Both the position numbers and the translations under genes were made by a program. Shown one piece after another: positions 1 through 64,000 of a DNA stretch of 64,000 bases (position 1 is its first letter; the number at the start of each line of letters is the position of its first letter). The DNA comes from an uncultured bacterium (lineage in GTDB: Bacteria; Patescibacteriota; Patescibacteriia; UBA9570; XYC2-FULL-38-9). The DNA lies in assembly GCA_937996685.1 (NCBI GenBank), contig CALKUP010000006.1, positions 1 to 64,000 of the forward strand, written 5' to 3'. The notes below the pieces were generated by a model. That model did not search any database and was not told the DNA's origin. It saw nothing but the letters and a program-made list of their open reading frames with translations.

Positions 1-50
1 GATCTACACAGGCGAAGACACTCTTTCCCTACACGACGCTCTTCCGATCT
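1..50 (+). other. Non-biological sequence: Illumina TruSeq universal (P5) adapter fragment GATCTACAC + 8-nt i5 index AGGCGAAG + ACACTCTTTCCCTACACGACGCTCTTCCGATCT
   Basis: Exact 50-nt identity to the 3' part of the TruSeq universal adapter, with an index slot. The genomic insert starts at nt 51. Confidence 0.9.
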
Positions 51-2878
51 TTTTCCCATTCAAATCGAATCGCGTCGTCGATTTCCGGAGCATCTTCGAG
101 GACGATTTTTGGCACAGCGTGCGTTTCAAGATTTGCAAACAGGTTGAATTGACCAGACGCGCGTTCAGCCGATTGGTGTTTAATAAATTGCAAAAAGCTG
201 TCCATGTTCGCGAGCAAAATGTGTTGCGGAGCAATCGGTTTCATCGCGCCACTTTTTGTCAGACTCTCAAGTGATTTTTTATTCAAATCTTTATCTTGGA
301 TCCGCGTTAAAATATCTTCAATCGATGTGAATGGTCCGTTTTTTTCACGCTCGTCAATAAGCACCGTCACAATATTGTCACCGACATTTTTAATGGCATG
401 CAAACCAAATCGAATCGCGGTTTTATGTTCATCGCCAGTACTATTCGACACTTGAACGACAGTGAAATTTCCAGCGCTCTCATTAATGTCTGGAGGAAGG
501 ACTCGGATACCCATTTCTTCTGCGTGCGCGACTTCAATCGCAATTCGGTCTGTGTCATCACGATCCGCATTCATCAGCGCCGCCATAAACTCAGCTGGAT
601 AATTCGCTTTCAAATAGGCAGTGCGATACGCAATCATCGCGTAACACGCCGCATGCGAGCGGTTGAAACCATAACGGGCGAACGGCAAAATAAATTCCCA
701 AATCTGTTTCGCAATCGCAGAGCTCATGCCATTTTTGACCATCCCGTCAATCATTTTGTATTCCTGTTCATCAAGCAAGGCTTTGTCCTTTTTACCTACC
801 GCTTTTCGAAGGACGTCCGCTTCACCATAGGTAAAACCAGCCAGCGAGCGGGCGATTTCCATGATTTGTTCTTGATACACGGCAATACCGTATGTTTTTT
901 CAAGAATCGGCTTCAATGAATCGTGAATATAGGTAATTTCACGTTTGCCGTGCTTGCCTTCAATATATGTTGGAATAAACTCCATTGGACCTGGGCGATA
1001 GAGCGACACCATCACAATAATATCTTCAATTTCAGTTGGTTTGAGTTGTTTGAGATACCGCCGCATACCCGAACTTTCCAATTGGAAGACGCCGATCGTT
1101 TGGGCTTTTTTCAGGAGCTGAAATGTTTTGGTGTCGTCTAGTGGGATGCTGTCGATTTTGAATTTTTCACCGTTGTGGGTTTTTTCAATAATCTTCAACG
1201 TGTCTTCAATAATGCTCAAATTCTTGAGGCCCAAAAAGTCCATTTTCAAGAGACCGAGTTTTTCAATCGGGTTCATTGAATATTGGGTGATAATACTGCT
1301 GCCGCCCGCTTGATCGAGTTGCAGGGGAACGCTGGTTGTTAGTGGGTCTTTTGTGATCACAACCGCGCAAGCGTGAATTGATGTGTGACGCGCGACGCCT
1401 TCAAGTTTTTTCGCGATCGCAACCAGACGCTGCGCGTCAGCATCGTCATTCATCATTTGTCGGAGCTCTGGAACGGTTTCAACCGCTTCGGTCAGAGAAG
1501 TGAACATTGGAATCAGTTTTGAAATGCGATCGCAATAACCATACGACAATCCAAGAACGCGACCAACGTCACGAATGCCGGCGCGCGCTCCGATTGTTCC
1601 GAATGTGATGATTTGCGCGACATGACTTTTTCCGTATTTGCGTTCAACATAGCGCAACACATCGTCACGACGGGTATCCGCAAAGTCAGTATCGATATCA
1701 GGCATCGAGACACGTTCTGGGTTCAAGAAACGCTCGAAGATTAATTCGTATCGAATCGGATCGATATCAGTAATTCCGGTTAAGAACGCAACGATACTTC
1801 CAGCCGCAGATCCACGACCAGGCCCCACGGCGATCCCTTCATTTTTCGCCCAGTTAATAAAGTCTTGAACGATTAAAAAGTAGGAGGCGTATCCGGTTTT
1901 TTCAATGACAGACAACTCATATTCTAAACGCTTGCGAATTTCATCGGTGATCTCTTCGTACTTTTCCTTCATTCCAGTTTCGCACAGCTCGCGCAAATAT
2001 CCTTCGGCAGTGACGCCTTCTGGCAGAGCGTATGATGGCAAATGGAGGGTTTCCAAATCAATGTTAATGTCAACGCTGTCCGCAATTTTGACAGTGTTGT
2101 CGGTTGCGCGTTCAAAGTCGGCAAATTCCGCAACCATAAATTCTGGCGTCTTCAATGACAGGTCTTCGTGTCGCATGGAGAAGCGGTCAGTGTCACCGAG
2201 TAATTTTTTTGTACCGATACAGACCAACACATCTTGCGCTTCATTATCTTCCGCGTTCACATAATGTGAGTCAGCGGTCGCGACAAATTCAATGCCGAGT
2301 TCGTCGTGGAGTTTGCGCAAACCGTCGTTGACAATCAGTTGCTCGGGAATGGTATTTTTTTGGACTTCTAAATAAAACCGCTCTTTTCCAAAAATATCGA
2401 GAAATTCATTCGCGATTGATTTTGCTTTGTCATATTCACCACTGGCAAGAGCGCGAGGAATTTGCCCAGACAAACAACCGGAAAGGGCAATGATGCCTTC
2501 GTTGTATTCTGCCAAAAGCTCCATATCGATGCGCGGCTTGTAATAAAAGCCTTCGAGATTGGCGATTGTTAAGAGCTTGATGAGGTTTTCGTACCCGGTG
2601 TTATTTTGTGCGAGCAAAATCAAATGATACGGTCGTTCTTTTGGTGTTTTTGTGTGAATCGATTCCGGGGCGACATACATCTCAATCCCGATAATCGGTT
2701 TGATCCCACCGTATTTTGCGGCTTGATAAAACTCAATCGCCGCATGTAAATTTCCATGATCAGTGAGCGCGACTGCTGAACTTCCTTGTTCTTTGACGGC
2801 AGCAACAAGTTCCGGAATTTTTGTAAGACCGTCAAGAAGCGAGTAGTGCGAGTGCGTGTGAAGATGGACGAAATTCAT
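51..2878 (-). CDS. dnaE: DNA polymerase III alpha subunit DnaE, N-terminal ~940 aa; C-terminus lost at contig/adapter edge
   Basis: N-terminus MNFVHLHTHSHYSLLDG is a PHP domain. Pol III alpha catalytic core motifs are present. GGAAGG RBS upstream. The ORF runs into the adapter, so it is truncated. Confidence 0.93.
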
Positions 2879-2881
2879 GTG

Positions 2882-3262
2882 CTATTCCTTCCGACGTCGT
2901 CCTCCACGGCTCGTTGTTTTCTTTACTGATTTTACAATATCCATCACATTGCCAATTTCTCCAGCAATAAATGAAAGAGTGTTTGCGGATGTGATCACAC
3001 GGTCTTTGACGGCCATGATAGCTTCTTCAATTTCTGCAATTTTGACACGCAGGTCAGCGATCACTTCATTGCCTTGTTTTAAAATTTGCACAACGTAAAA
3101 AATTGCCCAGACCAAAAATCCTGTGAACACGAGCAGACAGATAGACAAAACGCCGTAGAAAATATCAATGCTGGTTGAATACATATCCTCCAAAATATTA
3201 ATGCTTTGTTTTGAGTATAGCATAGATTGTAGAGAGTCTTCAAGAATGGTATACTTTTTCAC
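2882..3262 (-). CDS. Small membrane protein, DUF948-like (TM helix + coiled coil)
   Basis: TM segment LSICLLVFTGFLVWAIFYVV followed by an EIEEAIMAVKDRV coiled coil. Sits 4 nt upstream of the dnaE start, so likely co-transcribed. The true start may be an internal Met. Confidence 0.5.
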   Translation of the reverse strand: MKKYTILEDSLQSMLYSKQSINILEDMYSTSIDIFYGVLSICLLVFTGFLVWAIFYVVQILKQGNEVIADLRVKIAEIEEAIMAVKDRVITSANTLSFIAGEIGNVMDIVKSVKKTTSRGGRRRKE

Positions 3263-4123
3263 ATGAGTGATGAAATCAGACAGCCATCTGAAAAAACCTT
3301 ACGTCGAGGATACTGGATTGCAACCCATCAAGAGGAGTTGCGACGTGATGTTGTTATTGGTGTCGGTTCTGTCGTTGGTCTGATTGTCGCAATTGCGTTG
3401 TTGATGTTGGGTCGATATCTTATTCAAATCCCAATGACGAATCGCGTTGATGCCGCGCTTGTGAGTCCGATTATTTCATTGCCGGCGACACGGATTCCAC
3501 AGGGAATTGTCGTGTCTGAATCAACTGCAGTCGCGCAAGGCAATAACACGATCGGTGTATTGGTCTATTTAAAAAATCCGAATGCGGCCTGGAACGCAAC
3601 CTCTATAGAATATGAAGTGTTTGCTGGAGCAAGTGCTGTGCCAATGTCAATTGAAACGTTAGCGCCGAATCAAGAAAAAGTGTTACTTGCAACTGACGTG
3701 CCGTTTTCTGGAACATCGCTGCCGGCAGTGCGTGTGACAGTGAAAAAGGTTGTGTGGAAAAAAACAATCGATATCGCACAGCGGCCGACGCAAAACTGGA
3801 CCTTCGTCAAACCTGATTTACGAGCGATTGCCGGCACTTCATCGAGTAGTGATTTACCGTATCAATCAGAGCTTGCAGTAACCGTGCGCAATGGTTCGGT
3901 CTACGGCTATAAAAATGTCTCTGTCGTTGCGATTATTCCGGGTTCAGACGGGAAGCCAAAAGCGGCGGCGCGAATTTTGCTTGATCGCATCACATCATTA
4001 GAGTCGCGCGATTTGGTGTTTCGATTTTCGTCACGTCTCATCGGATCTGTTCAGCCGCAAATTTTTGTGAATACCGATCTTGTCAATGAAGACCGGTTAA
4101 TCCGCGACATTGTTTCAGACTAA
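3263..4123 (+). CDS. Hypothetical single-pass membrane protein
   Basis: 286-aa ORF with an N-terminal TM helix (VVIGVGSVVGLIVAIALLMLG). Ends 7 nt before the SEDS gene on the same strand. No recognisable family. Confidence 0.5.
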   Translation: MSDEIRQPSEKTLRRGYWIATHQEELRRDVVIGVGSVVGLIVAIALLMLGRYLIQIPMTNRVDAALVSPIISLPATRIPQGIVVSESTAVAQGNNTIGVLVYLKNPNAAWNATSIEYEVFAGASAVPMSIETLAPNQEKVLLATDVPFSGTSLPAVRVTVKKVVWKKTIDIAQRPTQNWTFVKPDLRAIAGTSSSSDLPYQSELAVTVRNGSVYGYKNVSVVAIIPGSDGKPKAAARILLDRITSLESRDLVFRFSSRLIGSVQPQIFVNTDLVNEDRLIRDIVSD

Positions 4124-4129
4124 AAAGAT

Positions 4130-5266
4130 ATGGCAAAAACATTTCGTGTTCTTCCGATGCTCCGTGTCGCTCAAGTGATTGATTGGTGGTATGTCAGTGC
4201 TATTGCTGTCATGGTCTCTTTTGGACTGCTCATGCAGTACAGTATTTCAACGAATAAAGATGCGAGTGATCCTGAGCAGTTTCAAAAGCAAGTATTGTTT
4301 GTGTTGATTGGTGTCGCGCTGTTCGCTCTATTTTCCATTATCGATCATCGTCGCATCCGATTGCGTGTCGGCATGTGGTATGCGTTATGTTTTATTGCGC
4401 TGCTGTCTGTCCTTATCTTTGGTAAAACTATTCAAGGAACAAAAGGCTGGTTTGTGATTGCTGGATTTTCTTTGCAGCCGGTTGAATTTGTGAAACTTGG
4501 TTTTATTTTATTTATGGCGCATTACCTTGAAGGCAGTCTGACGCGCATGCGACAATGGCGGGTTGCGATGATCTCTGGGATTGCCGCGGCTGTATTGCTG
4601 CTCCTGATTTTACTGCAACCTGATCTTGGGTCTGCGATCATTCTGTTTGGCGTTTGGTTTTCGTACGTTCTATTTTTACGCGCACCAAAATCATTCATCG
4701 CTCTGGTGAGCCTGTCTGTTATTCTCGCGTCAATGCTTGGGTGGACTGTGTTATTTGAAGACTATCAAAAAGATCGGCTTGTGGTGTTTTTGAACCCACA
4801 AAAGTATGCGGAAAAAGAAGGGTACAACGTGGTCCAATCAATGATTGCCGTTGGTTCTGGCTCACTCTGGGGCAGAGGACTGGGCTTTGGGACGCAAAGT
4901 CAGCTCCATTTTTTGCCTGAAGTTGCCTCTGACTTTGTGTTTGCTGCCCTCGCAGAAGAATTTGGATTCATCGGGGTTGTGACTGTCATCGGCTCTCTCG
5001 GGATTATTTTAGTCCGGCTTTGGATGTACATGCGCTACACCACGGATGAATACTTCTTCTTGCTCTGTTTCGGTACGTTCTTTTACTTATTGATCCAAAG
5101 TACGATGATTATTGGGATGAACATCGGTATTATGCCTGTCACAGGAGCTCCATTGCCACTTGTGAGCGCTGGAGGATCCTCAATGATTATGACGCTCGGA
5201 TTACTTGGTTTGGTGCATTTTTTCGTTATTCATGGACAGGCTCGAAAAACCACTCTCTCAAGTTGA
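4130..5266 (+). CDS. SEDS-family peptidoglycan polymerase (FtsW/RodA)
   Basis: Ten TM helices. SEDS signature GSGSLWGRGLGFGTQSQLHFLPEVASDFVFAALAEEFGFIG. Confidence 0.9.
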   Translation: MAKTFRVLPMLRVAQVIDWWYVSAIAVMVSFGLLMQYSISTNKDASDPEQFQKQVLFVLIGVALFALFSIIDHRRIRLRVGMWYALCFIALLSVLIFGKTIQGTKGWFVIAGFSLQPVEFVKLGFILFMAHYLEGSLTRMRQWRVAMISGIAAAVLLLLILLQPDLGSAIILFGVWFSYVLFLRAPKSFIALVSLSVILASMLGWTVLFEDYQKDRLVVFLNPQKYAEKEGYNVVQSMIAVGSGSLWGRGLGFGTQSQLHFLPEVASDFVFAALAEEFGFIGVVTVIGSLGIILVRLWMYMRYTTDEYFFLLCFGTFFYLLIQSTMIIGMNIGIMPVTGAPLPLVSAGGSSMIMTLGLLGLVHFFVIHGQARKTTLSS

Positions 5267-5655
5267 CGAATCGGCATTTTTTCGTTATTCTGCCTGGCAT
5301 GCATCACCATCAATTGCCACATGAACGAAACGTCCCTTTAAACGGGCTTTGCGTTGTCTGTGAGCAAGAGATTCGACACGATGATTCAAGTATCGTAATC
5401 GAGCGTGATGATTTGCGTTGTTCGTATGGAGTGTGTGAAACATGCTCTAGTGCCCATTTAACCATTCAAATTGGCAAAGGGGAGTCAACCACCGCTGTGA
5501 GCATGCTCACGGACTGGAAACGTCGTGAAGTTGAATTTTTCTGGAAACAGGATGCGATTTCAGCAAACGATGTGATCGCTCTCCACGAAGCGCTTTCGGA
5601 TGCACATTTTTCTGCACAGCTTGTTCATGCAGACAACAATCATATTACTAAATAG
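5263..5655 (+). CDS. Hypothetical protein with CxxC...CxxC zinc-ribbon-like motif
   Basis: 130-aa ORF overlapping the SEDS stop by 4 nt. Contains CVVCEQ...CETCSS. Confidence 0.4.
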   Translation: MTNRHFFVILPGMHHHQLPHERNVPLNGLCVVCEQEIRHDDSSIVIERDDLRCSYGVCETCSSAHLTIQIGKGESTTAVSMLTDWKRREVEFFWKQDAISANDVIALHEALSDAHFSAQLVHADNNHITK

Positions 5656-5672
5656 TCAATTATTACTTACGT

Positions 5673-6350
5673 ATGTCAAACACTCTTACTCTCGCAGCTA
5701 GCAAGCGCGAACAAACTGGCCGCCAAGCAACTGCTGCGTTATTTGTCGAAAACCGCCTTCCAGCTGTTTTATACGGCCACGGAATCGAAACAGTGTCACT
5801 TTCTTTGAACGCTGTTGAATTTGATAAAGTACTTGCAGCCGCAGGTGAAAGTACACTCGTTGAACTATCTGTTGATGGTGGCGCTATGGTAAACGTGTTG
5901 ATTCACGATGTGACACGTAACGCTGTTTCTCATGCTGTAACACACGTTGACTTGTATCAAGTGCGTATGGATGAAAAAATTACAACAGAAGTTGAGTTTG
6001 TATTCGAAGGTGTTGCTCCAGCGGAAAAACAACTTGGCGGCGTCTTAGTTCGTAACATGACTCATGTACAAGTTGAATGTCTGCCAAAAGATTTACCACA
6101 TCATTTGGTTGTTGATATCACAACACTTGCGACATTCGACGACACAATTCGCGTTGAAGACCTTGTTGCTCCAGCCGGCGTTGTAATCCACCATGCAGCA
6201 GATGACGTGATCGCATTGGTTGAAGCACCTCGTACTGAGGCTGAACTTGAAGCATTGAATGAAGCAGTTGTAAACACAGTTGACCAAGTTGAGGTTGCTG
6301 GCGCGAAAAAGACTGACGAAGCAGCAGAAGGAGCGGAAGATAAAAAATAA
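5673..6350 (+). CDS. rplY: 50S ribosomal protein L25 / general stress protein Ctc
   Basis: bL25 beta-barrel N-domain (TGRQATAALFVENRLPAVLYGHG) plus a Ctc-type C-terminal extension with an acidic tail. Confidence 0.85.
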   Translation: MSNTLTLAASKREQTGRQATAALFVENRLPAVLYGHGIETVSLSLNAVEFDKVLAAAGESTLVELSVDGGAMVNVLIHDVTRNAVSHAVTHVDLYQVRMDEKITTEVEFVFEGVAPAEKQLGGVLVRNMTHVQVECLPKDLPHHLVVDITTLATFDDTIRVEDLVAPAGVVIHHAADDVIALVEAPRTEAELEALNEAVVNTVDQVEVAGAKKTDEAAEGAEDKK

Positions 6351-6377
6351 TAGCAATTTATTTCTAAGCACGCTTTT

Positions 6378-7520
6378 ATGGAAAACAACGAAACAAAGAC
6401 AAAAACAACAGGAGAGAAAGCGGGTTTTCTCTCTCGACTCAAAAACGATAAAAAAACACAACTCTGGGTTTCTGGGGTTGTTGTTTTTTTATTACTCGCT
6501 GTTGTTGGCGGTTTATTATACTCTTCAAAAAATAGCTCAAAGTCACAAGACGGCGACGACAAAGAGGTCGTAGTTGAAGATGTTTCAGCGACACTACAAC
6601 GTAAACTTGATGGTGTTGAAGTAGATAACGGCAAAGATAATATCTACCCAGTTGGTGTAATGATCGAAAACCTTGTCAGTGTTCGTCCACAATCTGGACT
6701 TTCAAAAGCCGGTGTTGTCTATGAAGCGCTCGCAGAAGGTGGTATCACACGCTTTTTGGCAGTGTTTGCGAGTGACGCTTCAATGGATAAAGTTGGTCCC
6801 GTTCGTTCAGCGCGTGATTATTATGTTCGTCTTGCTGGTGAGTATAACGCTGTGTATGCGCATGCAGGTGGAAGCCCAGAAGCGCTCGCGTTGTTGCAAT
6901 CTGACAAGCACGTGTTAGACGGCAATGCCTTAACAGGTGGCCAACAGCAGTTTTTTAAACGTGATACAGCGATTGCTGCACCACACAACTTATTTACAAA
7001 TTCCTTTTTGTTAAACGAGTTGCGAAAAAATAAAAACGTCCTCGATACTGAAGGTGATTTCACTGGCTGGAAATTCGCAACAAAAACAATGCAAGCAACA
7101 GAAGGATCTGCTGACGCGACAAGTATTCATATTGATTTTTCTTCTCGTGATTACACCGCGGACTATTCATATAACGCAGAAGATGGTGTGTATGAACGAT
7201 CAAACGGCGGCGTTGCGCATACAGACGCTCTGACAAAAAAACAAATCACCGTCAAAAATATTGTCGTGCAAAAAACAGAAGTTGCTGCAAGTGGGGATGA
7301 CAAAGGACGTGTTGATGTGACAACAACAGGTGACGGGAACGCGTTGATTTTCATCAATGGAAAAGTGACAGAAGGCACCTGGAAATTTGATGCAACAGAA
7401 AACCGCACACGATTTTATGACGCAGCAGACAATGAAGTCGTATTTGAACCAGGAAACACATGGGTAGAAGTTGTTCCAAGTGATCGTACTGTTGAGTACA
7501 CAGCCCAAGAGGCACAATAA
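6378..7520 (+). CDS. DUF3048-family membrane-anchored protein (YerB-like)
   Basis: N-terminal TM, low-complexity linker, then motifs PVGVMIEN...RPQSGLSKAGVVYE...EGGITRFLAVF...GPVRSARDYY that I recall as DUF3048/YerB-like. Confidence 0.6.
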   Translation: MENNETKTKTTGEKAGFLSRLKNDKKTQLWVSGVVVFLLLAVVGGLLYSSKNSSKSQDGDDKEVVVEDVSATLQRKLDGVEVDNGKDNIYPVGVMIENLVSVRPQSGLSKAGVVYEALAEGGITRFLAVFASDASMDKVGPVRSARDYYVRLAGEYNAVYAHAGGSPEALALLQSDKHVLDGNALTGGQQQFFKRDTAIAAPHNLFTNSFLLNELRKNKNVLDTEGDFTGWKFATKTMQATEGSADATSIHIDFSSRDYTADYSYNAEDGVYERSNGGVAHTDALTKKQITVKNIVVQKTEVAASGDDKGRVDVTTTGDGNALIFINGKVTEGTWKFDATENRTRFYDAADNEVVFEPGNTWVEVVPSDRTVEYTAQEAQ

Positions 7521-7538
7521 TTCGTTTTACAAGATTGT

Positions 7539-8726
7539 ATGTCAACGAAAAAACCACATATCGAGGGTGAAGAGGGTAGCGAGCACACGCATCGCACAAA
7601 AAAAGAGCTTCACCCATATTTGCGTTCATTAAAAGAGCATCGTTTTGCAACTGTCGGTTTAGTCGTTGCAGTTATCGCGCTTTGTGCCGTTGGTGGATTT
7701 GCATACTATCAATCACAACAACCAGGGCCATCTGTGGTGAGCCAAATTGTTGATACGGTTACAGAAGAGCCCGTTGTTGTTCCGGAAGAGTCGAAAGAAA
7801 TCCCGCGACATATTGATGGCGTGATTGTGCCACGTGAAGAGGCGAATCCACATCTTGTCTGTGTCATGATTGAAAACGCAGCCTTTGGTGGAGTGCGCCC
7901 ACAATCCGGACTCTCAAAAGCATCTGTGGTCTACGAGGTTATTGTTGAAGGTGGAATCACACGGTTAATGGCCGTATTCGCAAATGACGATGACGACAAG
8001 GCCGATATTATTGGTCCGGTTCGTTCAGCGCGTGATACCTATCTAGAATTTGCTGCTGAATATAATTGTCCGTATGCCCATGCTGGCGGCAGTTACACTG
8101 CGATGCTCGCGCTTCGTGAACGTAATTTCCGTGATGTTGACGGCTTAAAAGAGCGTGGTTTTTATCGTCGTGCTGGAAAAGTTTCTCCACATAATTTGTT
8201 TATTAGCTGGGATGATTTGCAAACACTTGCTGGCGGCCACAATTGGCGCGATGAAGCTCCGACATACACACCATGGGCATTTGCAGATCCACTTGATACA
8301 GCGGCTCGCCCAGGCAATGACGCGACAAACAAAGCCCGTACAGTGAAAGTTGGTTTCGGTGGTTCTTATGATGTTGAATTCCGATACAACGCCGATGAAA
8401 ATGTGTATGAACGATACGATGGCGGTGTTGCGCATAAAGATGAACTAACAAACGACGTGATCAAAACAAAAAATGTTGTGTTGTACCATGTTGCAGACGG
8501 CGATTCTATTGAAGGCAAAGGACGCATCAATTGGCCTGTAACACGCCCAGAAGGTGGCGATGTTGATATTATCCACGACGGCATGGTGACAAAAGGCAAA
8601 TGGAAAAAAGGTGCTGCATCTGAACGAGTTTCATTTGTTGACGCTGACGGGAAAGATATCCCGCTTACTCGCGGAAACACGTGGGTTGAAGTCGTGCCGC
8701 CACATATTAGTAGTAGCATTGAATAA
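7539..8726 (+). CDS. DUF3048-family membrane-anchored protein, tandem paralog
   Basis: Same architecture and motifs as the upstream gene (VCVMIEN...RPQSGLSKASVVYE...EGGITRLMAVF...GPVRSARDTY). Divergent tandem duplication. Confidence 0.6.
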   Translation: MSTKKPHIEGEEGSEHTHRTKKELHPYLRSLKEHRFATVGLVVAVIALCAVGGFAYYQSQQPGPSVVSQIVDTVTEEPVVVPEESKEIPRHIDGVIVPREEANPHLVCVMIENAAFGGVRPQSGLSKASVVYEVIVEGGITRLMAVFANDDDDKADIIGPVRSARDTYLEFAAEYNCPYAHAGGSYTAMLALRERNFRDVDGLKERGFYRRAGKVSPHNLFISWDDLQTLAGGHNWRDEAPTYTPWAFADPLDTAARPGNDATNKARTVKVGFGGSYDVEFRYNADENVYERYDGGVAHKDELTNDVIKTKNVVLYHVADGDSIEGKGRINWPVTRPEGGDVDIIHDGMVTKGKWKKGAASERVSFVDADGKDIPLTRGNTWVEVVPPHISSSIE

Positions 8727-8732
8727 GATTGT

Positions 8733-10265
8733 ATGAAATTACGACGGTTGAACGAATATCAAAAATATCGCTTATTAGAAATGCTGCCTGGCACCGTTGT
8801 CTGGCTCGCACTTATTTCTGTTGTTGTATTGATTTTCGTCAAACCGCTCTGGATGATTTATGTAGCGATTTTATTTGACCTCTATTGGTTGCTGCGTGTC
8901 TGGTATTTTATTACATACCTGACAAAATCATGGCTTGCATATCGTAAAGCTGCCCAAATCGATTGGAATGCACGTGTTGAAACACACGCGAACTGGAAAG
9001 AATACAAGCACTTGGTCTTTCTGCCGACACTAGACGAAGATATTGATATTATTCGAGAGACATTAAACGCGATGAAACAATCGTTGTTTGATACCAAGCA
9101 AGTATACATCGTTCTTGCTGGAGAAGAGCGTCAACAAGAACACTTTGTTCCGATTGCAGACCAACTCAAAGCAGAGTACGCCGATGTATTTGGCGGTTTT
9201 TTGGTGACAGTCCATCCAAAAGACATTCCCGGTGAAATTGCTGCCAAAGGATCAAACTTGCATTATGCCGGCGGTCAAGCGCAGACCTGGGTTGATTCAA
9301 TGGGCTTTGATTATGCAAAGGTCATTGTATCTGCGTTTGATATCGATACAATCGTACACAAACAGTATTTTGCATGTTTAACAGCAATGTACATTGAGCA
9401 TCCAGACCCAACACGCAGCAGCTTTCAACCGCTTGCTGTATATAACAATAATGTCTGGGAATCATTTTCGTTTGCTCGTGTCGTTGCGAATTCAACAACG
9501 TTTTGGTTGATGGCAGAACTGGCTCGTCCAAAGCCACTGTGGACATTTTCTTCACATGCAATGAGTTTCAAAGCGTTAGTTGACGTTGGTTTTTGGCAGT
9601 CTGATATCGTGACTGAAGACTCTCGCATTTTCTTGCAATGCTATCTCTATTACGATGGTCAATATGAAGTAACACCGATGTATATTCCAGTATCAATGGA
9701 TACAGCGCATGGTGGAACACTCTGGGGAACAATGAAAAACCTCTACAAACAACAACGTCGTTGGGCGTGGGGAATTGAACATTTCCCATTCATGATTTGG
9801 CATTTCCGGAAGAACCAGCTCAATCCAAAGAAGTGGCATTTATTATTTAATTTGACTGAAGGGATGTTTTCTTGGGCAACTGCGCCACTGCTGATTACCA
9901 TGCTTGGGTATTTGCCGTTGTGGCTTATTACGCCTGATGATCAAGCAACTGTTATTGCGCAAACAGCACCATTTATTCTGCAATGGCTGATGCGTCTTGC
10001 GATGGTCGGTATTATTTTTTCCGCAACTTTAAATGTCTATTTACTTCCTCGAGAAATTCCCGGCAATCGTTTATTGAAAGTGCTCATCATGATTCTGCAA
10101 TGGCTGATGTTGCCAATTGCGCTTATTTTCTTCGGTTCTATTCCAGCTATTGATGCGCAAACACGCATGTTGTTTGGGAAATATCTCGGTTTTTATACTG
10201 CAAAAAAAGTCCGCAAAGAAGCATTGCCGCACCATGTTGAAGGTGGGACAGGGGCTCCGTTATAA
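8733..10265 (+). CDS. Processive family-2 glycosyltransferase (cellulose/chitin/hyaluronan-synthase-like), polytopic membrane protein
   Basis: Two N-terminal TMs, a cytoplasmic GT-A domain with D, DxD (FDIDT), TED (VTEDSRIF) and QxxRW (QQRRWAWG) motifs, then C-terminal TMs. Confidence 0.65.
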   Translation: MKLRRLNEYQKYRLLEMLPGTVVWLALISVVVLIFVKPLWMIYVAILFDLYWLLRVWYFITYLTKSWLAYRKAAQIDWNARVETHANWKEYKHLVFLPTLDEDIDIIRETLNAMKQSLFDTKQVYIVLAGEERQQEHFVPIADQLKAEYADVFGGFLVTVHPKDIPGEIAAKGSNLHYAGGQAQTWVDSMGFDYAKVIVSAFDIDTIVHKQYFACLTAMYIEHPDPTRSSFQPLAVYNNNVWESFSFARVVANSTTFWLMAELARPKPLWTFSSHAMSFKALVDVGFWQSDIVTEDSRIFLQCYLYYDGQYEVTPMYIPVSMDTAHGGTLWGTMKNLYKQQRRWAWGIEHFPFMIWHFRKNQLNPKKWHLLFNLTEGMFSWATAPLLITMLGYLPLWLITPDDQATVIAQTAPFILQWLMRLAMVGIIFSATLNVYLLPREIPGNRLLKVLIMILQWLMLPIALIFFGSIPAIDAQTRMLFGKYLGFYTAKKVRKEALPHHVEGGTGAPL

Positions 10266-11150
10266 AAATAATGCGAATTCCGGATACTGGGCGATAAACG
10301 ATTTGTAATCACGTGGGGTTTTTCCTTCCAGTTGCACAGTGTGGACTTCAATTGAATCTGTGTCTGCGTGATATGTAAGATCCAAAATCTTGATACGCTT
10401 GCCATTGATAATAGTAAAAATACCAGGCCATGGATGATATGCCCGGAATTTTCGATCAATCATGATCGGAGTATCCGTTGCCGTGATTTGGCCGTCTTCT
10501 TTTTTGAGTAAACCACACAAGATAGCACCGTCTTCTGGCTGAGGCGTAGGCATTTTTCCATGTTCAACTCGGTCTTTCAATGCTGTGATAAGCAGTTCAG
10601 CTCCTTTGGCGCTGTAGCGATCATGGAGAGTTTGAATGGTGTCTCGAGGTGAAAGAGGTTCACGATACTGCAACAAAACAGGACCAGTATCCATGCCCGC
10701 ATCCATTTGCATAATCGAAATACCAGACTCGGTATCGCCATGCAGCAGTGTTGATTGCATCGGGGATGCGCCGCGATATTTTGGCAACAATGATGGGTGT
10801 ACATTCACGCAACCAAAGCGGGGGATATCGAGGAGTTCTTGCGGTAAAATATTGCCGTAGACAACAAGAACAATCAGATCAGGTTGTAGAGCCGCAATGG
10901 CTTCAAGCGCAGCTGGTCCGTCAGCACTTTTTAAGCCGAGTCTCCGCGGCTGAAGTATCGGCACTTCTGGTAAGTGTTCTTGCGCCCATTGTTTCACAGC
11001 AGAAGCCGTGACAACTTGTTTGCGACCAACTGGTTTATCTGGTTGCGTTACAACCCCAACAACAGTGGTTTCAGCGGCTATTTTTTGTAAAGAAGGGACA
11101 GCAAAGTCCGGTGTTCCAAAAAAAATTGTCCGAGCAGATTTGAGATTCAT
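10260..11150 (-). CDS. fmt: Methionyl-tRNA formyltransferase
   Basis: FGTPDFAVPSL start, the HPSLLPKYRGASP formyltransferase motif and the C-terminal Fmt domain. Follows def. Confidence 0.9.
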   Translation of the reverse strand: MNLKSARTIFFGTPDFAVPSLQKIAAETTVVGVVTQPDKPVGRKQVVTASAVKQWAQEHLPEVPILQPRRLGLKSADGPAALEAIAALQPDLIVLVVYGNILPQELLDIPRFGCVNVHPSLLPKYRGASPMQSTLLHGDTESGISIMQMDAGMDTGPVLLQYREPLSPRDTIQTLHDRYSAKGAELLITALKDRVEHGKMPTPQPEDGAILCGLLKKEDGQITATDTPIMIDRKFRAYHPWPGIFTIINGKRIKILDLTYHADTDSIEVHTVQLEGKTPRDYKSFIAQYPEFALFL

Positions 11151-11159
11151 GCAACTATA

Positions 11160-11672
11160 TTAAAATGCGCGATGTGTTGAAATGGCGTTATCAATAAATA
11201 CACGGGCGAATAGGTGATCCATTTCATGTTGTAAAATACGAGCAAACATACCTTTTGCTTTAATATCAATCGGTTGTCCATTTCGTTGCAGTGCCTTAAT
11301 CCGAATTTTTGATGCACGTTCAATTGGTCCATAGATCCCAGGAACAGACAAGCAGCCTTCTTCTTGAATCGTGCTGCGGCCAGAAGCAGTAACAATGCGC
11401 GGATTAATCAACACAAGATGGTTATCATCAAGCAAATATTCGTCATCAACGTAGTCTTTTTCAATCACAATCACAGATACCGGGTCGCCAATTTGGCAAG
11501 CGGCAATTCCAATCCCTTGAAAATCAACCATGGCTGCAATCAGATGATCGAAGTATTGTTGCGACTCTGGAGTCAGAATAGCATCTTCATCAAATGGTTG
11601 AGAGAGTGTGCGTACGCTCGCATCAGCGTCAACAGTATGGATGCGAAATGGGTGGGTGTTTGTTGCGTGCAT
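11160..11672 (-). CDS. def: Peptide deformylase
   Basis: GIGIAACQIG, EGCLSVPG and HEMDHL metal-binding motifs. Confidence 0.9.
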   Translation of the reverse strand: MHATNTHPFRIHTVDADASVRTLSQPFDEDAILTPESQQYFDHLIAAMVDFQGIGIAACQIGDPVSVIVIEKDYVDDEYLLDDNHLVLINPRIVTASGRSTIQEEGCLSVPGIYGPIERASKIRIKALQRNGQPIDIKAKGMFARILQHEMDHLFARVFIDNAISTHRAF

Positions 11673-11699
11673 ATACAGCCTATCCTACGAAAAATACGG

Positions 11700-13277
11700 T
11701 TACTCGTCAACAACATCAATGATGCTTTGCGGGTCAATCCCTGCGATTTCTGGCCTTTCTGTAACCTTGAGGACATCAGTACTGTGTTGCGGGCGAATAA
11801 GCCAATAGCTCTGAGCAGGTGGTAGACGGAGCATTTTTCGCATTGCATATTCAGCGGTTAAAAAGCCCGGAACATCATTTTGTATAACCCGAGACCAGAG
11901 GGGGTGATGTGGAGCATGTGTTTGGATAATCAATGGTCGTGATTGATCCTGTAAGGCCACAAGAAGCTGAAATACGCGCTCTTCAGACTGATAATGAGGA
12001 AATGTCAGCAAGTGATCAACAGAGAGAACAATCACCGCTGTAAACGCACTCAAAGGGAGGACTCGCAAGACCTTCTCTGTCCCAATGATAATATCAGCGT
12101 CAATGGTAACACCCGTGAGATCAGTTGTTGAATCAATCCGTTGTATTCTTTTGCCTGGGAACGCTTGAGCAATTTCCGTTTCAAGTTGCACCGTACCTTT
12201 GCGGATGATTCGAATATCCGTCCCGTGGCAGCGGATACATGTTGTCGCTGTTGTTGGTGTGGTGTGTCCACAAGACTGACATGCCCCAATTGTCTGGAAG
12301 CCGATGCGGTTAAAAAATACAAAGACTTTTCCGTTTTGCGAAAGCGCGTCATGTGCAACATCAGAAAGCCAACCTTGTTTTGTAAAGTGGTTCATATCAA
12401 CGATCTGTACGGCCGGCAGATTTTTTGTCCGGCTATCCCGAAGTGTATATCGACCTTGCTCAACTTGTTTCCATGTCCAAACAGACGGTGTCTTGCTGAC
12501 AAGAAATAATTGCCGTATTGGCGAATGCCCTTGTTGCGCTAAAAAATCCGCAACTACACCAGCTCGATATCTCGGGTTGAGGTCATACTGCTTTAATGCT
12601 TTTTCGTGCTCATCATCAATGATAACGGTTGTATCAGACATGGCCAAAAATAGCGCTTTACGACTTCCGATAATAACAACTGCCTCGTTCGCTAGAATTT
12701 TTTCTTGAGCAGCTGTCCAGATCTTTTTGCTATGCGAACCAAACAAAGACAGGTAGGGGATGTTGTGTTGTTGGAAAAATTTCTCCCGTTCCTTTGCGAC
12801 ATATTCTTCTGGTTCGATCAGCAAGACCGTGCCTTGTTGCGCTTGAATTGTTTTTTGCAAAAAACCTTCACGATCTTCTTCTGTTTGAATAAGTACACAT
12901 TGAGGTTCAGGAATTACATCTCGCTCTGTTTCTTTTTGCATCTCAAAGAATGCTTTTTTTGTGTAGAGTTGATGGAGGGTATGAAATGCAGTTGGCAATG
13001 ACACGTAGTAGTAATCAGCAAACCAGCGTAAAAATTCAAGACGCTGAGGACTTGCCCATAGGCTATAGGACTCTTGCGAAAGTATATTTTTTGGTTTTTT
13101 TGCGACGGTTGTATCTTGGACAGAAGCAACAACACCGAGGCGCTCTGTATTGCGTAACGGTATTTTGACAAGCGAACCAGGAACAATTGACCCTATAAGG
13201 TCATCAGGAATGCCATAGTCAAAAAAATCAACCCCACGCGGGGTCTTTTGATACGGAATTACTGACGCATACTGCAT
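11700..13277 (-). CDS. priA: Primosomal protein N' (PriA helicase), compact form
   Basis: PriA-type N-terminus, DEHE helicase motif, Cys-rich zinc-binding insert (CQSCGH...CIRCHG). Conserved priA-def-fmt order. Confidence 0.8.
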   Translation of the reverse strand: MQYASVIPYQKTPRGVDFFDYGIPDDLIGSIVPGSLVKIPLRNTERLGVVASVQDTTVAKKPKNILSQESYSLWASPQRLEFLRWFADYYYVSLPTAFHTLHQLYTKKAFFEMQKETERDVIPEPQCVLIQTEEDREGFLQKTIQAQQGTVLLIEPEEYVAKEREKFFQQHNIPYLSLFGSHSKKIWTAAQEKILANEAVVIIGSRKALFLAMSDTTVIIDDEHEKALKQYDLNPRYRAGVVADFLAQQGHSPIRQLFLVSKTPSVWTWKQVEQGRYTLRDSRTKNLPAVQIVDMNHFTKQGWLSDVAHDALSQNGKVFVFFNRIGFQTIGACQSCGHTTPTTATTCIRCHGTDIRIIRKGTVQLETEIAQAFPGKRIQRIDSTTDLTGVTIDADIIIGTEKVLRVLPLSAFTAVIVLSVDHLLTFPHYQSEERVFQLLVALQDQSRPLIIQTHAPHHPLWSRVIQNDVPGFLTAEYAMRKMLRLPPAQSYWLIRPQHSTDVLKVTERPEIAGIDPQSIIDVVDE

Positions 13278-13293
13278 GAAAAAAAGAGGAATA

Positions 13294-14010
13294 TTAAGAC
13301 ATTGTCAGATCGGCAACAAGCATGAGGCCAGCGTCCGTATTTGTACTGCAAAGCAAACGAGAATTAAACTGTGTTCCATGAAAAGCCGAAAGAAAGGCGT
13401 GAATTGTCGTCTCTGATCTTCCGTCAATTGCCACTGGTTTTGTTGCTTGTAAATCTTTTAACGTGTTCTGTGTTACAGCTTTTTGTAATCCCACAAGAAA
13501 ATCAGAAGATTGATCGTCTGGAGTAATAGCTGCAACAAATGCAATTCGTGTATTTGCGCTTAATAAAGTCGACCCAAGCGCGTCTCCAAGTTTTACAATC
13601 TGAGAAAGAGGGAAGACCTCGGAGCTCAACGGAAGGCGCACATGAACGTATTTTGCATTCTGCAGATGACTTGAGATCCTTGTTAATGAAATAGCAACAT
13701 CAGAATCGATGTGCTCTGAAGCATCTAAGTACAACCAGTCACTGTGTCCACGATTTGCGCACTCAGATTTCATGTGCATGATGAGCTCGATGTCATTTTT
13801 CATGATACAGTTACCATCGGGTGTTTTTAAGCATTCAGCAATACTCACTGTTGCAACTGTGTCTGTTTCAGGGGCAGTATCCAATACAACGATGGTGTCA
13901 GGTCGCATAAAATAGAGCTCTCCTTCAATTTCAGAAAAAGCCGCTCGCAAATCAGGCGCTGTCGGCGCTGTTGTGAGTTGAGGAATAATACTGCCGTGAA
14001 CTATAGACAT
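13294..14010 (-). CDS. Hypothetical protein
   Basis: 238-aa ORF. The N-terminus MSIVHGSIIPQ resembles the HGS start of some class-III extradiol dioxygenase/LigB-like proteins, but I cannot confirm this. Confidence 0.4.
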   Translation of the reverse strand: MSIVHGSIIPQLTTAPTAPDLRAAFSEIEGELYFMRPDTIVVLDTAPETDTVATVSIAECLKTPDGNCIMKNDIELIMHMKSECANRGHSDWLYLDASEHIDSDVAISLTRISSHLQNAKYVHVRLPLSSEVFPLSQIVKLGDALGSTLLSANTRIAFVAAITPDDQSSDFLVGLQKAVTQNTLKDLQATKPVAIDGRSETTIHAFLSAFHGTQFNSRLLCSTNTDAGLMLVADLTMS

Positions 14011-14014
14011 ACAG

Positions 14015-15520
14015 TTATTTTTTCTTTGTAGCAGTACTTGTTTTTGTTTGTGCTTTTTTCACAGTAGCACTCGCTTTCTTCGTTGTTGTTTTCTTTTTGA
14101 GAGAAATTTTTGCGCCAGCTGGATGTAGGTTTAAGATTTTTTGGTCAACAACAATAACATTGGAAATTTTATATCCATAGGCATCGAATGCCGCACGAGA
14201 ATCGAATGCAAGGCGCTTACCTTTAGAAATCACGTAAATTGATTTTCCATTTTTTGTTCGAACAAGCGTTCCATCTCGAAGCAAAAGCGGTTGTTTGACT
14301 TTGAATGATGCGTATTTTTCAGCAGAAACTGTTTCAATACTCTTGAAACCTGTACCAAACTGATTATTTAAGATGTCTTTTGAGAAAATTGCATACCCTT
14401 TATTTTCTGGGGTAATCCATGCGAGCTCGCCAGTTGCTTGATTGCGGACAATTGCACCGTTTGGATAAGTTTGTTTTGAAGAGATGTTTTTTCCAGTCTT
14501 GTAACCAACGATTTCACGAGTCGCGACTGAAATAACTTCTGATGCCTGGAAGCCAGAGTTTTTGAATGATTCTCGGTCTTCAAATTCACGCAATGTGTCG
14601 CCAACAACAAGATATAACTTGGAGTCAGGGGTCTGAAGGATTGAGTAGTTCGGGAATGAAATTGGAGTACCGGTTTGATATTTATTAATGACAGTTGCTG
14701 GAACTTTGATAATTGATTGGTTTCCGTAATTCGCAAGCAAAGCACTTTTTGAATTAAATCTTCGCTTTTTACCACCTTGAATCAAATAGACTGTGTTTTC
14801 ATGTTGCAGCAATGTTCCAGATGGATAGGTAATACTCGGATTCCATTCTTGCCACAATTTTGAAAAGAGGGAATTCGCACCATACCGAGAACTTCCGCCG
14901 CCGTACGCACCAACCCATGGATTATATGTATAGAGGGCAGCTGTTGCATTATTTGTCGGAGTAACAGCAACGCCATCAGCAGTGACCTTTGTTTTTCCTG
15001 GGCCCCAACCGGAACGAGTCGTCCCGCGATTTTCTAAATCAGTCAGGTATCGATTACGAAATTGCCACCCAGCTGAATCAAATTGATTTGCAATGCCTTT
15101 ATATGTCGCTGCTTGTTTTGCGGTACAACTATCACAATACCCAAAACCAAGAATCCATTTGTCCATTGATGCAGTCACTCGAGAAGAGGTGACAGCACCT
15201 GACTCCTTTTGCGCTAATACTAAAAACAACATTGGGTTCAAGTTGTATCGTTTTGAGACGTTTGAAATAATATCAGAAACATAACGGTCTTTACCGTCAA
15301 CGTCTTTTGTTTTGTAATCAGCCAGCGCAGACCCTTTGCTGTCGAGAAACTCTCGAACGCCTTTTGCGCTCAAGTAATTCTTGTTTGTCATGTCAGTATC
15401 TGAAATGATGTAGTTTTTATCGAAAGAAAATGCGAGTGTTTGGTGCGGAGCAAACAAGGTGAATGCTGTCGCTGCAGCAAAAAGGGCCGCGTTCAATTTT
15501 TTCATTTTTGTGTACTTCAT
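14015..15520 (-). CDS. Secreted protein: signal peptide, ~230-aa N-domain, four ~55-aa internal repeats, Lys/Thr-rich C-terminal tail
   Basis: Signal peptide MKYTKMKKLNAALFAAATAFTLFAPHQTLA. Repeats of the type VYLIQGGKKRRF...F...GY, LYLVVGDTLREF, WITPENKGYAIF, IYVISKGKRLAF. Tail KKKTTTKKASATVKKAQTKTSTATKKK. Confidence 0.6.
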   Translation of the reverse strand: MKYTKMKKLNAALFAAATAFTLFAPHQTLAFSFDKNYIISDTDMTNKNYLSAKGVREFLDSKGSALADYKTKDVDGKDRYVSDIISNVSKRYNLNPMLFLVLAQKESGAVTSSRVTASMDKWILGFGYCDSCTAKQAATYKGIANQFDSAGWQFRNRYLTDLENRGTTRSGWGPGKTKVTADGVAVTPTNNATAALYTYNPWVGAYGGGSSRYGANSLFSKLWQEWNPSITYPSGTLLQHENTVYLIQGGKKRRFNSKSALLANYGNQSIIKVPATVINKYQTGTPISFPNYSILQTPDSKLYLVVGDTLREFEDRESFKNSGFQASEVISVATREIVGYKTGKNISSKQTYPNGAIVRNQATGELAWITPENKGYAIFSKDILNNQFGTGFKSIETVSAEKYASFKVKQPLLLRDGTLVRTKNGKSIYVISKGKRLAFDSRAAFDAYGYKISNVIVVDQKILNLHPAGAKISLKKKTTTKKASATVKKAQTKTSTATKKK

Positions 15521-15630
15521 AGTGTATATACTATACCATTTTTCAGAATAATCGACAACAAGACCGGCGCAATAATTGTTTATAAGTATGGTGGTTGCAA
15601 AAACAAGCTCTATTTGGCATACTAGGCGAC

Positions 15631-17151
15631 ATGACTACACAACATACCGACACAATCAGTCGCAAGGTACGAACTCGTTTCGCGCCTTCACCAACAGGCA
15701 GTTTGCATATCGGAGGCGCTAGAACCGCCTTGTTTGCATATCTATGGGCAAAACATAACAACGGAGACTTTTTATTACGCGTTGAAGACACCGATAAAGT
15801 ACGGGAAGTTCCTGGAAGTGGGGAAGAACAACGCGAAGGGTTGCGTTGGCTCGGCATTCAATGGGATGAAGGCCCAGAAGTTGGGGGAGAATATGGCCCG
15901 TATAAACAAAGTGAGCGCTTGGATATCTACAAAGAACATGCGCAAATACTACTAGATTCTGGGCATGCATATTATTGTTTTTGTACTCCAGAACGCTTAG
16001 ATCACATGCGTCGCGATCAACAAGCCCAAAAACTCCCGCCTCGATATGATCGACATTGCTTGACTCTGTCTGCTGAAGAAATTGCGAGCAAACAAGCAAA
16101 TAATGAAAAACATGTTGTGCGGTTAAAAATGCCGACTGAAGGGGCTGTTGTGGTTCGCGACATGGTTCGCGGTGAGCTAACATTTCAATACAAAGACATC
16201 GACGATCAAGTGTTGATGAAATCTGATGGATACCCAACATATCACCTTGCAAATGTGGTTGATGATCACCTCATGGAAATTACCGATGTTATCCGAGGGG
16301 AAGAGTGGCTCCCGTCAACACCGAAGCACATCTATCTCTATGAAGTATTTGGCTGGCAAGCACCAAGCTTTACCCATCTCACCGTTTTTTTGAGTAAGAA
16401 GGGCGGCAAAATGAGTAAGCGTGATGGAGAAACAGCGTTGCTTGCATTCCGGTCACTTGGGTATTTACCAGAAGCTGTTGTCAATTACAGTGCACTTCTT
16501 GGCTGGAACCCAAAGACCGAAGAAGAATTTTTTTCCATGAGTGACCTGATCGAAAAATTCGACTTATCAATGCTCAATGCAGGAAATCCGGTCTTTGAAA
16601 CTGAGAAACTCGACTGGCTGAATGCTCAGTACCTGAAGAAAAAAAGTGTTCAAGAATTTATTGAAGATATCCACACCTTTAAAAATCATGTAACAGGGGA
16701 GAATGGTGATAAAATTTCCGAATTTATTGAGTATTTTGAGTTTTTACCGATTCAAAAACAGGAGTCTATTTGGTCTTCTTTAAAAGAGCGAACAAAAAAA
16801 TTACTCGATGTTGTATCGGTCAATGAAGTACTCGCGGAACTCCCTGAATATGATGCAGAGCTCCTTGTATGGAAGAAGTCTACAAAGGAAGGCGCAATTG
16901 CAGCACTGACTGCTGTTATTGAGCAATTCAAAACAGTTGAGTCAGAGCATTTTATCGTTTCTGAGATTCAACCAGCAATTCTTGATTGGATCAAAACAAC
17001 AGAATGGGGGAACGGTGACGTATTGTGGCCAACACGTTTTGCTCTATCGGGCCTTGCGCAATCACCGTCACCATTTGAACTTGCTGAAATTCTTGGCAGA
17101 GAAGAATCAGTCCGTCGATTAGAGCTGGCTGTACAAAAATTACAGAGGTAG
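15631..17151 (+). CDS. gltX: Glutamyl-tRNA synthetase
   Basis: HIGH motif (PSPTGSLHIGGARTALF) and KMSKS motif (KMSKRDG). I chose the ATG at 15631; the longer ORF would begin at a TTG at 15595. Confidence 0.93.
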   Translation: MTTQHTDTISRKVRTRFAPSPTGSLHIGGARTALFAYLWAKHNNGDFLLRVEDTDKVREVPGSGEEQREGLRWLGIQWDEGPEVGGEYGPYKQSERLDIYKEHAQILLDSGHAYYCFCTPERLDHMRRDQQAQKLPPRYDRHCLTLSAEEIASKQANNEKHVVRLKMPTEGAVVVRDMVRGELTFQYKDIDDQVLMKSDGYPTYHLANVVDDHLMEITDVIRGEEWLPSTPKHIYLYEVFGWQAPSFTHLTVFLSKKGGKMSKRDGETALLAFRSLGYLPEAVVNYSALLGWNPKTEEEFFSMSDLIEKFDLSMLNAGNPVFETEKLDWLNAQYLKKKSVQEFIEDIHTFKNHVTGENGDKISEFIEYFEFLPIQKQESIWSSLKERTKKLLDVVSVNEVLAELPEYDAELLVWKKSTKEGAIAALTAVIEQFKTVESEHFIVSEIQPAILDWIKTTEWGNGDVLWPTRFALSGLAQSPSPFELAEILGREESVRRLELAVQKLQR

Positions 17152-17174
17152 CCACACCTCTGTTTACTAGCGAG

Positions 17175-17207
17175 AAAAATACCCTTGAGCGCGGGGGTAT
17201 TTTTTGT
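17175..17207 (+). terminator. Rho-independent terminator after gltX
   Basis: AAAATACCC-TTGAGCGCG-GGGGTATTTTTT: 8-9 bp stem followed by a T-run. Confidence 0.6.
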
Positions 17208-17222
17208 TATACTAAGGAGCAT

Positions 17223-18575
17223 ATGAATATCGTAAATACACAAAAATACAAGAAAACAGTCTATAGAATACTCCTTGGTCTATGCGTTATCGGCGCTACA
17301 CTTGGCGGAGCCCATCAAGTGCTAGCGACTCGTCTTGATAATGCTGTTTTCGATAATATCGTTAACCAAGAAATCAACAAAGATTCTTCCTTAACAACGT
17401 TGAATTCAGACATTGAACAAAAGGCAAAACAGGTGAGAGACATCGAAGAGAAGCTCAAAATCTATAAAGACAACTTAGAGAAAAAGCAACAAGAGAAATT
17501 TTCGCTCCAACAAGAAATTAGCACTATCGAAACCCGCATCGATAGCGCACAGGCAGATATTGGAAAGAACCAGACTGAGATTGATATTCTCGGGCTCGAA
17601 CTCCAGGTCCTTGAGAAGCAAATTACTGTTGCTGAAAATGATATTGAACGTCAAAAAGCTATTTTAAAAGGCGTTATCAAAGAACTGTACCTACGCGACA
17701 AGCAAAGTCCGTTTGAAATTGCGATGCAAAGTACAAATTTGTCTGATTTCTACTCAGAAGCAGAGTACACCAGTCGAATTCAGAAAGAAATGCAGGAAAC
17801 AGTCGATGCTGTACAAAAAAATAAAGATGATTTGAATCAGAAAAAAACCGAGCTTGCAGAAAAAAAATCAGGTGTCGCGAAAGAAACTGCTGATTTGCAA
17901 ACAAAAAAAGATCAACTCGAAGGGGATCAGGCATACAAAGGCCAACTTCTTGATCAAACAAAGCAGTCTGAAGAAGAGTTTCAAAAGCTTGTGAGTCAAG
18001 CAAAATCAGACCAAGCGCAAATGGAGGGCCAAATTTCAGGCTTGCAAACACAAGCGCAGTCTAAAATCAGTAAGATTAAAGCGGAGATACAAGCACGTTT
18101 AAGTGACGGGGATAAAACAAACGACACTTTAACAACAGAAGAAGAGGCTATTACAGAAAGCAAAACTGGCTTTATTTGGCCGATTCCTTCACGAACAATT
18201 ACATGCGGCTTTCATTGTGGTGGCTACCCATTCCAAAACTATATCGGGCCCCATTCAGGAATGGATATTGCGACACCAGTCGGCACGCCAATTAGAGCGG
18301 CTGCAGCGGGGTATGTTGCACGTGTTGTCTTTGATCCAGGCTCATCACGACTTGGCTGGATTATGATTGTTCATGGAGACGGCCTCGCTACCGTGTATAT
18401 GCATGTTAGCGGTGTAAACGTCACTGCAGATCAATTCGTGGCTCAAGGGCAGGTTATTGGACGCTCCGGTGGTCTCGCTGGCACGCCTGGATCAGGATTA
18501 TCAACTGGAGCTCATCTTCACTTTGAAGTCCGCTTAAATGGTATCCCAACAAACCCAGCAAGCTACTTGCCATAA
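17223..18575 (+). CDS. M23 (LytM) family peptidase with long N-terminal coiled coil (EnvC/PcsB-like architecture)
   Basis: AAGGAG RBS. Signal/TM, ~280-aa coiled coil, then an M23 domain with HSGMD (HxxxD) and HLHFE (HxH). Confidence 0.85.
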   Translation: MNIVNTQKYKKTVYRILLGLCVIGATLGGAHQVLATRLDNAVFDNIVNQEINKDSSLTTLNSDIEQKAKQVRDIEEKLKIYKDNLEKKQQEKFSLQQEISTIETRIDSAQADIGKNQTEIDILGLELQVLEKQITVAENDIERQKAILKGVIKELYLRDKQSPFEIAMQSTNLSDFYSEAEYTSRIQKEMQETVDAVQKNKDDLNQKKTELAEKKSGVAKETADLQTKKDQLEGDQAYKGQLLDQTKQSEEEFQKLVSQAKSDQAQMEGQISGLQTQAQSKISKIKAEIQARLSDGDKTNDTLTTEEEAITESKTGFIWPIPSRTITCGFHCGGYPFQNYIGPHSGMDIATPVGTPIRAAAAGYVARVVFDPGSSRLGWIMIVHGDGLATVYMHVSGVNVTADQFVAQGQVIGRSGGLAGTPGSGLSTGAHLHFEVRLNGIPTNPASYLP

Positions 18576-18621
18576 AAGGTCTTTGGGGACAAGGCAAGTC
18601 ACAATAATATAATACGCAGCA

Positions 18622-18650
18622 GGGGACGATAGACGTCCCTTTGTTGTATT
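18622..18650 (+). terminator. Putative intrinsic terminator after M23 peptidase gene
   Basis: GGGGACG-ATAGA-CGTCCC hairpin followed by TTTGTTGTATT. Confidence 0.45.
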
Positions 18651-18879
18651 CATGCATATCTCGGTCATCCAGAAGCATGGACTCAAGAGATGTGTAAGGA
18701 AGATAGCGGGGAAATAAAAAACTCTACATGATGCTCAAGAAAAAATATACGGCTGCAACACACACAACACCCGGTATTCATGAACAGACTTTTCGATTGC
18801 TCGAGTTGAAGGGAACACCGCAAATCGACCCTCTAGCGCGTTTGTATATGTGTCGCACAATATACCTTTTACGACTCTT

Positions 18880-18916
18880 TAATATCCAAAATAGAAAGGA
18901 TACTGCATATATCCTT
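18880..18916 (-). terminator. Putative intrinsic terminator after ftsQ-like gene
   Basis: On the minus strand: AAGGATA-TATGCAG-TATCCTT, then TCTATTTTGG. Confidence 0.45.
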
Positions 18917-18929
18917 CCATTTACGTATT

Positions 18930-20168
18930 TTATTTTATGTAGACTCTATCCGCGATGCGCACATCTACTGTCTTTGTTGTTCCTGACTGCACCTTCCCTT
19001 GTTGTGTCACAATCCGTAGTTGCTCTACCTGTTGTTCCATGTCTCGCATCGTATCAAACTTCACCTCTATGACACCCTTGCCATCTTTTTGGATCAACAC
19101 GTGAAGATCTGACGCTACTTGCACAAAGTCACACGCAACAACTTTATCAACCGTCGCCCATTCAAGTTTTTGCGGAACGGCAGTATTTGTCGCCACTGGC
19201 GCTTTTGTCTCCTGCTCTTCTTTTTTTACTTCTTCTAACGCCGCGAGACTTTCTTCAATGTCTAACTCGCCTTTTTTAAACTGCTCTTGAATAACACGTT
19301 TTTTTTCTTTAAATGCATCCGTGGTTGAATCAGTGATCGCATCGGCAAAAATTTGCTGCGCGACATATTCCTGTTCTTTGCAGGTCATGACTGGAAAAAC
19401 GAATGATTCAACATTCCACCCATTTTCCACTAACAGATCTTTAACCGCCATTAAATCGCTGAGATAGTCAGGATGAATAATTTGCCAACCGATCCCCAGT
19501 TGGGCTCTATTTTTATCGAAAATTTGAGGTAATTTTGTATCAACCTCATTTTTATTTGTTGTTTCTGCGGTAACAACGCCCTTATGATCAATTGTATAAT
19601 AATGATCAACTCCTCCAGCATCGCGTGTTGCCCAAATAACACTTGGAACACGCTCTGTAATTTGCACTTGTAACGTGTTTGGGTACTTTTTTGTGACCTG
19701 AATGTCTTCTGCAGCGAAATTATTTGCAAAACCAGATTTTAGTTGTCGGGTCACCGACGATTCCGAAATGGTCCAGTATCTATTTTTTGGGATTCCCAAG
19801 AATGAATCCTGCAGCAACGCGTTTGTTTTATCAATCACCTCTTGTTTTGGGATAAATTGAGTATCATTCACTGTAATATTTCGAAGTACAAATTGATCGC
19901 TTTGAAATACAATAATATACGCCCCTACTCCAAGAATTCCAAAAATACCAGCAAGAGCGAAGCCATCTTTTCGCATAAACGCATCAAACGCAATTCGAGC
20001 GTCTGTTTTTGTTTTTGGTGTCTGTGTTTTACGGAATTGATTTTTTTGTGCTGGTGTAACAAATTTTGTACTACGAGAAACAGCCCGCAAAGAGGCTTGT
20101 TGTTCCTTGAGTGACTGCATGCGAGCTGATTGTCGTCGCTTTTTGTATGCCTGTAATAATACCTTCAT
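18930..20168 (-). CDS. Cell division protein FtsQ/DivIB-like (POTRA + beta domain), extended C-terminal acidic/coiled region
   Basis: Basic cytoplasmic N-terminus, one TM (LAGIFGILGVGAYIIVF), then a POTRA-like FVLRNITVNDTQFIPKQEV segment. Confidence 0.55.
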   Translation of the reverse strand: MKVLLQAYKKRRQSARMQSLKEQQASLRAVSRSTKFVTPAQKNQFRKTQTPKTKTDARIAFDAFMRKDGFALAGIFGILGVGAYIIVFQSDQFVLRNITVNDTQFIPKQEVIDKTNALLQDSFLGIPKNRYWTISESSVTRQLKSGFANNFAAEDIQVTKKYPNTLQVQITERVPSVIWATRDAGGVDHYYTIDHKGVVTAETTNKNEVDTKLPQIFDKNRAQLGIGWQIIHPDYLSDLMAVKDLLVENGWNVESFVFPVMTCKEQEYVAQQIFADAITDSTTDAFKEKKRVIQEQFKKGELDIEESLAALEEVKKEEQETKAPVATNTAVPQKLEWATVDKVVACDFVQVASDLHVLIQKDGKGVIEVKFDTMRDMEQQVEQLRIVTQQGKVQSGTTKTVDVRIADRVYIK

Positions 20169-20221
20169 AGTACGTCCTTATAGTATAGAGATTTTTTAAC
20201 AAAATTGCTATACTCACCTAT

Positions 20222-21835
20222 ATGGATTTTTTCACACCCTCTCAATCAACGCTTTTTTTGTTAGAGATTATTTTATGGACAACAGGCATTACAGCCGGCA
20301 TCGGTAAGGTGTTATTTTGGACAGGAATCATTCGAATACACCACTACCGAATGAGTCGTTTTATTGATTTTCTCGGAACGAAACAAGGGATTGCACTACT
20401 TGCCCACCCTGTTGGAATTTCTGATGCAATACTCGCGCTCTGCCTGGTATTGCTTTTGCAATTTTACGACACAACACATCTTTTGTGGAATCAATTTTTA
20501 TTCGCTTCTATTCTCCTCTATCTATCACACATTGCGTGGTACGTGCATGCGGTAAAGCCACAACATCGTTTCAGATTTCAGTCATTTGTTATCGGGGCTA
20601 CTGCTATCGTACTTTCCTTGCTGGGCGCAACGCTTCTCTATACATACTTCCCATTACCGTCCGTGATTGATGTTGCTGTGTTTCAAGTAGCGATCCCGAT
20701 ATTTGGAGTCGCGACAACAGCCCTTATTTCTTGGATTACCGGTGTCTCAGAGCGACTGGTGAGCGCAAAAGCACGGGCGCGCATTGAGAGCATGCAACCG
20801 ATTATTATTGCAATGAGTGGGACACACGGACGAAGCACAACTCGCACAGCTCTTGAGCACATACTTGCTTCTTCATACAATGTATTGTCGATACCTGCTC
20901 ATGCAGACGAATCACTTGCTGAAACGATATTCAACCAATTGTCTGAAGAACACCAAATCGTACTCTATGAAATTGACCCAACATCACCAGAAGATGTTGT
21001 GATGAGCCTCGCAGTTGCGCCACCTATTGTACTCGTGATTCCAGCAATTGAAGAGTCGTATATCCACGTACCGTTTATTGACCAAACACAGTTTTCAAAA
21101 AGCTACGTACAGATGATTGAGGCTTTGCCAAATAACGGGCTTGTCGTACTGAATGCTGATGATGCAAAAACAGCAATCCTTGCGGAACATAGTGCCGCAC
21201 GTGTAAAGTATTTTTCACTTCAGTCAGTTGCGCACGCCTATCTCCGAAGTGTTTCGCTGCAATCGGAATTCATTGATTGTGAAATTTCTGTTGGGTCACA
21301 AAAAAGAACCCTACATATTCCTGCAATTGGCACTGAACCAATCGCCGCGCTGCTTGCTAGTAGCATTGTCGCTGAACATCTTGGCATCGCCATAGAAGCG
21401 GTTGCGCATGCGGTCGAAGGATCAAGCGCACCACACGGCACGACGACTGTGTCATACGGCGTCAATCACGCATTCATTATGAACGCAACAGCTCTTTCTA
21501 GTTATTCAGAAATTCGATCAGCATTCGATTATGCAAGCATTCACACAACAAAAGAAAAGGTGCTTCTTATCGACACACGCCAGCAAGCACTTTGGCGCCT
21601 AACACTCCCCTTTTGTGTTGATATTATTAACCAATACATGTTTATTGGATCCGAAGGAAAAACTGTTCGTGATATCTGTATAAAAGAATATAACATTCAA
21701 CCAGAACGCATGCACCTTCTTTCAAATAGCCGTAAGGCAGCTGACGCATTACGAACATCCATGACCCCACAGCACCTCGTTATTGCACTTGGTCCCCTGC
21801 CTTCAAGAGTTCAAGAAGTGCTGCAAACACCGTAA
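20222..21835 (+). CDS. Mur-ligase-family protein with ~180-aa polytopic membrane N-terminal domain; P-loop GTHGRSTT (Lys->Arg)
   Basis: About five TM helices, then a Mur ligase central domain (AMSGTHGRSTTRTAL, NADD motif in VLNADDA) and a Mur-ligase C-domain. Confidence 0.6.
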   Translation: MDFFTPSQSTLFLLEIILWTTGITAGIGKVLFWTGIIRIHHYRMSRFIDFLGTKQGIALLAHPVGISDAILALCLVLLLQFYDTTHLLWNQFLFASILLYLSHIAWYVHAVKPQHRFRFQSFVIGATAIVLSLLGATLLYTYFPLPSVIDVAVFQVAIPIFGVATTALISWITGVSERLVSAKARARIESMQPIIIAMSGTHGRSTTRTALEHILASSYNVLSIPAHADESLAETIFNQLSEEHQIVLYEIDPTSPEDVVMSLAVAPPIVLVIPAIEESYIHVPFIDQTQFSKSYVQMIEALPNNGLVVLNADDAKTAILAEHSAARVKYFSLQSVAHAYLRSVSLQSEFIDCEISVGSQKRTLHIPAIGTEPIAALLASSIVAEHLGIAIEAVAHAVEGSSAPHGTTTVSYGVNHAFIMNATALSSYSEIRSAFDYASIHTTKEKVLLIDTRQQALWRLTLPFCVDIINQYMFIGSEGKTVRDICIKEYNIQPERMHLLSNSRKAADALRTSMTPQHLVIALGPLPSRVQEVLQTP

Positions 21836-21846
21836 GTAGACGTCTG

Positions 21847-23115
21847 TTATGCGCTAATAACCGTCATGCCAAATGTATACGGATGCAACGCGCTTGGGAT
21901 GCGGATAGAACCATCTGCTTGCTGACCATTTTCAAGAATTGCGATTGGCAAACGCGATAACGCAACAGCTGTGCCATTCAGTGTGTGCGTTAACTCTTTT
22001 GTTCCGTTCGCTGTTTTATAAAACATATTCAAACGACGGGACTGGTAATCTGTACAATTTGATGCAGATGTCACTTCACCAAAATCATTTTTAAATGGCA
22101 TCCAAGCCTCGATGTCATACTTTCGATACGCACTCGCACCGAGATCCGCATCACAAATATCAACGAGACGATACGGCAATTCCAGTGACTGCATAATGTC
22201 TTCTTCGAGCGCACGAATGGCTTCATGCTCTGCTGCAGAATCTTCTGGTTTACAGACAACAAATAATTCTACTTTTGCGAATTGATGCACGCGATACAGC
22301 CCTCGAGACTCCTTCCCGTACGCTCCATCTTCTGTTCGAAAACAATGTGACAATGCAACAATACGCTGCGGTGTATCAAGCTCTCCCGCTTCAAACACAC
22401 GTTTTTTAAAGTACCCCGCAACAGGAATTTCCGCAGTTGCCACCAGCCCAAGATCAGTGCCTTCAAGGCTGTAAATTTGCGTTTCATTACCACGCGGGTT
22501 ATAACCAGTGCCTTGCAAGATTTCATGTTTTGCAACATCCGGTGTGATCATTGGAGTAAAGCCGGCGGCAATTGCTTTTTGCATTGCGAATTGAATCAAG
22601 GCTGTTTCTAAAATAGCCAATCCACCTTTTTTATAATAAAACCCTCGTCCAGCAACTTCAGCCCCTCGTTCAAAGTCGAGAATATCTAAATCAGCCCCAA
22701 GAACAACATGATCTTTTGGTTCAAAATCAAATGTTGTCGGTTCTAAAAACCGTGACAATTCAACACTATCTGCCTCTTCCATTCCATGTGGAACATCCGG
22801 GTGCGTCATATTTGGCACCTGCAAATAGAGTTCCTGGAACGCACTATGCGCCGCTTCAGCTGCTGACTCTAACTGCGCAAGCTCTTCTTTTAATTGCTTC
22901 CCTTCTTCAACCAGTGACTGATCAGCCCCTTTTGACGCTTTTAATTGCTCTGCAATGCTGTTGCGACGACGACGCAAATCATCGACCGCTCCAATTGCTG
23001 CTCGGCGCTGATCATCAAGTTCGAGCAATTCAGTGATACGAATGTCCATGCGACGACGTTCGCAGTTTTTCTGCACTTCTTTAGGGTGTTGGCGAATATA
23101 TTCAATATCAATCAT
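21847..23115 (-). CDS. serS: Seryl-tRNA synthetase
   Basis: N-terminal tRNA-binding coiled coil and a class II catalytic core (GLYRVHQFAKVELF). Confidence 0.93.
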   Translation of the reverse strand: MIDIEYIRQHPKEVQKNCERRRMDIRITELLELDDQRRAAIGAVDDLRRRRNSIAEQLKASKGADQSLVEEGKQLKEELAQLESAAEAAHSAFQELYLQVPNMTHPDVPHGMEEADSVELSRFLEPTTFDFEPKDHVVLGADLDILDFERGAEVAGRGFYYKKGGLAILETALIQFAMQKAIAAGFTPMITPDVAKHEILQGTGYNPRGNETQIYSLEGTDLGLVATAEIPVAGYFKKRVFEAGELDTPQRIVALSHCFRTEDGAYGKESRGLYRVHQFAKVELFVVCKPEDSAAEHEAIRALEEDIMQSLELPYRLVDICDADLGASAYRKYDIEAWMPFKNDFGEVTSASNCTDYQSRRLNMFYKTANGTKELTHTLNGTAVALSRLPIAILENGQQADGSIRIPSALHPYTFGMTVISA

Positions 23116-23133
23116 AAATACTCTATTTGAAAA

Positions 23134-25233
23134 TTAAAGCTGTTGCATCGCACGAATTGTTAACTCCAATACATCATCAACAGATGTTTCCGGAAGCCAT
23201 TCTGGAATTTTTTGAATCCACTCACGATCAACTCCGCGGGCAAATGATTTGTCTTTCAATTTTTTCTTGACGCTTTTCAGCTCAAGTTGCGCAATGTCTT
23301 TATCTGGACGAACTGCAACACAGGCTGCAATAAGGCCTGTGACCTGCTCACACGAACGCAGTGCTTTTGCAAGCAGTGTGTGAGGGTCCCCACTGTTATT
23401 ATGCGGATTATGCAATTCAACAGCTCGGACAATCACAGGGTCAATACCCTTCGCCGTTAACCACTGTGCACCAAGAATGGCATGCTCTGTGTGAATAGAG
23501 TCAGGGTGGCAACTTTCATAATCAATATCATGTAACACACCTGCGACATACCACGCTTCTGGATTCTTCGCGCCAAACCGCTCTGCAAGCGCTGCCATTT
23601 GCTCTCCAACGGCACGATTATGATAACGAAGCGCGTCACTTTGAATTTTTTCTTCCATCCACGCATCAGCTTCTGCGCGTGTAATTCCTGGGTCGCACTC
23701 TTCAAGACTTGCATCACCTGCAACTTCTTCAGCAGAAATCGTGACTTCTTCTGTTGTCGCTGGCTCTGCGGTGCCATGTTTTGGCCGATACAGTGGAAAC
23801 AATACAGCATCACGAATGGACATGTCCATTAAAAATGAAAACAACCGTTCAGAAAAACCGAAGCCGAATGTCGGTGGCATTCCGTGCTCTAGTGCTTCAA
23901 CAAATTCCTCATCGTTCATCTGCGCCTCTCCATCACCTTGCGCCCGTAATTCCGCTTGATGCTCGAAACGCTCACGTTGATCAATTGGATCATTTAACTC
24001 TGAATAGCCATTTCCAACTTCACTGCCGGCAATAATCACCTGGAAACGCTCAACAACTTCTGGGTTATCTGAGTGTCGTTTTGCAAGCGGTGAAACAGAA
24101 ACAGGATGATTAATCAGCAATGCTGGGCCGGCAATTTTTTTACGACACTGTTTCCACAGAGAGTCGATTAAGCGTCCTTTTCCTGATCCAGCTTCAACCA
24201 GGATATCATGCCGCGCACAAACAGCTCGCAATTCTTCCTCTGTCGCTGTTAATACATTCACGCCAAATTGTTGTTCAACGGCCGTTGCGTAATCAATAAT
24301 TTCCCATTCTTTTTCAAAGTCAATATCAAAACCACGAATATGACATTGCAATGTACCGAGGGTCTCTTTAATAATATGTCGATACATACGTTTCACAAAG
24401 TCCATGCCTTTTGTGTAATCTGCGTATGCCCAATAACACTCCATTTGAGAGTAGTCTTGCAGATGTTCCGGACTCATGCCTTCATTACGAAATTGTCGTC
24501 CGATTTCAAATGTTTTTTCAAAACCTGCAACCATTAATCGCTTTTGCCATAACTCACCCATGGAGATACGCAGATACACATCAATATCAAGAGCATTGTG
24601 ATGTGTCATAAATGGTGTCGCGTCTGCTCCGCCAGTGGTATTTTCTAATACCGGAGTTTCTACTTCCAAAAATCCATCATTCAATAAAAATTGACGCGTC
24701 GCATTCCAAAATCGCGCTTTCGCAATAAAGACATCACGCAACTCTGGTCGCAGTAACAAATCAATATATCGCTTGCGAAGCTTTGTTTCATCGTCTTGAA
24801 TTCCATGCCATTTGTCTGGCAGTGGTTGCAGTGCTTTTGTTAATATCCGTAATTCAGACACAAGCAATGACTGCTCCCCTTTTTTCGTAATAAATGCAAC
24901 GCCTGTACATTCAATAATATCACCTGCGCCAATCGTATGTGTCGCCCAATCAAATAGCACCTCACCTGTCTGTTCGCTACTTACAACAATTTGGACATCA
25001 CCACTTGCGTCACGTAATCGTAAAAAAATCAACTTTCCGTGTTCTCGTTTGAGCAAAACGCGGCCAGCCAAGATACGAGCTTCTTGTGAGTCATGGAGCT
25101 CCTTAAAGCGATTAAAAAAATCACCGACAATAGTATTGCGATTGCTATCCGCTGGGTATGGATTTACACCATTTGCGCGCAAATTATTTGCGACTTCTAA
25201 TCGTACGTCAAATTCTGTTTTGTGTTCACTCAT
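23134..25233 (-). CDS. lysS: Lysyl-tRNA synthetase (class II) fused in-frame to a C-terminal YqeK-like HD-domain phosphohydrolase
   Basis: LysRS N-terminal OB fold and class II core (~500 aa), then ~190 aa with HD-domain motifs: HNRAVGE...LAERFGA...VLHDID...HTEHAILGAQWL...ELHNPHNNSG. Start set at the ATG MSEHKTEF (25233); a GTG at 25266 lies inside the greA terminator hairpin. Confidence 0.88.
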   Translation of the reverse strand: MSEHKTEFDVRLEVANNLRANGVNPYPADSNRNTIVGDFFNRFKELHDSQEARILAGRVLLKREHGKLIFLRLRDASGDVQIVVSSEQTGEVLFDWATHTIGAGDIIECTGVAFITKKGEQSLLVSELRILTKALQPLPDKWHGIQDDETKLRKRYIDLLLRPELRDVFIAKARFWNATRQFLLNDGFLEVETPVLENTTGGADATPFMTHHNALDIDVYLRISMGELWQKRLMVAGFEKTFEIGRQFRNEGMSPEHLQDYSQMECYWAYADYTKGMDFVKRMYRHIIKETLGTLQCHIRGFDIDFEKEWEIIDYATAVEQQFGVNVLTATEEELRAVCARHDILVEAGSGKGRLIDSLWKQCRKKIAGPALLINHPVSVSPLAKRHSDNPEVVERFQVIIAGSEVGNGYSELNDPIDQRERFEHQAELRAQGDGEAQMNDEEFVEALEHGMPPTFGFGFSERLFSFLMDMSIRDAVLFPLYRPKHGTAEPATTEEVTISAEEVAGDASLEECDPGITRAEADAWMEEKIQSDALRYHNRAVGEQMAALAERFGAKNPEAWYVAGVLHDIDYESCHPDSIHTEHAILGAQWLTAKGIDPVIVRAVELHNPHNNSGDPHTLLAKALRSCEQVTGLIAACVAVRPDKDIAQLELKSVKKKLKDKSFARGVDREWIQKIPEWLPETSVDDVLELTIRAMQQL

Positions 25234-25241
25234 ACGTGTGT

Positions 25242-25274
25242 AAAAAAAATATACTGCGCTCTTCACGCAGTATA
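25242..25274 (-). terminator. Rho-independent terminator after greA, abutting lysS start
   Basis: Minus strand: ATATACTGCG-TGAAGAG-CGCAGTATAT then TTTTTTTT. It lies 8 nt before the lysS ATG. Confidence 0.55.
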
Positions 25275-25302
25275 TCAGACAAAATGTCTTAATTCAAGCG
25301 CT

Positions 25303-25770
25303 TTACGCAACTGTTTTAATTGTGTAGGTCATCTCGCCGCCAGGTGTTTTTACCAATGAGGTATCACCAACATTCTTTCCAATCAATGCATCACCAAGTG
25401 GGGATTCATTTGAAATGCGTTGTTCACTTGGGTTTGCTTCAGATGATCCAACAATTGTCACCGTGAATTCACCAGTTTCTTTTGAAGAAATAGTCACTGT
25501 TGAGCCGATTTGAACTGTTGAGTTATTTTTCTTATGGTGAATAACTTCTGTGTTTTTTAAAATTTGCTCCAATTCAGCGATACGAGATTCAGCAAAACCT
25601 TGCTCATCCTTGGCTTCATGGTACTCAGCATTTTCTGACAAGTCGCCTAATTCTTTTGCTTCCGCAATACGGTTTGCGATTTCACGTCGTTTATTGACCT
25701 TCAAATCTTCTAATTCTTCTTGAATTTTTTCAAGTCCTTCAGGGGTAACGTAGTTCTTTTTTTCTTCCAT
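25303..25770 (-). CDS. greA: Transcription elongation factor GreA
   Basis: N-terminal coiled coil with a conserved acidic tip (DLSENAEY) and a C-terminal FKBP-like domain. Confidence 0.9.
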   Translation of the reverse strand: MEEKKNYVTPEGLEKIQEELEDLKVNKRREIANRIAEAKELGDLSENAEYHEAKDEQGFAESRIAELEQILKNTEVIHHKKNNSTVQIGSTVTISSKETGEFTVTIVGSSEANPSEQRISNESPLGDALIGKNVGDTSLVKTPGGEMTYTIKTVA

Positions 25771-25848
25771 AAAATTTCATTAATATCACAATTTTCTTTG
25801 TGTATTCAAAGAGTATACGCGAATCAGAAAGGACTGTCAATGCATCAA

Positions 25849-27828
25849 TCATTGACTAATATTGGCAAAATTGCTTGGATTTTTAAAGTATTCCGCCAAC
25901 ACTTCCCGTGCAATTGGAACCGCTGTATCGTTTGACCCAGCTCCTTCTTCGACCATGACAGTAATCGCAATCGTCGGCTTGTCATATGGTGCAAAGGCTG
26001 TAAACCAGGCATGCGTTTTATCTTTTTTTCCAAATTGCGCTGTTCCGGTTTTGCCGGCTGATGGCACTGGAACTGCTGTATTTAATGAGCGCGCTGAACC
26101 AGCCGTCACAGTTTGACGCATACCCTCGCGCACAACTGCAATACTCTCAGGACTGACCACTTGCTGGTTTTTCACAATCGGCGTTGTCACAGTTTCAGCA
26201 TTTGTTTGTGAGTCAACTGTTGCATGCACCAAGTGTGGCTGGTAATACGTTCCGCCATTTGCGATAATACTCGTGTACACCGCAACTTGCAGAGGGGTTA
26301 CTAAAATATCACCTTGTCCAATTGCCAGATGGTATGTGTCACCGATATACCATGGCTCATTTTTCTTCTCCTCTTTCCAGCTTTTTGACGGCAAGAAACC
26401 ATCCGCTTCTCCAGACAGGTCAATTCCTGTTTGAGCCGCAAGACCAAAGCGCCTTGCATACGACACGATTCGTTCAACACCAAGACCTGCACTCGTTTGG
26501 TTATCACCGCCGCCGGCAAGGTAAAAAAATGTATTCACCGATTCTGCAAGCGCTTTGCGCACATTTGTTGCTCCGTGTCCCCCGGCTTTCCAGTCAGGGA
26601 AAAAATATTTATCAATTTTTAAACCACCTGTACTTGAAACTGTTGTGTCAGGTGTTATCACTTTTTCCTCAAGAGCCGCTGCCGCAACAACCATTTTAAA
26701 TGTTGAACCAGAAGGATATTCCCCTGACACCGGTCGATTAAACAACGGCTTCTTCTCGTCTTTTAATAATGCTGTATACGCATCTTGATTAATGCCGCCA
26801 GAAAATGCATTGTTATCAAATGATGGGTATGAGACTAACGCTAAAACCTCCCCATTTTGTGGGTTGATTGCCACCGCACTTGCACCAGGAATTCCCCTAC
26901 TATCAACAACGTGCTGCAGCTTTTCATAAATCAATTTTTGCAAATTTCCATCAATTGAGAGCACAACATTTTTCCCTGAAACCGGCGCTTGCTCATTCAG
27001 GACCCGTTGTGCGCGACCGCGTCGATTCACTTCAACACGACGAACACCGTCAACGCCACGCAAATCAGCTTCATGTGTCTTTTCAATGCCAGACTTACCA
27101 AGCTCGTCATTTAAGCGATACCCACTACTACGCTTTGCCGCATATTCTTCGGCATTCATTTTTGAAATGTAGCCTAAAATATGCGAGTACCACACACCTG
27201 CAGGATATTCTCGATGAAAACTCGCTTCAACTCGCAATCCTGGAACATCTTTCGCAACAATAATCAGCTTCATTGCATCATCATACGACAACCCATCCTT
27301 CAGTAAGGCTGCTTGAGCTGTTGTGTTTGATTCTTTCGCAACCGATGCTACTTCTTCCGTTGATTTCCCAGTGAGACCTGCAATACGCGCAAGAACAGCA
27401 TCGTGTTGATCGTCTCGAGGAATTTCTTTTTCTGTCAAAGTCACGATAAATTGTGGATTGTTCTTTGCGAGCACTTGCCCTGCCCGATCAAAAACAATAC
27501 CACGAGGTGCTTTTTGTACGATTTCTTGCACGCGGTTCCCTTCAGCGAGATCTCTGTAATTATTTTCTGCGATGAGCTGTAGCCAAAATGCACGTCCAAT
27601 TAATGTGCTCAGCACCAAAAGCGCAACCACGAGCACCGTTGTTAATGACGCACGATCCTTTGGTTGCAATAATGTTTGCCCAGGATTTGCACCGCGCACC
27701 TCTTCAGAGGAAACCGAAAACTCATCAATGGCATCAAATTTTTTGCCTCGCGCTACTCGACGAAATAAACGTCGTTGTTTTTTGTTGTATAACTCAAATG
27801 GATTATCTGCCATACGCGTCATAGACAT
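25849..27828 (-). CDS. mrdA: Penicillin-binding protein 2 (class B transpeptidase)
   Basis: N-terminal TM, PBP dimerisation domain, SGSTFK (SxxK), SxN and KTGTAQ (KTG). Last gene of the mreBCD operon. Confidence 0.85.
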   Translation of the reverse strand: MSMTRMADNPFELYNKKQRRLFRRVARGKKFDAIDEFSVSSEEVRGANPGQTLLQPKDRASLTTVLVVALLVLSTLIGRAFWLQLIAENNYRDLAEGNRVQEIVQKAPRGIVFDRAGQVLAKNNPQFIVTLTEKEIPRDDQHDAVLARIAGLTGKSTEEVASVAKESNTTAQAALLKDGLSYDDAMKLIIVAKDVPGLRVEASFHREYPAGVWYSHILGYISKMNAEEYAAKRSSGYRLNDELGKSGIEKTHEADLRGVDGVRRVEVNRRGRAQRVLNEQAPVSGKNVVLSIDGNLQKLIYEKLQHVVDSRGIPGASAVAINPQNGEVLALVSYPSFDNNAFSGGINQDAYTALLKDEKKPLFNRPVSGEYPSGSTFKMVVAAAALEEKVITPDTTVSSTGGLKIDKYFFPDWKAGGHGATNVRKALAESVNTFFYLAGGGDNQTSAGLGVERIVSYARRFGLAAQTGIDLSGEADGFLPSKSWKEEKKNEPWYIGDTYHLAIGQGDILVTPLQVAVYTSIIANGGTYYQPHLVHATVDSQTNAETVTTPIVKNQQVVSPESIAVVREGMRQTVTAGSARSLNTAVPVPSAGKTGTAQFGKKDKTHAWFTAFAPYDKPTIAITVMVEEGAGSNDTAVPIAREVLAEYFKNPSNFANISQ

Positions 27829-28333
27829 TCACCCTGCGACTTAAAAAGAAAATGACAGGTGTTAATACCAAAAACACCAAACCATTCACAACGCTGTTTG
27901 CGAGCAAGGCATGCATATCATCAACTGATAGCAGTGCCCGCCCTGGGAACAAGACAATATGAGAAATAAGCATCTGAGAGAGTAACATCGTGCCTCCTGC
28001 GGCAAATACATTGATCCCAAATGCCAATCCAGCGCGTGTCTTAAATAAAAATTCACTGAAAAATAAAAAGACCAAAACACCAAGGCCATACGACACCGCA
28101 AGCGGCACCGGTGACAGATCGTTCATGTACGTTAAAAAAGACACTCCTACCGCGTAATACCACAATGCTGGCTTCCATTCCTTTAAGAAAAATAATGTCA
28201 GGATTGTCATAAATAGTAGATGAATCCTAATCGCTTGCCCAAACAAAAACCAAGCACTCAAAGAAGTTGCACAAAGTAGTAATAATAAAAAACCGATTGT
28301 ATACCCGAAGATAAAGAATAATTTTTTAGGCAT
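27803..28333 (-). CDS. mreD: Rod shape-determining protein MreD (putative)
   Basis: 176-aa, ~5-TM protein lying between mreC and pbp2. Confidence 0.5.
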   Translation of the reverse strand: MPKKLFFIFGYTIGFLLLLLCATSLSAWFLFGQAIRIHLLFMTILTLFFLKEWKPALWYYAVGVSFLTYMNDLSPVPLAVSYGLGVLVFLFFSEFLFKTRAGLAFGINVFAAGGTMLLSQMLISHIVLFPGRALLSVDDMHALLANSVVNGLVFLVLTPVIFFLSRRVNVYDAYGR

Positions 28334-28336
28334 ATC

Positions 28337-29152
28337 TTATTGCAATACAATAGTTACAAGCGAGGCTTTCTCACCATCAGCCAAAGGGCGCACGGCAGCT
28401 CTTTGGAATAACGCTGTTTTCGCCCCCTCAACTGCTTCAATCGTCCCAATTGGCAACCCCGCTGGAATCAGTGCATCTTGCCCAGATGTTGCAACAATTT
28501 CACCAACTTGCACAACGTCAAACTGCGGGATGTAATCTAAAAATAACGCCACATTAAAATCACCAGATACGATTCCTGGGCTTCGTTTTTCATTTTGAAT
28601 CACTGCACTGACTTTCGATTCAGGGCCTGTAATTAAACGAATAAAACTTGAATCACCGTCAACTTGAGAAATCACACCAAGCAACGCCCCGTTATCGGCA
28701 ATCACCGGCTCGCCAACCGTGACGCCATGCTTCGCTCCTCGATTCACTGTTATCGTTGATAAACCATCAGACAGCGACCGGCCTGTCACCTGTGCTGGAA
28801 TACCTTGCATGTTTCTTTCTGTTAAAAAACTTAACTGCGCGGACGCTTGTTGTGTTTCTTGTAACAGCGCTCTTGATTCAGCCAGCGCTACTGTTGTTGT
28901 ATTGTATTGATCTGAAAGTGTACGATATTTTGCCAATAAATCTTCCTTCGAAAGATTTTCAACAGCCGCGTCTGTTGTTGAGCTGCGATGCGTCAATCGA
29001 TATAAACGAGACTGAACAGGAGAAAGCACATTGGAGACAACTCCCGTGACAGCATCTGTAAGATGCAATAACTGTAAAATAATAATCAACAACGCAATGC
29101 TGCCAATAAAAAAAAGTGAGGTGGAAAATGATGGCAAGCGTTTGCGTACCAT
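28337..29152 (-). CDS. mreC: Rod shape-determining protein MreC
   Basis: N-terminal TM, coiled coil, and two beta-rich MreC domains (GLPIGTI motif). Confidence 0.8.
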   Translation of the reverse strand: MVRKRLPSFSTSLFFIGSIALLIIILQLLHLTDAVTGVVSNVLSPVQSRLYRLTHRSSTTDAAVENLSKEDLLAKYRTLSDQYNTTTVALAESRALLQETQQASAQLSFLTERNMQGIPAQVTGRSLSDGLSTITVNRGAKHGVTVGEPVIADNGALLGVISQVDGDSSFIRLITGPESKVSAVIQNEKRSPGIVSGDFNVALFLDYIPQFDVVQVGEIVATSGQDALIPAGLPIGTIEAVEGAKTALFQRAAVRPLADGEKASLVTIVLQ

Positions 29153-29158
29153 AGTGGT

Positions 29159-30205
29159 TTAATCAAATTCAGATGGTGAGGCAACAAAAAAGTCTTTTGC
29201 TGCATCAATATCTTCAAGAATAATACCTGTACCACGAACAACTGCTGTTAGCGGATCCTCAACGAGATGAACTGGGATTTGAATGTCATTTGCAATCCGT
29301 TTATCAAGGCCGCGCAATAAAGCAGTCCCTCCTGATAATAAAATACCGCGGCTATAAATATCAGCAACTAGCTCAGGCGGTGTGCTCTCTAAGACCATTT
29401 TAATGTTGTCGATAATTAAATGGATTGAACGAGAAATCGCCTCACGGATATGGTTACTGTTAATAGTAATTTCTTTTGGCAGCCCTGAAATAACATCTCG
29501 ACCACGGACTGTCATTTCTAGTAAGTCATCATTTTTATACGCTGAGCCAATTTGAATCTTTGCCTCTTCTGCTGTTGCCTCTCCTAATAAAATATTAAAA
29601 TGGTCACGAACATAGTTCACGATATTTTTATTCAACTCTCCTCCAGCTAGTCGCATTGCACGCCACGACACAATACCGCCGAGAGAAATAACCGCAATCG
29701 ATGTTGTGCCTGAACCACAGTCAACGATTAATTGACCAGCCGAATCTTCAATTGGCAAGCGACTGCCGATTGCTGCAGCCATCGGCTCTGGGATAAGAAA
29801 CACCTGACGCGCTCCTGCGTGCAACACAGCATCTTCAACCGCCTTCCGTTCTACTTCTGTAATATCAAGCGGGATCGCAATCACAACGCGTGGTTTCGCA
29901 ACAATTGATAATGTCTCACGATGTACCGTATCAATGAAATACTTCAACATTTTTTCAGCGATTTCAAAATCTGAGATCACACCATCAACCAACGGATTTG
30001 TCGCGATAATGTGTGGCGGTGTTTTTCCAATCATCTGTTTTGCGGAATGACCAACAGCAATAATCGCGTCTGTTTTCATGTTTACAGCAACAACAGATGG
30101 CTCATTAATCACAATACCCTTCTCTTTTAAAAATAACAGCGTATTGGATGTGCCAATATCAATGCCGATATCACGGGTAAATTGACCAAAAAATCGTTCA
30201 AACAT
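29159..30205 (-). CDS. mreB: Rod shape-determining protein MreB
   Basis: DIGIDIGTSNTLLF phosphate-1 motif and an actin/Hsp70 fold. I chose the ATG at MFERFFGQF; the longer ORF starts at 30259. Confidence 0.9.
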   Translation of the reverse strand: MFERFFGQFTRDIGIDIGTSNTLLFLKEKGIVINEPSVVAVNMKTDAIIAVGHSAKQMIGKTPPHIIATNPLVDGVISDFEIAEKMLKYFIDTVHRETLSIVAKPRVVIAIPLDITEVERKAVEDAVLHAGARQVFLIPEPMAAAIGSRLPIEDSAGQLIVDCGSGTTSIAVISLGGIVSWRAMRLAGGELNKNIVNYVRDHFNILLGEATAEEAKIQIGSAYKNDDLLEMTVRGRDVISGLPKEITINSNHIREAISRSIHLIIDNIKMVLESTPPELVADIYSRGILLSGGTALLRGLDKRIANDIQIPVHLVEDPLTAVVRGTGIILEDIDAAKDFFVASPSEFD

Positions 30206-30271
30206 AGTCAACGTACTATAGCCCATTATAGGCCCCTGGTCAAACAGGTACCTGAACACATTTTGTGTTCA

Positions 30272-31408
30272 TTACTGAATGATTTTCACAATATCTTGAT
30301 ATGTGACCGCAATTACAAGCATGAGCAAAAAGAGGAATCCAATACTGTGCACCAAGGTCTCAGTTTTTTCGTTAATCGGCTTTTTTCGAATTGCGGTTAA
30401 CACTGCCATAGTGATTCGGCCACCATCTAATGCTGGAATTGGCAAAAAGTTAAAGACCGCTAAATTGACGGAGAGGATAGCCATAAATTGAACAAGGCTT
30501 GAAATTCCAAGGTCAGCGGCTCCGCGGGTAATTTTTGCAATGCCGATAGGACCAGCGAGATCTTGCGCTGCCGAACCTGTGTCAGAAAAAAGACGCACAA
30601 ACAACAGTCCAAAGCCTTGAAAAATTCCAACGGTACTCAATGCAGTTTCCTTCACTCCTTGGACAATCGCAAGATGTGGTGGATATTGCACTGTCTCAAC
30701 GGCCGCAAGACCAATCCCCATTCCAATATATCGCTCGCCAGAATCAGTCACAATCTCAGCTGGACTCAGGGTAATATCTTTTGTTGTTTTTCCAGACAAG
30801 ACACTTAAAACAACTGGTGTTCCGAGGTCTTTTTCAGAAAACCCTTGAAGATCTTTCACTGCTGAAATTTTTGTACCATTTTTTGCTGTAATTTGATCTG
30901 CAGTTGTAATACCAGCCTTTTCCGCAGGACTTCCTGATCGAACTTGTGTCACAATAATTTCAGGATCAGCACTTGTCATGGTATTTTGTGAAATCTGTGT
31001 TTTTACACCCAAAGAAAATGCAATAGAAAACAAAATCGCCGCGAGAAAAAAATTCATCCCAATACCGGCAAACAAAATACCAAGTTTTTTCCAAAATGGT
31101 TGAACCGCAAAACTATCGTTATCATGGAAACGATGCTTGTTTGTTTCATGCTTTGTTTCATCAACCTCTTCAATCTCCTCGCCTGCGATCCCTTTAATTC
31201 GAACAAACCCACCAAGCGGAACCGCATTTAAGGAATACAGTGTATCTCCAAATTTCACGCCAAACAAACGTGGCGGGAAACCAAAACCAAACTCATCAAC
31301 GCGCACACCAGACCACTTTGCAGCGATAAAATGACCAAACTCGTGAATACAGACTAAAATGCCGAGAACAGCGATAAATAACACTGCTGTGATTAAAAAA
31401 TCTATCAT
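30272..31408 (-). CDS. rseP: RIP zinc metalloprotease RseP (site-2 protease)
   Basis: HEFGHF (HExxH) in TM1, a PDZ domain, and a C-terminal LDG motif. Confidence 0.85.
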   Translation of the reverse strand: MIDFLITAVLFIAVLGILVCIHEFGHFIAAKWSGVRVDEFGFGFPPRLFGVKFGDTLYSLNAVPLGGFVRIKGIAGEEIEEVDETKHETNKHRFHDNDSFAVQPFWKKLGILFAGIGMNFFLAAILFSIAFSLGVKTQISQNTMTSADPEIIVTQVRSGSPAEKAGITTADQITAKNGTKISAVKDLQGFSEKDLGTPVVLSVLSGKTTKDITLSPAEIVTDSGERYIGMGIGLAAVETVQYPPHLAIVQGVKETALSTVGIFQGFGLLFVRLFSDTGSAAQDLAGPIGIAKITRGAADLGISSLVQFMAILSVNLAVFNFLPIPALDGGRITMAVLTAIRKKPINEKTETLVHSIGFLFLLMLVIAVTYQDIVKIIQ

Positions 31409-31423
31409 ACAAACACTAATCGA

Positions 31424-31963
31424 TTATACTGTCATTAATTCTTTTGTCTTCGCTACTGCGTGATCCTCGATTGAGGCATTGGCCGCATCAACTTCCGCTT
31501 GCACTTCTTTTTCAATTCGGAAATATTCATCTTCTGATATCTCGCCCGCTTTTTCTTGTGTTTTTGCTGCCTTTAATAAGTCTTCTCGTACTTTTCGTAC
31601 CTGAATGCGTGACTGCTCTACCATTGATCCCATCAGCTTCACAAGATCACGACGACGCTCTTCTGTGAGCTGTGGCAACGCAATACGAATAATCGTCCCA
31701 TCAACAACTGGATTCACCTGGAGCTTTTGATCTGCGGCAATTGCAACTTCAATCGGTTTCAGTAGGGTTTGGTCCCATGGTTGTACCACAAGTTGCTGTG
31801 GCTCTGGTGCGGAGATGCTCGCAACCTCAAGAAGCTTCATTGTTGAACCATACGCTTGCACTGGAATATTTTCTACCATTGAAGGGTTCGCGCGATTCGT
31901 TCGCAATCCTCGGAGCTCTTCTTCAAGATGAGTAATAACTTTTACAAATTGTTCTTTATACAT
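31424..31963 (-). CDS. frr: Ribosome recycling factor
   Basis: Full-length RRF homology (179 aa). Confidence 0.93.
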   Translation of the reverse strand: MYKEQFVKVITHLEEELRGLRTNRANPSMVENIPVQAYGSTMKLLEVASISAPEPQQLVVQPWDQTLLKPIEVAIAADQKLQVNPVVDGTIIRIALPQLTEERRRDLVKLMGSMVEQSRIQVRKVREDLLKAAKTQEKAGEISEDEYFRIEKEVQAEVDAANASIEDHAVAKTKELMTV

Positions 31964-31977
31964 AAACGAAAATTAAA

Positions 31978-33153
31978 TTATTCTGTTGGAACGACTTGGA
32001 AAAACGTTCGCTTTGGTTTTGGCGGATTTTCCAACACCGCAAACATCACGTTACTTTCTGTGTCTTCTTCTGTGAGATATTCAGGCACCAATGCATTAAT
32101 AATCCCATTCACTGGAAAATTATCAATCGTCTTCCAGGTTTGACCATTATCAGGAGATTTATGAATTTCGTTATTTAATGAAAAGTACAGTAAGCCCGGA
32201 GCTCCTGGAACAGTCGCAAGAGCCCGAATACTTTTATTTTCACTCGCTCCTTTTGAAATCAATGTCTGAATAAACTTCCACGAGAACCCGCGATCACGTG
32301 ACTCAAAAATTCCTTCCGCTGTCACAGCAAGCAAGCGCTCTGAATCATTGGCGTCAAAAAAGAGACTTTCTACTTGATGAAAATTCGGATTTGCCGATAA
32401 AAAGGCATCCCATGTTTGCTGAGCCAAAATCAACGCTTTGTCTGTTTCCCCATCTTTTAATTGACGTTGAAATAAATCCTTCCAAGACTCTCCTCCGTTA
32501 TCAGAATAATGGATACTTGTTTCAAACTCGGTCACATACAAGACGCGACTATCTGTTGGAGACATCAATAAATCTGTGATCGGCCCTTCAAAATCACCCG
32601 TCACCGTCCAATTAATACCTTCATCTGCGGACACCAAGACAATCCCTTGTGTTGTTCCGATAATTAAACGCTGTGGGTTAAACCAGTCAATTGCAATACG
32701 TGTCGGCTCCCCCCCTTCTGGATCTGTGTAAATTGATTCCCAGGTCGCTCCCGCATCCCCAGACTTTAACACACTCGTACCATAGGTCATGTATAAAATT
32801 TCTGAGTTCAAAGGATGAACTTGAAGATCACGAACCAAGCCTGTGGAAATACCTGTTTGTAACCACTGCTCTCCGCGATTAAATGTTTTATAGACACCAT
32901 TTTCTGAAGTCGTCATGTACATCACATCACGATTCTTCGGATCAACTCTGAGCTTCAATCCATTAATAGGCGCTAGAGTTGTTGTTGCTTTTGCATCTTG
33001 AGAAACAAAAATTTTTGGAATCCAGGTTTCTGCCAAATCGTCAGAATAGTACACACCGCCAGCATCGGTCGACGTCTTACCTCCGCAACTTTGGCCAGTA
33101 AATACCAACACCCCAACGAGTAACAATGAAACGCTCAAACGTGAAATTTTCAT
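31978..33153 (-). CDS. Secreted/lipoprotein beta-propeller with BNR/Asp-box repeats (Ycf48/sialidase-like fold)
   Basis: Signal peptide ending in a Cys. About seven S-x-D-x-G-x-(T/S)-W repeats (SDDLAETW, NRGEQW, SGDAGATW, SADEGINW, SDNGGESW, SRDRGFSW, SPDNGQTW). Confidence 0.6.
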   Translation of the reverse strand: MKISRLSVSLLLVGVLVFTGQSCGGKTSTDAGGVYYSDDLAETWIPKIFVSQDAKATTTLAPINGLKLRVDPKNRDVMYMTTSENGVYKTFNRGEQWLQTGISTGLVRDLQVHPLNSEILYMTYGTSVLKSGDAGATWESIYTDPEGGEPTRIAIDWFNPQRLIIGTTQGIVLVSADEGINWTVTGDFEGPITDLLMSPTDSRVLYVTEFETSIHYSDNGGESWKDLFQRQLKDGETDKALILAQQTWDAFLSANPNFHQVESLFFDANDSERLLAVTAEGIFESRDRGFSWKFIQTLISKGASENKSIRALATVPGAPGLLYFSLNNEIHKSPDNGQTWKTIDNFPVNGIINALVPEYLTEEDTESNVMFAVLENPPKPKRTFFQVVPTE

Positions 33154-33920
33154 AAGAATAATAATGAATCAAGAGTGATTTGAATAGATACAGTATGACA
33201 TAATTGTTGTATGTTCTCAATAACAGCGCCTTGTTTTTGGAGCTTAGTGAGGCGGTCTGCATCAACTGCTGTCTCTAGCACTGCCGTGTATGCAGCAATC
33301 AGTGCAGTAAGGTGAGCATCGAGTCTCTCACGTTCTGTTTTTCCACCCTTTGTTTTTTTTGAAAACTGTTTCTCCAGCATCGCAAATCGCTGCTCATACG
33401 AACTGCCTAAAAACGCTGTCCAGAACAAACGATCCTCTGCAGCAACCTCTTGTTTTGCTGATGTGTCTGCAAGAGAGATACAACGAGACTGAATAGTCGG
33501 CAATAGATCAGTTTTTTGTTTTACACCAAAGATACAACGACTCGGTAATTGCAACTCTTCGATCATTTTTAATAGCGCGTTTGAGACGGGCAGCGAAAGA
33601 CTGCTTGCAAGCGGAAATACAACAACATGCCCTCCTTCAGCGTCTCCTGTTGCGTATGCCAGGTGGCGTTGCGCTAAAGCAACATGCTCCATTCGAATGA
33701 CGCCATCTTCTGGCGCAATCACTAAAATACGAGAGCTTGCAAGAAACTGATCAACCGGCACGTGTGTTAAGACGCTTGTTAACGCAAGAGTTGAAGCAAC
33801 AGATTGTTCCGATTCAAAAATAATTGCAGCGGCTTGGGCTCGATCAAAAAAATGCGCGACAGCAGCACTTCCTTCATTCGCCATTGCATAATCGCGATCA
33901 GAAACAACGCCAACAATCAT
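33150..33920 (-). CDS. DNA polymerase III delta'-like clamp-loader subunit (HolB-like), no N-terminal P-loop segment
   Basis: ALLKMIEE (cf. ALLKTLEEP) and TIQSRC (SRC motif). The ORF starts 4 nt inside the upstream GT4 stop. Confidence 0.5.
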   Translation of the reverse strand: MIVGVVSDRDYAMANEGSAAVAHFFDRAQAAAIIFESEQSVASTLALTSVLTHVPVDQFLASSRILVIAPEDGVIRMEHVALAQRHLAYATGDAEGGHVVVFPLASSLSLPVSNALLKMIEELQLPSRCIFGVKQKTDLLPTIQSRCISLADTSAKQEVAAEDRLFWTAFLGSSYEQRFAMLEKQFSKKTKGGKTERERLDAHLTALIAAYTAVLETAVDADRLTKLQKQGAVIENIQQLCHTVSIQITLDSLLFL

Positions 33921-35026
33921 ACAGACACCGATTTAATAATATCCCATGTTTCATTCGCAGTTTTTTGCCATGAAAATGATTCTGCTTGCTTGTGTCCAGC
34001 TGCAATTTTTTCTTGTGATTTTTCAGGATGTGACAACTCACGCTCAATAGCCTCTGCAATAGCGTCTGTTGATTTTGGGTTAAAAAACACAGCAGCATCC
34101 CCTGCAACTTCTCGCAAACTCGGGATGTCAGAACAAATCACTGGCACATCATAACGCATTGCCTCAAGCACAGGCATACCAAAGCCTTCGTATAAAGATG
34201 GAAAGACAAATGCGCGCGCTGCTTGCAATAAGGCAACAATTTCATTATCAGAAACATAATCAGTAAAAATAACACTTTTCTCTAACCCACGGTCTTTGAC
34301 AAACTGCCGTAGCGCTTCTGCGCCAAAGCCAAAACCACCCGCAAATACCAAAACAACGTCATCTCCTGGGTGAGTGTTTTTGTATTGCGCAAATGCCTCG
34401 ACAACTCGATGAGAATTTTTCTTTTCTTCGACACGGCTAATTGTTAGCAGAATGGTTTTTCCTTGCAATGCAAAACGCTCAAGAATACGCGTATCTGCTT
34501 CCCCGCCCCGAACATGCAGTCCGTTATAAATACGTGTTAAATGCGAAACAATCTCTGGCGCAATGTTTGCAATCGCATTATATGAAAAATTAGATATTGT
34601 AATAATATGCGCCGCTTTTTTAATGGCCAGACGAAATGACCAATTATGATATGATAATTCACTTTGCGAATAGAGCTCAGGCGCCTCAATAAAACCAACA
34701 TCATGAATAACAGTCACGGTTTTTTTTGGCGAAACAATTGGAATTGTGTGAGCAGGAACATACAACACATCTGGGCGGTGCAGAATCATTTCAATCGATA
34801 AGCGTAGTTGTGTCCAAAATTTCCCAGGCTTCCATCCCAAAACACGATTTTCCCAATTCGCCGGTAATGGCAATAAATCACTTTTGAGCGGCTCTTTAGA
34901 ATACAAGCGCACTGTATGCTCTGCCGGAATAATTTTTTTTAACTCTTGAATAACAAAATAACTGTACCACTCTGTTCCGGTTCGGTGATCTGTGTTCGCG
35001 CGTGATGCGTCAATTCCAATAATCAT
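33917..35026 (-). CDS. Glycosyltransferase family 4 (GT-B)
   Basis: EX7E-type motif FPSLYEGFGMPVLEAMRYDVPVI. Confidence 0.8.
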   Translation of the reverse strand: MIIGIDASRANTDHRTGTEWYSYFVIQELKKIIPAEHTVRLYSKEPLKSDLLPLPANWENRVLGWKPGKFWTQLRLSIEMILHRPDVLYVPAHTIPIVSPKKTVTVIHDVGFIEAPELYSQSELSYHNWSFRLAIKKAAHIITISNFSYNAIANIAPEIVSHLTRIYNGLHVRGGEADTRILERFALQGKTILLTISRVEEKKNSHRVVEAFAQYKNTHPGDDVVLVFAGGFGFGAEALRQFVKDRGLEKSVIFTDYVSDNEIVALLQAARAFVFPSLYEGFGMPVLEAMRYDVPVICSDIPSLREVAGDAAVFFNPKSTDAIAEAIERELSHPEKSQEKIAAGHKQAESFSWQKTANETWDIIKSVSV

Positions 35027-35027
35027 A

Positions 35028-36035
35028 CTACCGATTTTCCATGATCGATCGTTTGTATGAATCCAAATTTTCTAATGCGATACCTGTCCCTCGAACGACA
35101 TTCAATAAAGATTCTTCAGCAACATAGGTCGGGACATCAGTTGCCCGAGCGAGTAACTCATCGAGATTTCGCAACTGACCAGAGCCACCGGAAAGCACCA
35201 TTCCTTTTTCAATCACATCCGCAGCAAGTTCTGGAGGTGTTTCTTGTAATACTGATTTCACTGCATCAATTAAATCATGCAACTCTGTTTGAATTGCCTC
35301 TGTAATGTCATCAGACGTGACTGTAATCGTTCTTGGAAGACCCGTAATCATATCGCGACCACGCACTTCCATTGTAAGGGGGTGCGCAAGCGGCAACGCA
35401 GAACCAATCGTAATTTTCAATTCTTCTGCTGTTCGCTCACCAATTGCAAGATTGTGTTTACGACGAACGTATTCCATAATCGCTGCATCAAATTTTGTTC
35501 CGCCAATACGCACAGAAGTGTTCGCAACAATTCCGCCGAGTGAGATAACTGCGATTTCAGAAGTTCCTCCGCCGATTTCAATAATCATATGACCACTTGG
35601 AGAGCCAATTGGAATACCAGCCCCAATCGCAGATGCAATCGGCTGCTTAATGATATACGCCGCCTTCGCTCCAGCCTGGAGCGTTGCATCAATCACCGCA
35701 CGACGTTCTGTTGATGTAATCCCTGCAGGCACCGCAATCATGACCTCTGGCGCGAATAAACGCACACCACCTAATGCCTTATTAATAAAATAACGCAACA
35801 TACTTTCTGTTGTTCGATAATCTGCGATTACGCCGTCCTTTAATGGTTTTTGTGCGACAATCGTGTCAGGTGTTCGACCGAGCATTTGCTTGGCCTCGTT
35901 TCCAACAGCGAGCACTTTACGATCTTTCAATGAAATAGCAACAACAGAAGGCTCATTCACAACAATGCCCTTTTTTGGAACAAATACGAGTGTATTGGCT
36001 GTTCCTAAATCAATTGCAATCTTCTTTGAAAACAC
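35028..36035 (-). CDS. MreB/Mbl-like actin homolog (second paralog) embedded in glycan cluster
   Basis: IAIDLGTANTLVFVPKKGIVVNEPSVVAI; full actin-fold colinearity with the mreB at 29159-30205. Confidence 0.85.
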   Translation of the reverse strand: MFSKKIAIDLGTANTLVFVPKKGIVVNEPSVVAISLKDRKVLAVGNEAKQMLGRTPDTIVAQKPLKDGVIADYRTTESMLRYFINKALGGVRLFAPEVMIAVPAGITSTERRAVIDATLQAGAKAAYIIKQPIASAIGAGIPIGSPSGHMIIEIGGGTSEIAVISLGGIVANTSVRIGGTKFDAAIMEYVRRKHNLAIGERTAEELKITIGSALPLAHPLTMEVRGRDMITGLPRTITVTSDDITEAIQTELHDLIDAVKSVLQETPPELAADVIEKGMVLSGGSGQLRNLDELLARATDVPTYVAEESLLNVVRGTGIALENLDSYKRSIMENR

Positions 36036-36040
36036 TGGAT

Positions 36041-38047
36041 TTACTTGATATGGATAAGTCTGTCAACTAAGAGATTTCCGGTTGCAGAAGCTGTATTATC
36101 CTCAATTTTTGTGTCCATGTCAATAGCATCAATAGATTCGACATTTTTGCCGATATCGAACGAAACAGTCAGTGGATTTTTACGTGTTCCGGCTTGTTTT
36201 TGGACGAGTAATTGATATTCATTCCGTTTAATATCTTGGACAACGGAATCTGGCAATTTATATTTTACCCGCAGCGTTCCAACCTTATCTTTTGCCTCAA
36301 CAGAGAAAAATCCTTCAACAACAGTGTACTCTGTTTGCGTTCCATCTACTTGTTCGATGGTTTGTGTGCTGATATCCGCTGAAGTATCTTTGCCTCCAAA
36401 ATAATGATCGTTTGTTAGGAATCCTGAATTTTCTAAGACCTGCGCTCCAGCCGGCAAATAAAATCGAGTGTGTGTGCGATATCGATTTGCAATGAAAAAG
36501 TTATCTGGTTTTCCGTTAAAGGTGTATTGCATTTCAGCGGTCCCAATATAGTCGTTCCCTTCTTTTGAAACAGTGTATTTCAACTGCTTGTCCATCACCT
36601 TGTCAGTCTTTAACGCTGCGAGATTTGCATCGATCACACTCAAGTAATCAGAATCATACTCCTTCATTTCCCCTGCCCAATTTTCCTCGACAATCAAACG
36701 CTGTGTCGCTGGATCGTCAACATAGAGCAAGACCTGCTTTTGATCAACGTTGTCGCGGAACACTTTCCATACATCTGGGAATTTTGATTGTGGCAATGCA
36801 AACACTTTATCGATTAACGAGCTCGCGAGTACGCCAATGATTTCTTTACGAGTCGCATCTGTCTTTCCTTCCCCTTCGTAATTAAATTCAGTTTTAAACT
36901 GCAGTTGATCTGTTAAGTTATCTTTATTGAATTGAGCGCCGTCAACAGTGATTGGACCTGTCAAAGAAAGCAATGACGCGATAAAATCAGGAGTTACCGC
37001 AATCACACCATCAAAGTCTTGTTGATTTGGGGTTGGTAAATATTGCGCTTCTTCGTTATATCGCTCTTGGGCTTTTTTCGCAGTTGCTGGAAAATGCGGA
37101 TCCCAGTTAATATTACGCATTAAATCATTTTGTGTTGTTGTCCAATGCGCAATTGGGCCAGGAGACGGCGCTGTTACTGCCTCACGTGCTGGATTATCCA
37201 AATTATAAATATTGTCTGTGAAAAAATCTGAAATTTCACCATTCTTTAATTTCAAAATTCCGTATGTTCCAATAAAGCCACCTGTCGGACGCAGCTCGTT
37301 ATTGTTTTGTAATAAAAAGAGATAGGTCTTTTCTTCCGGATACCCAGCAATTGCCGGCAATGATTGTGCAAGCGGAATCGCTTGTGTGACAACACTTTCA
37401 AGCAATGGCAACTGTTCTTTCACAGGAGCAACTGCTGTTGCAATTGGCGCAAGCAATCCTTTATCTGGAATCGATTCAATCGCCAATACCGCAATTTGAA
37501 TATCTGACCGAACAGCTTGCAAGTCAACATTTGACTCTGATAATACTTGCAAAATATTTCCCTTATCTTCGCTACTCAAGTCTGACAAAGAAGTGTCAGA
37601 TCCTTTTTTTGCGAGCACGGCGGTTACCTCTCCACCAAGAACACTCACTTTTGACAGACCTGATGATAAATTCGTTGCCGCAATCAACATTTGATCAGCT
37701 GCTTCAATTTGTGGACTGACGCCTGGAATATATTTATAGACCTGGAATCGTTGCAGTTTATCGTGTGCAACAGAAAAATGTTCATGCGCTTCATTTAAAT
37801 CTTTTTCTGCCTTTTCAAAATCTTGATCTTGCAATGCCACTTGTGCATATTCTAAACTCGCTTTCCCTTCTAACGCTTCCGTTGCAACACGTTGCGCCGA
37901 ACGAACGTTGACCAACCCCCACAACACCAATAGAAAAACCAGAAAAAAGAAAAACGCAACAGCAAGGACGAGTATTTTTTTTGGCCAACTCAGCCGCGCC
38001 CAAAAGTGTTTTGTTCGTTTTGTGTATGAATCGAGAATATTTGTCAT
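36041..38047 (-). CDS. Large membrane-anchored extracytoplasmic protein (possibly DUF4012-like)
   Basis: 668 aa with an N-terminal TM (ILVLAVAFFFFLVFLLVLWGLV), then a long coiled-coil/alpha region and a beta-rich C-terminus. The family assignment is tentative. Confidence 0.45.
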   Translation of the reverse strand: MTNILDSYTKRTKHFWARLSWPKKILVLAVAFFFFLVFLLVLWGLVNVRSAQRVATEALEGKASLEYAQVALQDQDFEKAEKDLNEAHEHFSVAHDKLQRFQVYKYIPGVSPQIEAADQMLIAATNLSSGLSKVSVLGGEVTAVLAKKGSDTSLSDLSSEDKGNILQVLSESNVDLQAVRSDIQIAVLAIESIPDKGLLAPIATAVAPVKEQLPLLESVVTQAIPLAQSLPAIAGYPEEKTYLFLLQNNNELRPTGGFIGTYGILKLKNGEISDFFTDNIYNLDNPAREAVTAPSPGPIAHWTTTQNDLMRNINWDPHFPATAKKAQERYNEEAQYLPTPNQQDFDGVIAVTPDFIASLLSLTGPITVDGAQFNKDNLTDQLQFKTEFNYEGEGKTDATRKEIIGVLASSLIDKVFALPQSKFPDVWKVFRDNVDQKQVLLYVDDPATQRLIVEENWAGEMKEYDSDYLSVIDANLAALKTDKVMDKQLKYTVSKEGNDYIGTAEMQYTFNGKPDNFFIANRYRTHTRFYLPAGAQVLENSGFLTNDHYFGGKDTSADISTQTIEQVDGTQTEYTVVEGFFSVEAKDKVGTLRVKYKLPDSVVQDIKRNEYQLLVQKQAGTRKNPLTVSFDIGKNVESIDAIDMDTKIEDNTASATGNLLVDRLIHIK

Positions 38048-38048
38048 A

Positions 38049-38846
38049 TTACCTATTAACGTTTCTTTTTTGTAAATACACCCACCAGTCCATCATGTGG
38101 CGACGTGTGAGATATGAGACTGCTTGAAATACAGAAAATCGTCTCGCTGCTGATTGTCGTTGATGATAATGAATGATCTGTTTTGTGTCGTGAAAGTATA
38201 CCACATCAAATCCTGCCTGTCGCACACGATCACAGAGTTCATAATCAGCAAAATAAAGGAAAAAATCTTCTGAAAAACCTCCGATAGAATGGATCACCTC
38301 AGACCGCATCAGCATACATGCACCTAACACCCAATCAACAGCGCGTGTTTCATCGTGATTAAAATCAGTCATTAAATGACGATTGATGTCACGCTTTGCC
38401 CACGGTAAACTCCCCAAAAAGGTTCGTCGATAAATTGGCGTCAGCAATGAATACTGTCGATAACAAGAATACTGCACAGACCCATCTGGATTGACGAGTT
38501 TTGGTCCGAGAATTGCCGTCTTCTCATGTGACTCCATATACGCAACCATTACCGCGATATCATCGCTACTTTTTATCATGATGTCAGGATTCACAATCAA
38601 CAAATACTTCCCTTGCGCTTGCTTGATTCCAATATTGTTTCCAACAGCATGGCCAGAATTTTCCGTATTCGCAATAACCTTCACTTGATCATACGCAGCA
38701 ATCGCTTCAAGTGATGTGTCGCCAGAATTATTATCAACGACAATAATTTCATATTCAAACGGCAAATTCAGCTGCGTGAGATAGTCGCAACAAATACGTA
38801 AATGGTGAGGCGTGCGATAATTCAGCACAATAAAAGAAAGCATCAT
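38049..38846 (-). CDS. Glycosyltransferase family 2 (GT-A)
   Basis: LSFIVLNYRT...VVDNNSGD...NTENSGHAVGNNIG; DxD-type fold. Confidence 0.8.
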   Translation of the reverse strand: MMLSFIVLNYRTPHHLRICCDYLTQLNLPFEYEIIVVDNNSGDTSLEAIAAYDQVKVIANTENSGHAVGNNIGIKQAQGKYLLIVNPDIMIKSSDDIAVMVAYMESHEKTAILGPKLVNPDGSVQYSCYRQYSLLTPIYRRTFLGSLPWAKRDINRHLMTDFNHDETRAVDWVLGACMLMRSEVIHSIGGFSEDFFLYFADYELCDRVRQAGFDVVYFHDTKQIIHYHQRQSAARRFSVFQAVSYLTRRHMMDWWVYLQKRNVNR

Positions 38847-38875
38847 ACCCAGCGATTATACGCGAAATAGCCGAG

Positions 38876-40372
38876 TTATTCAACTACTGGACGCTTCACA
38901 AACGAAAGCAAGGATAGCAGTAGAATGCCGTACCCAAAACCGAGCGGGTGGTTCAAATATGGAGTAAATACGTGCACTGCTGCTACAGCCACAAACCCAA
39001 CCGCCACTGCCTGCAAGACGATGTCGTTATTGCGATATTGCCAAATATCACGCGCAATACTCCCGAGTATACCAAGGACCACAAGACACAACAGTCCTCC
39101 AAATTTTAATAGGAAATCAAGGTATCCCCACTCAAACGCATATGTTGTATAGGTTCCGTCTGGTGATTGTTGTCGTACTCGTGGATCGTTTGAGATATAC
39201 GTCACTGTTCGACCAAGACCGGATCCCAGAACTGGGTGTTCAAGAATAGCCGCTTTCAATGGTGGTAGTTGCTGCCAACGAGATGCAGCAGCACTTTCTC
39301 CAGACACGTTGCCGAGACGATCTGTTAATAAATTATACGCTCCGGATTTTGGGTAACCGGGAATTTCAAGATTCACAACCCCAAGCAAAATTCCATATCC
39401 AGCAATTGCAGACAATCCAAACAACACGCCGGTCAATAACAATGCACGCAGTCGCTTCCATGAACGCCCGTCAATCATCAGCAGTACACTCGTCATCGCT
39501 GTTGCCACAACCGCCGCAAACCAAAATGAACGTGAATAGCTCATAAACACAACGCTCATTGCAACAATCAATAACGCAGAAAACTGAATCAACACGCGAC
39601 GATTTGGTAATTTTTTTTCAAGCAACATGACAGCCAGCGGAATACTCGCAATGACACATTGCAAAACATATATTTGATTTTGAAAAAACACACGAGTAAA
39701 ACCGTTGCCGGCAGGCGTGATTTCCCCAACACCGCTTCTACGCAGCCATGTATAGAGCGGTAATAACACTGGTCCGAATATTCCTGGCTGTGAAAAACAA
39801 AACAGCACAAGAATTGTTTTCAACATAACCCACACAGTCGCGAGTAATCCGATTTCAAATAGTCGTTGCCACTCTTCACGCGTACGCACTGCTTGCGTAA
39901 CCGGAATCATCCACGCAAGATAGATATATCCGTTTGCGTCAAAAAACAATGTACCGAAGGAATTCCCGCGCACCAACGCAATAACAACACCGAGCGCAAC
40001 CACGCAATACAACGCTGTGATCTGCTTCCAGTATGGGAATGAAAAAAATCGCACACGCTTGTCGCGTATCATTTGCGCAAGCATCACGCCAAACAAGGCG
40101 ATAAATAATGCAATACGAATCGACAAAGAAAAAACACCAATTGAAAGGTAAAATAAATACCCTTTTGAACCAAGAATTAATTCAACAAGCTGAATGCCAA
40201 TTCCAGCGAGCGGATTTTTCCATGCAACAATTGCTGCCACAACCAGAATACAAATAGACAGCGGCAACTGCGCACTTGTTACTGTGTGCGCAAAAAATGA
40301 CAACAACTCAACAACAATAAAGGCTGCAAATAATTGCGCGATAGTTTTTCGAGATAGTAAAAGAAAATTCAT
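38876..40372 (-). CDS. Polytopic membrane protein, O-antigen polymerase/ligase (Wzy/WaaL)-like
   Basis: About 12 TM helices with a large extracytoplasmic loop. Sits inside the GT/Wzx cluster. Confidence 0.4.
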   Translation of the reverse strand: MNFLLLSRKTIAQLFAAFIVVELLSFFAHTVTSAQLPLSICILVVAAIVAWKNPLAGIGIQLVELILGSKGYLFYLSIGVFSLSIRIALFIALFGVMLAQMIRDKRVRFFSFPYWKQITALYCVVALGVVIALVRGNSFGTLFFDANGYIYLAWMIPVTQAVRTREEWQRLFEIGLLATVWVMLKTILVLFCFSQPGIFGPVLLPLYTWLRRSGVGEITPAGNGFTRVFFQNQIYVLQCVIASIPLAVMLLEKKLPNRRVLIQFSALLIVAMSVVFMSYSRSFWFAAVVATAMTSVLLMIDGRSWKRLRALLLTGVLFGLSAIAGYGILLGVVNLEIPGYPKSGAYNLLTDRLGNVSGESAAASRWQQLPPLKAAILEHPVLGSGLGRTVTYISNDPRVRQQSPDGTYTTYAFEWGYLDFLLKFGGLLCLVVLGILGSIARDIWQYRNNDIVLQAVAVGFVAVAAVHVFTPYLNHPLGFGYGILLLSLLSFVKRPVVE

Positions 40373-40378
40373 AGAGTG

Positions 40379-41551
40379 CTATTGCGAATGCTTCATTGCT
40401 TCTAATAAACGCTCTTGCATCAACGCCCAGCGCCCTTCCCAACGATGCGCATCAGCCGCTTGCATGCGTCTCTCAATCTGTTCAACAGTATCATTTTGAA
40501 TCACATCTTCAATGCCTTTTGAAAAATCTTCCGGAGACACCGCGAGTGTCACAAGGTCACCAAATTGCTCAACTCCTGCGACCGCCGTTGTAATCACCGG
40601 CTTGCCTGCAGCAATGTATTCATAGAGCTTCAGCGGATTCATGCTTTGGGTAAACTGATCAATCGTGTGGGGAATAATAGCAATATCAAAACACGCGATG
40701 ATATTCGGCAGCTCTTCGTATGGTGTTTCTGTAATAATAGTGACGTTTGGTTTTTTTGCGAGATGCGCAACTTGTGCTTTCACCTCTTTCCAGATAAAGC
40801 CTGCAAGCACAAATTGAAAATCAGCATGTTTATCAACCAGGTATTCCAATAATGCAAAATTGACACGCGACTGAATGTTGCCATGATACCCAATCACCGG
40901 GCCTTTTAATCCAGAAATAGCCGGGACAGTACAGCGCCCGTTCGCAAAGAAATCAACATCAACACCGTTTGGAATATAGAGCACATTATCGCGCTTTCCA
41001 AAGAAATCAACCATTGCTTGTGAAACGGTAAAAATACAATCTGCTTCTTCACGAATGCGTTGATACCCTTCTTCCAGTTGCGGTTTCATTGCCGCATACG
41101 AGCCATGCTCCAACCAATTATCAACCGCATCAAAGACATGCGTTGCGCTCGGAAAAAAATCAAACACATCTGTTGCTAGTGGGTTATATGACCACACAAC
41201 CAAGTCTTCACTGTCTTCCACCTGAATTTTTTCTAAGACTTTTGGCAAATCACGCAATCGCAATACTCGAGCACGAATGTCATTCTTGTTCCCTTCTATT
41301 GTTTCGAGGGTCCATGTGTTGCCTTGCTCAATGGTGTGTTCATTCTTCTTCCACGGCTGATCACGCAACAGGTACTTCACTTGCTTTTTCCATGTGAACG
41401 GAAAAAAATCAACGCTGATAATTTTTGCAAACTCACCAGAATTCCGCGCTTGCTGCAAGATATGGAAGTTGCGATTCACAATTGAATGGTCCCAGTCATA
41501 CGCAAATGACATATTGATCATGAGTAATGTTTTTTGTGTGCGGTCGTTCAT
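40379..41551 (-). CDS. Glycosyltransferase family 4-like
   Basis: C-terminal GT-B motif NPLKLYEYIAAGKPVITTAVAG. Confidence 0.7.
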   Translation of the reverse strand: MNDRTQKTLLMINMSFAYDWDHSIVNRNFHILQQARNSGEFAKIISVDFFPFTWKKQVKYLLRDQPWKKNEHTIEQGNTWTLETIEGNKNDIRARVLRLRDLPKVLEKIQVEDSEDLVVWSYNPLATDVFDFFPSATHVFDAVDNWLEHGSYAAMKPQLEEGYQRIREEADCIFTVSQAMVDFFGKRDNVLYIPNGVDVDFFANGRCTVPAISGLKGPVIGYHGNIQSRVNFALLEYLVDKHADFQFVLAGFIWKEVKAQVAHLAKKPNVTIITETPYEELPNIIACFDIAIIPHTIDQFTQSMNPLKLYEYIAAGKPVITTAVAGVEQFGDLVTLAVSPEDFSKGIEDVIQNDTVEQIERRMQAADAHRWEGRWALMQERLLEAMKHSQ

Positions 41552-41557
41552 ACTATT

Positions 41558-42676
41558 CTATTCCGTTAAAATACCTTCTAATTTCTTTGCTTGAATACTC
41601 CATTCAAAATACTGCTTCACACGTCGTCTGCCCTCTTCACCAAACGAAACCGCAAGTACTGGGTCAGTGAGAATGGACACAATCGCTTGCTGTATCATAT
41701 CAATATCCATTGGATTGACAACGTACCCGTTTTCACCATCAAGCACCGCATCAAGCACGCCGCCACTTTTTCCGCCGATGACCGGCTTTCCAAAGCTTGC
41801 TGCTTCAACAAACACAATACCGAACCCTTCGACATCACGACTCGGGAGCTCGCGTGACGGCATTACAAACACATCGCAACGCGCATACCACGCGGCAATA
41901 TCTGCGTCCGTTGCTCTTCCGACAAACAGCACAATATCTGCAACGTCATTTTTTTGAACCAGCTCTTCCAGCATCCCGCGGTACGGTCCGTCTCCAACAA
42001 TAATATATCGCGCATCTGGCAATTGCTTTTTTACTAACTTCATACTTGCGATCACATAGTCAACGCCTTTGCGTTCCACCAAACGACCAATACTTACAAT
42101 CACCTGCTTGTCATGCAACTGATATCGCTCGTCGAGCTCTGCTGACATTGCAGCGCATTGATCTTCTGAATATCGAAAACCGTTGTAATGTGGGCACGGG
42201 TACAGTAAACGAATTTTCCGTGGATCAACATCAAACAATGATTCCAATTGCATCTTGGTGTATGTACTCACGGTTGTCACTGTGTGAGCCGACTGCAAAA
42301 TTAAGCGCATGAGACGCTGTTTGTGCTTCGACCCTTCCGGACCAAACGGAATTGTCACATCCATTGCGTGCGTCATGACGGTGTACGGCTTGCCTAAAAA
42401 CCACGACAAGATCAACGCAACTGTTCCAAGCGGCAAAATATGACCAACTAAAATATGCTCGATGCGCTCACGTCGAATTGTGCGATATGTCACCCAGAGG
42501 GCTTTCAGCCACTTTGGCCACAAAAATCGATTTGTAGACAATAATTGATGTGTAGAATTATCAAGCACAACAATTTGCCCTTCCGCAAATTCACCAACAA
42601 GGTTTTTGTAATAATGAGCAACGCCACCAATCATCGGCGGATACTCCAGCGTAATCAGTAACGTTTTTTTTATCAT
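41558..42676 (-). CDS. Glycosyltransferase family 4
   Basis: FVMPSRELPSRDVEGFGIVFVEAASFGKPVIGGKSGG. Confidence 0.8.
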   Translation of the reverse strand: MIKKTLLITLEYPPMIGGVAHYYKNLVGEFAEGQIVVLDNSTHQLLSTNRFLWPKWLKALWVTYRTIRRERIEHILVGHILPLGTVALILSWFLGKPYTVMTHAMDVTIPFGPEGSKHKQRLMRLILQSAHTVTTVSTYTKMQLESLFDVDPRKIRLLYPCPHYNGFRYSEDQCAAMSAELDERYQLHDKQVIVSIGRLVERKGVDYVIASMKLVKKQLPDARYIIVGDGPYRGMLEELVQKNDVADIVLFVGRATDADIAAWYARCDVFVMPSRELPSRDVEGFGIVFVEAASFGKPVIGGKSGGVLDAVLDGENGYVVNPMDIDMIQQAIVSILTDPVLAVSFGEEGRRRVKQYFEWSIQAKKLEGILTE

Positions 42677-44172
42677 ACCTTTGCGCGCTTCAATACTCGA
42701 GCAACTGATGATTGCACTTCAGTAATTTCAACAATCCGGAATAGCAGAACCAAAACAGCATAGACAACCACTGCAATCAAAACCACAATTGGGAATGGAT
42801 ACGCACCTTGCACCCAATATAAAATAAAGCCCATAATCAATGATGCGCCAGACAACTTCAAGAGCAACACGGTGTATGCCCACCAATCAATGTCAACGAT
42901 GCGGGCAACCTGAATTACATTCAATGTGACCAAGACAATACTCGATAACACAAACGCAACTGCAGAACCCATGAATGACCAAGTCGGGATCAGCGTGATA
43001 TTGACCGCAAGATTCACCGCCAACGCAATCGCCATATGAATGGTATTGAGATGTTGTTTATTTGCAGCATTCAACACATATCCAATCGGGTAATTCAAAA
43101 ATACAAACGGCAGAGAGAGACTCAAGACTTGCAACGCCGGGGCCGCCAGTTTAAAAAATGAACTCCACGCCAGAGTGATGATATTGTCACCAACAATCGC
43201 AATACCGACCATCATTGGAAATGAGATCAGTAAAATATATAAAATAGACTCTCGCAACAATGTATCAACTGTTGATTTTTTTTCTTGGATCGCGGCACTA
43301 ATGACCGGATAAAACACTGTCGCAAACGCACCAGGAATCACAGTAAGTGCAACGACCAACTTCATCGCGACTGAATAAATACTCACCGCTGTATCACCAA
43401 TAGTTGCTTTTAATAAAAACGTATCAGCCGAAGAATACACACGTGAGACCAGGCCCGCGATCGCAAATGGCAATGCCGCAATCAATATGCGTTTGAGTGT
43501 GAAAAATTGGCGTAGCTCATCAGACACTCCTTCGGCATCCCCTTTTCGCAATCGAAAGCGAAATCGAATTGTTGTTTTACGCAGCAGTTGAATGTATAAA
43601 AATGTACTTTGGACAATGGATCCAGCAACGAGCGCAGCTAAAAAGAAAATGACCGGAGCGTGGAAATACAACGCTGTGCAACCAACTGCGAAAATCATTG
43701 ATTGGTACAAAATAACACTCATCGCTTCCCATTCCAATCGACGCGTCGCACGGAAAATTGCGAACAGTGTGAACGAAATTGTGTCGAGCAAGATAATCAA
43801 CGAACCAAACCACACCATCTGCACATCAACAAAACTAATTTTATCAAAATATGGCTCAATCAGTGCGATAAAGATGCACGACGCAATAACACTCGCGACC
43901 ATCAACGGCGCTTTCAAACGAACAATTTTAGTGACAATAAATTGCAAATTCGATTCATGTTTCGCGCCTTCTCGAATCAAAATCTGACCGAGACCAAAGT
44001 CCATGAAAATAATAACAATCGACGTATACGAAAGCGCAAACGTGTAATGGCTCAAGTCCACTTGCAGCGCATCTGAAATAAATTTGTAATACACAAAAGC
44101 CACCACTTTTTGCATCATTGACGCAATGGTGAGGTAGGTTGTATTTTTTACAATCCGATCTTTTGCTGACAT
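42673..44172 (-). CDS. MOP-superfamily polysaccharide flippase (Wzx-like)
   Basis: About 14 TM helices. The N-terminus is typical of the polysaccharide biosynthesis protein family. Confidence 0.65.
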   Translation of the reverse strand: MSAKDRIVKNTTYLTIASMMQKVVAFVYYKFISDALQVDLSHYTFALSYTSIVIIFMDFGLGQILIREGAKHESNLQFIVTKIVRLKAPLMVASVIASCIFIALIEPYFDKISFVDVQMVWFGSLIILLDTISFTLFAIFRATRRLEWEAMSVILYQSMIFAVGCTALYFHAPVIFFLAALVAGSIVQSTFLYIQLLRKTTIRFRFRLRKGDAEGVSDELRQFFTLKRILIAALPFAIAGLVSRVYSSADTFLLKATIGDTAVSIYSVAMKLVVALTVIPGAFATVFYPVISAAIQEKKSTVDTLLRESILYILLISFPMMVGIAIVGDNIITLAWSSFFKLAAPALQVLSLSLPFVFLNYPIGYVLNAANKQHLNTIHMAIALAVNLAVNITLIPTWSFMGSAVAFVLSSIVLVTLNVIQVARIVDIDWWAYTVLLLKLSGASLIMGFILYWVQGAYPFPIVVLIAVVVYAVLVLLFRIVEITEVQSSVARVLKRAKV

Positions 44173-44221
44173 AGGCTCTGATCAGAGTACCAGAAAAAAG
44201 AGATTCCGTACAGGCATTTCA

Positions 44222-44247
44222 AACAAAAAACCCTGCTGTTTGCAGGG
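44222..44247 (-). terminator. Rho-independent terminator after rpsI
   Basis: Minus strand: CCCTGCAAACAGCAGGG followed by TTTTTTTG. Confidence 0.5.
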
Positions 44248-44257
44248 CCTTTGAAAG

Positions 44258-44695
44258 TTACCGTTTTGACCATTGAGAGGACTTACGAGCCCGTTTCAAA
44301 CCTGGTTTTTTACGTTCTTTACGACGTGAGTCACGAGTCAAGAAACCAAATGGTTTGACTGTACCTCGGAAATCTTCGTGCAAACGAACCAATAACCGTG
44401 TCAATCCATGACGAACAGCTTCAGCTTGTGAATGCTTTCCACCTGAAACAACTTTCACAGTGAAATATCCATCAACACCGTTTGTATTCAAACGAAGGAG
44501 TTGATCAATAACATCAACTTCTGTTGCCGCAAAATATTCATTCATTGGCTTTTCATTGATGATGATTGTTCCTGGCTTTTGCTTGTCATCAGTATAAAAC
44601 CGAACGCGAGCAACCGCTGTTTTACGACGACCAACTGCATAAATGTATGGCAATTTTGTCGATTTTTTTGAAGTAAGTGTTCCTGTATTTTCCAT
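44258..44695 (-). CDS. rpsI: 30S ribosomal protein S9
   Basis: GRRKTAVARV, and a C-terminus matching uS9 (KKPGLKRARKSSQWSKR). The start could also be at 44710. Confidence 0.9.
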   Translation of the reverse strand: MENTGTLTSKKSTKLPYIYAVGRRKTAVARVRFYTDDKQKPGTIIINEKPMNEYFAATEVDVIDQLLRLNTNGVDGYFTVKVVSGGKHSQAEAVRHGLTRLLVRLHEDFRGTVKPFGFLTRDSRRKERKKPGLKRARKSSQWSKR

Positions 44696-44699
44696 AACT

Positions 44700-45062
44700 C
44701 TATGATTCAATCGTTAAGCGTTTCAACTGACCAGTACGCAGACGAGTTTCTGGAAGCATCAGGCGAACTGACATTCGAAGCATCTTTGCTGGATCATTTT
44801 CCATCAAGTCTTTTGCTGATGTTGTACGAATACCACCTGGATACAATGTACTACGATGGTATACTTTTTGATCAAGTTTCTTTCCTGTGAGTTTCATGTA
44901 TTTTACATTTTGTACAAATACAGCGTCTCCACAATCAAGATGTGCTTCGAACGAAGGTTTATTTTTACCGCGAAGCAATGTCGCGATTTGTGACGCAAGG
45001 CGACCAAGTGATTGATCAGTTGCGTCGATAACGTGGGTTTGTCTTTGGATAGTCTTTGCCAT
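44700..45062 (-). CDS. rplM: 50S ribosomal protein L13
   Basis: Full-length uL13 homology. Confidence 0.93.
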   Translation of the reverse strand: MAKTIQRQTHVIDATDQSLGRLASQIATLLRGKNKPSFEAHLDCGDAVFVQNVKYMKLTGKKLDQKVYHRSTLYPGGIRTTSAKDLMENDPAKMLRMSVRLMLPETRLRTGQLKRLTIES

Positions 45063-45067
45063 ACAGA

Positions 45068-45421
45068 TTAATCAACCAATTGTAAAATAACTTGCTGCGC
45101 GTTATCGCCTTTGCGATTTTCCACTTTTACAGCAGAGATATATCCACCTGGACGAGTCACAAATCGTGGACTCACTGAGTTCACAACATGCAGAGCAGCT
45201 TCCTTGTTTCCAAGAACGCTTTCAATGTGACGAATAGTGTGCACAGATTTTACTTTGCCTTTTGTAATAATTGGCTCAACAAATTGCTTTAAAGCTTTTG
45301 CTTTCGCTGGTGTGGTTTGAATTTTGCCCGACTTCAAGAGTGAAATCGCAAGTGTACGCAACAGTGCTGTACGAACGCTCGCGGTTCGGTCAAGAGTGGA
45401 TTTTTGTACTCGATGTCTCAT
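45068..45421 (-). CDS. rplQ: 50S ribosomal protein L17
   Basis: Full-length bL17 homology. Confidence 0.93.
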   Translation of the reverse strand: MRHRVQKSTLDRTASVRTALLRTLAISLLKSGKIQTTPAKAKALKQFVEPIITKGKVKSVHTIRHIESVLGNKEAALHVVNSVSPRFVTRPGGYISAVKVENRKGDNAQQVILQLVD

Positions 45422-45425
45422 AGCG

Positions 45426-46169
45426 TTATTCTGCTTCTTCTACTGATTCTTCTACAACTTCCGCTGATGCTACTTCGACACCGTCAGACATTCCGCGTGT
45501 TAACACACCGAATTGTTCAACAAGAATTTCTGCAGCCATTTGGAAGGCCTCTTCTGGAGCGATTGTTCCGTCTGTTGCAATGTCCAATGACAATTTGTCA
45601 AAGTTGGTCATTTCACCGACACGAACGTGTTCAGTGTGAAAGTTCACATTACGAACAGGAGTGTAAATTGAATCGATTGCAATGTAACCGATTTCCAATT
45701 TTTCGTTTTCACGTTCTTCAACTGGAACGTATCCACGACCTTTTTGCACGATTGCTTTCAAATGAAATTCACCAGCTTTATCTGTCATTGTTGCAATAAC
45801 AGCTTCAGGGTTTACTACTTCAACAAGCGCGTCTTTTTCAAATTGACCTGCAGTGATGACGCCTTCGCCAGTTGCATGCAATTCAATTTCTACTGGTTCA
45901 TCACCGTGAACACGGAAACGAAGATTTTTAACGTTCAAAATGATTTCAACAACGTCTTCTTTTACGTGATCGATTGTTGAAAATTCATGGTCAACGCCTT
46001 TCATTTTAACAGCTGTCACCGCAGCGCCTGGCAATGAAGACAGAAGCACGCGACGCATTGCGTTGCCAAGTGTTGTACCGTATCCCGGATAACACGGAGA
46101 AACGGTAATGACATCGTGATGCTCGCCCACATTTTGTGCTGAGATGATGTTTGGTAATGTAATATCCAT
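45426..46169 (-). CDS. rpoA: DNA-directed RNA polymerase alpha subunit, N-terminal domain only (no alpha-CTD)
   Basis: 247 aa matching the RpoA NTD. It ends in an acidic tail (EVVEESVEEAE) 5 nt before rplQ. Confidence 0.9.
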   Translation of the reverse strand: MDITLPNIISAQNVGEHHDVITVSPCYPGYGTTLGNAMRRVLLSSLPGAAVTAVKMKGVDHEFSTIDHVKEDVVEIILNVKNLRFRVHGDEPVEIELHATGEGVITAGQFEKDALVEVVNPEAVIATMTDKAGEFHLKAIVQKGRGYVPVEERENEKLEIGYIAIDSIYTPVRNVNFHTEHVRVGEMTNFDKLSLDIATDGTIAPEEAFQMAAEILVEQFGVLTRGMSDGVEVASAEVVEESVEEAE

Positions 46170-46190
46170 ATGCGTTTTTGTTCGTGTTTA

Positions 46191-46799
46191 TTAACGAGAA
46201 TAAAATTCGATAATGAGATTCATTGCAACGCTTTGTTCAAAGTCTTCTTGAGCTGGCAACGCAGTAACGGTTGCTTTCCAATTTGAACGATCAACAGAGA
46301 GCCATGGAGCAACTGTTTCAGGAACTTGACGCTCAGTAAATAGGTTGCTGGTCTTTGACTTTGGACGAAGTTCAAGAACATCACCAATACGAACTGCACG
46401 TGAAGGGATATCACAACGACGTCCGTTTACGAGAAAATGTCCGTGAGTCACCATTTGACGCGCTTGACGACGAGTATCAGCAAATCCAGCACGGTATACT
46501 GCGTTATCTAAACGTGTTTCAACGAGTTCAACGAATTTTGAAGCGGTATTTCCAGATGCTTCACTCGCCTTTTTGAAGTAGTTTGAAAATTGTTTTTCCA
46601 AAATACCATACAAAGCTTTCGCTTTTTGTTTTTCACGCAATTGAATACCATATTCAGTTAAACGTGCGCGATTCCCTTGTTTTGGACCATGTTGTCCAGG
46701 GATGAATGGACGTCGGATGACGGCACATTTTTGTTTACCACAAACGCTTTCGCCAATGCGTCGGCAGGTTTTACAAGTTGGTCGTAGATTTCTAGCCAT
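46191..46799 (-). CDS. rpsD: 30S ribosomal protein S4
   Basis: N-terminal zinc-finger-like CKTCRR...C region and an S4 RNA-binding domain. Confidence 0.93.
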   Translation of the reverse strand: MARNLRPTCKTCRRIGESVCGKQKCAVIRRPFIPGQHGPKQGNRARLTEYGIQLREKQKAKALYGILEKQFSNYFKKASEASGNTASKFVELVETRLDNAVYRAGFADTRRQARQMVTHGHFLVNGRRCDIPSRAVRIGDVLELRPKSKTSNLFTERQVPETVAPWLSVDRSNWKATVTALPAQEDFEQSVAMNLIIEFYSR

Positions 46800-46816
46800 A
46801 ATAGTTATTCATTCAA

Positions 46817-47263
46817 TTACATCCGTCGTGCCTTCTTTGGACGACATCCGTTATGTGGGATTGGAGTCACATCACGAATACTGAGCATATTAAATCCTTG
46901 AGCGTTGATCGCGCGAATTGCGCCATCACGACCGCTTCCAACACCACGCACGAGCACATCAACATCACGCAACCCCATTTCATGCACTTTTTCAGCGGCA
47001 GCTTTTACAATAATACCAGCGGCATATGGAGTGGATTTCTTTGGGCCTTTGAACCCGCAACGTCCAGCAGATGATTGCGCGAGCGCATTTCCGTGTGGAT
47101 CAGTGAAGGTGATAATTGTGTTGTTATATGTTGCAGTAACATATACACGTCCTCGTGGAACTTGTTTCTTCTTGTTCTTTTTGCGTTTCGCCTTTGGCGC
47201 AGCGTCTTCTGTTGTTGGCTCTGCAGCCTCAACCGGCGCTTCTTGTTTCATTTCTTCAGTCAT
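46817..47263 (-). CDS. rpsK: 30S ribosomal protein S11 (with Lys/acidic N-terminal extension)
   Basis: uS11 core GRVYVTATYNNTIITFTD...AAEKVHEMGLRDVDVLVRG. Confidence 0.93.
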   Translation of the reverse strand: MTEEMKQEAPVEAAEPTTEDAAPKAKRKKNKKKQVPRGRVYVTATYNNTIITFTDPHGNALAQSSAGRCGFKGPKKSTPYAAGIIVKAAAEKVHEMGLRDVDVLVRGVGSGRDGAIRAINAQGFNMLSIRDVTPIPHNGCRPKKARRM

Positions 47264-47288
47264 AAATCGTTTCTATTATCTAGGCAAA

Positions 47289-47681
47289 TTATGTCTTTTG
47301 AGCTGCTTTTGCCTTACCAGAACCAGCTGTTCGACGAACGTTTCCACGAGTTGTTCGATTGTTCGTTTTTGTTCGTTGTCCACGCACTGGAAGGTGACGT
47401 GAATGACGGTAGCCGCGATATGAACCAATTTCTTTCAGGCGCTTGATGTGTGACAAGATGTCACGACGTAAATCACCTTCGATTTTTAAACCGCCTTGCT
47501 CAACTGCTTCACGCAATTTTTGCTCATCAGTTTCCGATAAATCTTTCACACGAACGTCAGGGTTGACGCCTGTTGTCTGAATGATTTTTGCCGCAATTGA
47601 CGGACCGATTCCGTAAATATACGTCAACGCGATTTCAACGCGTTTCTCTTTTGGTAGTGTTACTCCTGCAATACGTGCCAT
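47289..47681 (-). CDS. rpsM: 30S ribosomal protein S13
   Basis: [26 protein letters not shown]. Confidence 0.93.
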
Positions 47682-47686
47682 ACGGG

Positions 47687-47803
47687 TTATCCTTGACGTT
47701 GTTTATGCTTAGAATTTGCCGAACACAGAACGTGTACTCGACCGCGGCGTCGGATTGTTTTGCAATCCTTGCAGCGCTTTTTAACTGATGCTTGTACTTT
47801 CAT
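47687..47803 (-). CDS. rpmJ: 50S ribosomal protein L36 (38 aa; absent from ORF track)
   Basis: Minus-strand translation [38 protein letters not shown], a CxxC...C...H zinc ribbon. Lies between rpsM and infA as expected. Confidence 0.85.
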
Positions 47804-47807
47804 AAGA

Positions 47808-48050
47808 TTAGAGACGCTTTGTTATTCTTCCTTTCGTTAGATCATACGGTGTCATTTCCACAATGACTTGATCTCCTGGCAACACGCGAATTTTGTACAT
47901 TCGCATTTTCCCAGAGAGCATGGCTCGGACTTCATGGCCAGTTTCGAGGGTGACGCGGAAGGCTGCGTTTGGCAGCATCTCCTCAACGAACCCTGGAACC
48001 TCAATGAAACCCTTTTTATTCGCTTTAATTTGTGTGGTCGCTGTACTCAC
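47808..48050 (-). CDS. infA: Translation initiation factor IF-1
   Basis: S1-like OB fold: [63 protein letters not shown]. Confidence 0.9.
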
Positions 48051-48274
48051 ATTGAAGCGTTACTCATTAAATTTTGAAATAATCAGCAAGCAAGGAAAAA
48101 CGGCCTCTCCGTATTATGCCCTTCGATCAATATGCGAAGCGCGCCGGAAAAGGCTTGAATTGGATGAATCTCCTTTACTATTGCAGATTCTTAGCCGAAT
48201 TCATGAAAGTCTGCTGATTTTTCAAAGCTCGTGGAGTATACAATAGACTAAAAACTATGTCAAATGCACGGCTT

Positions 48275-50119
48275 TTACTTCTGATTGGCTTTCACGATCG
48301 CTTTAATACGACGAATGCCAGCCGCTGAAGACTTTTCGGAAGTAATGTGGAATTCTTCCAGCTCTTCTGTGTTTTCAACGTGTGGGCCACCACAAATTTC
48401 AATCGCAAATGGATTGTCCTCGGGTCCGATATAATAGACCTTCACTTTATTCCCAAGGCGCGCATATTCATCATCAAAATAGCCAATTGCACCTAATGCC
48501 TTTGCTTCATCAACGTCTAATTCTTTCCAGAATACTGGTTGCTTTAACGCAATTTGTTCGTTAATCACACGATCAAGTTCGGTTTTTTCTTCTGGTGTCA
48601 GCGCCTTGTCGTAATTAAAATCAAAGCGCAAGCGATCTGGTGTAATATTTGAACCCTTTTGCATGATTTGCTCGCCAAGCATATTTTTCAATGCTTTGTG
48701 CAACAAATGTGTTGCCGTATGCAAACGACGTGATTCAATCGAATGGTCAGCGAGACCGCCTTTGAACTTTTTCATACTCCCCGCTCGAGACGTATTTTGA
48801 TGTTTTTCAAATTCTTGATCAAACGACATTTCATCAACATTCGCTCCCCGTTCACGGGCGAGCTCAACAGTCATTTCAATTGGAAAGCCGTACGTTGAAA
48901 ACAAAATAAATGCATCGTGTCCTGAAATACTTTGCTTATCTTTTTCAATCAACTTTTCAAATTCTTTCATTCCTTTTTCAAGGGTTGCGCCAAATTTTTG
49001 CTCTTCTGCCCCAAGCCACTCAAGAACACGAGATGAATTTTCCACCAACTCTGGATATGCCTCTCCGTACATTGTCGTCACCTCTTGCGCAAGTGTTGAT
49101 AAAAACTCACCAGTCGCGCCTAATGCACGGCCTTCGCGAATTGCACGACGAATCAACCGTCGAACGATATAGCCTTGATCAACATTACTTGGTGGAATGC
49201 CAAAATGATCACCCATAATAAACACAACGGTTCGCAAATGATCTGCAATAATACGCATTCCAGCCATATGATTACCTTCATATGTTTTGCCGGTCACTGC
49301 TTCAATTTTCTTTATCAGTTGTTGAAAAATATCGATTTCAAAGACTGTCTGCGCGCCTTGAGAGACCATCGCAAGACGTTCTAATCCCCAGCCGACATCA
49401 ACGTTTTGTTTTGGCAATGTATCAAAGCCGCCTTTTCCATCTTTTGCGTATTGCATGAAGACGTCGTTTCCAATTTCGATAATATCACCGCGATCACACG
49501 CCGCAACAAATTCATCGTGCGATAAATCACCAAGCTCGCCAGTTGTATCATAAAAAATTTCTGTATCTGGACCGCATGGGCCAGTATTTCCTGGAAGATC
49601 CCAAAAATTATCTTTGCGTCCTAAAAAGTAAATGCGATCCTCGGGCATTCCAGCGCGCTTCCAAATATCAGCCGCCTGCGTATCTTGCGGAATATCGTGC
49701 TCGCCTTCAAAACATGTGACATATAAACGAGACAGCGGTAAGCCAAGTCCGACTTCTTCCGATGTCATAAATTCAAATGTCCACGCAATGGTGTCTTCTT
49801 TAAAATAATCACCGAGACTCCAAAAACCGAGCATTTCAAAAAAGGTCAAATGACGATTATCACCGACTTCATCAATATCAATGGTGCGAACGCATTTCTG
49901 GGAATCCGTCAGACGCGTGCCTTCTGGGTGTGGCTCGCCCATTAAATATGGAACCAGCGGATACATCCCGGAGTTCGTAAACAGTAATGTTGGGTCGTTT
50001 TCTGGAATCAATGAACCAGAAGGAATCACGACGTGACCTTTTGACTCAAAATACGCAAGAAAGCGGCGGCGGATTTCATTTGTCGACAAGATATGTGCTG
50101 GATGTTGCATAAAAATCAA
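48275..50119 (-). CDS. alaS: Alanyl-tRNA synthetase, short form (catalytic + tRNA-recognition + editing domains; no C-Ala domain)
   Basis: FTNSGM and QKCVRT motifs, GDxxHLTFFEMLGFWSLGDYFK, the editing-domain HTATHLLH zinc site and a CGGPHV motif. 614 aa. Confidence 0.9.
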   Translation of the reverse strand: MIFMQHPAHILSTNEIRRRFLAYFESKGHVVIPSGSLIPENDPTLLFTNSGMYPLVPYLMGEPHPEGTRLTDSQKCVRTIDIDEVGDNRHLTFFEMLGFWSLGDYFKEDTIAWTFEFMTSEEVGLGLPLSRLYVTCFEGEHDIPQDTQAADIWKRAGMPEDRIYFLGRKDNFWDLPGNTGPCGPDTEIFYDTTGELGDLSHDEFVAACDRGDIIEIGNDVFMQYAKDGKGGFDTLPKQNVDVGWGLERLAMVSQGAQTVFEIDIFQQLIKKIEAVTGKTYEGNHMAGMRIIADHLRTVVFIMGDHFGIPPSNVDQGYIVRRLIRRAIREGRALGATGEFLSTLAQEVTTMYGEAYPELVENSSRVLEWLGAEEQKFGATLEKGMKEFEKLIEKDKQSISGHDAFILFSTYGFPIEMTVELARERGANVDEMSFDQEFEKHQNTSRAGSMKKFKGGLADHSIESRRLHTATHLLHKALKNMLGEQIMQKGSNITPDRLRFDFNYDKALTPEEKTELDRVINEQIALKQPVFWKELDVDEAKALGAIGYFDDEYARLGNKVKVYYIGPEDNPFAIEICGGPHVENTEELEEFHITSEKSSAAGIRRIKAIVKANQK

Positions 50120-50235
50120 AATATGACGTACTAAAGGATACGCCTTATTATTATTGATTTTTTGCTGCCTGTAAAGCGACTCTGTCTAATAAAGAAAGGT
50201 GGGACTGGCAGTGTAAAACAACCAGCCCCGAGGTA

Positions 50236-50688
50236 TCAGGCGTACGCGACGTCGGAGTTCACACTCAGGACCGCCGAACGAACGGCGGCCACAAGCGCCC
50301 ACTCGGGAACAGTTCCCTCGCCCTGCGGTGTCATCCTTTCGCCCTTCTGGACAAACTCGTGAACGAGTTCGCCATAGCGCCAAAAGGCTTGCTGCGTGGC
50401 GTAGGTCATGGTCCCAGACATCACGATGACTCTTTTGTACGGCGCGCTTTCGCGGCCATCCATGGTCATCGTGCGGTGCAGTTCGTGAAACGAACCGCGT
50501 CCGAGCTCTACATCAGTCACGACGACGTCCACCTGCTCTCTCCCGAGCAGCGTCATTGCTTCCCAGATCGTTCTGGCCACGAACACGTCGTAGCCTTCGG
50601 ATTCCAGGAGGCGCTGCGCCACCAAGAGATTCACAGGTGTGTCATCGATGACTAACACCTTCAACCTCTGTGCTTTTTGTGTATTCAA
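50236..50688 (-). CDS. Stand-alone response-regulator receiver (CheY-like) protein within a GC-rich island
   Basis: Receiver residues: DD (IDDT), phospho-acceptor D (VVTDVEL), S (VIVMSG) and K. ~120-aa REC plus a 30-aa tail. Local GC is about 57% against about 43% in the flanks. Confidence 0.75.
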   Translation of the reverse strand: MNTQKAQRLKVLVIDDTPVNLLVAQRLLESEGYDVFVARTIWEAMTLLGREQVDVVVTDVELGRGSFHELHRTMTMDGRESAPYKRVIVMSGTMTYATQQAFWRYGELVHEFVQKGERMTPQGEGTVPEWALVAAVRSAVLSVNSDVAYA

Positions 50689-50954
50689 CTTCTCCCCCCA
50701 GAGAAGTAAAGGTGAAACTCTTGCGAGTCAGGCCTTTCCTTATCGGGGAAGTCCTACATGTCCACAGACCAGTTGTTTCGGTTTCCCTACTTTAACTGCG
50801 CAACAACGGACTTCACAACCGCATCAGGATTGTGACTTTGTGAGGGAATGTGCCTGAACGAGCAAAAAGCGATGGACGTAAATACCATAAATATATAAAA
50901 ATGTCAATAGCTTTTAGAGCCTTCTGGGATAACTATTGCAAGTAAAACCTAATA

Positions 50955-53753
50955 TTAGCTCAATCTTTCAGCTTGTTTCACGGTCATTTCTCCATTTACA
51001 CCCAATACGACCGTATCGCGGCGTCCTAACTCTTGAGAGAGCATCAGCTTCGCAAGTCCATCATCAACGGTGTCTTGGATCGCACGTTTGAGCGGACGAG
51101 CGCCAAATTGTGGGTCAAATCCACGCTTGGCGATATCAACAACTGCTTCCGGCGGGATCTCCATCACAATCCCTTTTTGCGCCTTTAACTGCGTCGCGAC
51201 CTTTTGCAACATATTATCTGCAATAAAGACCACCTCTTCAAATGTCAGCGGTTTAAAGACAACAATATTATCAAATCGATTTAAAAACTCTGGAGCAAAA
51301 AATTCAAGCAGTGGACCATCCATGAGCTGTGTTTTAATTTGATCTGATGAAAGCCCTGCGTTAAAACCGTTTTGAATCGCGCGCGTTCCGGCATTGGATG
51401 TCGCGATAATCATGATGTTGCTCAAATCAATTGTTCTCCCCTTTCCATCTGTTAACCGGGCGTCATCCATCACTTGCAAAAAGACATTCAAAACATCACG
51501 ATGCGCTTTTTCTAACTCATCGAGCAGCAACAATCCGAACGGCTTTAATCGAACGGCTTCGGTTAAAATTCCTTGTTCGCCATTTGTGCCGATTAATTTA
51601 TAGAGTGATGACGGAGTTTGATATTCACTCATATCAATACGGATCATGTTGTCTTCATTTCCAAAATAAACCTCCGCGATTGTTTTGGCTGTTTCGGTTT
51701 TTCCAACTCCAGTCGGTCCTAAAAATAACAAATTAGCAATTGGACGATGTTGATCTCGCAAACCTTGCCGCGCTCGGCGCAACGCTGACGCCACTGCTTG
51801 CACGGCCTCGTCTTGCCCAATCACACGGTCATGCATGATTTCCTCGAGGTGCAATAATTTTTGGCGTTCATCTTCTGTCACAGCAGAAACTTTGATGTTC
51901 GCTTTTTGTGAAATCACTAACGCAACATCATCTTTTGTCACCATACTATTTGCTCCCTTTTGCGCCTCAACGGCGGACGCAACCTCAGATGCAATGTCTA
52001 ATGCTTTTGCCGGCAAATATCGGTCTTGAATAAACTGCATCGATAAATCAACGGTCGCGGCAATCGCGGCATAGGAAAAGAAGGTGTGATATTTATATTC
52101 CAAACTCCCGGCTTTTGCTTCAACAACTTGAATGGCATCTTCACGAGTCATCTCATTGACTTGGACAACACGAAACCGTCGCAATAGTGGCCCTTTGTTT
52201 TCAATAAATTGTTGATATTCCTGCGTTGTTGTTGTCGCGATCACTTTCACAAGACCTTGCGACATTGCGTTCATTAAAATACCAGACACATCTTCAGAGC
52301 CTGATCCCGATCGCATATTCACTAAATGATGGACATCTTCAATCCCAAGAACAATGTTTCCAGCGCGTGCAATTTCAAAAATCACTTGCTGCATCCGTCC
52401 TTCAACAGCGCCGACTCCACCGGCGTTTGCAATGAGCGCACCTGGATCTAACACCACAAAACGCTTGTCTTGTAATTCCGGCGGAACATCTTCTGATGAC
52501 ATCACTTGGGCAACACCTTCAAACAAGCTGGATTTTCCAGCGCCCGGAGGCCCGACAAGGAGTACATGCGACACTCGGTCACGTAAAATTCTGAGCACTT
52601 GTTCCATTTCGGCTTCACGTCCAATCAACGGAAAAAATCCACCGCTGGCTGCTGTTGCTGTGTAATCACTGGACATTGATTGCAGGAGCGGAGAAGGCCG
52701 CGCAGTCATCGCACGATCCATAATCCCGTTTGGTTTTGACCCGGCTCGAGATTTCCACTCTCGATATCGGTCTTGTAGATTTTTTTGAATATGTATCCAT
52801 TGCACACAAGCCCTGAGCATGTCTTCATCAATTTCTAAATCATCGAAAATTTGAATTGCCCAAGCATCACGCGTTGTGATCATGATAAACAGCTCCATCA
52901 CATCAACATACTGCCGTTTACTTCGGCGGGCTTCTGCAAACGCATAAAATAACACTTGCTTCAATTCAACTCCCATATCCAAACCACCGCCAACCTCAAC
53001 GCCTTCCTTTCCAAATGCGACGCCAATCCGCTGCATCATTGGCTCACGAGCAACGCCCAGTCGCGCTAAAATGATTTTAATCGATGTACTATCTGAAACA
53101 GCTGCCAATAAATGCAACGGCGTCACAACATGATGATTCAACGACCGCGCAAGTGAATACGCAGACTCAATCGCAATAATTGCCTCCTTTGTAAAATACG
53201 GAGCCATATCAACCCGGTGCGATTTTCCTGTGTGATTGTACCCGTTAAATGTCCGGTTTGCTGGATGCTTCCAACTCCCCATTTCTTTCCACGCGTTCAA
53301 AGCCTTTTCAGAATATCGAAACGATTCTTTCGATGCCTTTTCTAAAGACAGTCGATAATACAAGAACAACAACGCGAGCATCCCAATCCAAAACATCGTC
53401 ATCGACAACGACGGCACAAGCAATACATCAAGAATGTCGCCAGCATCTCGTTGATTTACAAAAATCGCAACCGCAAGACCGAGGATGCCAATCATCGCAA
53501 CAAGAAACACAACTAATTGCAATCCAAAGTGCGCATATCGCAATAAGCGGCGCTCTGCAATTCCTGTTGCGGTAATCGGGAGATTCCAATACAGCAAAAT
53601 AGAGTCGAGAATCGCGTACACACTTGGGTTGTTCTCACAATTATGACACGCCACGTGTTGCCGACTTGGCGTTACAGTAAAGCCAAAGCCTTCACATGTT
53701 TCGCATGGAATAAACTGCATTGAGACTGTTGGTTTTTCTGGTGCTAATTCCAT
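50955..53753 (-). CDS. ClpC/ClpB-like class-I double AAA+ unfoldase with N-terminal zinc ribbon and two TM helices
   Basis: CETCEG..x17..CHNCE ribbon and 2 TMs. Clp_N repeats. AAA1 (GPPGAGKS, sensor ATTTT). AAA2 (GPTGVGKTE, LLLLDELEKAH, ATSNAG, GARPLKR). The M domain is short. A possible ClpP loop reads NGF rather than I/VGF. Confidence 0.85.
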   Translation of the reverse strand: MELAPEKPTVSMQFIPCETCEGFGFTVTPSRQHVACHNCENNPSVYAILDSILLYWNLPITATGIAERRLLRYAHFGLQLVVFLVAMIGILGLAVAIFVNQRDAGDILDVLLVPSLSMTMFWIGMLALLFLYYRLSLEKASKESFRYSEKALNAWKEMGSWKHPANRTFNGYNHTGKSHRVDMAPYFTKEAIIAIESAYSLARSLNHHVVTPLHLLAAVSDSTSIKIILARLGVAREPMMQRIGVAFGKEGVEVGGGLDMGVELKQVLFYAFAEARRSKRQYVDVMELFIMITTRDAWAIQIFDDLEIDEDMLRACVQWIHIQKNLQDRYREWKSRAGSKPNGIMDRAMTARPSPLLQSMSSDYTATAASGGFFPLIGREAEMEQVLRILRDRVSHVLLVGPPGAGKSSLFEGVAQVMSSEDVPPELQDKRFVVLDPGALIANAGGVGAVEGRMQQVIFEIARAGNIVLGIEDVHHLVNMRSGSGSEDVSGILMNAMSQGLVKVIATTTTQEYQQFIENKGPLLRRFRVVQVNEMTREDAIQVVEAKAGSLEYKYHTFFSYAAIAATVDLSMQFIQDRYLPAKALDIASEVASAVEAQKGANSMVTKDDVALVISQKANIKVSAVTEDERQKLLHLEEIMHDRVIGQDEAVQAVASALRRARQGLRDQHRPIANLLFLGPTGVGKTETAKTIAEVYFGNEDNMIRIDMSEYQTPSSLYKLIGTNGEQGILTEAVRLKPFGLLLLDELEKAHRDVLNVFLQVMDDARLTDGKGRTIDLSNIMIIATSNAGTRAIQNGFNAGLSSDQIKTQLMDGPLLEFFAPEFLNRFDNIVVFKPLTFEEVVFIADNMLQKVATQLKAQKGIVMEIPPEAVVDIAKRGFDPQFGARPLKRAIQDTVDDGLAKLMLSQELGRRDTVVLGVNGEMTVKQAERLS

Positions 53754-54130
53754 AACGCGAGTGAATCAATAATTCCAACATGAAATAAAATATTCCACAC
53801 AATGGCCACCGGAACAAGAATCCACAACACAAACCCAATCAACAACACAAGCGTATACAGCAATGTCCAAATAGATAAAATCAAAAAATGCGCGAGCCGA
53901 ACATACAAACTAATCAAACGACCGACGATGTCGTTTTGACCGTACATTGGCGTCAGCAAAAAACGAAACAAGATCCGTAGATTATACGCGCGAGCAAATC
54001 CGTGCAATTCTTTTCCAATCAACTGTAATACATTCCATACACCAACTGTATACCACCAGACCGGAAAATACAGCACACTCCATACAATGTCTGTAAAAAT
54101 AAATCGTAATGGTTCAAAAAATGCATTCAT
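53744..54130 (-). CDS. Small polytopic membrane protein (hypothetical), overlaps the start of the ClpC-like gene
   Basis: 128 aa, 3-4 TM helices. Its stop overlaps the downstream AAA+ gene start by 10 nt, so likely translationally coupled. Confidence 0.45.
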   Translation of the reverse strand: MNAFFEPLRFIFTDIVWSVLYFPVWWYTVGVWNVLQLIGKELHGFARAYNLRILFRFLLTPMYGQNDIVGRLISLYVRLAHFLILSIWTLLYTLVLLIGFVLWILVPVAIVWNILFHVGIIDSLALWN

Positions 54131-54172
54131 ACAACTATGAGTATACCATATTTTTTACCGTACTGTGTACTA

Positions 54173-54622
54173 CTACGCAGCCAGCAATCGCGCATCTTCA
54201 AGAAGTGTTTCAAAATATTCTTTTGAAGACGGATATGACAAGCGCTCAAGGACAGCTTGTCCGTCACACCACTCGCCTCCATCCACTTCTGACATATCGA
54301 GCGGTAAACCCGTTTCTTCAATGACACGCATTAAGAAAAAGACAACATGATTTCGGTCACCATTTGGTGCTGTGTATGCATGCTCCGGCAAACGCTTCAC
54401 GATTTCGCATCGAAAACCAGTTTCTTCCAAAACCTCGCGCAATGCCCCTTCTTTCAATGTTTCCCCTGAATCAATATGCCCTTTCGGAAATGACCAATCG
54501 TTGTATCGATGACGATGAATTAAGAAAAATTCGGTGTGCCCACCAACTGTTCGCATGATAATTCCTCCAGCTTTGGTATGTTGTTGTTCATTCATCCCTG
54601 TAGTATACAGGAGTTTACCCAT
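54173..54622 (-). CDS. NUDIX hydrolase
   Basis: Nudix box GHIDSGETLKEGALREVLEETG. Confidence 0.8.
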   Translation of the reverse strand: MGKLLYTTGMNEQQHTKAGGIIMRTVGGHTEFFLIHRHRYNDWSFPKGHIDSGETLKEGALREVLEETGFRCEIVKRLPEHAYTAPNGDRNHVVFFLMRVIEETGLPLDMSEVDGGEWCDGQAVLERLSYPSSKEYFETLLEDARLLAA

Positions 54623-55775
54623 TCAGACGAATCACACGCTCGCAACTCTCAAGTGTACGCTGCGCAAAATGCTCCCATGAAAACCGTTCCGTATTTTTTT
54701 TGCCAAGAAGTTGATACCGCTCACGTAGTTCACGATCTTCAATAATTCCCCGAATTGCTCGACTAAGACTCTTGCTATCAAGCACATCACACCACAATAC
54801 AGAATCATGGAGCGTTTCTTGTAGTGACGAATGAAAGCCAGCGATCACTGGAACGCCATGCATCTGCGCTTCGAGCGGCGGAAATCCAAACCCTTCAAAT
54901 AACGATGGGTAGACGCACACCGTCGCGTTTGCATAGAGTTGTTGCAGGGCAGCATCTGACGCGTAATCAAGCACATGAATCTGCGTATTTCCTTGCACTC
55001 GCTCGGCAATTTCATCAGCTCGATATCCGAACTTTCCAATCAACACAAGCTGCGCTGTCGGGTGTGATTGCTGCAGCTGCGTGAACGCATCAATCAGCGC
55101 GGTCGTGTTCTTTCGTGGTTCAATTGTTCCAACAGCAACAATCGTCGGCTGTCGCGGATCAATGCCATACGTCGCTTGTATATCGACCGGCGCGTCAACA
55201 TCTGATCGAAGTGGAACGCCTGGGTATGTGACACTGATCTGATCTGCAGGCAATGTGTATATCACTTGCGCGTCTGCAAATGTTGCGAGCGAAACAGCCA
55301 CGACTTCAGCGGCGTGATGTAACTGCGCACGCGGCCGCAACAACCAATGACGAACAACGCTTTTCACACTTTGCTCTTCGCTCATGCGCACGAATGAAAA
55401 ATCATGCACCACTTGAATAACGGGAATATCATCAGACAATGGAGTGAACTGCAAATTTGGTTGAATCACCACATCAACATCACCAAATAATTGACGCAAT
55501 GAAGGAAAACCAAAAAACGATGCAGCGGTCAATAGTTTATTTGGTATCGATCGAAACTTCCAGGTAATGTGTGCCGTTTCAGGAATATGCAACTGATCAA
55601 CAATGCGCTTGCGTTCTGCTGGCGCACGCAATGACTGTCCGGAAAAAAACAAAACGAACTCGTAGTTTTCGGGGTCTGCATATTGCAATACCGATTCAAC
55701 GAGTCCTTTTGTATATTGAGACACACCAGATGGGTATGCCTCTTGCAGCGCGCGACAGTCAATACCAATTTTCAT
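54615..55775 (-). CDS. Glycosyltransferase family 4
   Basis: MKIGIDCRAL start and the motif YPSLFEGFGFPPLEAQMHGVPVIAG. The longer ORF to 55835 would overlap the upstream gene. Confidence 0.8.
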   Translation of the reverse strand: MKIGIDCRALQEAYPSGVSQYTKGLVESVLQYADPENYEFVLFFSGQSLRAPAERKRIVDQLHIPETAHITWKFRSIPNKLLTAASFFGFPSLRQLFGDVDVVIQPNLQFTPLSDDIPVIQVVHDFSFVRMSEEQSVKSVVRHWLLRPRAQLHHAAEVVAVSLATFADAQVIYTLPADQISVTYPGVPLRSDVDAPVDIQATYGIDPRQPTIVAVGTIEPRKNTTALIDAFTQLQQSHPTAQLVLIGKFGYRADEIAERVQGNTQIHVLDYASDAALQQLYANATVCVYPSLFEGFGFPPLEAQMHGVPVIAGFHSSLQETLHDSVLWCDVLDSKSLSRAIRGIIEDRELRERYQLLGKKNTERFSWEHFAQRTLESCERVIRLNG

Positions 55776-55791
55776 CAGACCAGTCCCGCAA

Positions 55792-56409
55792 TTATGCTTT
55801 TCCCCCTTCGCGGATATATTGACGAACGTAGACAACGAAGATGCTCAAGAAGAACCCCGCAACAACACCAAGCCCGAGCGCCATCCATTGATTTAACTTG
55901 CCAGCAACAACAACTGGTGTTTGCGCTTTGACAACAAATTGCGTTTGGTCACCAGATTGCACTTGAGACGCTGATTCATCACTCACTGTTTTCGCAACAG
56001 AGTCTGCTAATTTTTTCGCTGTCTCTTCATTAAAGTCATAAAACAATACAACAAATTGTTGACTTGAATATTGTTTCGCTTGAAAACGACCAGTAAATGA
56101 ATTCACTGTTTTAATTGTATATCCTTGACCTGCGTTATCATACACCTTGCCCACAAACGCTGGCGACTTAAACCAACTCATTAAATGCTGTGTAAACAAC
56201 TCAGCACCTTTCAAATCGTAATACGCGCCATATTGATATTCAGGAGATGATGCACGGTTTGCAATTGCAACATCAAACGCAACAACCGCATTGTATTTTG
56301 TTGGCTGAGTGACAGCCCATGCAAACGCACTGATAGCGCACAATAGGGTGAATAAGAGAATAAACCATTGTGATTGCTGAAGGATTTCTTTATGTGTTGT
56401 GACTTTCAT
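55792..56409 (-). CDS. Wzz/CpsC-like polysaccharide chain-length determinant (two-TM, short form)
   Basis: N-terminal TM followed by a PTKY-type motif (QPTKYNAVVAF), a ~130-aa extracytoplasmic domain, and a C-terminal TM. Confidence 0.45.
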   Translation of the reverse strand: MKVTTHKEILQQSQWFILLFTLLCAISAFAWAVTQPTKYNAVVAFDVAIANRASSPEYQYGAYYDLKGAELFTQHLMSWFKSPAFVGKVYDNAGQGYTIKTVNSFTGRFQAKQYSSQQFVVLFYDFNEETAKKLADSVAKTVSDESASQVQSGDQTQFVVKAQTPVVVAGKLNQWMALGLGVVAGFFLSIFVVYVRQYIREGGKA

Positions 56410-56423
56410 ATATATAAATGCAA

Positions 56424-57539
56424 TTAAGTAGTTTTTTGAAATGCGTTGTAGCTCTCTGTCACAAATGACTCTATTTCATTTGTAAACCGCTCGAGACTAA
56501 AGGTCAAGGCGCGCTCTCGAATCACAGCTGGATCATACCGCATTGGATCAAAATCAATCAAGAGATTCGCAAGATCCTCCCAACTTTGATGCGCCATCAA
56601 TTCTCCGTGAACACCTGGGACAACAATCTCTTTTGCACCAGCTTTATTCAACCCAATCACTGGACGACCAGCTGCAAGCGCTTCAATCATCGTGATGCCA
56701 AAATCTTCTTCTTGTGGATTAATGAACGCGAGACAATGTTCAAACAACGCTTTTCGCTCGGCATCTGGAACACGTCCAAGAAATTCAATATTCGCATTGT
56801 TCCCGGCTTGTCGTTTCAGATCGGCAAGCGCTGGACCAGATCCAAAAATTTTCAACTTCTTCCCGGTCTTCATACAAGCCTCAACAATTAAATCAAATCG
56901 TTTATACGGAACCAGTCGTCCGCCTGCTAAATAATAATCACCTACCTCTTCTTTTGACACAGGGGTAAAATCCGCAACATCAACTGGCGGATAAATCACA
57001 ACACTGTCGCGTTTGTAATATTTCCGTAACCGCTTTTCAACAGCGTTTGAATTTGTAATAAAGTAATCAACGCGGTCTGACGCTAAACGATCCCACATAC
57101 GAATCCGTGTCAGCAATAATTGCAAAATGTTTTTGACAAATCGATTCCCAGACATATCAGTCACATATGAATGCGTGTCACTCCACAAAAAACGCGTCGG
57201 TGTGTGGCAATATGAAATATGCACTGTTTCCGGACGCGTGATCACCCCTTTCGCGAACGAAGAGGTCGTTGACAGCACGACATCAAATTCAGACAAATCA
57301 TAACTCTCGACCGCCGTTGGCATGAGGGGAAAATACCATTGATATTTTTTGACACCAAGCGGGAGACGTTGAATAAATGATGTTCGAATATCTTTTTTCA
57401 AAAAATATGGATGGGCGTGCTTTGGATCATGCACAACAACATACACCGGCGCATCAGGCCAAATCTCACAAAAGGCACGCAACACATTTTCAGCGCCACC
57501 GTCTTGCGCAAGATGATCATGAACTAAAGCAATTTTCAT
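56424..57539 (-). CDS. Glycosyltransferase family 4
   Basis: MKIALVHDHLAQDGGAENV start and a GT-B C-terminal EX7E region. Confidence 0.8.
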   Translation of the reverse strand: MKIALVHDHLAQDGGAENVLRAFCEIWPDAPVYVVVHDPKHAHPYFLKKDIRTSFIQRLPLGVKKYQWYFPLMPTAVESYDLSEFDVVLSTTSSFAKGVITRPETVHISYCHTPTRFLWSDTHSYVTDMSGNRFVKNILQLLLTRIRMWDRLASDRVDYFITNSNAVEKRLRKYYKRDSVVIYPPVDVADFTPVSKEEVGDYYLAGGRLVPYKRFDLIVEACMKTGKKLKIFGSGPALADLKRQAGNNANIEFLGRVPDAERKALFEHCLAFINPQEEDFGITMIEALAAGRPVIGLNKAGAKEIVVPGVHGELMAHQSWEDLANLLIDFDPMRYDPAVIRERALTFSLERFTNEIESFVTESYNAFQKTT

Positions 57540-57543
57540 ACGT

Positions 57544-58962
57544 CTATAATGTGTTTCGTTTTTTTAATAACGCGAAGGGTGTTTTTAATACAATAATCAC
57601 ATCCAGCCACAATGCCCAGTGTTCCATATAATATGTATCCAATCGCACCTCATCTTCAAAATCGAGGTCAGATCGCCCAGTCACTTGCGCGAGCCCGGTA
57701 ATTCCCGGCTTCATATATAATACACGTTTATGATGTTTTTGGTATTGCGCCACTTCTTCCGGCAAATGTGGACGCGGCCCCACCAAACTCATATCCCCTT
57801 TTAATACTAAGAAAAATTCTGGTAATTCATCAATACTAAACCGACGAATAAACGAACCAACCCGCGTCACTCGAGGATCATCGATAATTTTCACCATTGG
57901 CGATCCTTTTCGGGCATTGCGTTCTTGCAACTGCTCGTCATAACGCAGCGAATCGGTGTTTTGTTTCATTGAGCGAAATTTGAAATACCCAAACGGTTTG
58001 CCATATTGTCCAATCCGTTTTAACGAAGTGCCGTCATCTTTCTTGCTGAAAAAAATCGGGAAACCAGAATCAATAACAATCGCAACAGCCGCAGCGAGCA
58101 TAATTGGAGATGATGCAATAATCAAAAACAGACTCCCAACAATATCAAATAATCGTTTCAAAATTCTTCCCCACCCTTCGAGCGGTGTTTTTTTCACTTC
58201 GACAATTGGAATTCCTCCGATTGGTGCAATCGAAATTGTGCCGACCGGCATCTCAGCAATGGACGCGGCATATTTAAACACCAAATGATACTCATCACAA
58301 AAATCAACGAGCCGTTTCATGGTTTCACGATCCGATCCTCCGTCAGTCAATAACAGCTCTTCAATGTCTCGTGTCTCCGCCAGCGCTTGCAACTCACGTT
58401 CTACTTCGACCGTAAAGCTATTGTATGATTTTTGAATCGCATATCCGAGTGTTGGTTTTTGCGCAAACTCTTCACGAATCACATTCGCAATGTGTCCTTC
58501 CCCAATTAACGCAACCCGTGTTAAACCAATCCCTTTTGTAAACAGACGTCGCTCAATCACAATGACAGCGATGCGGAACAACAAAACGTATACTAAAGAA
58601 AAAACAAACGCCGTTAAAATAATAAACCGAGATGAAAATAAATCACGATTGACGAAGACGAGTACAATCACTGTCAGCACGCCCGTTGCGCACGACACGA
58701 ATACTTTTCGAATTTCATCAATGATCCGACGGTTGCCATCGATTTGATACAAGCCGTTCCACCAAAAAATCACAATCCAGAGAGCAGCCACAAGCAGCAA
58801 TGCTGTAATAAATTGCTGACGTGGGATTGCGTAAATCGCCGGAGGCAGTTGCTCAATACTTTCGTTAAAACGAACAGCGTACGCCGTTAAACCTGCGAGT
58901 ACGATAAAAAAATAATCAAATGGAACCAACAAGACGCTGAGAGCGAGTTCAATTTTTTTCAT
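57544..58962 (-). CDS. Polyprenyl-phosphate hexose-1-phosphate transferase (WbaP/CpsE-like bacterial sugar transferase), priming enzyme
   Basis: Five N-terminal TMs and the C-terminal Bac_transf domain: KRLFDIVGSLFLIIASSPIMLAAA...FKFRSM...DELPEFFLVLKGDMSLVGPRP. Confidence 0.85.
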   Translation of the reverse strand: MKKIELALSVLLVPFDYFFIVLAGLTAYAVRFNESIEQLPPAIYAIPRQQFITALLLVAALWIVIFWWNGLYQIDGNRRIIDEIRKVFVSCATGVLTVIVLVFVNRDLFSSRFIILTAFVFSLVYVLLFRIAVIVIERRLFTKGIGLTRVALIGEGHIANVIREEFAQKPTLGYAIQKSYNSFTVEVERELQALAETRDIEELLLTDGGSDRETMKRLVDFCDEYHLVFKYAASIAEMPVGTISIAPIGGIPIVEVKKTPLEGWGRILKRLFDIVGSLFLIIASSPIMLAAAVAIVIDSGFPIFFSKKDDGTSLKRIGQYGKPFGYFKFRSMKQNTDSLRYDEQLQERNARKGSPMVKIIDDPRVTRVGSFIRRFSIDELPEFFLVLKGDMSLVGPRPHLPEEVAQYQKHHKRVLYMKPGITGLAQVTGRSDLDFEDEVRLDTYYMEHWALWLDVIIVLKTPFALLKKRNTL

Positions 58963-58984
58963 AGTCTGTCTGTTGTGCTTATGT

Positions 58985-59445
58985 GTGTTCTGTATGGCCC
59001 CTCTATAAGCCGGCTTCTGTTTCTGTTACCGAAGTAGCAGATGATAGCTATCTCTCTATGAGCTATTGTCGCCAATAACTTCGTGCTCCAATTACTGGAT
59101 TGCACCGAACAGGGTTTACCATCAAACGTTGTCACCAACGCTGAAATTTTGTCGCTCTACCCGAAAGTAGAACCATCAAAATACTTTTCACCTTTGACTC
59201 CGCAGGAGTCATCCTGAGTACATCGAAGGATCCTTCGACTCGCTTCACTCTCTCAGGATAGCTCCTACGGAGCTAGTATTGTCTCTGTGGCACTTTCCCT
59301 CGATTTATACAATAGGCGCAGAAATTTCTTTGGTGCGTCTATTATAGTATACGGGTTGCCGTTAGCAACTGTCCTTGACCGGTCTCTATTGCTAGAGGCC
59401 GAGGTGGCCAGACTTTCCTCTCTTTATAGCCAGTAAACCGACTAT
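58985..59445 (-). ncRNA. rnpB: RNase P RNA (bacterial type), minus strand; boundaries approximate
   Basis: On the minus strand: P4 5'-strand GAGAGGAAAGUCUGGCC (59421-59405), GGGAAAGUGCCACAGAGAC (59299-59281), GGUAAACCC (59120-59112), P4 3'-strand ACAGAAGCCGGCUUAUA (59020-59004). Order and ~400-nt spacing fit rnpB. No protein-like ORF here. Confidence 0.6.
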
Positions 59446-59591
59446 ATTGAGCAGCTATCCAAAGAACCAGTACAGCGCACACATAAGCACAATTCGATAC
59501 AATATACGTTTTTTCGACTTGTCTGTGCTGGATGAACATACAATATTTTAAGCGATTAGTCAATATTTTTTGTTGTGATATACTACAGGAT

Positions 59592-60905
59592 ATGTCAGAA
59601 CGATATACAACCAGACCGCGGTACACAAATGCTGTAGAAACACCCATTCAGTCTATAGCTGTCGACAACCGAACCCAGCACAGCGCTGAACCAACAATGG
59701 ATTTTGACAGCGACACCGAAGCGTCAACGTCTTTTGTTGCAAAGCCTGATGCGCCTCAAGCATCACAAGGTCGTGTGTCATCACAAGACGCACTCGCACA
59801 CCCCGGCGCAGAACAAGAACACACAGCTGTGGAGCACTCAAACAATCGCAATCCTGAACTCAATGCCCAGCGCGCAACACTCTATGCGCTTGTGGATGAA
59901 ATGAAAACTGATCATTCATGGGAAAATGCGTTTATCTACAACAGACTGATTCATCGCATGGGCCATCCGAAAGTCACTATCAGGGACAAGAAACCGTATC
60001 GCATTGATAAATTTCTCGGCCGAGGAGGCTTCAGCAGGACGCTTACTGTCTCTCAAGAAACTGGGCGCATGGATCGCGCACAATTTGTGATGAAAGTATC
60101 AAAACCGTTTTCGCTTGCCGCAATGAACGGAAGCGATCGACAGGCAGCATCGCATGCAAAAAATGCTTTACTTGAAATTGAAGCACTCCGACGCCTGTCA
60201 ACACTCGGCACGGAGAACCCAGCACCTGCTCTCGAAGCTGCCCAGCTCATTCCAGATCCTGACAACATGGATTCACGCATTGCAACAATTGTGATGGAAA
60301 AAATTCATGGCGAAACACTGCATGATTTTTTAGCAGAATCACTCTCATTAGATACTGGTATTGCGATTATTCAAAAAATGATTCACGCAATTTCTGTCAT
60401 TCACGAAGCTGGCATTATTCATGGCGACTTAAAAATGGAAAACATCATGGTGTATGACGAAAACCCTGCAAACACACCAAACGCAGAGGCCATTGATACT
60501 CCTCATTATCAAGTAAAAATTATTGACTTTGGCGGCTGCACCATCACAGATGAGCCGGATAGCCGTAAAGCCCAACAACGACTCTTGCACAACATTCCGC
60601 TACCAACATATCGCAAACGCGAGTTGTATCAATATACTCGTGACTTTGGACTGCCAAGGAAAACAGACGTCGCCGCACTCCGCGATGAATATAGTCTTGG
60701 TCATGTCATTCATACATATTTCACAGGTCTCTGGCGCAGAATTGCTATTGGGGAATATCCAAACACCATTTCACAACAAGTCGATACAATCGTGCATGGA
60801 TTAACCAGCACGGATGAAGCAACGCACATCACAATACTTGAAGCCGAACAAAAAATGGCAGCGGTGCATGCAGCAATTCTTAAATATCAAAACAAGGCGG
60901 ATTAA
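59592..60905 (+). CDS. Eukaryotic-like Ser/Thr protein kinase (non-RD: HGDLK), with disordered N-terminal region
   Basis: G-loop GRGGFS, VAIK-like FVMKVSKP, catalytic loop IIHGDLKMENIM, DFG (IIDFGG). I chose the ATG at 59592, which has an AGGA RBS. Confidence 0.8.
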   Translation: MSERYTTRPRYTNAVETPIQSIAVDNRTQHSAEPTMDFDSDTEASTSFVAKPDAPQASQGRVSSQDALAHPGAEQEHTAVEHSNNRNPELNAQRATLYALVDEMKTDHSWENAFIYNRLIHRMGHPKVTIRDKKPYRIDKFLGRGGFSRTLTVSQETGRMDRAQFVMKVSKPFSLAAMNGSDRQAASHAKNALLEIEALRRLSTLGTENPAPALEAAQLIPDPDNMDSRIATIVMEKIHGETLHDFLAESLSLDTGIAIIQKMIHAISVIHEAGIIHGDLKMENIMVYDENPANTPNAEAIDTPHYQVKIIDFGGCTITDEPDSRKAQQRLLHNIPLPTYRKRELYQYTRDFGLPRKTDVAALRDEYSLGHVIHTYFTGLWRRIAIGEYPNTISQQVDTIVHGLTSTDEATHITILEAEQKMAAVHAAILKYQNKAD

Positions 60906-61969
60906 TATTGCATCTTGTCGATTGTAATCGACGGATCACGCTGAAGCGCTTCAATATCAGACACCACTTCACCACGAAGTAATTTTTGATATCCGGCATA
61001 TCCAATCATTGCAGCGTTATCCGTTGAAAATTGCGGCGCGGGAAAAAATGTTGGAACACCAAGCTCTTTCATTGCAGAACGCAGTCGAGCACGTAATGTT
61101 TTATTCGCACTGACACCACCGCCAAGCAAAAACATTTTTGGTTGATACTCCTTCACCGCTTTAACTGTTTTATACACTAAGACATCAACAATTGCCTCTT
61201 CAACAGACGCACAATAATCTGGGATGATGCTTGCGAATGAATCCCCAAGCTCTGCTTTTAATGTGTTCGTGTTATAGAGACAGGCTGTTTTTAAACCGGA
61301 AAAACTAAAATGGTAATTATCACTATTTTTCATCGGACGTGGGAGCGGGTATTTCATTGGGTCGCCAGTTTCTGCGAATTTCGCGAGCACTTGCGCACCA
61401 GGATATCCGAGGTCTAACATACGCGCGATTTTATCAAACGCCTCGCCTGCCGCATCATCAAGCGTTTGTCCAATAATTGAATATGCGCCGAATTTCTCAG
61501 ACAAAATAAGCTCTGTATGCCCGCCAGACACACACAACGCCATTAATGGAAACGCAACTTCTTCGATGCCTGAATAAGTTTTGCCGGATGAGTTTTTAAG
61601 CAGTGCCGACAGTGCGTGACCTTCCATGTGATCCACTGCAATGAGCGGTAAATGATATTCTTGCGCTAATTGCTTTGCGTGACGGACTCCCACCTCAAGC
61701 GCTGGAGCAAGGCCTGGGCCGTATGTCACTGCAATGACTGTCAGACGATCAGCAGTTTTTAAGCCTGAGCGTTTTAACGCTGTCGCCACACACCCTTCAA
61801 TCATTTTTTCATGCTCACGCCGCGCAAGACTCGGAACAATGCCGCCCCACTCGCGATGCACATCAATTTGAGACGACACAATACTCGACAGCACACAATC
61901 ATTTTTCAAAACCGCGACAGAGGTGTCGTCGCATGATGTATCAATCGCTAAAATATATGAATCTTTCAT
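60902..61969 (-). CDS. tsaD: tRNA N6-adenosine threonylcarbamoyltransferase TsaD (Kae1/YgjD family)
   Basis: ILAIDTSCDDTSVAV...HMEGH; ASKHA fold with a metal-binding HxxH. Confidence 0.9.
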   Translation of the reverse strand: MKDSYILAIDTSCDDTSVAVLKNDCVLSSIVSSQIDVHREWGGIVPSLARREHEKMIEGCVATALKRSGLKTADRLTVIAVTYGPGLAPALEVGVRHAKQLAQEYHLPLIAVDHMEGHALSALLKNSSGKTYSGIEEVAFPLMALCVSGGHTELILSEKFGAYSIIGQTLDDAAGEAFDKIARMLDLGYPGAQVLAKFAETGDPMKYPLPRPMKNSDNYHFSFSGLKTACLYNTNTLKAELGDSFASIIPDYCASVEEAIVDVLVYKTVKAVKEYQPKMFLLGGGVSANKTLRARLRSAMKELGVPTFFPAPQFSTDNAAMIGYAGYQKLLRGEVVSDIEALQRDPSITIDKMQY

Positions 61970-61974
61970 ATCAC

Positions 61975-63060
61975 CTATTCGTGCGACAGAATTTCATATT
62001 CAAACAATCGCTCGGTTTCTGATGGCGCGGTAATCACAATTTTCACAACCGTCGCATCTCCGAGATATTGATCGATGTGCCCGGTGACTTTGTTCGCCCA
62101 TTCAATCACTGTCACATTTGGTGCGTGAAACATTTTTTCTGGCTCAAGTCCATCAATTTCCGTTGGTTCAAATAATCGATACGCATCAATATGATACAGC
62201 TTCACAGCCTTTTTCCCGATACGCGCTGGATATTCGCGGCAAATAATAAATGTCGGCGACACAACAATGTCTTGCACTTGTAACCGCTCGGCAAGCGCTT
62301 TTGTGAAATGCGTCTTCCCTGCTCCGAGGTCGCCTTGCAACAAAAATACAATCGCCTTTTTTCCAAGACTGGTATTCAGCTTTTCCCACAACTCTGTCAC
62401 AAAACGTGTCGTGTCCGCAAGAGAACTCGCCAAAAACTGTTTTTTATCTTCAAATGACAAGGCGCCTTCTCGAACAATATGCACTGTGTCGAGTGTTGTA
62501 TCAACGACTGTACTTGGTTTTCGTTTTGGAAGTCTGCCAGCGTCAATAATTAAATCGATGAGATCTTTTTGTTTTTTCGAAATACTACTCAACACATCGT
62601 CAATCGTGTACGGCGTTTTTTGATATGATGCATTTGCAGATGTTGCCGTAATTGGTGCGTCATATTGCTTTAATAACTCCAGCACTAACGGATAATCCGG
62701 AATACGCACCCCTTGTGTTCCCATGCTTGACGCCACGTGATCCGCGAGATTTCCATATCCTTTTGAAATAACAGTAATCGGGCCTGGCAAAAAATTATCA
62801 TACATATTTTTCGCTGCATGATTCATTTGAATATAGCGCATGGCCATTTTTTTATCAGCCACAGCGATCGATAACGGTTTGTCTGCTCGCTTGGACTTAT
62901 ACGCCAACAACTTGTCAATCGCCTCTTGATTGGTTGCATCTGCGCCAATCCCGTAACAGGTTTCTGTCGGGTAAATAACTAAGCCGCCAGCAGAAAGAAC
63001 CTCAATGGCTTTTGCGATGACTTCAGCGTGATTTGTTGGTGTGAGTGTAATGCGTTCCAT
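61975..63060 (-). CDS. Fusion protein: TsaC/YrdC (threonylcarbamoyl-AMP synthase) N-terminal domain + TsaE/YjeE (P-loop ATPase) C-terminal domain
   Basis: N-half: GGLVIYPTETCYGIGADATNQEAIDKLLAYKSKRADKPLSI (YrdC). C-half: LQGDLGAGKTHFTKALAERL...VVSPTFII (TsaE Walker A and SPTF). Confidence 0.8.
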   Translation of the reverse strand: MERITLTPTNHAEVIAKAIEVLSAGGLVIYPTETCYGIGADATNQEAIDKLLAYKSKRADKPLSIAVADKKMAMRYIQMNHAAKNMYDNFLPGPITVISKGYGNLADHVASSMGTQGVRIPDYPLVLELLKQYDAPITATSANASYQKTPYTIDDVLSSISKKQKDLIDLIIDAGRLPKRKPSTVVDTTLDTVHIVREGALSFEDKKQFLASSLADTTRFVTELWEKLNTSLGKKAIVFLLQGDLGAGKTHFTKALAERLQVQDIVVSPTFIICREYPARIGKKAVKLYHIDAYRLFEPTEIDGLEPEKMFHAPNVTVIEWANKVTGHIDQYLGDATVVKIVITAPSETERLFEYEILSHE

Positions 63061-63145
63061 GTGTATATTATTTGCTCAAACGCTATCATTATTATAAACA
63101 AAAATCAACCGCGCCTGGGTTGATCTTTGAACTATCATCGTTCTG

Positions 63146-63301
63146 CTATTTCTTCTTTTTTGGACGATTGTTGTTGGTTGGCTTTTTTGCTGCTTTTGCT
63201 TCAAGCATTGCCTTTTTGATCGCCAAGCGTTTCTTTGTTTTCTTTGGTGATTTCATTGCTGCTGTTGCGTTTCCGCCCATTGCACCCCATCGTTTTGCCA
63301 T
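63146..63301 (-). CDS. Possible small Lys-rich basic protein (51 aa)
   Basis: MAKRWGAMGGNATAAMKSPKKTKKRLAIKKAMLEAKAAKKPTNNNRPKKKK. A TTGACA-like hexamer lies just upstream but there is no clear RBS, so it may not be a gene. Confidence 0.25.
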   Translation of the reverse strand: MAKRWGAMGGNATAAMKSPKKTKKRLAIKKAMLEAKAAKKPTNNNRPKKKK

Positions 63302-63384
63302 AAAAATACTGTCAATAATTATTATCCATAATAGACTATCACACTCAAGCGAAAGAATCAACCCCTACAAAGAGCAGGCTGCTT

Positions 63385-64000
63385 CTATTTTTGCAGTGAG
63401 AAGTTGCCGTTTTTCGCAAGTTTCCAAGTGCGAGTCACTCGCTGCCCTGATTTTCCATAAGTAACGGTCACTTGTTTTTTAGCTTTATTCACAGACAGAA
63501 CAGGCTTTGAGAGGTCAGTAATTGAAAACTGTTGGGTTTTTTTGGTCGTCAACGCATTTCCGCTCGTTAATCGAAACGCAAAGACGCGGGCGGTTTTTTG
63601 TCTGGCTGTCGCGATAAACACAGAATCATAGCCGGCATACACCTTTTTCACAGCGATGCGATATTGTGCAGATGGCAGGGTTTTTGTTCCAATCGCCTTT
63701 TTTGCTGTGCGCTCGCCGTTCACGAACACGCGAATGTCTTTGCCGTTTGTGACAACGAGACGCTTTTTGTCTGTTGACAGTGCGTAGCGAAAATTCACAG
63801 ATGAGCCATACGGCGTAATTGTATCTGTCGCAGCATCAGCATACACCACGGTGACACGATTGTTGGTTTTTGTGACTGTTGTAATCTTGCCGTGATCTGT
63901 ATTTTCTTCTACTGGAGTAGGCTCTGGATCTCGAGCAACTGCTGCATTCACTGTCACTGTCCGAGTTGCAGTTGTTGTGTTACTTGAATCATCTGTTGCT
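63385..64000 (-). CDS. Hypothetical beta-rich protein; N-terminus beyond window end
   Basis: The reading frame stays open to nt 64000 with no in-frame stop upstream of the listed start. No recognisable family. Confidence 0.5.
   Translation of the reverse strand, partial: ATDDSSNTTTATRTVTVNAAVARDPEPTPVEENTDHGKITTVTKTNNRVTVVYADAATDTITPYGSSVNFRYALSTDKKRLVVTNGKDIRVFVNGERTAKKAIGTKTLPSAQYRIAVKKVYAGYDSVFIATARQKTARVFAFRLTSGNALTTKKTQQFSITDLSKPVLSVNKAKKQVTVTYGKSGQRVTRTWKLAKNGNFSLQK

What the first reader, a model, noticed from the sequence alone, without database searches (positions are those of the whole stretch)
20222..21835. Mur-ligase-like enzyme with a polytopic membrane N-terminus and an Arg-substituted P-loop, divergent from ftsQ
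The central and C-terminal domains are Mur-ligase-type (GTxGRSTT, NADD). Canonical MurC-F and CapB proteins lack a ~180-aa, ~5-TM N-terminal domain. The invariant P-loop Lys is replaced by Arg (GTHGRSTT). It is transcribed divergently from an FtsQ-like gene. It may be a membrane-tethered amino-acid ligase for a surface polymer (poly-gamma-glutamate- or cyanophycin-like logic), or a non-catalytic divisome component derived from a Mur ligase.
Basis: partly seen in the sequence, partly recalled or inferred. Interest (0 to 1): 0.6.

Follow-up and report, generated by a model that had tools for sequence, protein, structure and literature searches.

The report
Membrane-anchored MurF relic, catalytically dead
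This gene is a decayed copy of a previously undescribed membrane-anchored form of the cell-wall enzyme MurF found in Patescibacteria: it has lost its catalytic residues and its three operon partners, yet it is still kept by selection, so it probably now has a non-enzymatic role.

Summary
ORF 20222-21835 (+) encodes 537 aa: five N-terminal transmembrane helices, then a Mur-ligase module with Arg in place of the P-loop Lys. It is transcribed divergently from an FtsQ-like gene.

The architecture is not unique. An exhaustive HMMER search found hundreds of ~520-570-aa proteins with the same layout. Intact members are MurF-type (256-266 bits on TIGR01143, cutoff 288.6). They keep every Mur-ligase catalytic motif, and all have Lys in the P-loop. 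In one full dcw cluster (L118) the gene lies between murE and mraY, where murF normally sits. MurC, MurD and MurE lie nearby, and no canonical MurF was seen in any locus. They lie in a conserved cassette: alpha/beta-hydrolase, X, DegT-type aminotransferase, FemAB.

The window gene belongs to a five-member subclade that deleted the three partners and lost most catalytic motifs. It keeps only 24 of 70 family-conserved positions. Its four syntenic orthologs keep Lys, so Arg is a lineage-specific decay step, not a new enzyme signature.

The ORF is intact in all five lineages and under purifying selection (dN/dS about 0.1-0.3).

Best reading: a pseudoenzyme kept as a membrane component of the wall-synthesis machinery. 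Whether the organism has a replacement MurF could not be checked.

The parts
20222..21835 (+). X: 537-aa degenerate membrane-anchored MurF-type protein (complete ORF including stop)
20222..20794 (+). N-terminal membrane domain (residues 1-191). TM helices lie at 8-39, 63-79, 87-111, 119-142 and 147-~176, and the last continues as a cytoplasmic helix to residue 191. No Pfam family and no PDB fold match.
20330..20359 (+). Cytoplasmic loop-1 motif. The family consensus is WQLKEYRxDR; here it is the degenerate 'IRIHHYRMSR', keeping Y42, R43 and R46.
20558..20578 (+). Cytoplasmic loop-3 motif. The family consensus is PxxTxKA; here it is 'PQHRFRF', keeping only P113.
20810..20845 (+). Degenerate P-loop 'AMSGTHGRSTTR' (family: GITGSYGKTSTK). 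R204 (nt 20831-20833, CGA) replaces the invariant Lys, and K208 is also replaced by Arg.
20816..21370 (+). Mur ligase middle domain (Pfam PF08245, residues 199-383). It retains E250 and the LNADD motif. It has lost Q279/H280 (now SY), K295 (Y), E297 (Q) and the G..N..N adenine motif.
21422..21832 (+). Degenerate C-terminal domain (residues 401-537). The Mur_ligase_C fold is predicted but not detectable by sequence. DDxYNANP is now MNATALSS, ELG..H is now PFC..Y, and EGR is now LGP.
20169..20221 (.). 53-nt divergent intergenic region. Relatives carry the alpha/beta-hydrolase gene here. A promoter-like site with an extended -10 lies at 20186-20214, but the number of such sites in the region is no more than chance.
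18930..20168 (-). FtsQ-like gene (POTRA_1), divergently transcribed. It holds the same position in relatives that carry the intact cassette.
21847..23115 (-). serS, convergent with X and 11 nt downstream of it. Relatives carry DegT and FemAB genes between X and serS.

Best explanation
X is a catalytically inactive descendant (a pseudoenzyme) of a Patescibacterial membrane-anchored MurF.

In the intact family, a 5-TM domain with conserved cytoplasmic loops (WQLKEYRxDR, PxxTxKA) replaces MurF's soluble N-terminal domain. It holds a fully equipped MurF-type ATP-dependent ligase at the inner face of the membrane. In at least one full dcw cluster the gene sits where murF normally sits. It is always flanked by an alpha/beta-hydrolase, a DegT-type aminotransferase and a FemAB-type transferase.

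In the ancestor of the window's subclade, the three partner genes were deleted and the ligase lost its C-terminal-domain motifs and the carbamyl-Lys position. The window lineage then also lost the P-loop Lys (K204R), the Mg-binding His and further residues.

The protein is nevertheless kept full-length under purifying selection, and the membrane domain is its best-conserved part. It therefore most likely persists as a non-enzymatic membrane component of the wall-precursor, elongasome or divisome machinery, acting as a scaffold or adaptor. It may still bind a partner or a UDP-MurNAc-peptide-like ligand through the retained LNADD/E250 region.

Shown: family membership, loss of motifs, loss of partners, and selection. 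Inferred: that intact X is the organism's MurF, that the window copy is inactive, and the scaffold role.
For: Family and architecture:
- Exhaustive HMMER gave 2778 hits, 385 of them at E<1e-10. The top 150 are nearly all 510-570 aa and align from residue ~10-30 to ~450.

Intact members are MurF-type:
- TIGR01143 scores of 256-266 bits over model positions 58-405 of 418.
- The family consensus keeps GSYGKT, VEMGA, QH, AKxEL, NxD, DDxYNANP, ELG..H and EGR.

The murF slot:
- L118 reads mraW-ftsL-ftsI-murE-pgeF-murC-oxidoreductase-murA-abh-X-DegT-FemAB-dgkA-mraY-<murD-...-ftsW.
- All ten extra ligases classified (five further loci) plus L085's two are MurE, MurC or MurD, never MurF; those of L086 and L135 were not classified.

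Cassette linkage:
- abh 45/47, DegT 37/38, FemAB 32/33 in non-redundant loci.

Synteny:
- L087, L088 and L089 are colinear with the window but carry abh-X-DegT-FemAB between ftsQ-like and serS.
- The window, L081, L082, L170 and L171 carry X alone.
- tblastn finds no partner genes in the window.

Decay:
- The window keeps 24 of 70 family-conserved columns, P0004 keeps 41, and all others keep at least 51.
- Motif states across the clade are shown.
- The murF HMM score falls from ~260 (intact) to 120 (P0004) to 66.6 (window).

Selection:
- Codon-position identity is pos2 0.61 > pos1 0.47 > pos3 0.36.
- Window vs L081: dN 0.70 against dS >=2.5.
- L081 vs L170: dN 0.31 with dS saturated.
- The coding frame has 0 internal stops; the other five frames have 18-31.
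- The ORF is intact in five lineages.

Fold:
- AF2 pLDDT 89; the best PDB matches are MurF.
Against: - Inactivity is inferred from sequence only. Four of five clade members keep GK[ST] and E250, so some nucleotide binding or an altered activity cannot be excluded.
- The AF2 fold is driven by an alignment of intact homologs, so it is not independent proof that the C-domain still folds.
- I could not see the rest of the genome, so a replacement MurF is only predicted. The window encodes PBP2, RodA/FtsW and MreBCD, which imply pentapeptide precursors. If no other MurF exists, X must still work.
- No direct evidence identifies any binding partner.
- That intact X is the sole MurF rests on ~20-kb neighbourhoods, not whole genomes.
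Confidence: 0.62

Rival explanations
1. X is still an active ligase with a remodelled active site. Arg204 would substitute for Lys, and the enzyme would carry out the MurF step or a related ligation alone, without the cassette partners.
For: - Clear purifying selection.
- E250, the S/T after the P-loop, and LNADD are retained.
- Four orthologs keep GK[ST].
- The organism keeps PBP2, RodA and MreBCD, which need pentapeptide precursors, and no other mur ligase lies in the 64-kb window.
Against: - The window copy has lost the P-loop Lys, the Mg-binding His (H280Y), the carbamyl-Lys position (K295Y), E297, the N..N adenine motif, DDxYNANP, ELG..H and EGR.
- Three orthologs have a ~30-residue deletion in the C-terminal domain that removes ELG..H.
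- The MurF HMM score is 66.6 against a cutoff of 288.6.
- Bouhss et al. 1997 defined these residues as invariant in Mur ligases and mutated them in E. coli MurC; I recall a severe loss of activity (my recollection, not checked here).
Confidence: 0.15
2. The intact family is not the housekeeping MurF. It would be an accessory MurF paralog that works with the hydrolase, aminotransferase and FemAB enzymes in a dispensable wall-modification pathway, possibly on a lipid-linked substrate. The window clade simply lost that pathway, and X is what remains of it.
For: - Very tight four-gene linkage.
- The three partners were lost together with X's catalytic motifs in one clade.
- X lacks the N-terminal domain that contributes to UDP-substrate binding in canonical MurF. 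MurT, which acts on lipid II, is a precedent for this (own knowledge).
Against: - In L118 X sits between murE and mraY, with MurC/D/E present and no canonical MurF. None of the extra ligases classified near X (six of the eight such loci) is a MurF.
- The ligase module matches the MurF model over nearly its full length and falls just below the cutoff only because the N-domain is missing.
- Whole genomes were not examined.
Confidence: 0.18
3. X is a decaying pseudogene that has not yet been interrupted.
For: - It is the fastest-evolving gene in the block (33.5% identity against 70-87% for the housekeeping neighbours).
- It has lost catalytic residues and operon partners.
Against: - The ORF is intact in five lineages whose synonymous sites are saturated.
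- dN/dS is about 0.1-0.3.
- Codon-position identity is pos2 > pos1 > pos3 in all three domains.
- The other five frames carry 18-31 stops.
Confidence: 0.03
4. One reading: a membrane-tethered amino-acid ligase that builds a surface polymer, by poly-gamma-glutamate (CapB) or cyanophycin-like logic.
For: Membrane anchoring combined with a Mur-ligase fold. Cyanophycin synthetase appears weakly in the lists (E 1.5e-4 over ~40 residues; Foldseek hits).
Against: - The closest relatives by sequence and structure are MurF.
- Family context is the dcw / peptidoglycan precursor cluster.
- No CapB/PgsB match at E<=1.
- No CapC/CapA-like partners were seen in the neighbourhoods annotated.
- The catalytic residues are absent in this copy.
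Confidence: 0.02

Closest known systems
MurF, UDP-MurNAc-tripeptide--D-alanyl-D-alanine ligase (TIGR01143; PDB 3ZL8, 4CVM, 4QF5, 1GG4)
   Same: - Best HMM and best structural match.
- Same central and C-terminal domain folds.
- Intact family members carry all MurF motifs and, in L118, occupy the murF slot of the dcw cluster.
   Different: - The soluble N-terminal domain (PF01225) is replaced by a 5-TM domain.
- The window copy has lost the P-loop Lys, the Mg-binding His, the carbamyl-Lys position and the adenine and C-domain motifs.
- It scores 66.6 bits against a cutoff of 288.6.
Unnamed Patescibacterial family of membrane-anchored MurF-type ligases (P0005-P0152; cassette abh-X-DegT-FemAB)
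   Same: Same 5-TM plus ligase architecture. Orthologous genomic position (colinear with L087, L088 and L089). Residual loop-1 motif (Y42, R43, R46).
   Different: Cassette partners deleted. Only 24 of 70 conserved positions kept. Arg instead of the otherwise invariant P-loop Lys.
PAP11 / plant MurE-like subunit of the plastid-encoded RNA polymerase (PDB 8r6s chain Q, 9epc chain Q)
   Same: A Mur-ligase fold kept for a structural, non-ligase role. It appears among the Foldseek hits.
   Different: - MurE-derived, eukaryotic and soluble, with an unrelated partner complex.
- The identification of chain Q as PAP11 and its non-enzymatic role are from my own knowledge and were not tested here.
MurT of the MurT-GatD lipid II amidotransferase
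   Same: A Mur-ligase-type protein without a canonical UDP-binding N-domain that acts at the membrane on a lipid-linked precursor.
   Different: MurT has no TM domain, keeps its catalytic residues, has a DUF1727 C-domain, and partners with GatD. Intact X members match the MurT models only weakly (29-33 bits).
Soluble MurF recruited to membrane complexes (Chlamydia MreB-MurF-MraY-MurG, PMC3187750; H. pylori Csd5/Csd7-MurF-CcmA, PMC12468929)
   Same: MurF is positioned at the membrane next to MraY or the cytoskeleton. This gives a rationale for a tethered MurF and for a scaffold role.
   Different: There the tether is a protein-protein contact; here it is a covalently fused membrane domain.
CapB/PgsB poly-gamma-glutamate synthetase
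   Same: Membrane-associated amide ligase of the Mur-ligase superfamily.
   Different: It has a single anchor helix, a different subfamily and CapC/CapA partners. No CapB/PgsB model matched the window protein even at E<=1.

Membership tests
Mur ligase superfamily | Mur_ligase_M (PF08245) domain above the Pfam gathering score | tested here: met
   36.5 bits against 24, residues 199-383
Mur ligase superfamily | P-loop GxxGK[ST] with the invariant Lys | tested here: not met
   GTHGRST, with R204. Lys in all 127 other aligned members.
Mur ligase superfamily | Mg-binding Glu and His, and the carbamylated-Lys position | tested here: not met
   E250 is kept, but H280 is Tyr and K295 is Tyr (a Lys lies two residues upstream at 293).
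Mur ligase superfamily | Mur_ligase_C (PF02875) domain | tested here: inconclusive
   Not detected by Pfam. The predicted fold aligns with the MurF C-domain, but the model depends on intact homologs.
MurF (TIGR01143) | Score at or above the curated cutoff of 288.6 bits | tested here: not met
   66.6 bits. Intact family members score 256-266, and P0004 scores 120.
MurF (TIGR01143) | N-terminal Mur_ligase domain (PF01225) | tested here: not met
   Replaced by a 5-TM domain.
MurF (TIGR01143) | C-domain motifs DDxYNANP, ELG..H and EGR | tested here: not met
   MNATALSS, PFC..Y and LGP.
MurF (TIGR01143) | Catalyses addition of D-Ala-D-Ala to UDP-MurNAc-tripeptide | not testable with these tools
   Requires biochemistry or complementation.
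Patescibacterial membrane-anchored MurF-type family (unnamed) | 5-TM N-domain fused to a MurF-type ligase module, ~520-570 aa | tested here: met
Patescibacterial membrane-anchored MurF-type family (unnamed) | Orthologous genomic position | tested here: met
   Colinear with L087, L088, L089 and L084.
Patescibacterial membrane-anchored MurF-type family (unnamed) | Cytoplasmic loop motif WQLKEYRxDR | tested here: inconclusive
   IRIHHYRMSR keeps Y42, R43 and R46 and loses W, Q, K, E and D.
Patescibacterial membrane-anchored MurF-type family (unnamed) | Cassette abh-X-DegT-FemAB | tested here: not met
   No partners flank X, and none is found by tblastn in the window. They are present in 45/47, 37/38 and 32/33 other loci.
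CapB/PgsB poly-gamma-glutamate synthetase | Sequence match to a CapB/PgsB model | tested here: not met
   No such model in the NCBIfam list at E<=1.
Cyanophycin synthetase | Full-length match including the ATP-grasp domain | tested here: not met
   Only a ~40-residue stretch matches (19.9 bits against 850).
Pseudoenzyme (operational definition) | Catalytic residues lost, but the coding sequence is under purifying selection | tested here: met

The most novel reading that the evidence does not exclude
Many Patescibacteria make the last cytoplasmic peptidoglycan precursor with a MurF whose N-terminal domain has been swapped for a previously undescribed 5-TM domain. This MurF would be hard-wired into a four-gene module with a hydrolase, a DegT-type aminotransferase and a FemAB transferase, which together supply or modify the peptide unit it ligates. 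In one subclade, which includes this window, the module was dismantled, and the MurF shell was kept as a dedicated non-catalytic membrane scaffold of the wall-synthesis or division machinery. That subclade would then obtain its pentapeptide by a replacement MurF or by a different route.
Probability: 0.35. Interest if true: 0.75.

Novelty: new variant of a known kind. Interest (0 to 1): 0.55.

Why it matters
MurF is treated as a soluble, essential cytoplasmic enzyme and is a drug target. A large bacterial radiation in which the MurF-type ligase is an integral membrane protein would change the picture of where the cytoplasmic and membrane steps of wall synthesis meet. That holds all the more because it is embedded in a conserved four-gene module of unknown chemistry. 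It would also give a natural, covalent version of the MurF-MraY-MreB complexes that have so far been inferred from interaction studies.

The degenerate subclade is a natural experiment. It separates the enzymatic function of this protein from a second, structural function that selection still maintains. It also predicts either a replacement MurF or an unusual precursor supply in these reduced-genome organisms.

For annotation, automatic pipelines call these proteins 'UDP-N-acetylmuramyl pentapeptide synthase' (the JGI name for P0004). For this clade that name is probably wrong.

Tried and rejected
- Word-indexed homolog search with the window protein found only itself. With the family profile it returned mostly canonical MurF/MurE. 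The exhaustive HMMER search was needed.
- I spent the single genome-contig scan on serS hoping for taxonomy and synteny. It gave only ~50%-identical hits from mixed phyla and one useful locus (L001, with an intact X next to serS). This was a poor use of the cap, and it cost me the chance to test whole genomes for a second MurF.
- The window's own 128-kb contig is not in the gene-position index, so the rest of the genome could not be read.
- Cluster look-ups gave no source names for family members.
- Foldseek of the TM-only model against the PDB gave nothing significant (best E 1.9), and the domain matches no Pfam family.
- Eight literature searches found no description of a membrane-anchored MurF or of this cassette. 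The library is incomplete, so this is weak evidence of novelty.
- I first thought X had been inverted relative to its flanks, by comparison with L084. L087 showed that the divergent ftsQ-like/operon arrangement is ancestral and that only deletions are needed.
- Frameshift or fusion artefact was rejected: hundreds of homologs share the same continuous architecture.
- Sequencing error at the P-loop was rejected: CGA differs from AAA/AAG at two positions.
- The promoter-like site upstream is no better than chance.
Full report
**The observation**

The ORF is exactly as described: 20222..21835 on the + strand, ATG start, 537 aa, no frameshift. 'AMSGTHGRSTTR' is at residues 197-208 and 'LNADD' at 310-314. 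Arg204 is encoded by CGA, which differs from both Lys codons at two positions, so it is not a single-base error.

Pfam finds a Mur ligase middle domain at residues 199-383 (E=6.4e-9, above the gathering score). It finds no Mur_ligase_C and no N-terminal Mur_ligase domain. The best NCBIfam model is murF (TIGR01143), but at 66.6 bits against a cutoff of 288.6.

Hydropathy and two confident AlphaFold2 models agree on five long helices at 8-39, 63-79, 87-111, 119-142 and 147-191. The full-length model has pLDDT 89 and pTM 0.87, and the N-domain-only model has pLDDT 91.8. The last helix runs straight into the ligase domain.

Lys+Arg counts in the loops (0, 3, 0, 3, 0, 4) fit an N-terminus-out, ligase-in-cytoplasm topology.

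The divergent upstream gene (18930-20168, -) has an FtsQ-type POTRA domain.

**It is not a one-off: a large family shares the architecture**

A word-indexed search found only the protein itself. An exhaustive HMMER scan of 1.84 billion cluster representatives found 2778 hits, 385 of them at E<1e-10. The best 150 are almost all 510-570 aa and align from residue ~10-30 to ~450, which spans the membrane domain and the ligase.

Alignments of 60 and 128 members give a consensus with every Mur-ligase hallmark intact:
- GITGSYGKTSTKE
- VEMGAY
- QHLxLFGS
- AKxEL
- NxD
- GxxNxxNxLAA
- IDDxYNANP
- IELG..H
- EGR

They also show two conserved motifs in the cytoplasmic loops of the membrane domain, YLWQLKEYRxDR and PxxTxKA.

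Intact members score 256-266 bits on the MurF model across positions ~60-405 of 418. Their ligase module is therefore a genuine MurF type that lacks only the N-terminal domain. The membrane domain matches no Pfam family and has no significant structural neighbour in the PDB (best E 1.9).

**What the intact family is**

Annotated contexts and my HMM scan of 80 metagenome loci show a strikingly constant cassette: alpha/beta-hydrolase, X, DegT/DnrJ/EryC1-type aminotransferase, FemAB-family transferase. The loci were retrieved with an alignment of the membrane domain only. Among non-redundant loci with enough flank, the hydrolase is present in 45/47, DegT in 37/38 and FemAB in 32/33.

In L118, which comes from an 847-kb contig, the gene order is mraW-ftsL-ftsI-murE-pgeF-murC-(oxidoreductase)-murA-abh-X-DegT-FemAB-dgkA-mraY-<murD-<(459-aa ORF, no Pfam match)-ftsW.

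X lies between murE and mraY, where murF sits in canonical dcw clusters. Eight loci carry further Mur ligases near X. The twelve I classified, from six of those loci, are all MurE, MurC or MurD above their cutoffs, never MurF. The most economical reading is that X is the MurF of these organisms.

The family extends into lineages that read UGA as Gly. Loci L130, L158 and L163 give a full cassette only with translation table 25, and score better than with table 4. Together with the best serS matches, this points to Patescibacteria (CPR).

I found no paper describing a membrane-anchored MurF or this cassette. The library is incomplete, so this is weak evidence of novelty.

Soluble MurF is known to be recruited to membrane or cytoskeletal complexes. 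Examples are MreB-MurF-MraY-MurG in Chlamydia (PMC3187750) and Csd5/Csd7-MurF in H. pylori (PMC12468929). A covalent tether is therefore a new variant of a known principle.

**The window copy is a degenerate member**

Of 70 alignment columns conserved in at least 80% of the other 127 members, the window protein keeps 24. Its closest relative P0004 keeps 41, and every other member keeps at least 51.

Substitutions in the window copy:

| Position | Change |
|---|---|
| P-loop Lys | K204R |
| K208 | K208R |
| N229 | N229D |
| G252 / A253 / Y254 | D / P / T |
| Q279 / H280 (the Mg-binding His) | S / Y |
| K295 (the carbamyl-Lys position) | Y |
| E297 | Q |
| N..N adenine motif | lost |
| D421 / D422 / Y424 / N427 (DDxYNANP) | N / A / A / S |
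| E463 / L464 / G465 and H472 | P / F / C and Y |
| EGR | LGP |

The loop motif is reduced to IRIHHYRMSR.

The P-loop column is Lys in all 127 other aligned members. It is also Lys in all 51 non-redundant locus-encoded copies I checked.

**The decay is shared by a small clade and coincides with loss of the cassette**

L087, L088 and L089 are colinear with the window. Their order is priA, two unknown genes, gltX, M23 peptidase, <ftsQ-like, then serS, lysS-HD, greA, PBP2 and mreDCB. Between ftsQ-like and serS they carry abh-X-DegT-FemAB.

The window and four orthologs have X alone in that interval:
- P0004 in L081 and L082
- P0189 in L170
- P0190
- P0191 in L171

In the window the flanking gaps are only 53 and 11 nt. 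tblastn finds no hydrolase, DegT or FemAB homolog anywhere in the 64 kb.

All five proteins have lost K295, DDxYNANP, ELG..H and EGR. Three of them removed ELG..H through a ~30-residue deletion. The four orthologs keep GK[ST], and two of them keep the His.

So the cassette and the C-domain chemistry were lost in the common ancestor. Arg204 is a later, lineage-specific step. The divergent arrangement with ftsQ is ancestral to the whole operon, not a special feature of this gene.

**It is not a dead gene**

Against L081, X is the fastest-evolving gene in the block. It shows 33.5% identity, against 70-87% for the housekeeping neighbours, 52% for ftsQ-like and 35% for mreD.

- Codon-position identities are pos2 0.61 > pos1 0.47 > pos3 0.36, and this order holds in all three domains.
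- Window vs L081: dN is 0.70 against dS >=2.5.
- For the closer pair L081/L170, dN is 0.31 with dS saturated. That gives dN/dS of roughly 0.1-0.15, similar to ftsQ-like.
- The coding frame has no internal stop, while the other five frames have 18-31.
- The ORF is intact in five lineages.
- Between L081 and L170 the membrane domain is the best-conserved part of X (66% identity, against 64% for the middle and 48% for the C-terminal domain). Averaged over all five members it ties with the middle domain (53% each) and the C-terminal domain is lowest (42%).

This is the signature of a pseudoenzyme kept for a non-catalytic or much altered function.

**How it most likely works**

*Shown:* membership in the membrane-anchored MurF-type family, loss of catalytic residues and partners, and continued selection.

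*Inferred, intact family:* the membrane domain holds MurF at the membrane next to MraY. Its conserved cytoplasmic loops take over the role of the missing N-terminal domain in substrate or partner binding.

*Inferred, window clade:*
- Ligase chemistry has been abandoned.
- The protein persists as a membrane scaffold or adaptor in the precursor, elongasome or divisome machinery.
- It may still bind a ligand or partner through the retained E250/LNADD region.

A precedent for a Mur-ligase fold kept for a structural role is the plant MurE-like subunit of the plastid RNA polymerase. It appears among the Foldseek hits (8r6s_Q, 9epc_Q). Its identity as PAP11 and its non-enzymatic role are from my own knowledge.

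**Main uncertainty**

The window encodes PBP2, RodA/FtsW, two MreB, MreC and an MreD-like protein. The organism therefore presumably needs pentapeptide precursors and hence a working MurF.

No other mur ligase lies in the window, and I could not read the rest of the genome. I had used the only genome scan on serS.

If the complete genomes of this clade lack another MurF, X must still be active in some unorthodox way. If genomes with intact X routinely carry a canonical MurF as well, X is an accessory paralog and the clade simply lost a dispensable pathway. Both tests are simple with whole assemblies.

**Verdict**

- The gene is a new variant of a known kind: a MurF-type Mur ligase with an undescribed membrane domain, here in a catalytically degenerate form that selection still maintains.
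- The gene on its own is of moderate interest.
- The family-level pattern it led to is the more valuable result. That pattern is a membrane-anchored MurF-type ligase seen in the murF slot of a dcw cluster and locked into a four-gene cassette across Patescibacteria.

Noticed in passing
L084-L169 (e.g. L087 9064-13793; L118 9083-13883): A four-gene cassette (alpha/beta-hydrolase, membrane-anchored MurF-type ligase, DegT-type aminotransferase, FemAB-family transferase) is conserved across dozens of Patescibacterial loci, and in L085/L086 and L118 it lies inside or next to the dcw cluster. Its chemistry is unknown.
   Followed up: partly
L130 9140-13046; L158 696-5459; L163 9131-13859 (also L105, L126, L142, L150): These loci give only fragments with table 11. 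With table 25 (UGA=Gly) the complete abh-X-DegT(-FemAB) cassette appears, and it scores higher than with UGA=Trp. They probably come from Gracilibacteria- or Absconditabacteria-type lineages.
   Followed up: partly
L085 3563-4849; L118 3213-4526; L138 7919-9154; L156 1022-2308; L128 480-1790: The MurE proteins in these clusters are short (412-438 aa). They match the MurE models only from about position 60-100 onward, so they too seem to lack the usual N-terminal domain.
   Followed up: no
L118 6708-7775: Between murC and murA, where L085 has a canonical MurB (FAD_binding_4 + MurB_C), L118 has a 355-aa NAD/FAD Rossmann-type oxidoreductase with no MurB domains. This may be a non-orthologous replacement of MurB.
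   Followed up: no
window 23134-25266 (-): The lysyl-tRNA synthetase carries a C-terminal HD (phosphohydrolase) domain, making a 710-aa protein. The fusion is also seen in relatives (L087, L088, L171).
   Followed up: no
window 61975-63060 (-): A single ORF fuses Sua5/YrdC (TsaC) with TsaE. It lies next to tsaD (60902-61969), so most of the t6A pathway sits in two adjacent genes.
   Followed up: no
window 29159-30259 (-) and 35028-36035 (-): Two full-length MreB paralogs lie about 5 kb apart. The first is in an mreBCD-PBP2 operon. The second is next to glycosyltransferase and DUF4012 genes.
   Followed up: no
window 58990-59470 (-): Bacterial class A RNase P RNA (129 bits) spans 481 nt against a 367-position model, so it has sizeable insertions.
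   Followed up: no
window 6378-7520 and 7539-8726 (+): Two tandem DUF3048 paralogs lie about 1.1 kb downstream of the FtsW/RodA-family gene (4130-5266), separated from it by a ribosomal protein L25 gene.
   Followed up: no
window 13294-14010 and 14015-15520 (-): Two conserved genes (238 aa and 501 aa) have no Pfam match. They lie between priA and gltX and are syntenic in L087 and L170.
   Followed up: no
L001 (CAZKAD010000056.1) 2466-6018: This contig is labelled 'uncultured Gammaproteobacteria bacterium', yet it carries the best serS match to the window (52%) and an intact membrane-anchored MurF-type gene. It is probably a mis-binned or mislabelled Patescibacterial contig.
   Followed up: no

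Follow-up and report, generated by a model that had tools for sequence, protein, structure and literature searches.

Lysyl-tRNA synthetase (LysRS) is an obligate dimer and the main maker of Ap4A/Np4N. YqeK (COG1713 / TIGR00488) hydrolyses Ap4A symmetrically in Firmicutes and relatives. For the NadD-YqeK fusion of mycoplasmas, it was shown that erroneous dinucleotide products of NadD are destroyed by the hydrolase part (PMC9426524). In the window (the whole 64,000-nucleotide stretch of DNA that we analysed), a single gene encodes a LysRS followed by a C-terminal HD-family domain (Table 1). The original prediction described its product as a LysRS-YqeK fusion; the joining of LysRS to an HD hydrolase is real, but the HD part falls outside the YqeK family. 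We found no description of the LysRS-HD architecture in the published literature, and it is apparently undescribed.

As predicted, a complete LysRS and an HD domain are read in one uninterrupted frame, and the open reading frame listing shows them joined without an intervening stop or frameshift. This frame can be opened at a GTG (23134..25266, minus strand, 710 aa) or at the ATG at 25233 (699 aa). Because homologues begin with M(S/N)EHKTEF, which matches the ATG, and because the GTG at 25266 sits within a terminator-like hairpin downstream of greA (25276-25248; RNA fold -19.8 kcal/mol, z -3.3), the ATG is the better start, and the 710-aa form was rejected. The gene has greA and serS as its neighbours. 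In our protein collection the product of the GTG form is entered as P0121.

Table 1. Features of the lysS-HD gene and of its upstream region, in window coordinates.
Feature	Position	Strand	Remarks
lysS-HD, whole CDS	23134..25233	-	699 codons + TAA at 23134-23136
Terminator-like hairpin	25248..25276	-	12 bp then T8; between greA and the lysS-HD start; terminator scan
OB-fold anticodon-binding domain, residues 55-131	24841..25071	-	Pfam PF01336 tRNA_anti-codon, 43.6 bits
Class II aminoacylation core, residues 148-481	23791..24792	-	Pfam PF00152 tRNA-synt_2, 229.6 bits
Acidic linker, residues 486-517	23683..23778	-	9 Asp/Glu, 0 Lys/Arg; poorly conserved
HD-family phosphohydrolase domain, residues 518-699 (182 residues)	23137..23682	-	
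His538, putative first metal ligand	23620..23622	-	Invariant in 64 fusions and in the 63-sequence family alignment
His568-Asp569-Ile-Asp571, HD dyad and family-specific invariant Asp	23521..23532	-	Motif HDxD[YW]
His584, putative second-metal ligand	23482..23484	-	Invariant
His608, putative second-metal ligand	23410..23412	-	Invariant
Glu629, putative last metal ligand	23347..23349	-	Asp in most standalone relatives
Basic block S654-VKKKLKDKSFARGVD-R670	23224..23274	-	Family signature without YqeK counterpart; conserved family-wide

The class II LysRS occupies residues 1-485. It scores above the cut-offs of both NCBIfam LysRS models (PRK00484, 520.5 bits against 468; TIGR00499, 477.3 bits against 427.6) and shows the expected succession of an OB domain and a class II (D/K/N) core, the latter with many residues invariant across an alignment of 64 fusions. 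In the structure prediction suggested with the original claim, the full-length model gives a confident LysRS fold, with pLDDT above 90 in the OB-fold domain, followed by a low-pLDDT linker. The greA-lysS-serS order, inside an mreBCD-PBP2 ... Mur-ligase block, is common to the window and to unfused relatives, and the LysRS part is the orthologue of the normal housekeeping lysS in the same chromosomal slot.

Unfused relatives terminate just past an FPL(L/V)RPK motif. In the window protein, residues 482-502 have a pLDDT below 50 in the full-length model, as does the matching stretch in a model of the HD domain, and identity to the orthologue P0122 falls to 29% in the linker from 77% in LysRS and 65% in the HD domain. 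The HD domain is tethered rather than docked onto the synthetase, the acidic and disordered linker spanning some 20-35 residues.

A fusion found in a single contig could result from an error of assembly, a frameshift or a miscalled gene, by which lysS would be joined to a separate HD gene downstream. This explanation is effectively refuted. Of the 121 best LysRS homologue clusters, which all come from Patescibacteria and represent a wide range of independent assemblies and sources, 111 have the same C-terminal HD-family domain in frame after LysRS. The 712-aa orthologue encoded in one such assembly (GCA_964632705.1, L001) is 72% identical end to end and lies in the same GreA / LysRS-HD / SerRS / Mur-ligase order. 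Moreover, none of the four unfused relatives inspected has a separate HD gene beside lysS. The shared architecture and the independent orthologue in the same gene order rule out an assembly artefact; the LysRS-HD fusion is real, old and conserved, and patescibacterial proteins that bear the plain annotation "lysine--tRNA ligase" would be bifunctional.

The HD domain has nevertheless been lost repeatedly from LysRS, without harm to LysRS. Two unfused relatives carry a Ham1-NUDIX gene after lysS. In L085 and L087, the small nucleotidyltransferase encoded beside lysS resembles RibL/FAD_syn and is not clearly NadD.

In the profile check that had been proposed, Pfam HD (PF01966) matches residues 537-613 with 27.2 bits (cut-off 22), and NCBIfam HDIG (TIGR00277) matches with 33.3-35.9 bits (cut-off 27.6), a match shared by all 63 family members. 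The four motifs quoted in the prediction lie at residues 549 (LAERFGA), 566 (VLHDID), 581 (HTEHAILGAQWL) and 606 (ELHNPHNNSG). The literal H-D-[IV]-G-K motif of the HDIG name is absent from the domain; 110 of 111 fused domains have HD[ILVM]D[YW] instead, and the consensus of standalone relatives is HDxDY. H568 and D569, the metal-binding dyad, and D571 are invariant both in the 64 fusions and in the 63-sequence family alignment. Glu is the last ligand in 109/109 fused domains; among standalone proteins, 112 have Asp at this position and 5 have Glu. Within the basic block, S654, K658, F664 and R670 are invariant in the 64 fusions.

Because the six ligands of the predicted dinuclear site (H538, H568, D569, H584, H608 and E629) are invariant in 64 aligned fusions that diverge to about 45% identity, the HD domain is almost certainly an active enzyme. 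It is very improbable that it serves instead to bind tRNA or to regulate, without catalysis, as a degenerate HD domain does in the GlyRS beta subunit. In that bacterial (alpha-beta)2 enzyme the HD dyad has been lost (Ser393-Lys394 in E. coli) and the domain binds the tRNA acceptor arm, whereas the window domain keeps its ligands and is a tethered, dispensable appendage; its repeated loss also makes it improbable that the domain takes part in recognising tRNA. The invariant ligands led us to reject a degenerate GlyRS-like HD domain.

The proposed YqeK identity did not hold. YqeK is the best solved-structure match of the family, reached in a PDB search with the family profile; the single domain sequence gave nothing significant in the same database. 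The YqeK model (TIGR00488) has no match to the window domain at E<=1 in NCBIfam; it is matched by 35/63 family members (best 4e-8, judged by E-value), and these matches are weaker and rarer than the family's sub-threshold matches to PRK12703, TIGR00295 or RNase Y. YqeK structures in the PDB include 2o08, 2ogi, 3ccg, 8wmy and 8jja. With YqeK as secondary sources describe it, the dinuclear ligand set of H, HD and D, with two extra His between HD and D, is common to both, with a terminal Asp in YqeK and a Glu in all LysRS fusions. According to the same sources, the Lys three residues after the HD dyad of YqeK (Lys62 in S. pyogenes) binds phosphate, and its mutation lowers activity. The window family has Tyr or Trp throughout at this position (Tyr572 in the window protein) and an additional invariant Asp, so that HDxD[YW] stands against the HDxxK of YqeK. 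An insert of about 20 residues after the YqeK dyad is absent from the window family. The C-terminal third of YqeK, which bears the adenine-pocket residues Leu172, Phe180 and Thr183 (S. pyogenes numbering), gave no alignment to the window domain, whose own C-terminal third carries a Lys/Arg-rich signature (SVKKKLKDKSFARGV, in the S654-R670 block) outside the YqeK-alignable region. Clustering or fusion with nadD, a YqeK trait, is likewise absent from the window locus, which has greA and serS instead. Without a model match, with Lys replaced by Tyr/Trp and with a different C-terminal third, the fused domain is, judged by its sequence, a distant cousin of the YqeK Ap4A hydrolases and not a member of their family.

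The strongest and most frequent sub-threshold NCBIfam matches of the family are to PRK12703 (51/63 members, best 6e-15), archaeal TIGR00295 and RNase Y (43/63, best 2.4e-15), all of them far under the curated cut-offs. The window family stands at roughly equal distance from YqeK and from the HD domains of RNase Y and aTrm56-HD. PRK12703, the fusion of tRNA C56 2'-O-methyltransferase to HD (aTrm56-HD), is another case of a similar HD domain joined to a tRNA-acting enzyme, itself uncharacterised, as is TIGR00295; RNase Y differs in having KH and transmembrane parts, both missing from the window protein. These matches to HD domains of RNA enzymes favour a rival explanation, rather unlikely in our estimate, in which a phosphoesterase directed at tRNA or other RNA would be brought by the fusion to the tRNA bound on LysRS, there to heal tRNA(Lys) 3' ends or to process RNA in another way.

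Other observations point the same way. Some patescibacterial LysRS variants carry tRNA_bind, B3/4 and HD (P0248) or B3/4 and HD (P0189), and another has DUF2000 in place of HD (P0201), from which it appears that the LysRS C-terminus collects tRNA-directed modules. The top structural matches of the window domain include the HD domain of GlyRS beta, a domain that touches the acceptor arm of tRNA. The conserved Lys/Arg-rich block could bind an RNA backbone, and a standalone homologue in Heliobacterium (HD, ATC hydrolase, LigT) lies two genes from a LigT-type 2',3'-cyclic phosphodiesterase. In the healing version of this explanation, the domain would be a 2',3'-cyclic phosphodiesterase or 3'-phosphatase like the HD of bacterial CCA-adding enzymes; the window protein shows neither the class II nucleotidyltransferase head of these enzymes nor close similarity to them. 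We consider it distinctly unlikely that the tethered HD acts on tRNA(Lys), removing a 2',3'-cyclic phosphate or 3'-phosphate or performing another RNA-end reaction, such that repair precedes charging.

The fused domain belongs to an uncharacterised HDIG family, large in size (at least 1,600 cluster representatives), whose standalone proteins measure about 185 aa. These occur widely, for example in the phyla Gemmatimonadota, Methylomirabilota, Ignavibacteriota and Deferribacterota. A scan of GTDB species-representative contigs with the HD domain gave standalone homologues only among the matches listed, at 47% identity or less; it was dominated by the family-wide VKKKLKDK pattern and is no measure of fusion frequency in these representatives. 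Around standalone HD genes, lysS was found within 4 kb at 0 of 80 genome loci, and clustering of their neighbours gave no consistent partner in a sample that consisted mostly of high-GC Gemmatimonadales with noisy ORF calls. The Deferribacter context (lgt-HD-ruvB), that of Heliobacterium described above and the PstS-like gene that adjoins two further standalone HD genes are functionally uninformative.

The HD domain could also be a general nucleotide-pool hydrolase, acting on damaged or non-canonical NTPs, dNTPs or (p)ppGpp/(p)ppApp-type alarmones. Its substrate would be unrelated to LysRS chemistry, and the fusion, a historical accident of gene adjacency, would be tolerated or give co-expression alone. 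This is unlikely: LysRS is by far the dominant partner among non-standalone family members (at least 21 of the best 150 cluster representatives), and more than 100 clusters, diverging to about 45% identity, have retained the fusion together with an active site that is perfectly conserved, which argues for a selected functional coupling.

The best explanation for such a coupling, which we find plausible and put forward tentatively, is that the HD domain clears Ap4A/Np4N at source. The protein would consist of a housekeeping LysRS with an independent dinuclear-metal HD phosphohydrolase module at its C-terminus and, LysRS being an obligate dimer, two HD domains would be placed beside the two aminoacylation sites. 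Attack on lysyl-AMP by ATP or another nucleotide would generate the side-products Ap4A, Ap3A and Np4N, and possibly Np4-capped RNA ends, and the HD domain would hydrolyse them back to ADP/ATP where they are formed. By analogy with the NadD-YqeK of mycoplasmas, the fusion may serve a minimal genome as a means of controlling metabolite damage. What we infer is that the substrate belongs to the Ap4A family and that proximity is beneficial. Several of the observations above count against clearance of Ap4A: the results for the YqeK model, the Lys62 position and the C-terminal third, a placement in NCBIfam at least as near to the RNA-directed domains of RNase Y and aTrm56-HD, standalone members that are unlinked to lysS at the 80 loci and have uninformative neighbourhoods, and LysRS variants that insert the tRNA-directed tRNA_bind and B3/4 ahead of HD. 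In addition, another gene of the window, for a small NUDIX protein, could already provide for the handling of Ap4A.

If Ap4A/Np4N is indeed what the HD domain hydrolyses, a whole radiation of minimal-genome bacteria has joined the destroyer of Ap4A to its main producer, providing a natural experiment for the old debate over the role of Ap4A, as alarmone or as damage metabolite, and defining a further Ap4A-hydrolase family with widespread standalone members. If its target is tRNA, a catalytic appendage of a new kind would be added to those of the aminoacyl-tRNA synthetases. Repair of tRNA(Lys) would make this the first such synthetase with a built-in phosphoesterase for tRNA repair, and would give a function to a large HD family joined to tRNA enzymes in archaea (aTrm56-HD) and in Patescibacteria (LysRS-HD, LysRS-tRNA_bind-B3/4-HD). 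Either way, the fusion offers a concrete functional lead for this uncharacterised family.

Among known systems, ApaH and the Nudix Ap4A hydrolases (RppH/NudH-type) are possible functional analogues in removing Ap4A/Np4N, but their folds and catalytic mechanisms are unrelated to those of the HD domain. To our knowledge, neither occurs fused to an aminoacyl-tRNA synthetase. LysX of mycobacteria (MprF-LysRS, PRK02983) likewise joins a class II LysRS covalently to a second enzyme, and the window LysRS part aligns to its LysRS half with 448 bits. LysX, however, combines an N-terminal membrane lysyl-phosphatidylglycerol synthase, which uses Lys-tRNA, with a dedicated second LysRS, whereas the window protein would carry a soluble C-terminal hydrolase on the housekeeping enzyme. 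NadD-YqeK (PRK07152; JCVISYN3A_0380) is likewise an adenylyl-transferring enzyme covalently linked to a small HD hydrolase; its partner is NadD rather than LysRS and its HD subfamily is also different, the window domain matching PRK07152 only weakly (E 0.13-0.14).

One open reading frame on the minus strand, from 23134 to 25266, spans both the lysyl-tRNA synthetase (LysRS) and the HD domain, and homologues have the same architecture, which upholds the in-frame junction claimed by the original prediction. Its class II LysRS was rightly called complete, as residues 6-485 exceed the curated NCBIfam cut-offs for lysine--tRNA ligase (PRK00484, 520.5 against 468; TIGR00499, 477.3 against 427.6). The full-length query returned 120 clusters, nearly all of 670-750 aa, from metagenome-assembled genomes of Patescibacteria/CPR (with Kerfeldbacteria, Jacksonbacteria, Magasanikbacteria and 'Patescibacteria group' among the source names); the proteins, if named, are annotated only 'lysine--tRNA ligase'. 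The survey of related genomes proposed with the prediction, made with an HMM of the HD family, showed that 111 of the 121 best LysRS homologues carry the domain. An independent assembly (GCA_964632705.1) encodes a 712-aa orthologue with 72% identity end to end (77% in LysRS, 29% in the linker, 65% in the HD domain) and the same gene order, GreA / LysRS-HD / SerRS / Mur-ligase. On this comparative evidence, which we rate above read support, we regard the fusion as real and conserved; the chance that it is an artefact is negligible.

Translation from the ATG at 25233 yields 699 residues. We place the start there, rather than at the upstream GTG, because homologues open with M(S/N)EHKTEF and the GTG sits within a 12-bp hairpin resembling a greA terminator. 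The public record of the protein (P0121, 710 aa) begins at this GTG (25266) and, given the hairpin, is probably 11 residues too long. Structure prediction, also suggested at the outset, gave a confident, all-helical AlphaFold model of the HD domain alone (pLDDT 90.7, pTM 0.84). The full-length model is confident for either half, but residues 482-502 fall below pLDDT 50 and pTM drops to 0.61. Of the linker residues nine are acidic and none is basic, and such a disordered, acidic segment is predicted to be a flexible tether, neither a docked domain nor a channel.

The four HD motif strings first noticed lie at residues 549, 566, 581 and 606. The metal-binding dyad, whose absence would have spoken against the prediction, is present and invariant (H568-D569). 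Throughout the family alignment H538, H568, D569, D571, H584 and H608 are invariant (699-aa numbering), with Asp or Glu at position 629; in 64 aligned fusions, diverging to ~45% identity, E629 is invariant as well, as are G565, G633, P643, S654, K658, F664 and R670. The motif HDxD[YW], with an extra invariant Asp, occurs in 110 of 111 fusions. The pattern H..HD..H..H..D is the mark of a dinuclear metal site and is shared with YqeK (PMC8177086, PMC11857287), and by its residues the fused domain looks built to be an enzyme. A non-catalytic module comparable to the HD domain of GlyRS-beta is very improbable, since that domain has lost the dyad whereas every ligand is invariant here.

The assignment to YqeK did not hold. 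The profile search of the C-terminal part succeeded for PF01966 and for generic HDIG (TIGR00277, 33-36 bits versus 27.6), and gave no match at all in NCBIfam to the YqeK model TIGR00488. In YqeK, Lys62 of HDxxK binds phosphate and its mutation lowers activity (PMC11857287), whereas the fused domains have Tyr or Trp at this position. YqeK alignments stop at the last metal ligand. In place of the C-terminal third that makes up the adenine pocket of YqeK, the domain appears to have a block specific to its own family, SVKKKLKDKSFARGV. We therefore rejected membership in YqeK; with the HDIG match, these differences mark the domain, as judged from sequence, as an HD-superfamily protein that falls within the HDIG group and is related to YqeK. 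All 63 family members scanned match HDIG. Sub-threshold NCBIfam matches were to PRK12703 (aTrm56 tRNA methyltransferase-HD; 51/63, best 6e-15), TIGR00295 (51/63, best 5e-11), DVU_1551 NTP-transferase-HD (44/63), RNase Y (43/63, best 2.4e-15), NadD-YqeK PRK07152 (37/63, best 2e-8) and TIGR00488 itself (35/63, best 4e-8).

Searched exhaustively with the HD domain, 1.84 billion cluster representatives yielded 1,662 relatives at E<=1e-3. The best 150 of these include 16 proteins of 656-1072 aa with a C-terminal HD domain (both of the two that were domain-scanned are LysRS fusions) and five further, truncated LysRS-HD fragments. Among the matches listed, standalone members are ~175-205 aa long and 35-47% identical to the window domain; their annotations go no further than HDIG or HD domain protein, and they come from Gemmatimonadota, Methylomirabilota/Rokubacteria, Ignavibacteria, Bacteroidota, Acidobacteriota, Deferribacter, Heliobacterium, Alicyclobacillus and others.

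In quick neighbour-joining trees (corrected p-distances, without support values), all 109 complete fused HD domains fall in a single clade with only six standalone proteins. The last metal ligand is Glu in 109/109 fused domains, and in standalone relatives Asp (112) or Glu (5). The single clade and the uniform Glu point to essentially one fusion event. In the LysRS-core tree, nine HD-less proteins scatter over at least seven separate places within the fused clade, a nesting that argues for repeated loss. For eight of them the closest or second-closest relatives are fused proteins (67-76% identity); the ninth, P0236, has an unfused protein as its partner in the tree, followed by fused ones. The four unfused loci inspected all keep the order mreB-mreC-mreD-PBP2-greA-lysS ... 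serS ... Mur-ligase. In two (L084, L086) serS directly follows lysS; in the others (L085, L087) the two are separated by genes for a small RibL/FAD_syn-like nucleotidyltransferase (137-144 aa) and for a Ham1-NUDIX fusion (341-349 aa), L085 having an additional, unassigned 109-aa ORF there. Unfused proteins end a few residues past FPL(L/V)RPK, exactly where the linker of the window protein starts. Shared order and shared end point identify the fused gene, in our reading, as the orthologue of ordinary housekeeping lysS, and its HD domain as an accessory dispensable to the synthetase.

Other appendages were also seen. Two Patescibacteria proteins read LysRS + tRNA_bind (PF01588) + B3/4 (PF03483, the PheRS-beta editing fold) + HD (P0248, 1072 aa) and LysRS + B3/4 + HD (P0189, 915 aa); B3/4 could be a cis-editing module on LysRS, which if true would count as a separate finding. 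P0201 (636 aa) carries DUF2000 (PF09391, 70 bits) and no HD domain; its core nests among HD-fused proteins, so that one appendage appears to have been swapped for the other. In P0161 (668 aa) the OB and the core domain each appear in two stretches, a pattern suggestive of a LysRS fragment that is tandem or chimeric, and P0289 (370 aa) joins the HD family to AMMECR1.

Elsewhere in the window, no tRNA genes were found in the whole 64 kb. Around 17-18 kb GC skew, positive up to there, turns negative (cumulative maximum 0.42), and the minus strand carries most genes past 18.9 kb; a replication terminus would fit this pattern, as would the boundary of an old inversion. Housekeeping genes (fmt, def, priA, gltX, ribosomal proteins, rpoA) surround five ORFs, 117-501 aa long, that lack a Pfam match. 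The gene for a 537-aa protein adjoins serS in all relatives examined, where its product additionally has a Mur_ligase_C domain.

Features of the window and of two unfused lysS loci
Feature	Position	Strand	Evidence
lysS-HD	23134-25233	-	stop TAA at 23134-23136
Terminator-like hairpin, 12-bp + T8	25248-25276	-	between greA stop and lysS-HD ATG
OB anticodon-binding domain	residues 55-131	-	Pfam
Class II D/K/N synthetase core	residues 148-481	-	Pfam, 229.6 bits
HD domain match	residues 537-613	-	Pfam, 27.2 bits, cut-off 22
Pfam-less ORFs	13294-14010, 14015-15520	-	E<=1e-3
Pfam-less ORFs	46905-47402, 47893-48246	+	E<=1e-3
Pfam-less ORF	53744-54130	-	E<=1e-3
537-aa protein, N-terminal third hydrophobic	20222-21835	+	weak Mur_ligase_M match only, 36.5 bits
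Standalone NUDIX hydrolase, 149 aa	54173-54622	-	71 bits
Bacterial class A RNase P RNA, complete	58990-59470	-	129 bits, gathering score 100
GC skew flip	~16000-20000
RibL/FAD_syn-like nucleotidyltransferase and Ham1-NUDIX fusion, L085	7476-8937
RibL/FAD_syn-like nucleotidyltransferase and Ham1-NUDIX fusion, L087	7470-8936

Evidence on the substrate is circumstantial and runs along two diverging lines. Our leading, still tentative, reading is that the HD domain clears Ap4A/Np4N, the tethered domain hydrolysing what LysRS makes. LysRS is the classic producer of these nucleotides and is also able to cap RNA with Np4 in vitro (PMC10148737); among solved structures (PDB) the nearest characterised relative is an Ap4A hydrolase; in P0315 (310 aa) a domain of this HD family is joined to the NTP pyrophosphohydrolase MazG; and Ham1-NUDIX follows lysS in the two HD-less relatives mentioned. 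Ap4A chemistry would also account for the choice of LysRS among twenty synthetases, which little else explains; that the domain sanitises nucleotides unrelated to LysRS chemistry seems doubtful to us. The second line concerns a phosphoesterase acting on tRNA or RNA ends, an unlikely reading but the foremost of the alternatives: the best sequence-model neighbours are HD domains on RNA enzymes (aTrm56, RNase Y), tRNA_bind and/or B3/4 stand between LysRS and HD in P0248 and P0189, DUF2000 takes the place of HD in P0201, the GlyRS-beta HD domain contacts tRNA, and the conserved basic block could bind the RNA backbone. Remaining probability goes to HD chemistry outside these readings. The NUDIX hydrolase of the window might serve the same genome as an alternative enzyme, of the Ap4A/RNA-decapping or MutT type.

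The original prediction knew of no description of this architecture, and our full-text searches of the literature on LysRS, HD/HDIG, Ap4A hydrolase and Patescibacteria/CPR yielded none. What appears uncharacterised is the joining of LysRS to HD, how widely it occurs in Patescibacteria, and the HD family as such; the parts and the principle behind the design have precedents in synthetases with appended domains and in NadD-YqeK. In the mycoplasma NadD-YqeK fusion, YqeK destroys the wrong dinucleotide products of the adenylyltransferase NadD (PMC9426524), and we propose that the same logic, a hydrolase removing its partner's wrong dinucleotides, may apply to LysRS-HD.

Follow-up and report, generated by a model that had tools for sequence, protein, structure and literature searches.

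A membrane-anchored Clp/Hsp100 paralog lacking tyrosine pore loops and its small membrane partner in Patescibacteria

The window analyzed here is a 64-kb stretch of a Patescibacteriota metagenome-assembled genome (MAG), covering positions 1 to 64,000 of contig CALKUP010000006.1 (assembly GCA_937996685.1). Positions 50955 to 54130 encode a Clp/Hsp100 protein, which differs from its soluble relatives, and a small membrane protein. As judged from sequence and family alignments, an N-in/C-in hairpin, which most lineages top with a Cys4 ribbon, tethers the ATPase to the cytoplasmic side of the membrane. Its first AAA+ module (D1) would form a nucleotide-binding but catalytically degenerate ring, and its second (D2) an intact ATPase ring. 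In addition, the protein has lost the M-domain and a conserved ClpP-docking tripeptide, along with the tyrosine pore loops of both modules. We interpret the locus as a lineage-specific, membrane-integrated paralog of the class-I Clp/Hsp100 ATPases with a dedicated small membrane partner, which together would constitute a D2-driven, ClpP-independent, non-threading membrane remodeler. The probability of this joint reading is estimated at roughly one half.

The gene pair and its genomic context

The sequence features described for this region were confirmed as real. The two genes lie on the minus strand, the partner first, and share 10 nt, as had been predicted for a 128-aa membrane gene overlapping the Clp start.

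50955..53753, minus strand: gene of the 932-aa membrane-anchored Clp/Hsp100 paralog (ORF, Pfam/NCBIfam matches, homologs)
53744..54130, minus strand: gene of the 128-aa integral-membrane partner (ORF, homolog family)
53744..53753, minus strand: 10-nt overlap between the partner stop codon and the Clp start codon, ATGGAATTAG (sequence)
54050..54070, minus strand: partner motif YFPVWWY, residues 21-27, invariant (alignment columns)
53897..53950, minus strand: partner motif PMYGQxDxxGRxISxxxR, residues 61-78, invariant (alignment columns)

A second in-frame ATG corresponds to Met12 of Clp, and initiation at this codon would abolish the overlap; no obvious Shine-Dalgarno sequence was found at either the first ATG or Met12. 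Among relatives, the spacing between the two genes typically ranges from -32 to +12 nt. Partner and Clp constitute one operon, probably with translational coupling.

Homology searches yielded 41 full-length homologs of the Clp protein, and more than 65 independent assemblies share the continuous ribbon, hairpin, and Clp architecture, at identities down to approximately 35%. All homologs originate from MAGs. Neither window protein had an exact entry in the contig index, and the loci of the homologs served as the source of the gene-neighborhood data. The partner gene is present in 419 species-level genomes, all of them Patescibacteria-type MAGs, and is followed directly and on the same strand by Clp in 70 of 79 loci; contig ends, ORF-start artifacts, or one intervening gene make up the other nine. 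Wherever a retrieved locus extended far enough downstream, the partner was followed by a same-strand Clp of the family. It is also located beside distant Clp members with different flanking genes. The pair, proposed at the outset to be a two-gene module, is a conserved and close to obligate unit of the CPR/Patescibacteria. From gene order only, we infer a physical interaction between the two proteins. The partner itself has no match in Pfam, NCBIfam, or PADLOC, and its AlphaFold2 model, which is small and helical (pLDDT 86), has no fold match in the PDB.

The operon in the window contains a polyprenyl-phosphate sugar transferase gene (PF02397). In the relatives, a WecA-like PF00953 gene is found after Clp in 32 of 80 loci, glycosyltransferases recur near the module, and in approximately nine loci the module is located after mraZ-rsmH-ftsL. 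In a single case (locus L070), yidC lies directly upstream. Together with a heat-shock-regulated soluble ClpB, these neighborhoods suggest membrane proteostasis linked to the cell envelope or to division. The signals differ between clades, and plain synteny may account for them. One subclade carries the module next to a CIRCE-controlled soluble ClpB gene. There, the distance of CIRCE to the soluble start is 23 to 30 nt, against as much as 1.5 kb to the module; CIRCE control of the module was rejected, since the matches in relatives belong to the neighboring soluble clpB-like gene. A search of the window for CIRCE gave no match, and a search for clpP, ftsH, and further AAA+ genes, limited in scope to these 64 kb of the genome, found none.

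Domain organization and membrane anchor

53589..53717, minus strand: beta-rich zinc ribbon, residues 13-55, with C17, C20, C36, and C39 in CxxCxGFGF...CxxC (alignment; AlphaFold2 strands 13-55)
53457..53528, minus strand: secure transmembrane (TM) helix 1, residues ~76-99 (hydropathy 3.05; family-average peak 2.06; AlphaFold2 helix 62-102)
53349..53411, minus strand: probable TM helix 2, residues ~115-135, moderately hydrophobic (hydropathy 1.95; family-average peak 1.36; AlphaFold2 helix 116-141)
52743..53198, minus strand: Clp N-domain, residues ~186-337, eight helices (Pfam Clp_N; ClpC N-domain alignment; AlphaFold2 helices 189-337)
51834..52619, minus strand: AAA+ module D1, residues ~379-640, degenerate (Pfam; ClpC alignment; family alignment)
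50979..51833, minus strand: AAA+ module D2 with D2-small, residues ~641-925, catalytically intact (motifs in 65 of 65 members; AAA_2 match)

The predicted core of Clp_N, AAA1, and AAA2 was recovered by Pfam, with matches to Clp_N (24.5 bits; cut-off, 20.7; one repeat), AAA (75.9 bits), AAA_lid_9, AAA_2 (163 bits), and ClpB_D2-small (71.9 bits). The tandem AAA+ modules, D2-small domain, and Clp N-domain place the protein in class I of the Clp/Hsp100 family. ClpC and ClpB are its best sequence matches in the PDB, D2 being approximately 40% identical to both, as well as its best fold matches in Foldseek (E values of 1e-57 to 1e-44). The scores against the curated ClpB model (552 bits; cut-off, 1232) and the curated ClpA model (500 bits; cut-off, 993; a single alignment over residues 193-909) stay far below the cut-offs. 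An M-domain is absent: approximately 55 ClpC residues (406-461) have no counterpart in the HMMER alignment and fall in a gap in the MAFFT alignment. The original prediction of a missing protease domain agrees with the lack of a Peptidase_M41 match in Clp, and no HE[AGS]GH motif was present in the ORFs of the window. PADLOC returned no specific defense-system match, only generic D2 homology (DolB, 116 bits; PDC-M37B, 111 bits).

The core is preceded by the ribbon and two TM helices. Kyte-Doolittle profiles (19-residue window) peak at residues 81-99 and 110-128, and canonical Clp proteins show no comparable peak by this measure. Together with the family averages, the AlphaFold2 helices, and a K/R distribution compatible with an N-in/C-in hairpin, these peaks lead us to regard TM1 as secure and TM2 as probable, in line with the two helices originally proposed. 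The AlphaFold2 model of the entire 932-aa protein has a pLDDT of 89.2 and is confident across the domain junctions. TM2 ends in a conserved FW...LYYRL motif in the family consensus. A conserved Asp in TM2 pairing with the invariant Arg residues of the partner was rejected as a general rule, as neither the window protein nor its close relatives have the Asp. The external loop between the helices measures only about 15 residues; of the FtsH-like topology suggested earlier, the N-in/C-in anchoring thus stands, and the resemblance otherwise fails for want of a periplasmic domain.

The zinc ribbon, expected as CxxC-x17-CxxC, is indeed present, its actual spacing being CxxC-x15-CxxC. Its first knuckle, CxxCxGFG[YF], is kept in the core clade and is shorter in distant members, while approximately 15 of 70 relatives have no ribbon at all and one subclade has lost it. 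No Pfam domain scores above the cut-off in this segment. When the N-terminal module was queried against 1.84 billion representatives, the 37 matches obtained were all of Clp length or fragments, and the module is confined to the membrane-anchored Clp family. The preserved Clp N-domain and the DnaJ-like CxxCxGxG knuckle suggest that protein clients are still bound.

Catalytic motifs, pore loops, and the ClpP-docking position

52326..52355, minus strand: D1 Walker B, residues 467-476, IVLGIEDVHH (alignment to ClpC)
52395..52430, minus strand: D1 pore-loop position, residues 442-453, ANAGGVGAVEGR, replacing AG.K[YF]RGEFE.R and without an aromatic residue (alignment)
51561..51599, minus strand: D2 pore-loop site, residues 719-731, KLIGTNGEQGILT (HMMER alignment to ClpC; MAFFT)
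51345..51389, minus strand: loop at the ClpP-docking position, residues 789-803, with N795-G796-F797, not conserved (family alignment)

The unusual GIEDVHH sequence that had drawn attention to AAA1 comprises residues 470-476 and aligns with FIDELHT of ClpC. The Asp-Glu order is inverted in the window protein. The catalytic Glu is missing, which holds for the family as a whole: the catalytic Walker B position is Asn in 37 and Asp in 24 of 65 members, and Glu in none. Across the family, the D1 Arg fingers are mostly gone as well, and sometimes the Walker A Lys. In D1, the clade of the window protein retains both Arg fingers as well as Walker A and sensor 1, has E-D in place of D-E, and may keep some hydrolysis. 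In D2, on the other hand, all 65 members conserve Walker A, Walker B, sensor 1, the Arg finger, and sensor 2. No other part of the protein is as well conserved, mean pairwise identity being 64% versus 42 to 44% for D1.

Both pore loops deviate from the canonical pattern. The D1 loop is substituted in all members, with a Gly-rich GxGxxEGR where canonical Clp proteins have K[YF]RGEFE, and [KR][YF]RG is absent from 68 of 70 relatives. At D2, six residues of PPGYVGY are deleted family-wide, and G[YF][IV]G occurs in 0 of 70 relatives. Residue 729, which precedes LTE and is Tyr, Ile, or Leu (Tyr in 39 of 65), was considered as a substitute for the D2 pore-loop Tyr and dismissed because canonical Clp proteins vary in the same way, reading GGQLTE, GGILTE, or GGLLTE in the MAFFT alignment and GGYLTE in E. 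coli ClpB. The pore loops had not been mentioned in the original prediction; here, their loss is taken as the main point. The non-aromatic loops might still move polypeptide.

At the ClpP-docking position, where [LIV]-G-[FL] is expected, the window protein offers N-G-F and A-G-L. The NGF reported from the sequence is present, but its proposed significance is not borne out: relatives read NAF, NGL, NMV, NYL, and others, a ClpP-type [ILVMF]G[FLM] is found in only 4 of 65 members, and NGF as a variant ClpP loop was rejected in favor of a clade-specific coincidence. Soluble ClpB-like paralogs encoded on the same contigs in some genomes retain KFRG, GYVG, and IGF and hence provide an internal control for motif loss in the membrane-anchored protein. 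In L070, ClpP is encoded on the contig of the module, so ClpP is at hand in at least some hosts.

Proposed mechanism, alternatives, and relation to known systems

ATP-driven polypeptide threading is classically exemplified by the Clp/Hsp100 proteins. With the pore loops, M-domain, and ClpP tripeptide lost, canonical threading for unfolding or extraction has no visible basis, and the earlier labels of "ClpC-like unfoldase" and "extraction module" do not fit; the classical unfoldase function probably does not apply to the membrane-anchored Clp. Because of these losses, we propose a different mode of action. A hexamer would bring together 12 TM helices and the partner subunits, with ATP-bound D1 assembling and stabilizing the ring and D2 hydrolysis driving the complex. 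Instead of processive polypeptide threading or feeding of ClpP, D2-driven movements would be relayed via the N-domain, ribbon, and membrane hairpin, and would result in remodeling, release, or gating of membrane-proximal clients or of the partner protein. By analogy, the working logic would be that of Torsin with LAP1/LULL1 and not that of ClpC/ClpP.

One alternative is a ClpC-like unfoldase tethered to the membrane that, jointly with the partner, would thread damaged membrane proteins so as to extract or unfold them, FtsH-like without the protease, and possibly hand them to ClpP or another protease. It would be in keeping with the two-ring fold, N-domain, membrane anchor, and intact D2 motor. 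The ribbon knuckle could bind unfolded chains, and the adjacent soluble ClpB gene in one subclade and the yidC and clpP genes of L070 fit such a role. However, both canonical tyrosine pore loops are gone in every member, the ClpP tripeptide is not conserved while the soluble paralog keeps its IGF, no M-domain is available for DnaK or MecA-type control, and CIRCE is close to the soluble gene and distant from the module, making this explanation unlikely. Another alternative is a translocation or secretion motor, in which the ring would sit under a channel of hairpins and partner and export proteins or a lipid-linked glycopolymer, comparable to HSP101-EXP2 in PTEX or to Bcs1. We deem it very unlikely: although the TM and partner helices of a hexamer would lie directly over the ring, the pore-loop deletion would widen the channel, and polyprenyl-phosphate sugar transferases are recurrent neighbors, no fold or homology typical of channels was found for the partner, the hairpin has an external loop of only about 15 residues, and the neighborhood association is incomplete and clade dependent. 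Moreover, known Hsp100 translocon motors (HSP101/ClpB) retain their pore-loop tyrosines.

The same losses could be read as the decay of an Hsp100 into a scaffold or regulator with little motor function: a membrane-bound, ATP-switchable adaptor that, for example, sequesters a division or envelope factor. Plant SMAX1/D53 Hsp100-like proteins are comparable regulators, and the progressive decay of D1, the missing pore loops, and the position of some modules after mraZ-rsmH-ftsL agree with it. Yet the fully conserved catalytic motifs of D2, the best-conserved region of the protein, argue for selection on real ATP turnover, and we rate a scaffold as quite improbable. That the protein is an artifact, in which a frameshift or mis-assembly joined an ordinary clpC to an upstream membrane or zinc-finger gene, has nothing in its favor beyond the MAG origin of all sequences. 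A separate upstream gene had been named as grounds for refuting the original prediction, but a single uninterrupted ORF covers the N-terminal 150 aa and recurs across the independent assemblies, the model is confident across the junctions, and the N-terminal module occurs exclusively on Clp-length proteins or fragments, which reduces this explanation to a negligible one.

The D2-driven, non-threading remodeler that we favor has a further, tentative implication. It is possible, though we would not count on it, that the module is the first bacterial membrane-integrated, non-threading Hsp100, a distinct functional class of Clp in class-level CPR lineages in which a single active D2 ring and a small membrane cofactor, following Torsin-like logic, remodel or gate envelope-synthesis or division components. 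The family is found in hundreds of Patescibacteria species with minimal genomes, where retained genes tend to matter. A membrane-integrated Clp without pore loops, M-domain, or ClpP loop, but with strict selection on its second ATPase ring, offers a natural experiment on what Hsp100 rings can do in the absence of threading. It may also represent a bacterial counterpart to the Torsin mechanism and, for CPR envelope and division biology, is a new candidate factor. Both genes are small enough for direct expression and imaging.

To our knowledge, all characterized bacterial Clp/Hsp100 members are soluble and carry tyrosine pore loops. In agreement with the original view that such a module had not been described for Clp ATPases, our literature search turned up neither a bacterial Clp that is membrane-anchored or lacks pore loops nor the partner-Clp module. 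ClpA, ClpC, ClpB, and ClpE share the Clp N-domain, two AAA+ modules, and D2-small with the window protein, which adds the N-terminal membrane hairpin and the close to obligate partner gene. The M-domain-free layout is common to ClpA, whose IGL loop and Tyr pore loops are absent here. ClpC has a short coiled-coil M-domain between D1 and D2 and a ClpP loop, and the window protein has neither. Likewise, it lacks the long M-domain of ClpB/Hsp104, used for DnaK coupling, and the D1 Glu, whereas both D1 and D2 are active in ClpB/Hsp104. An N-terminal Cys4 zinc finger is known from ClpE and ClpX. In ClpE it sits directly on D1, followed by a UVR-type M-domain and a ClpP loop, while in the window protein the ribbon leads into the TM hairpin and then the N-domain, without M-domain or ClpP loop.

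Outside the Clp family, FtsH resembles the protein in the N-terminal membrane anchor of an AAA+ ring with both ends cytoplasmic and in its membrane-proximal proteostasis setting. However, FtsH combines a single AAA module with an M41 HEXXH protease, keeps aromatic pore loops, and carries a periplasmic domain of considerable size, in contrast to the two AAA modules, missing protease and aromatic loops, and small external loop found here. PTEX (HSP101-EXP2-PTEX150) and Bcs1/Msp1 likewise place Hsp100 or AAA rings at or in a membrane. HSP101 and Msp1 keep aromatic pore loops and thread substrates, and the partner shows no homology to EXP2 in the PDB fold search. Msp1 is described as an extractase (PMC12793716).

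The closest parallel in working logic is Torsin, a membrane-associated relative of the Clp/Hsp100 D2 that has no aromatic pore loops, works with the membrane-protein cofactors LAP1/LULL1, and is thought not to thread substrates (PMC5425593). The likeness is put forward as an analogy, with no claim of homology or orthology. Torsin is a lumenal, eukaryotic protein of the ER and nuclear envelope with a single AAA module and no Arg finger of its own, which the cofactor supplies, whereas the window module combines an invariant D2 Arg finger and a cytoplasmic ATPase with a small helical partner without an AAA-like fold.

Gene order around the Clp module

ORF calling placed the Clp/Hsp100 gene and a small membrane-protein gene (the partner) at the end of a tightly packed surface-glycan gene string (54173-58962 plus the pair), with gaps of 0 to 42 nt or overlaps:

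57544-58962, minus strand: Bac_transf (PF02397)
56424-57539, minus strand: GT4
55792-56409, minus strand: Wzz-like
54615-55835, minus strand: GT4
54173-54622, minus strand: NUDIX
53744-54130, minus strand: partner ORF, 128 aa, directly upstream of Clp
50955-53753, minus strand: Clp/Hsp100 ORF, 932 aa

As originally predicted, the last two ORFs share 10 nt, reading ATGGAATTAG. With a GC content of ~44% and synteny to L001 and L002, two related loci from other genomes, the window resembles Kerfeldbacteria-type DNA, and the order Bac_transf, GT4, Wzz-like, GT4, NUDIX, partner, Clp recurs in both. Directly downstream of Clp lies a stand-alone 150-aa response-regulator receiver protein lacking an output domain (50236-50688, minus strand), also found in L001 and not in L002. 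The alanyl-tRNA synthetase of the window (48275-50119, minus strand) has only 614 aa, with a TTG start in the longest ORF, compared with ~870 aa for bacterial AlaRS; its C-terminal domain therefore appears to be absent. The L001 enzyme (612 aa) contains tRNA-synt_2c and tRNA_SAD only. Just upstream of the string, the gene for a protein of 457 aa bearing a eukaryotic-type Ser/Thr kinase domain (59532-60905, plus strand; Pkinase, 55.6 bits) is divergently oriented.

In 32 of 80 related loci, Clp is followed by a WecA-like transferase gene (PF00953), which scores higher against ECA_wecA than against mraY, both below cut-off. Several genomes fuse it to QueH (epoxyqueuosine reductase, PF02677) in a 520- to 550-aa product (L006:8271-9842 and L007:8079-9728; also L025, L039, L046, L048, L061, L063, and L087). 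Elsewhere, QueH is a separate neighbor; 11 loci have TGT upstream. In approximately nine loci, the pair directly follows mraZ, rsmH (MraW), and a 119-aa FtsL-like gene (L085:3121-5300, L058, L062, L073, L053, L078), the slot that ftsI normally occupies in the dcw cluster. In locus L070, rnpA-yidC is directly upstream of the partner gene (2986-4510, rnpA-yidC side), and 4 kb upstream the contig also encodes clpP (525-1103; PF00574, 274 bits); its product is 64% identical to B. subtilis ClpP. The neighborhoods repeatedly involve envelope or division functions. Since they vary among clades, this is a lead, not proof.

Membrane hairpin and partner protein

Pfam domains in the Clp protein are Clp_N, AAA, AAA_lid_9, AAA_2, and ClpB_D2-small. 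The NCBIfam ClpB model matches strongly (552 bits), well under its cut-off of 1232, and the ClpA model reaches 500 bits (cut-off, 993) in a single continuous alignment of residues 193 to 909. ClpC and ClpB are the nearest solved structures, both by sequence and by fold. Confidence is high for the AlphaFold2 model, whose input alignment held 49 sequences (pLDDT, 89.2; pTM, 0.79).

The beta-rich N-terminal 60 residues carry C17, C20, C36, and C39, correcting the predicted ribbon spacing from CxxC-x17-CxxC to CxxC-x15-CxxC; the first knuckle reads CxxCxGFG[YF]. Two long helices follow in the model (62-102 and 116-141), with Kyte-Doolittle hydropathies of 3.05 (TM1) and 1.95 (TM2). Averaged over the family, the peaks reach 2.06 and 1.36; canonical Clp proteins show no such peak. 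Lys/Arg residues at the cytoplasmic flanks and an acidic 15-residue connecting loop fit a predicted N-in/C-in hairpin. TM1 is secure and TM2 probable; whatever the status of TM2, the ATPase has to be cytoplasmic.

No Pfam domain above cut-off was found in the N-terminal 190 residues. An exhaustive HMMER search across 1.84 billion representative proteins gave only 37 matches to this region, all Clp-length proteins or fragments thereof. The extension is therefore exclusive to the membrane-anchored Clp family and part of the protein, as proposed, not a fused neighboring gene. The four ribbon cysteines are lost in ~15/70 members (859 to 909 aa). These members still have both hairpin and partner and share the loss of the pore loops described below, so that the zinc ribbon counts as an accessory cap. 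Judged by these sequences, the universal core is the partner, hairpin, N-domain, degenerate D1 (first AAA+ module), and a putatively active D2 (second module) without pore loops. A conserved, family-specific linker, KP(K/N)GIMDRAMTAR, joins the N-domain to D1 (residues 335-352; ~52698-52751, minus strand). Its R347, T350, and A351 are present in at least 85% of members, and it sits within one of the model's lower-confidence stretches (block means, 70 to 78).

The partner, in which a Pfam scan found no domain, belongs to a family confined to Patescibacteria and devoid of annotated domains, with the invariant motifs YFP[VI]WWY..G and PM[YF]GQ.D...R..S...R. Its AlphaFold2 model contains three helices (pLDDT, 86), and no similar fold was found among solved structures. 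A ~42-residue hydrophobic stretch (76-118), together with a weaker N-terminal segment rich in aromatic residues, points to two to three membrane spans. With each GTDB species represented by a single genome, a scan recovered relatives in 419 genomes; lineages, where named, are Kerfeld-, Falkow-, Uhr-, Magasanik-, Buchanan-, and Parcubacteria, many records being generic. A membrane-anchored Clp lies directly 3' of the partner on the same strand in 70 of 79 fetched loci (gaps, -32 to +152 nt). The other nine comprise four contig edges, three longest-ORF start-call artifacts, one gap of 588 nt, and one single intervening ORF. The genes also stay paired beside distant members with wholly different flanking genes. 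The predicted two-gene module thus stands as an essentially obligate operon, and we infer physical contact between its products.

Pore loops, ATPase motifs, and a soluble paralogue

The 41 full-length Clp homologues (35 to 79% identity, 98 to 100% coverage, 894 to 938 aa; named sources, Kerfeldbacteria, Uhrbacteria, and Parcubacteria MAGs) are labeled "ATP-dependent Clp protease ATP-binding subunit," "ClpC," or "AAA family ATPase" in databases, and the partner "hypothetical protein." The family was aligned with canonical ClpA, ClpB, and ClpC, followed by a census of 65 genome-recovered members. A Gly-rich loop without an aromatic residue takes the place of the D1 pore loop AG.K[YF]RGEFE.R, and the D2 loop PPGYVGY is lost through a 6-residue deletion in every member; G[YF][IV]G occurs in 0/70 members. 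The alignment likewise revealed no M-domain. The unusual AAA1 Walker B noted originally, GIEDVHH, holds up as the Asp version of a family-wide trait: the catalytic Glu is missing from all 65 members, with Asn in 37 and Asp in 24. D1 Arg fingers are missing in most members, RR being retained in the window's clade. In D2, by contrast, 65/65 members share the same Walker A, Walker B (DE), sensor 1, Arg finger, and sensor 2, and the D2 large domain is the best-conserved region (mean pairwise identity of 64%, against 42% for D1 and 22 to 27% for the N-terminal parts).

The NGF noted at the ClpP-docking position is unconserved, with any [ILVMF]G[FLM] in this loop in just 4/65 members. We consider, with high confidence, that ClpP docking is unlikely. 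Because ClpA, ClpB, ClpC, and ClpE each have defining features that the protein was tested for and lacks, we place it outside all four with high confidence. The ClpC-like label falls with the missing M-domain, both pore-loop changes, and the unconserved tripeptide.

A soluble, ClpB-like paralogue (879 to 882 aa) adjoins the module in one subclade:

L005:2208-4847, minus strand
L006:2135-4774, minus strand
L007:2177-4822, minus strand

Equivalent genes occur in L046, L048, L055, L063, L065, L072, L076, and L077. The paralogue retains KFRG, GYVG, and an IGF loop, providing an internal control for the motif losses. It scores as a full-length ClpB with M-domain (1195 bits), yet its inserted loop bears IGF, to our knowledge a ClpP-docking tripeptide that true ClpB lacks. 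It looks like a naturally occurring equivalent of the engineered "BAP" ClpB; CPR bacteria may use it as a disaggregase coupled to ClpP.

Near-perfect CIRCE elements (the HrcA operator, TTAGCACTC-N9-GAGTGCTAA, perfect or with one mismatch) lie 23 to 30 nt upstream of the soluble gene start in 14 loci (L005:4877-4903, L006:4848-4874, L007:4856-4882, L048:4388, L072:3541, and nine more). Some fall in a short divergent region common to this gene and the partner/Clp operon; none was found in the window. As the elements are placed at the soluble gene, heat-shock co-regulation of the module is unproven.

Possible modes of action

We conclude with high confidence that the Clp protein is a real Hsp100 paralogue, anchored in the membrane and conserved widely, and that the membrane partner is dedicated to it; an artifact is very improbable. 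In the favored reading, with a probability of roughly one-half, D2 hydrolysis would be the only motor activity, D1 would serve as an ATP-binding ring for assembly, and the machine would remodel or gate membrane-proximal clients or the partner instead of threading polypeptides. A threading extractase of a non-canonical kind, the idea of the original prediction, appears unlikely. An ATP-switchable scaffold or regulator is somewhat less probable still, and a translocon motor is a distant candidate.

A full-text literature search retrieved no paper on a membrane-anchored or pore-loop-less bacterial Clp, although absence there is no proof. An AAA+ specialist would find this anatomy surprising, and it is directly testable, but the function is inferred. 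A precedent for the favored, non-threading reading is Torsin, a Clp/Hsp100 relative that likewise has no aromatic pore loops and relies on membrane cofactors (PMC5425593).
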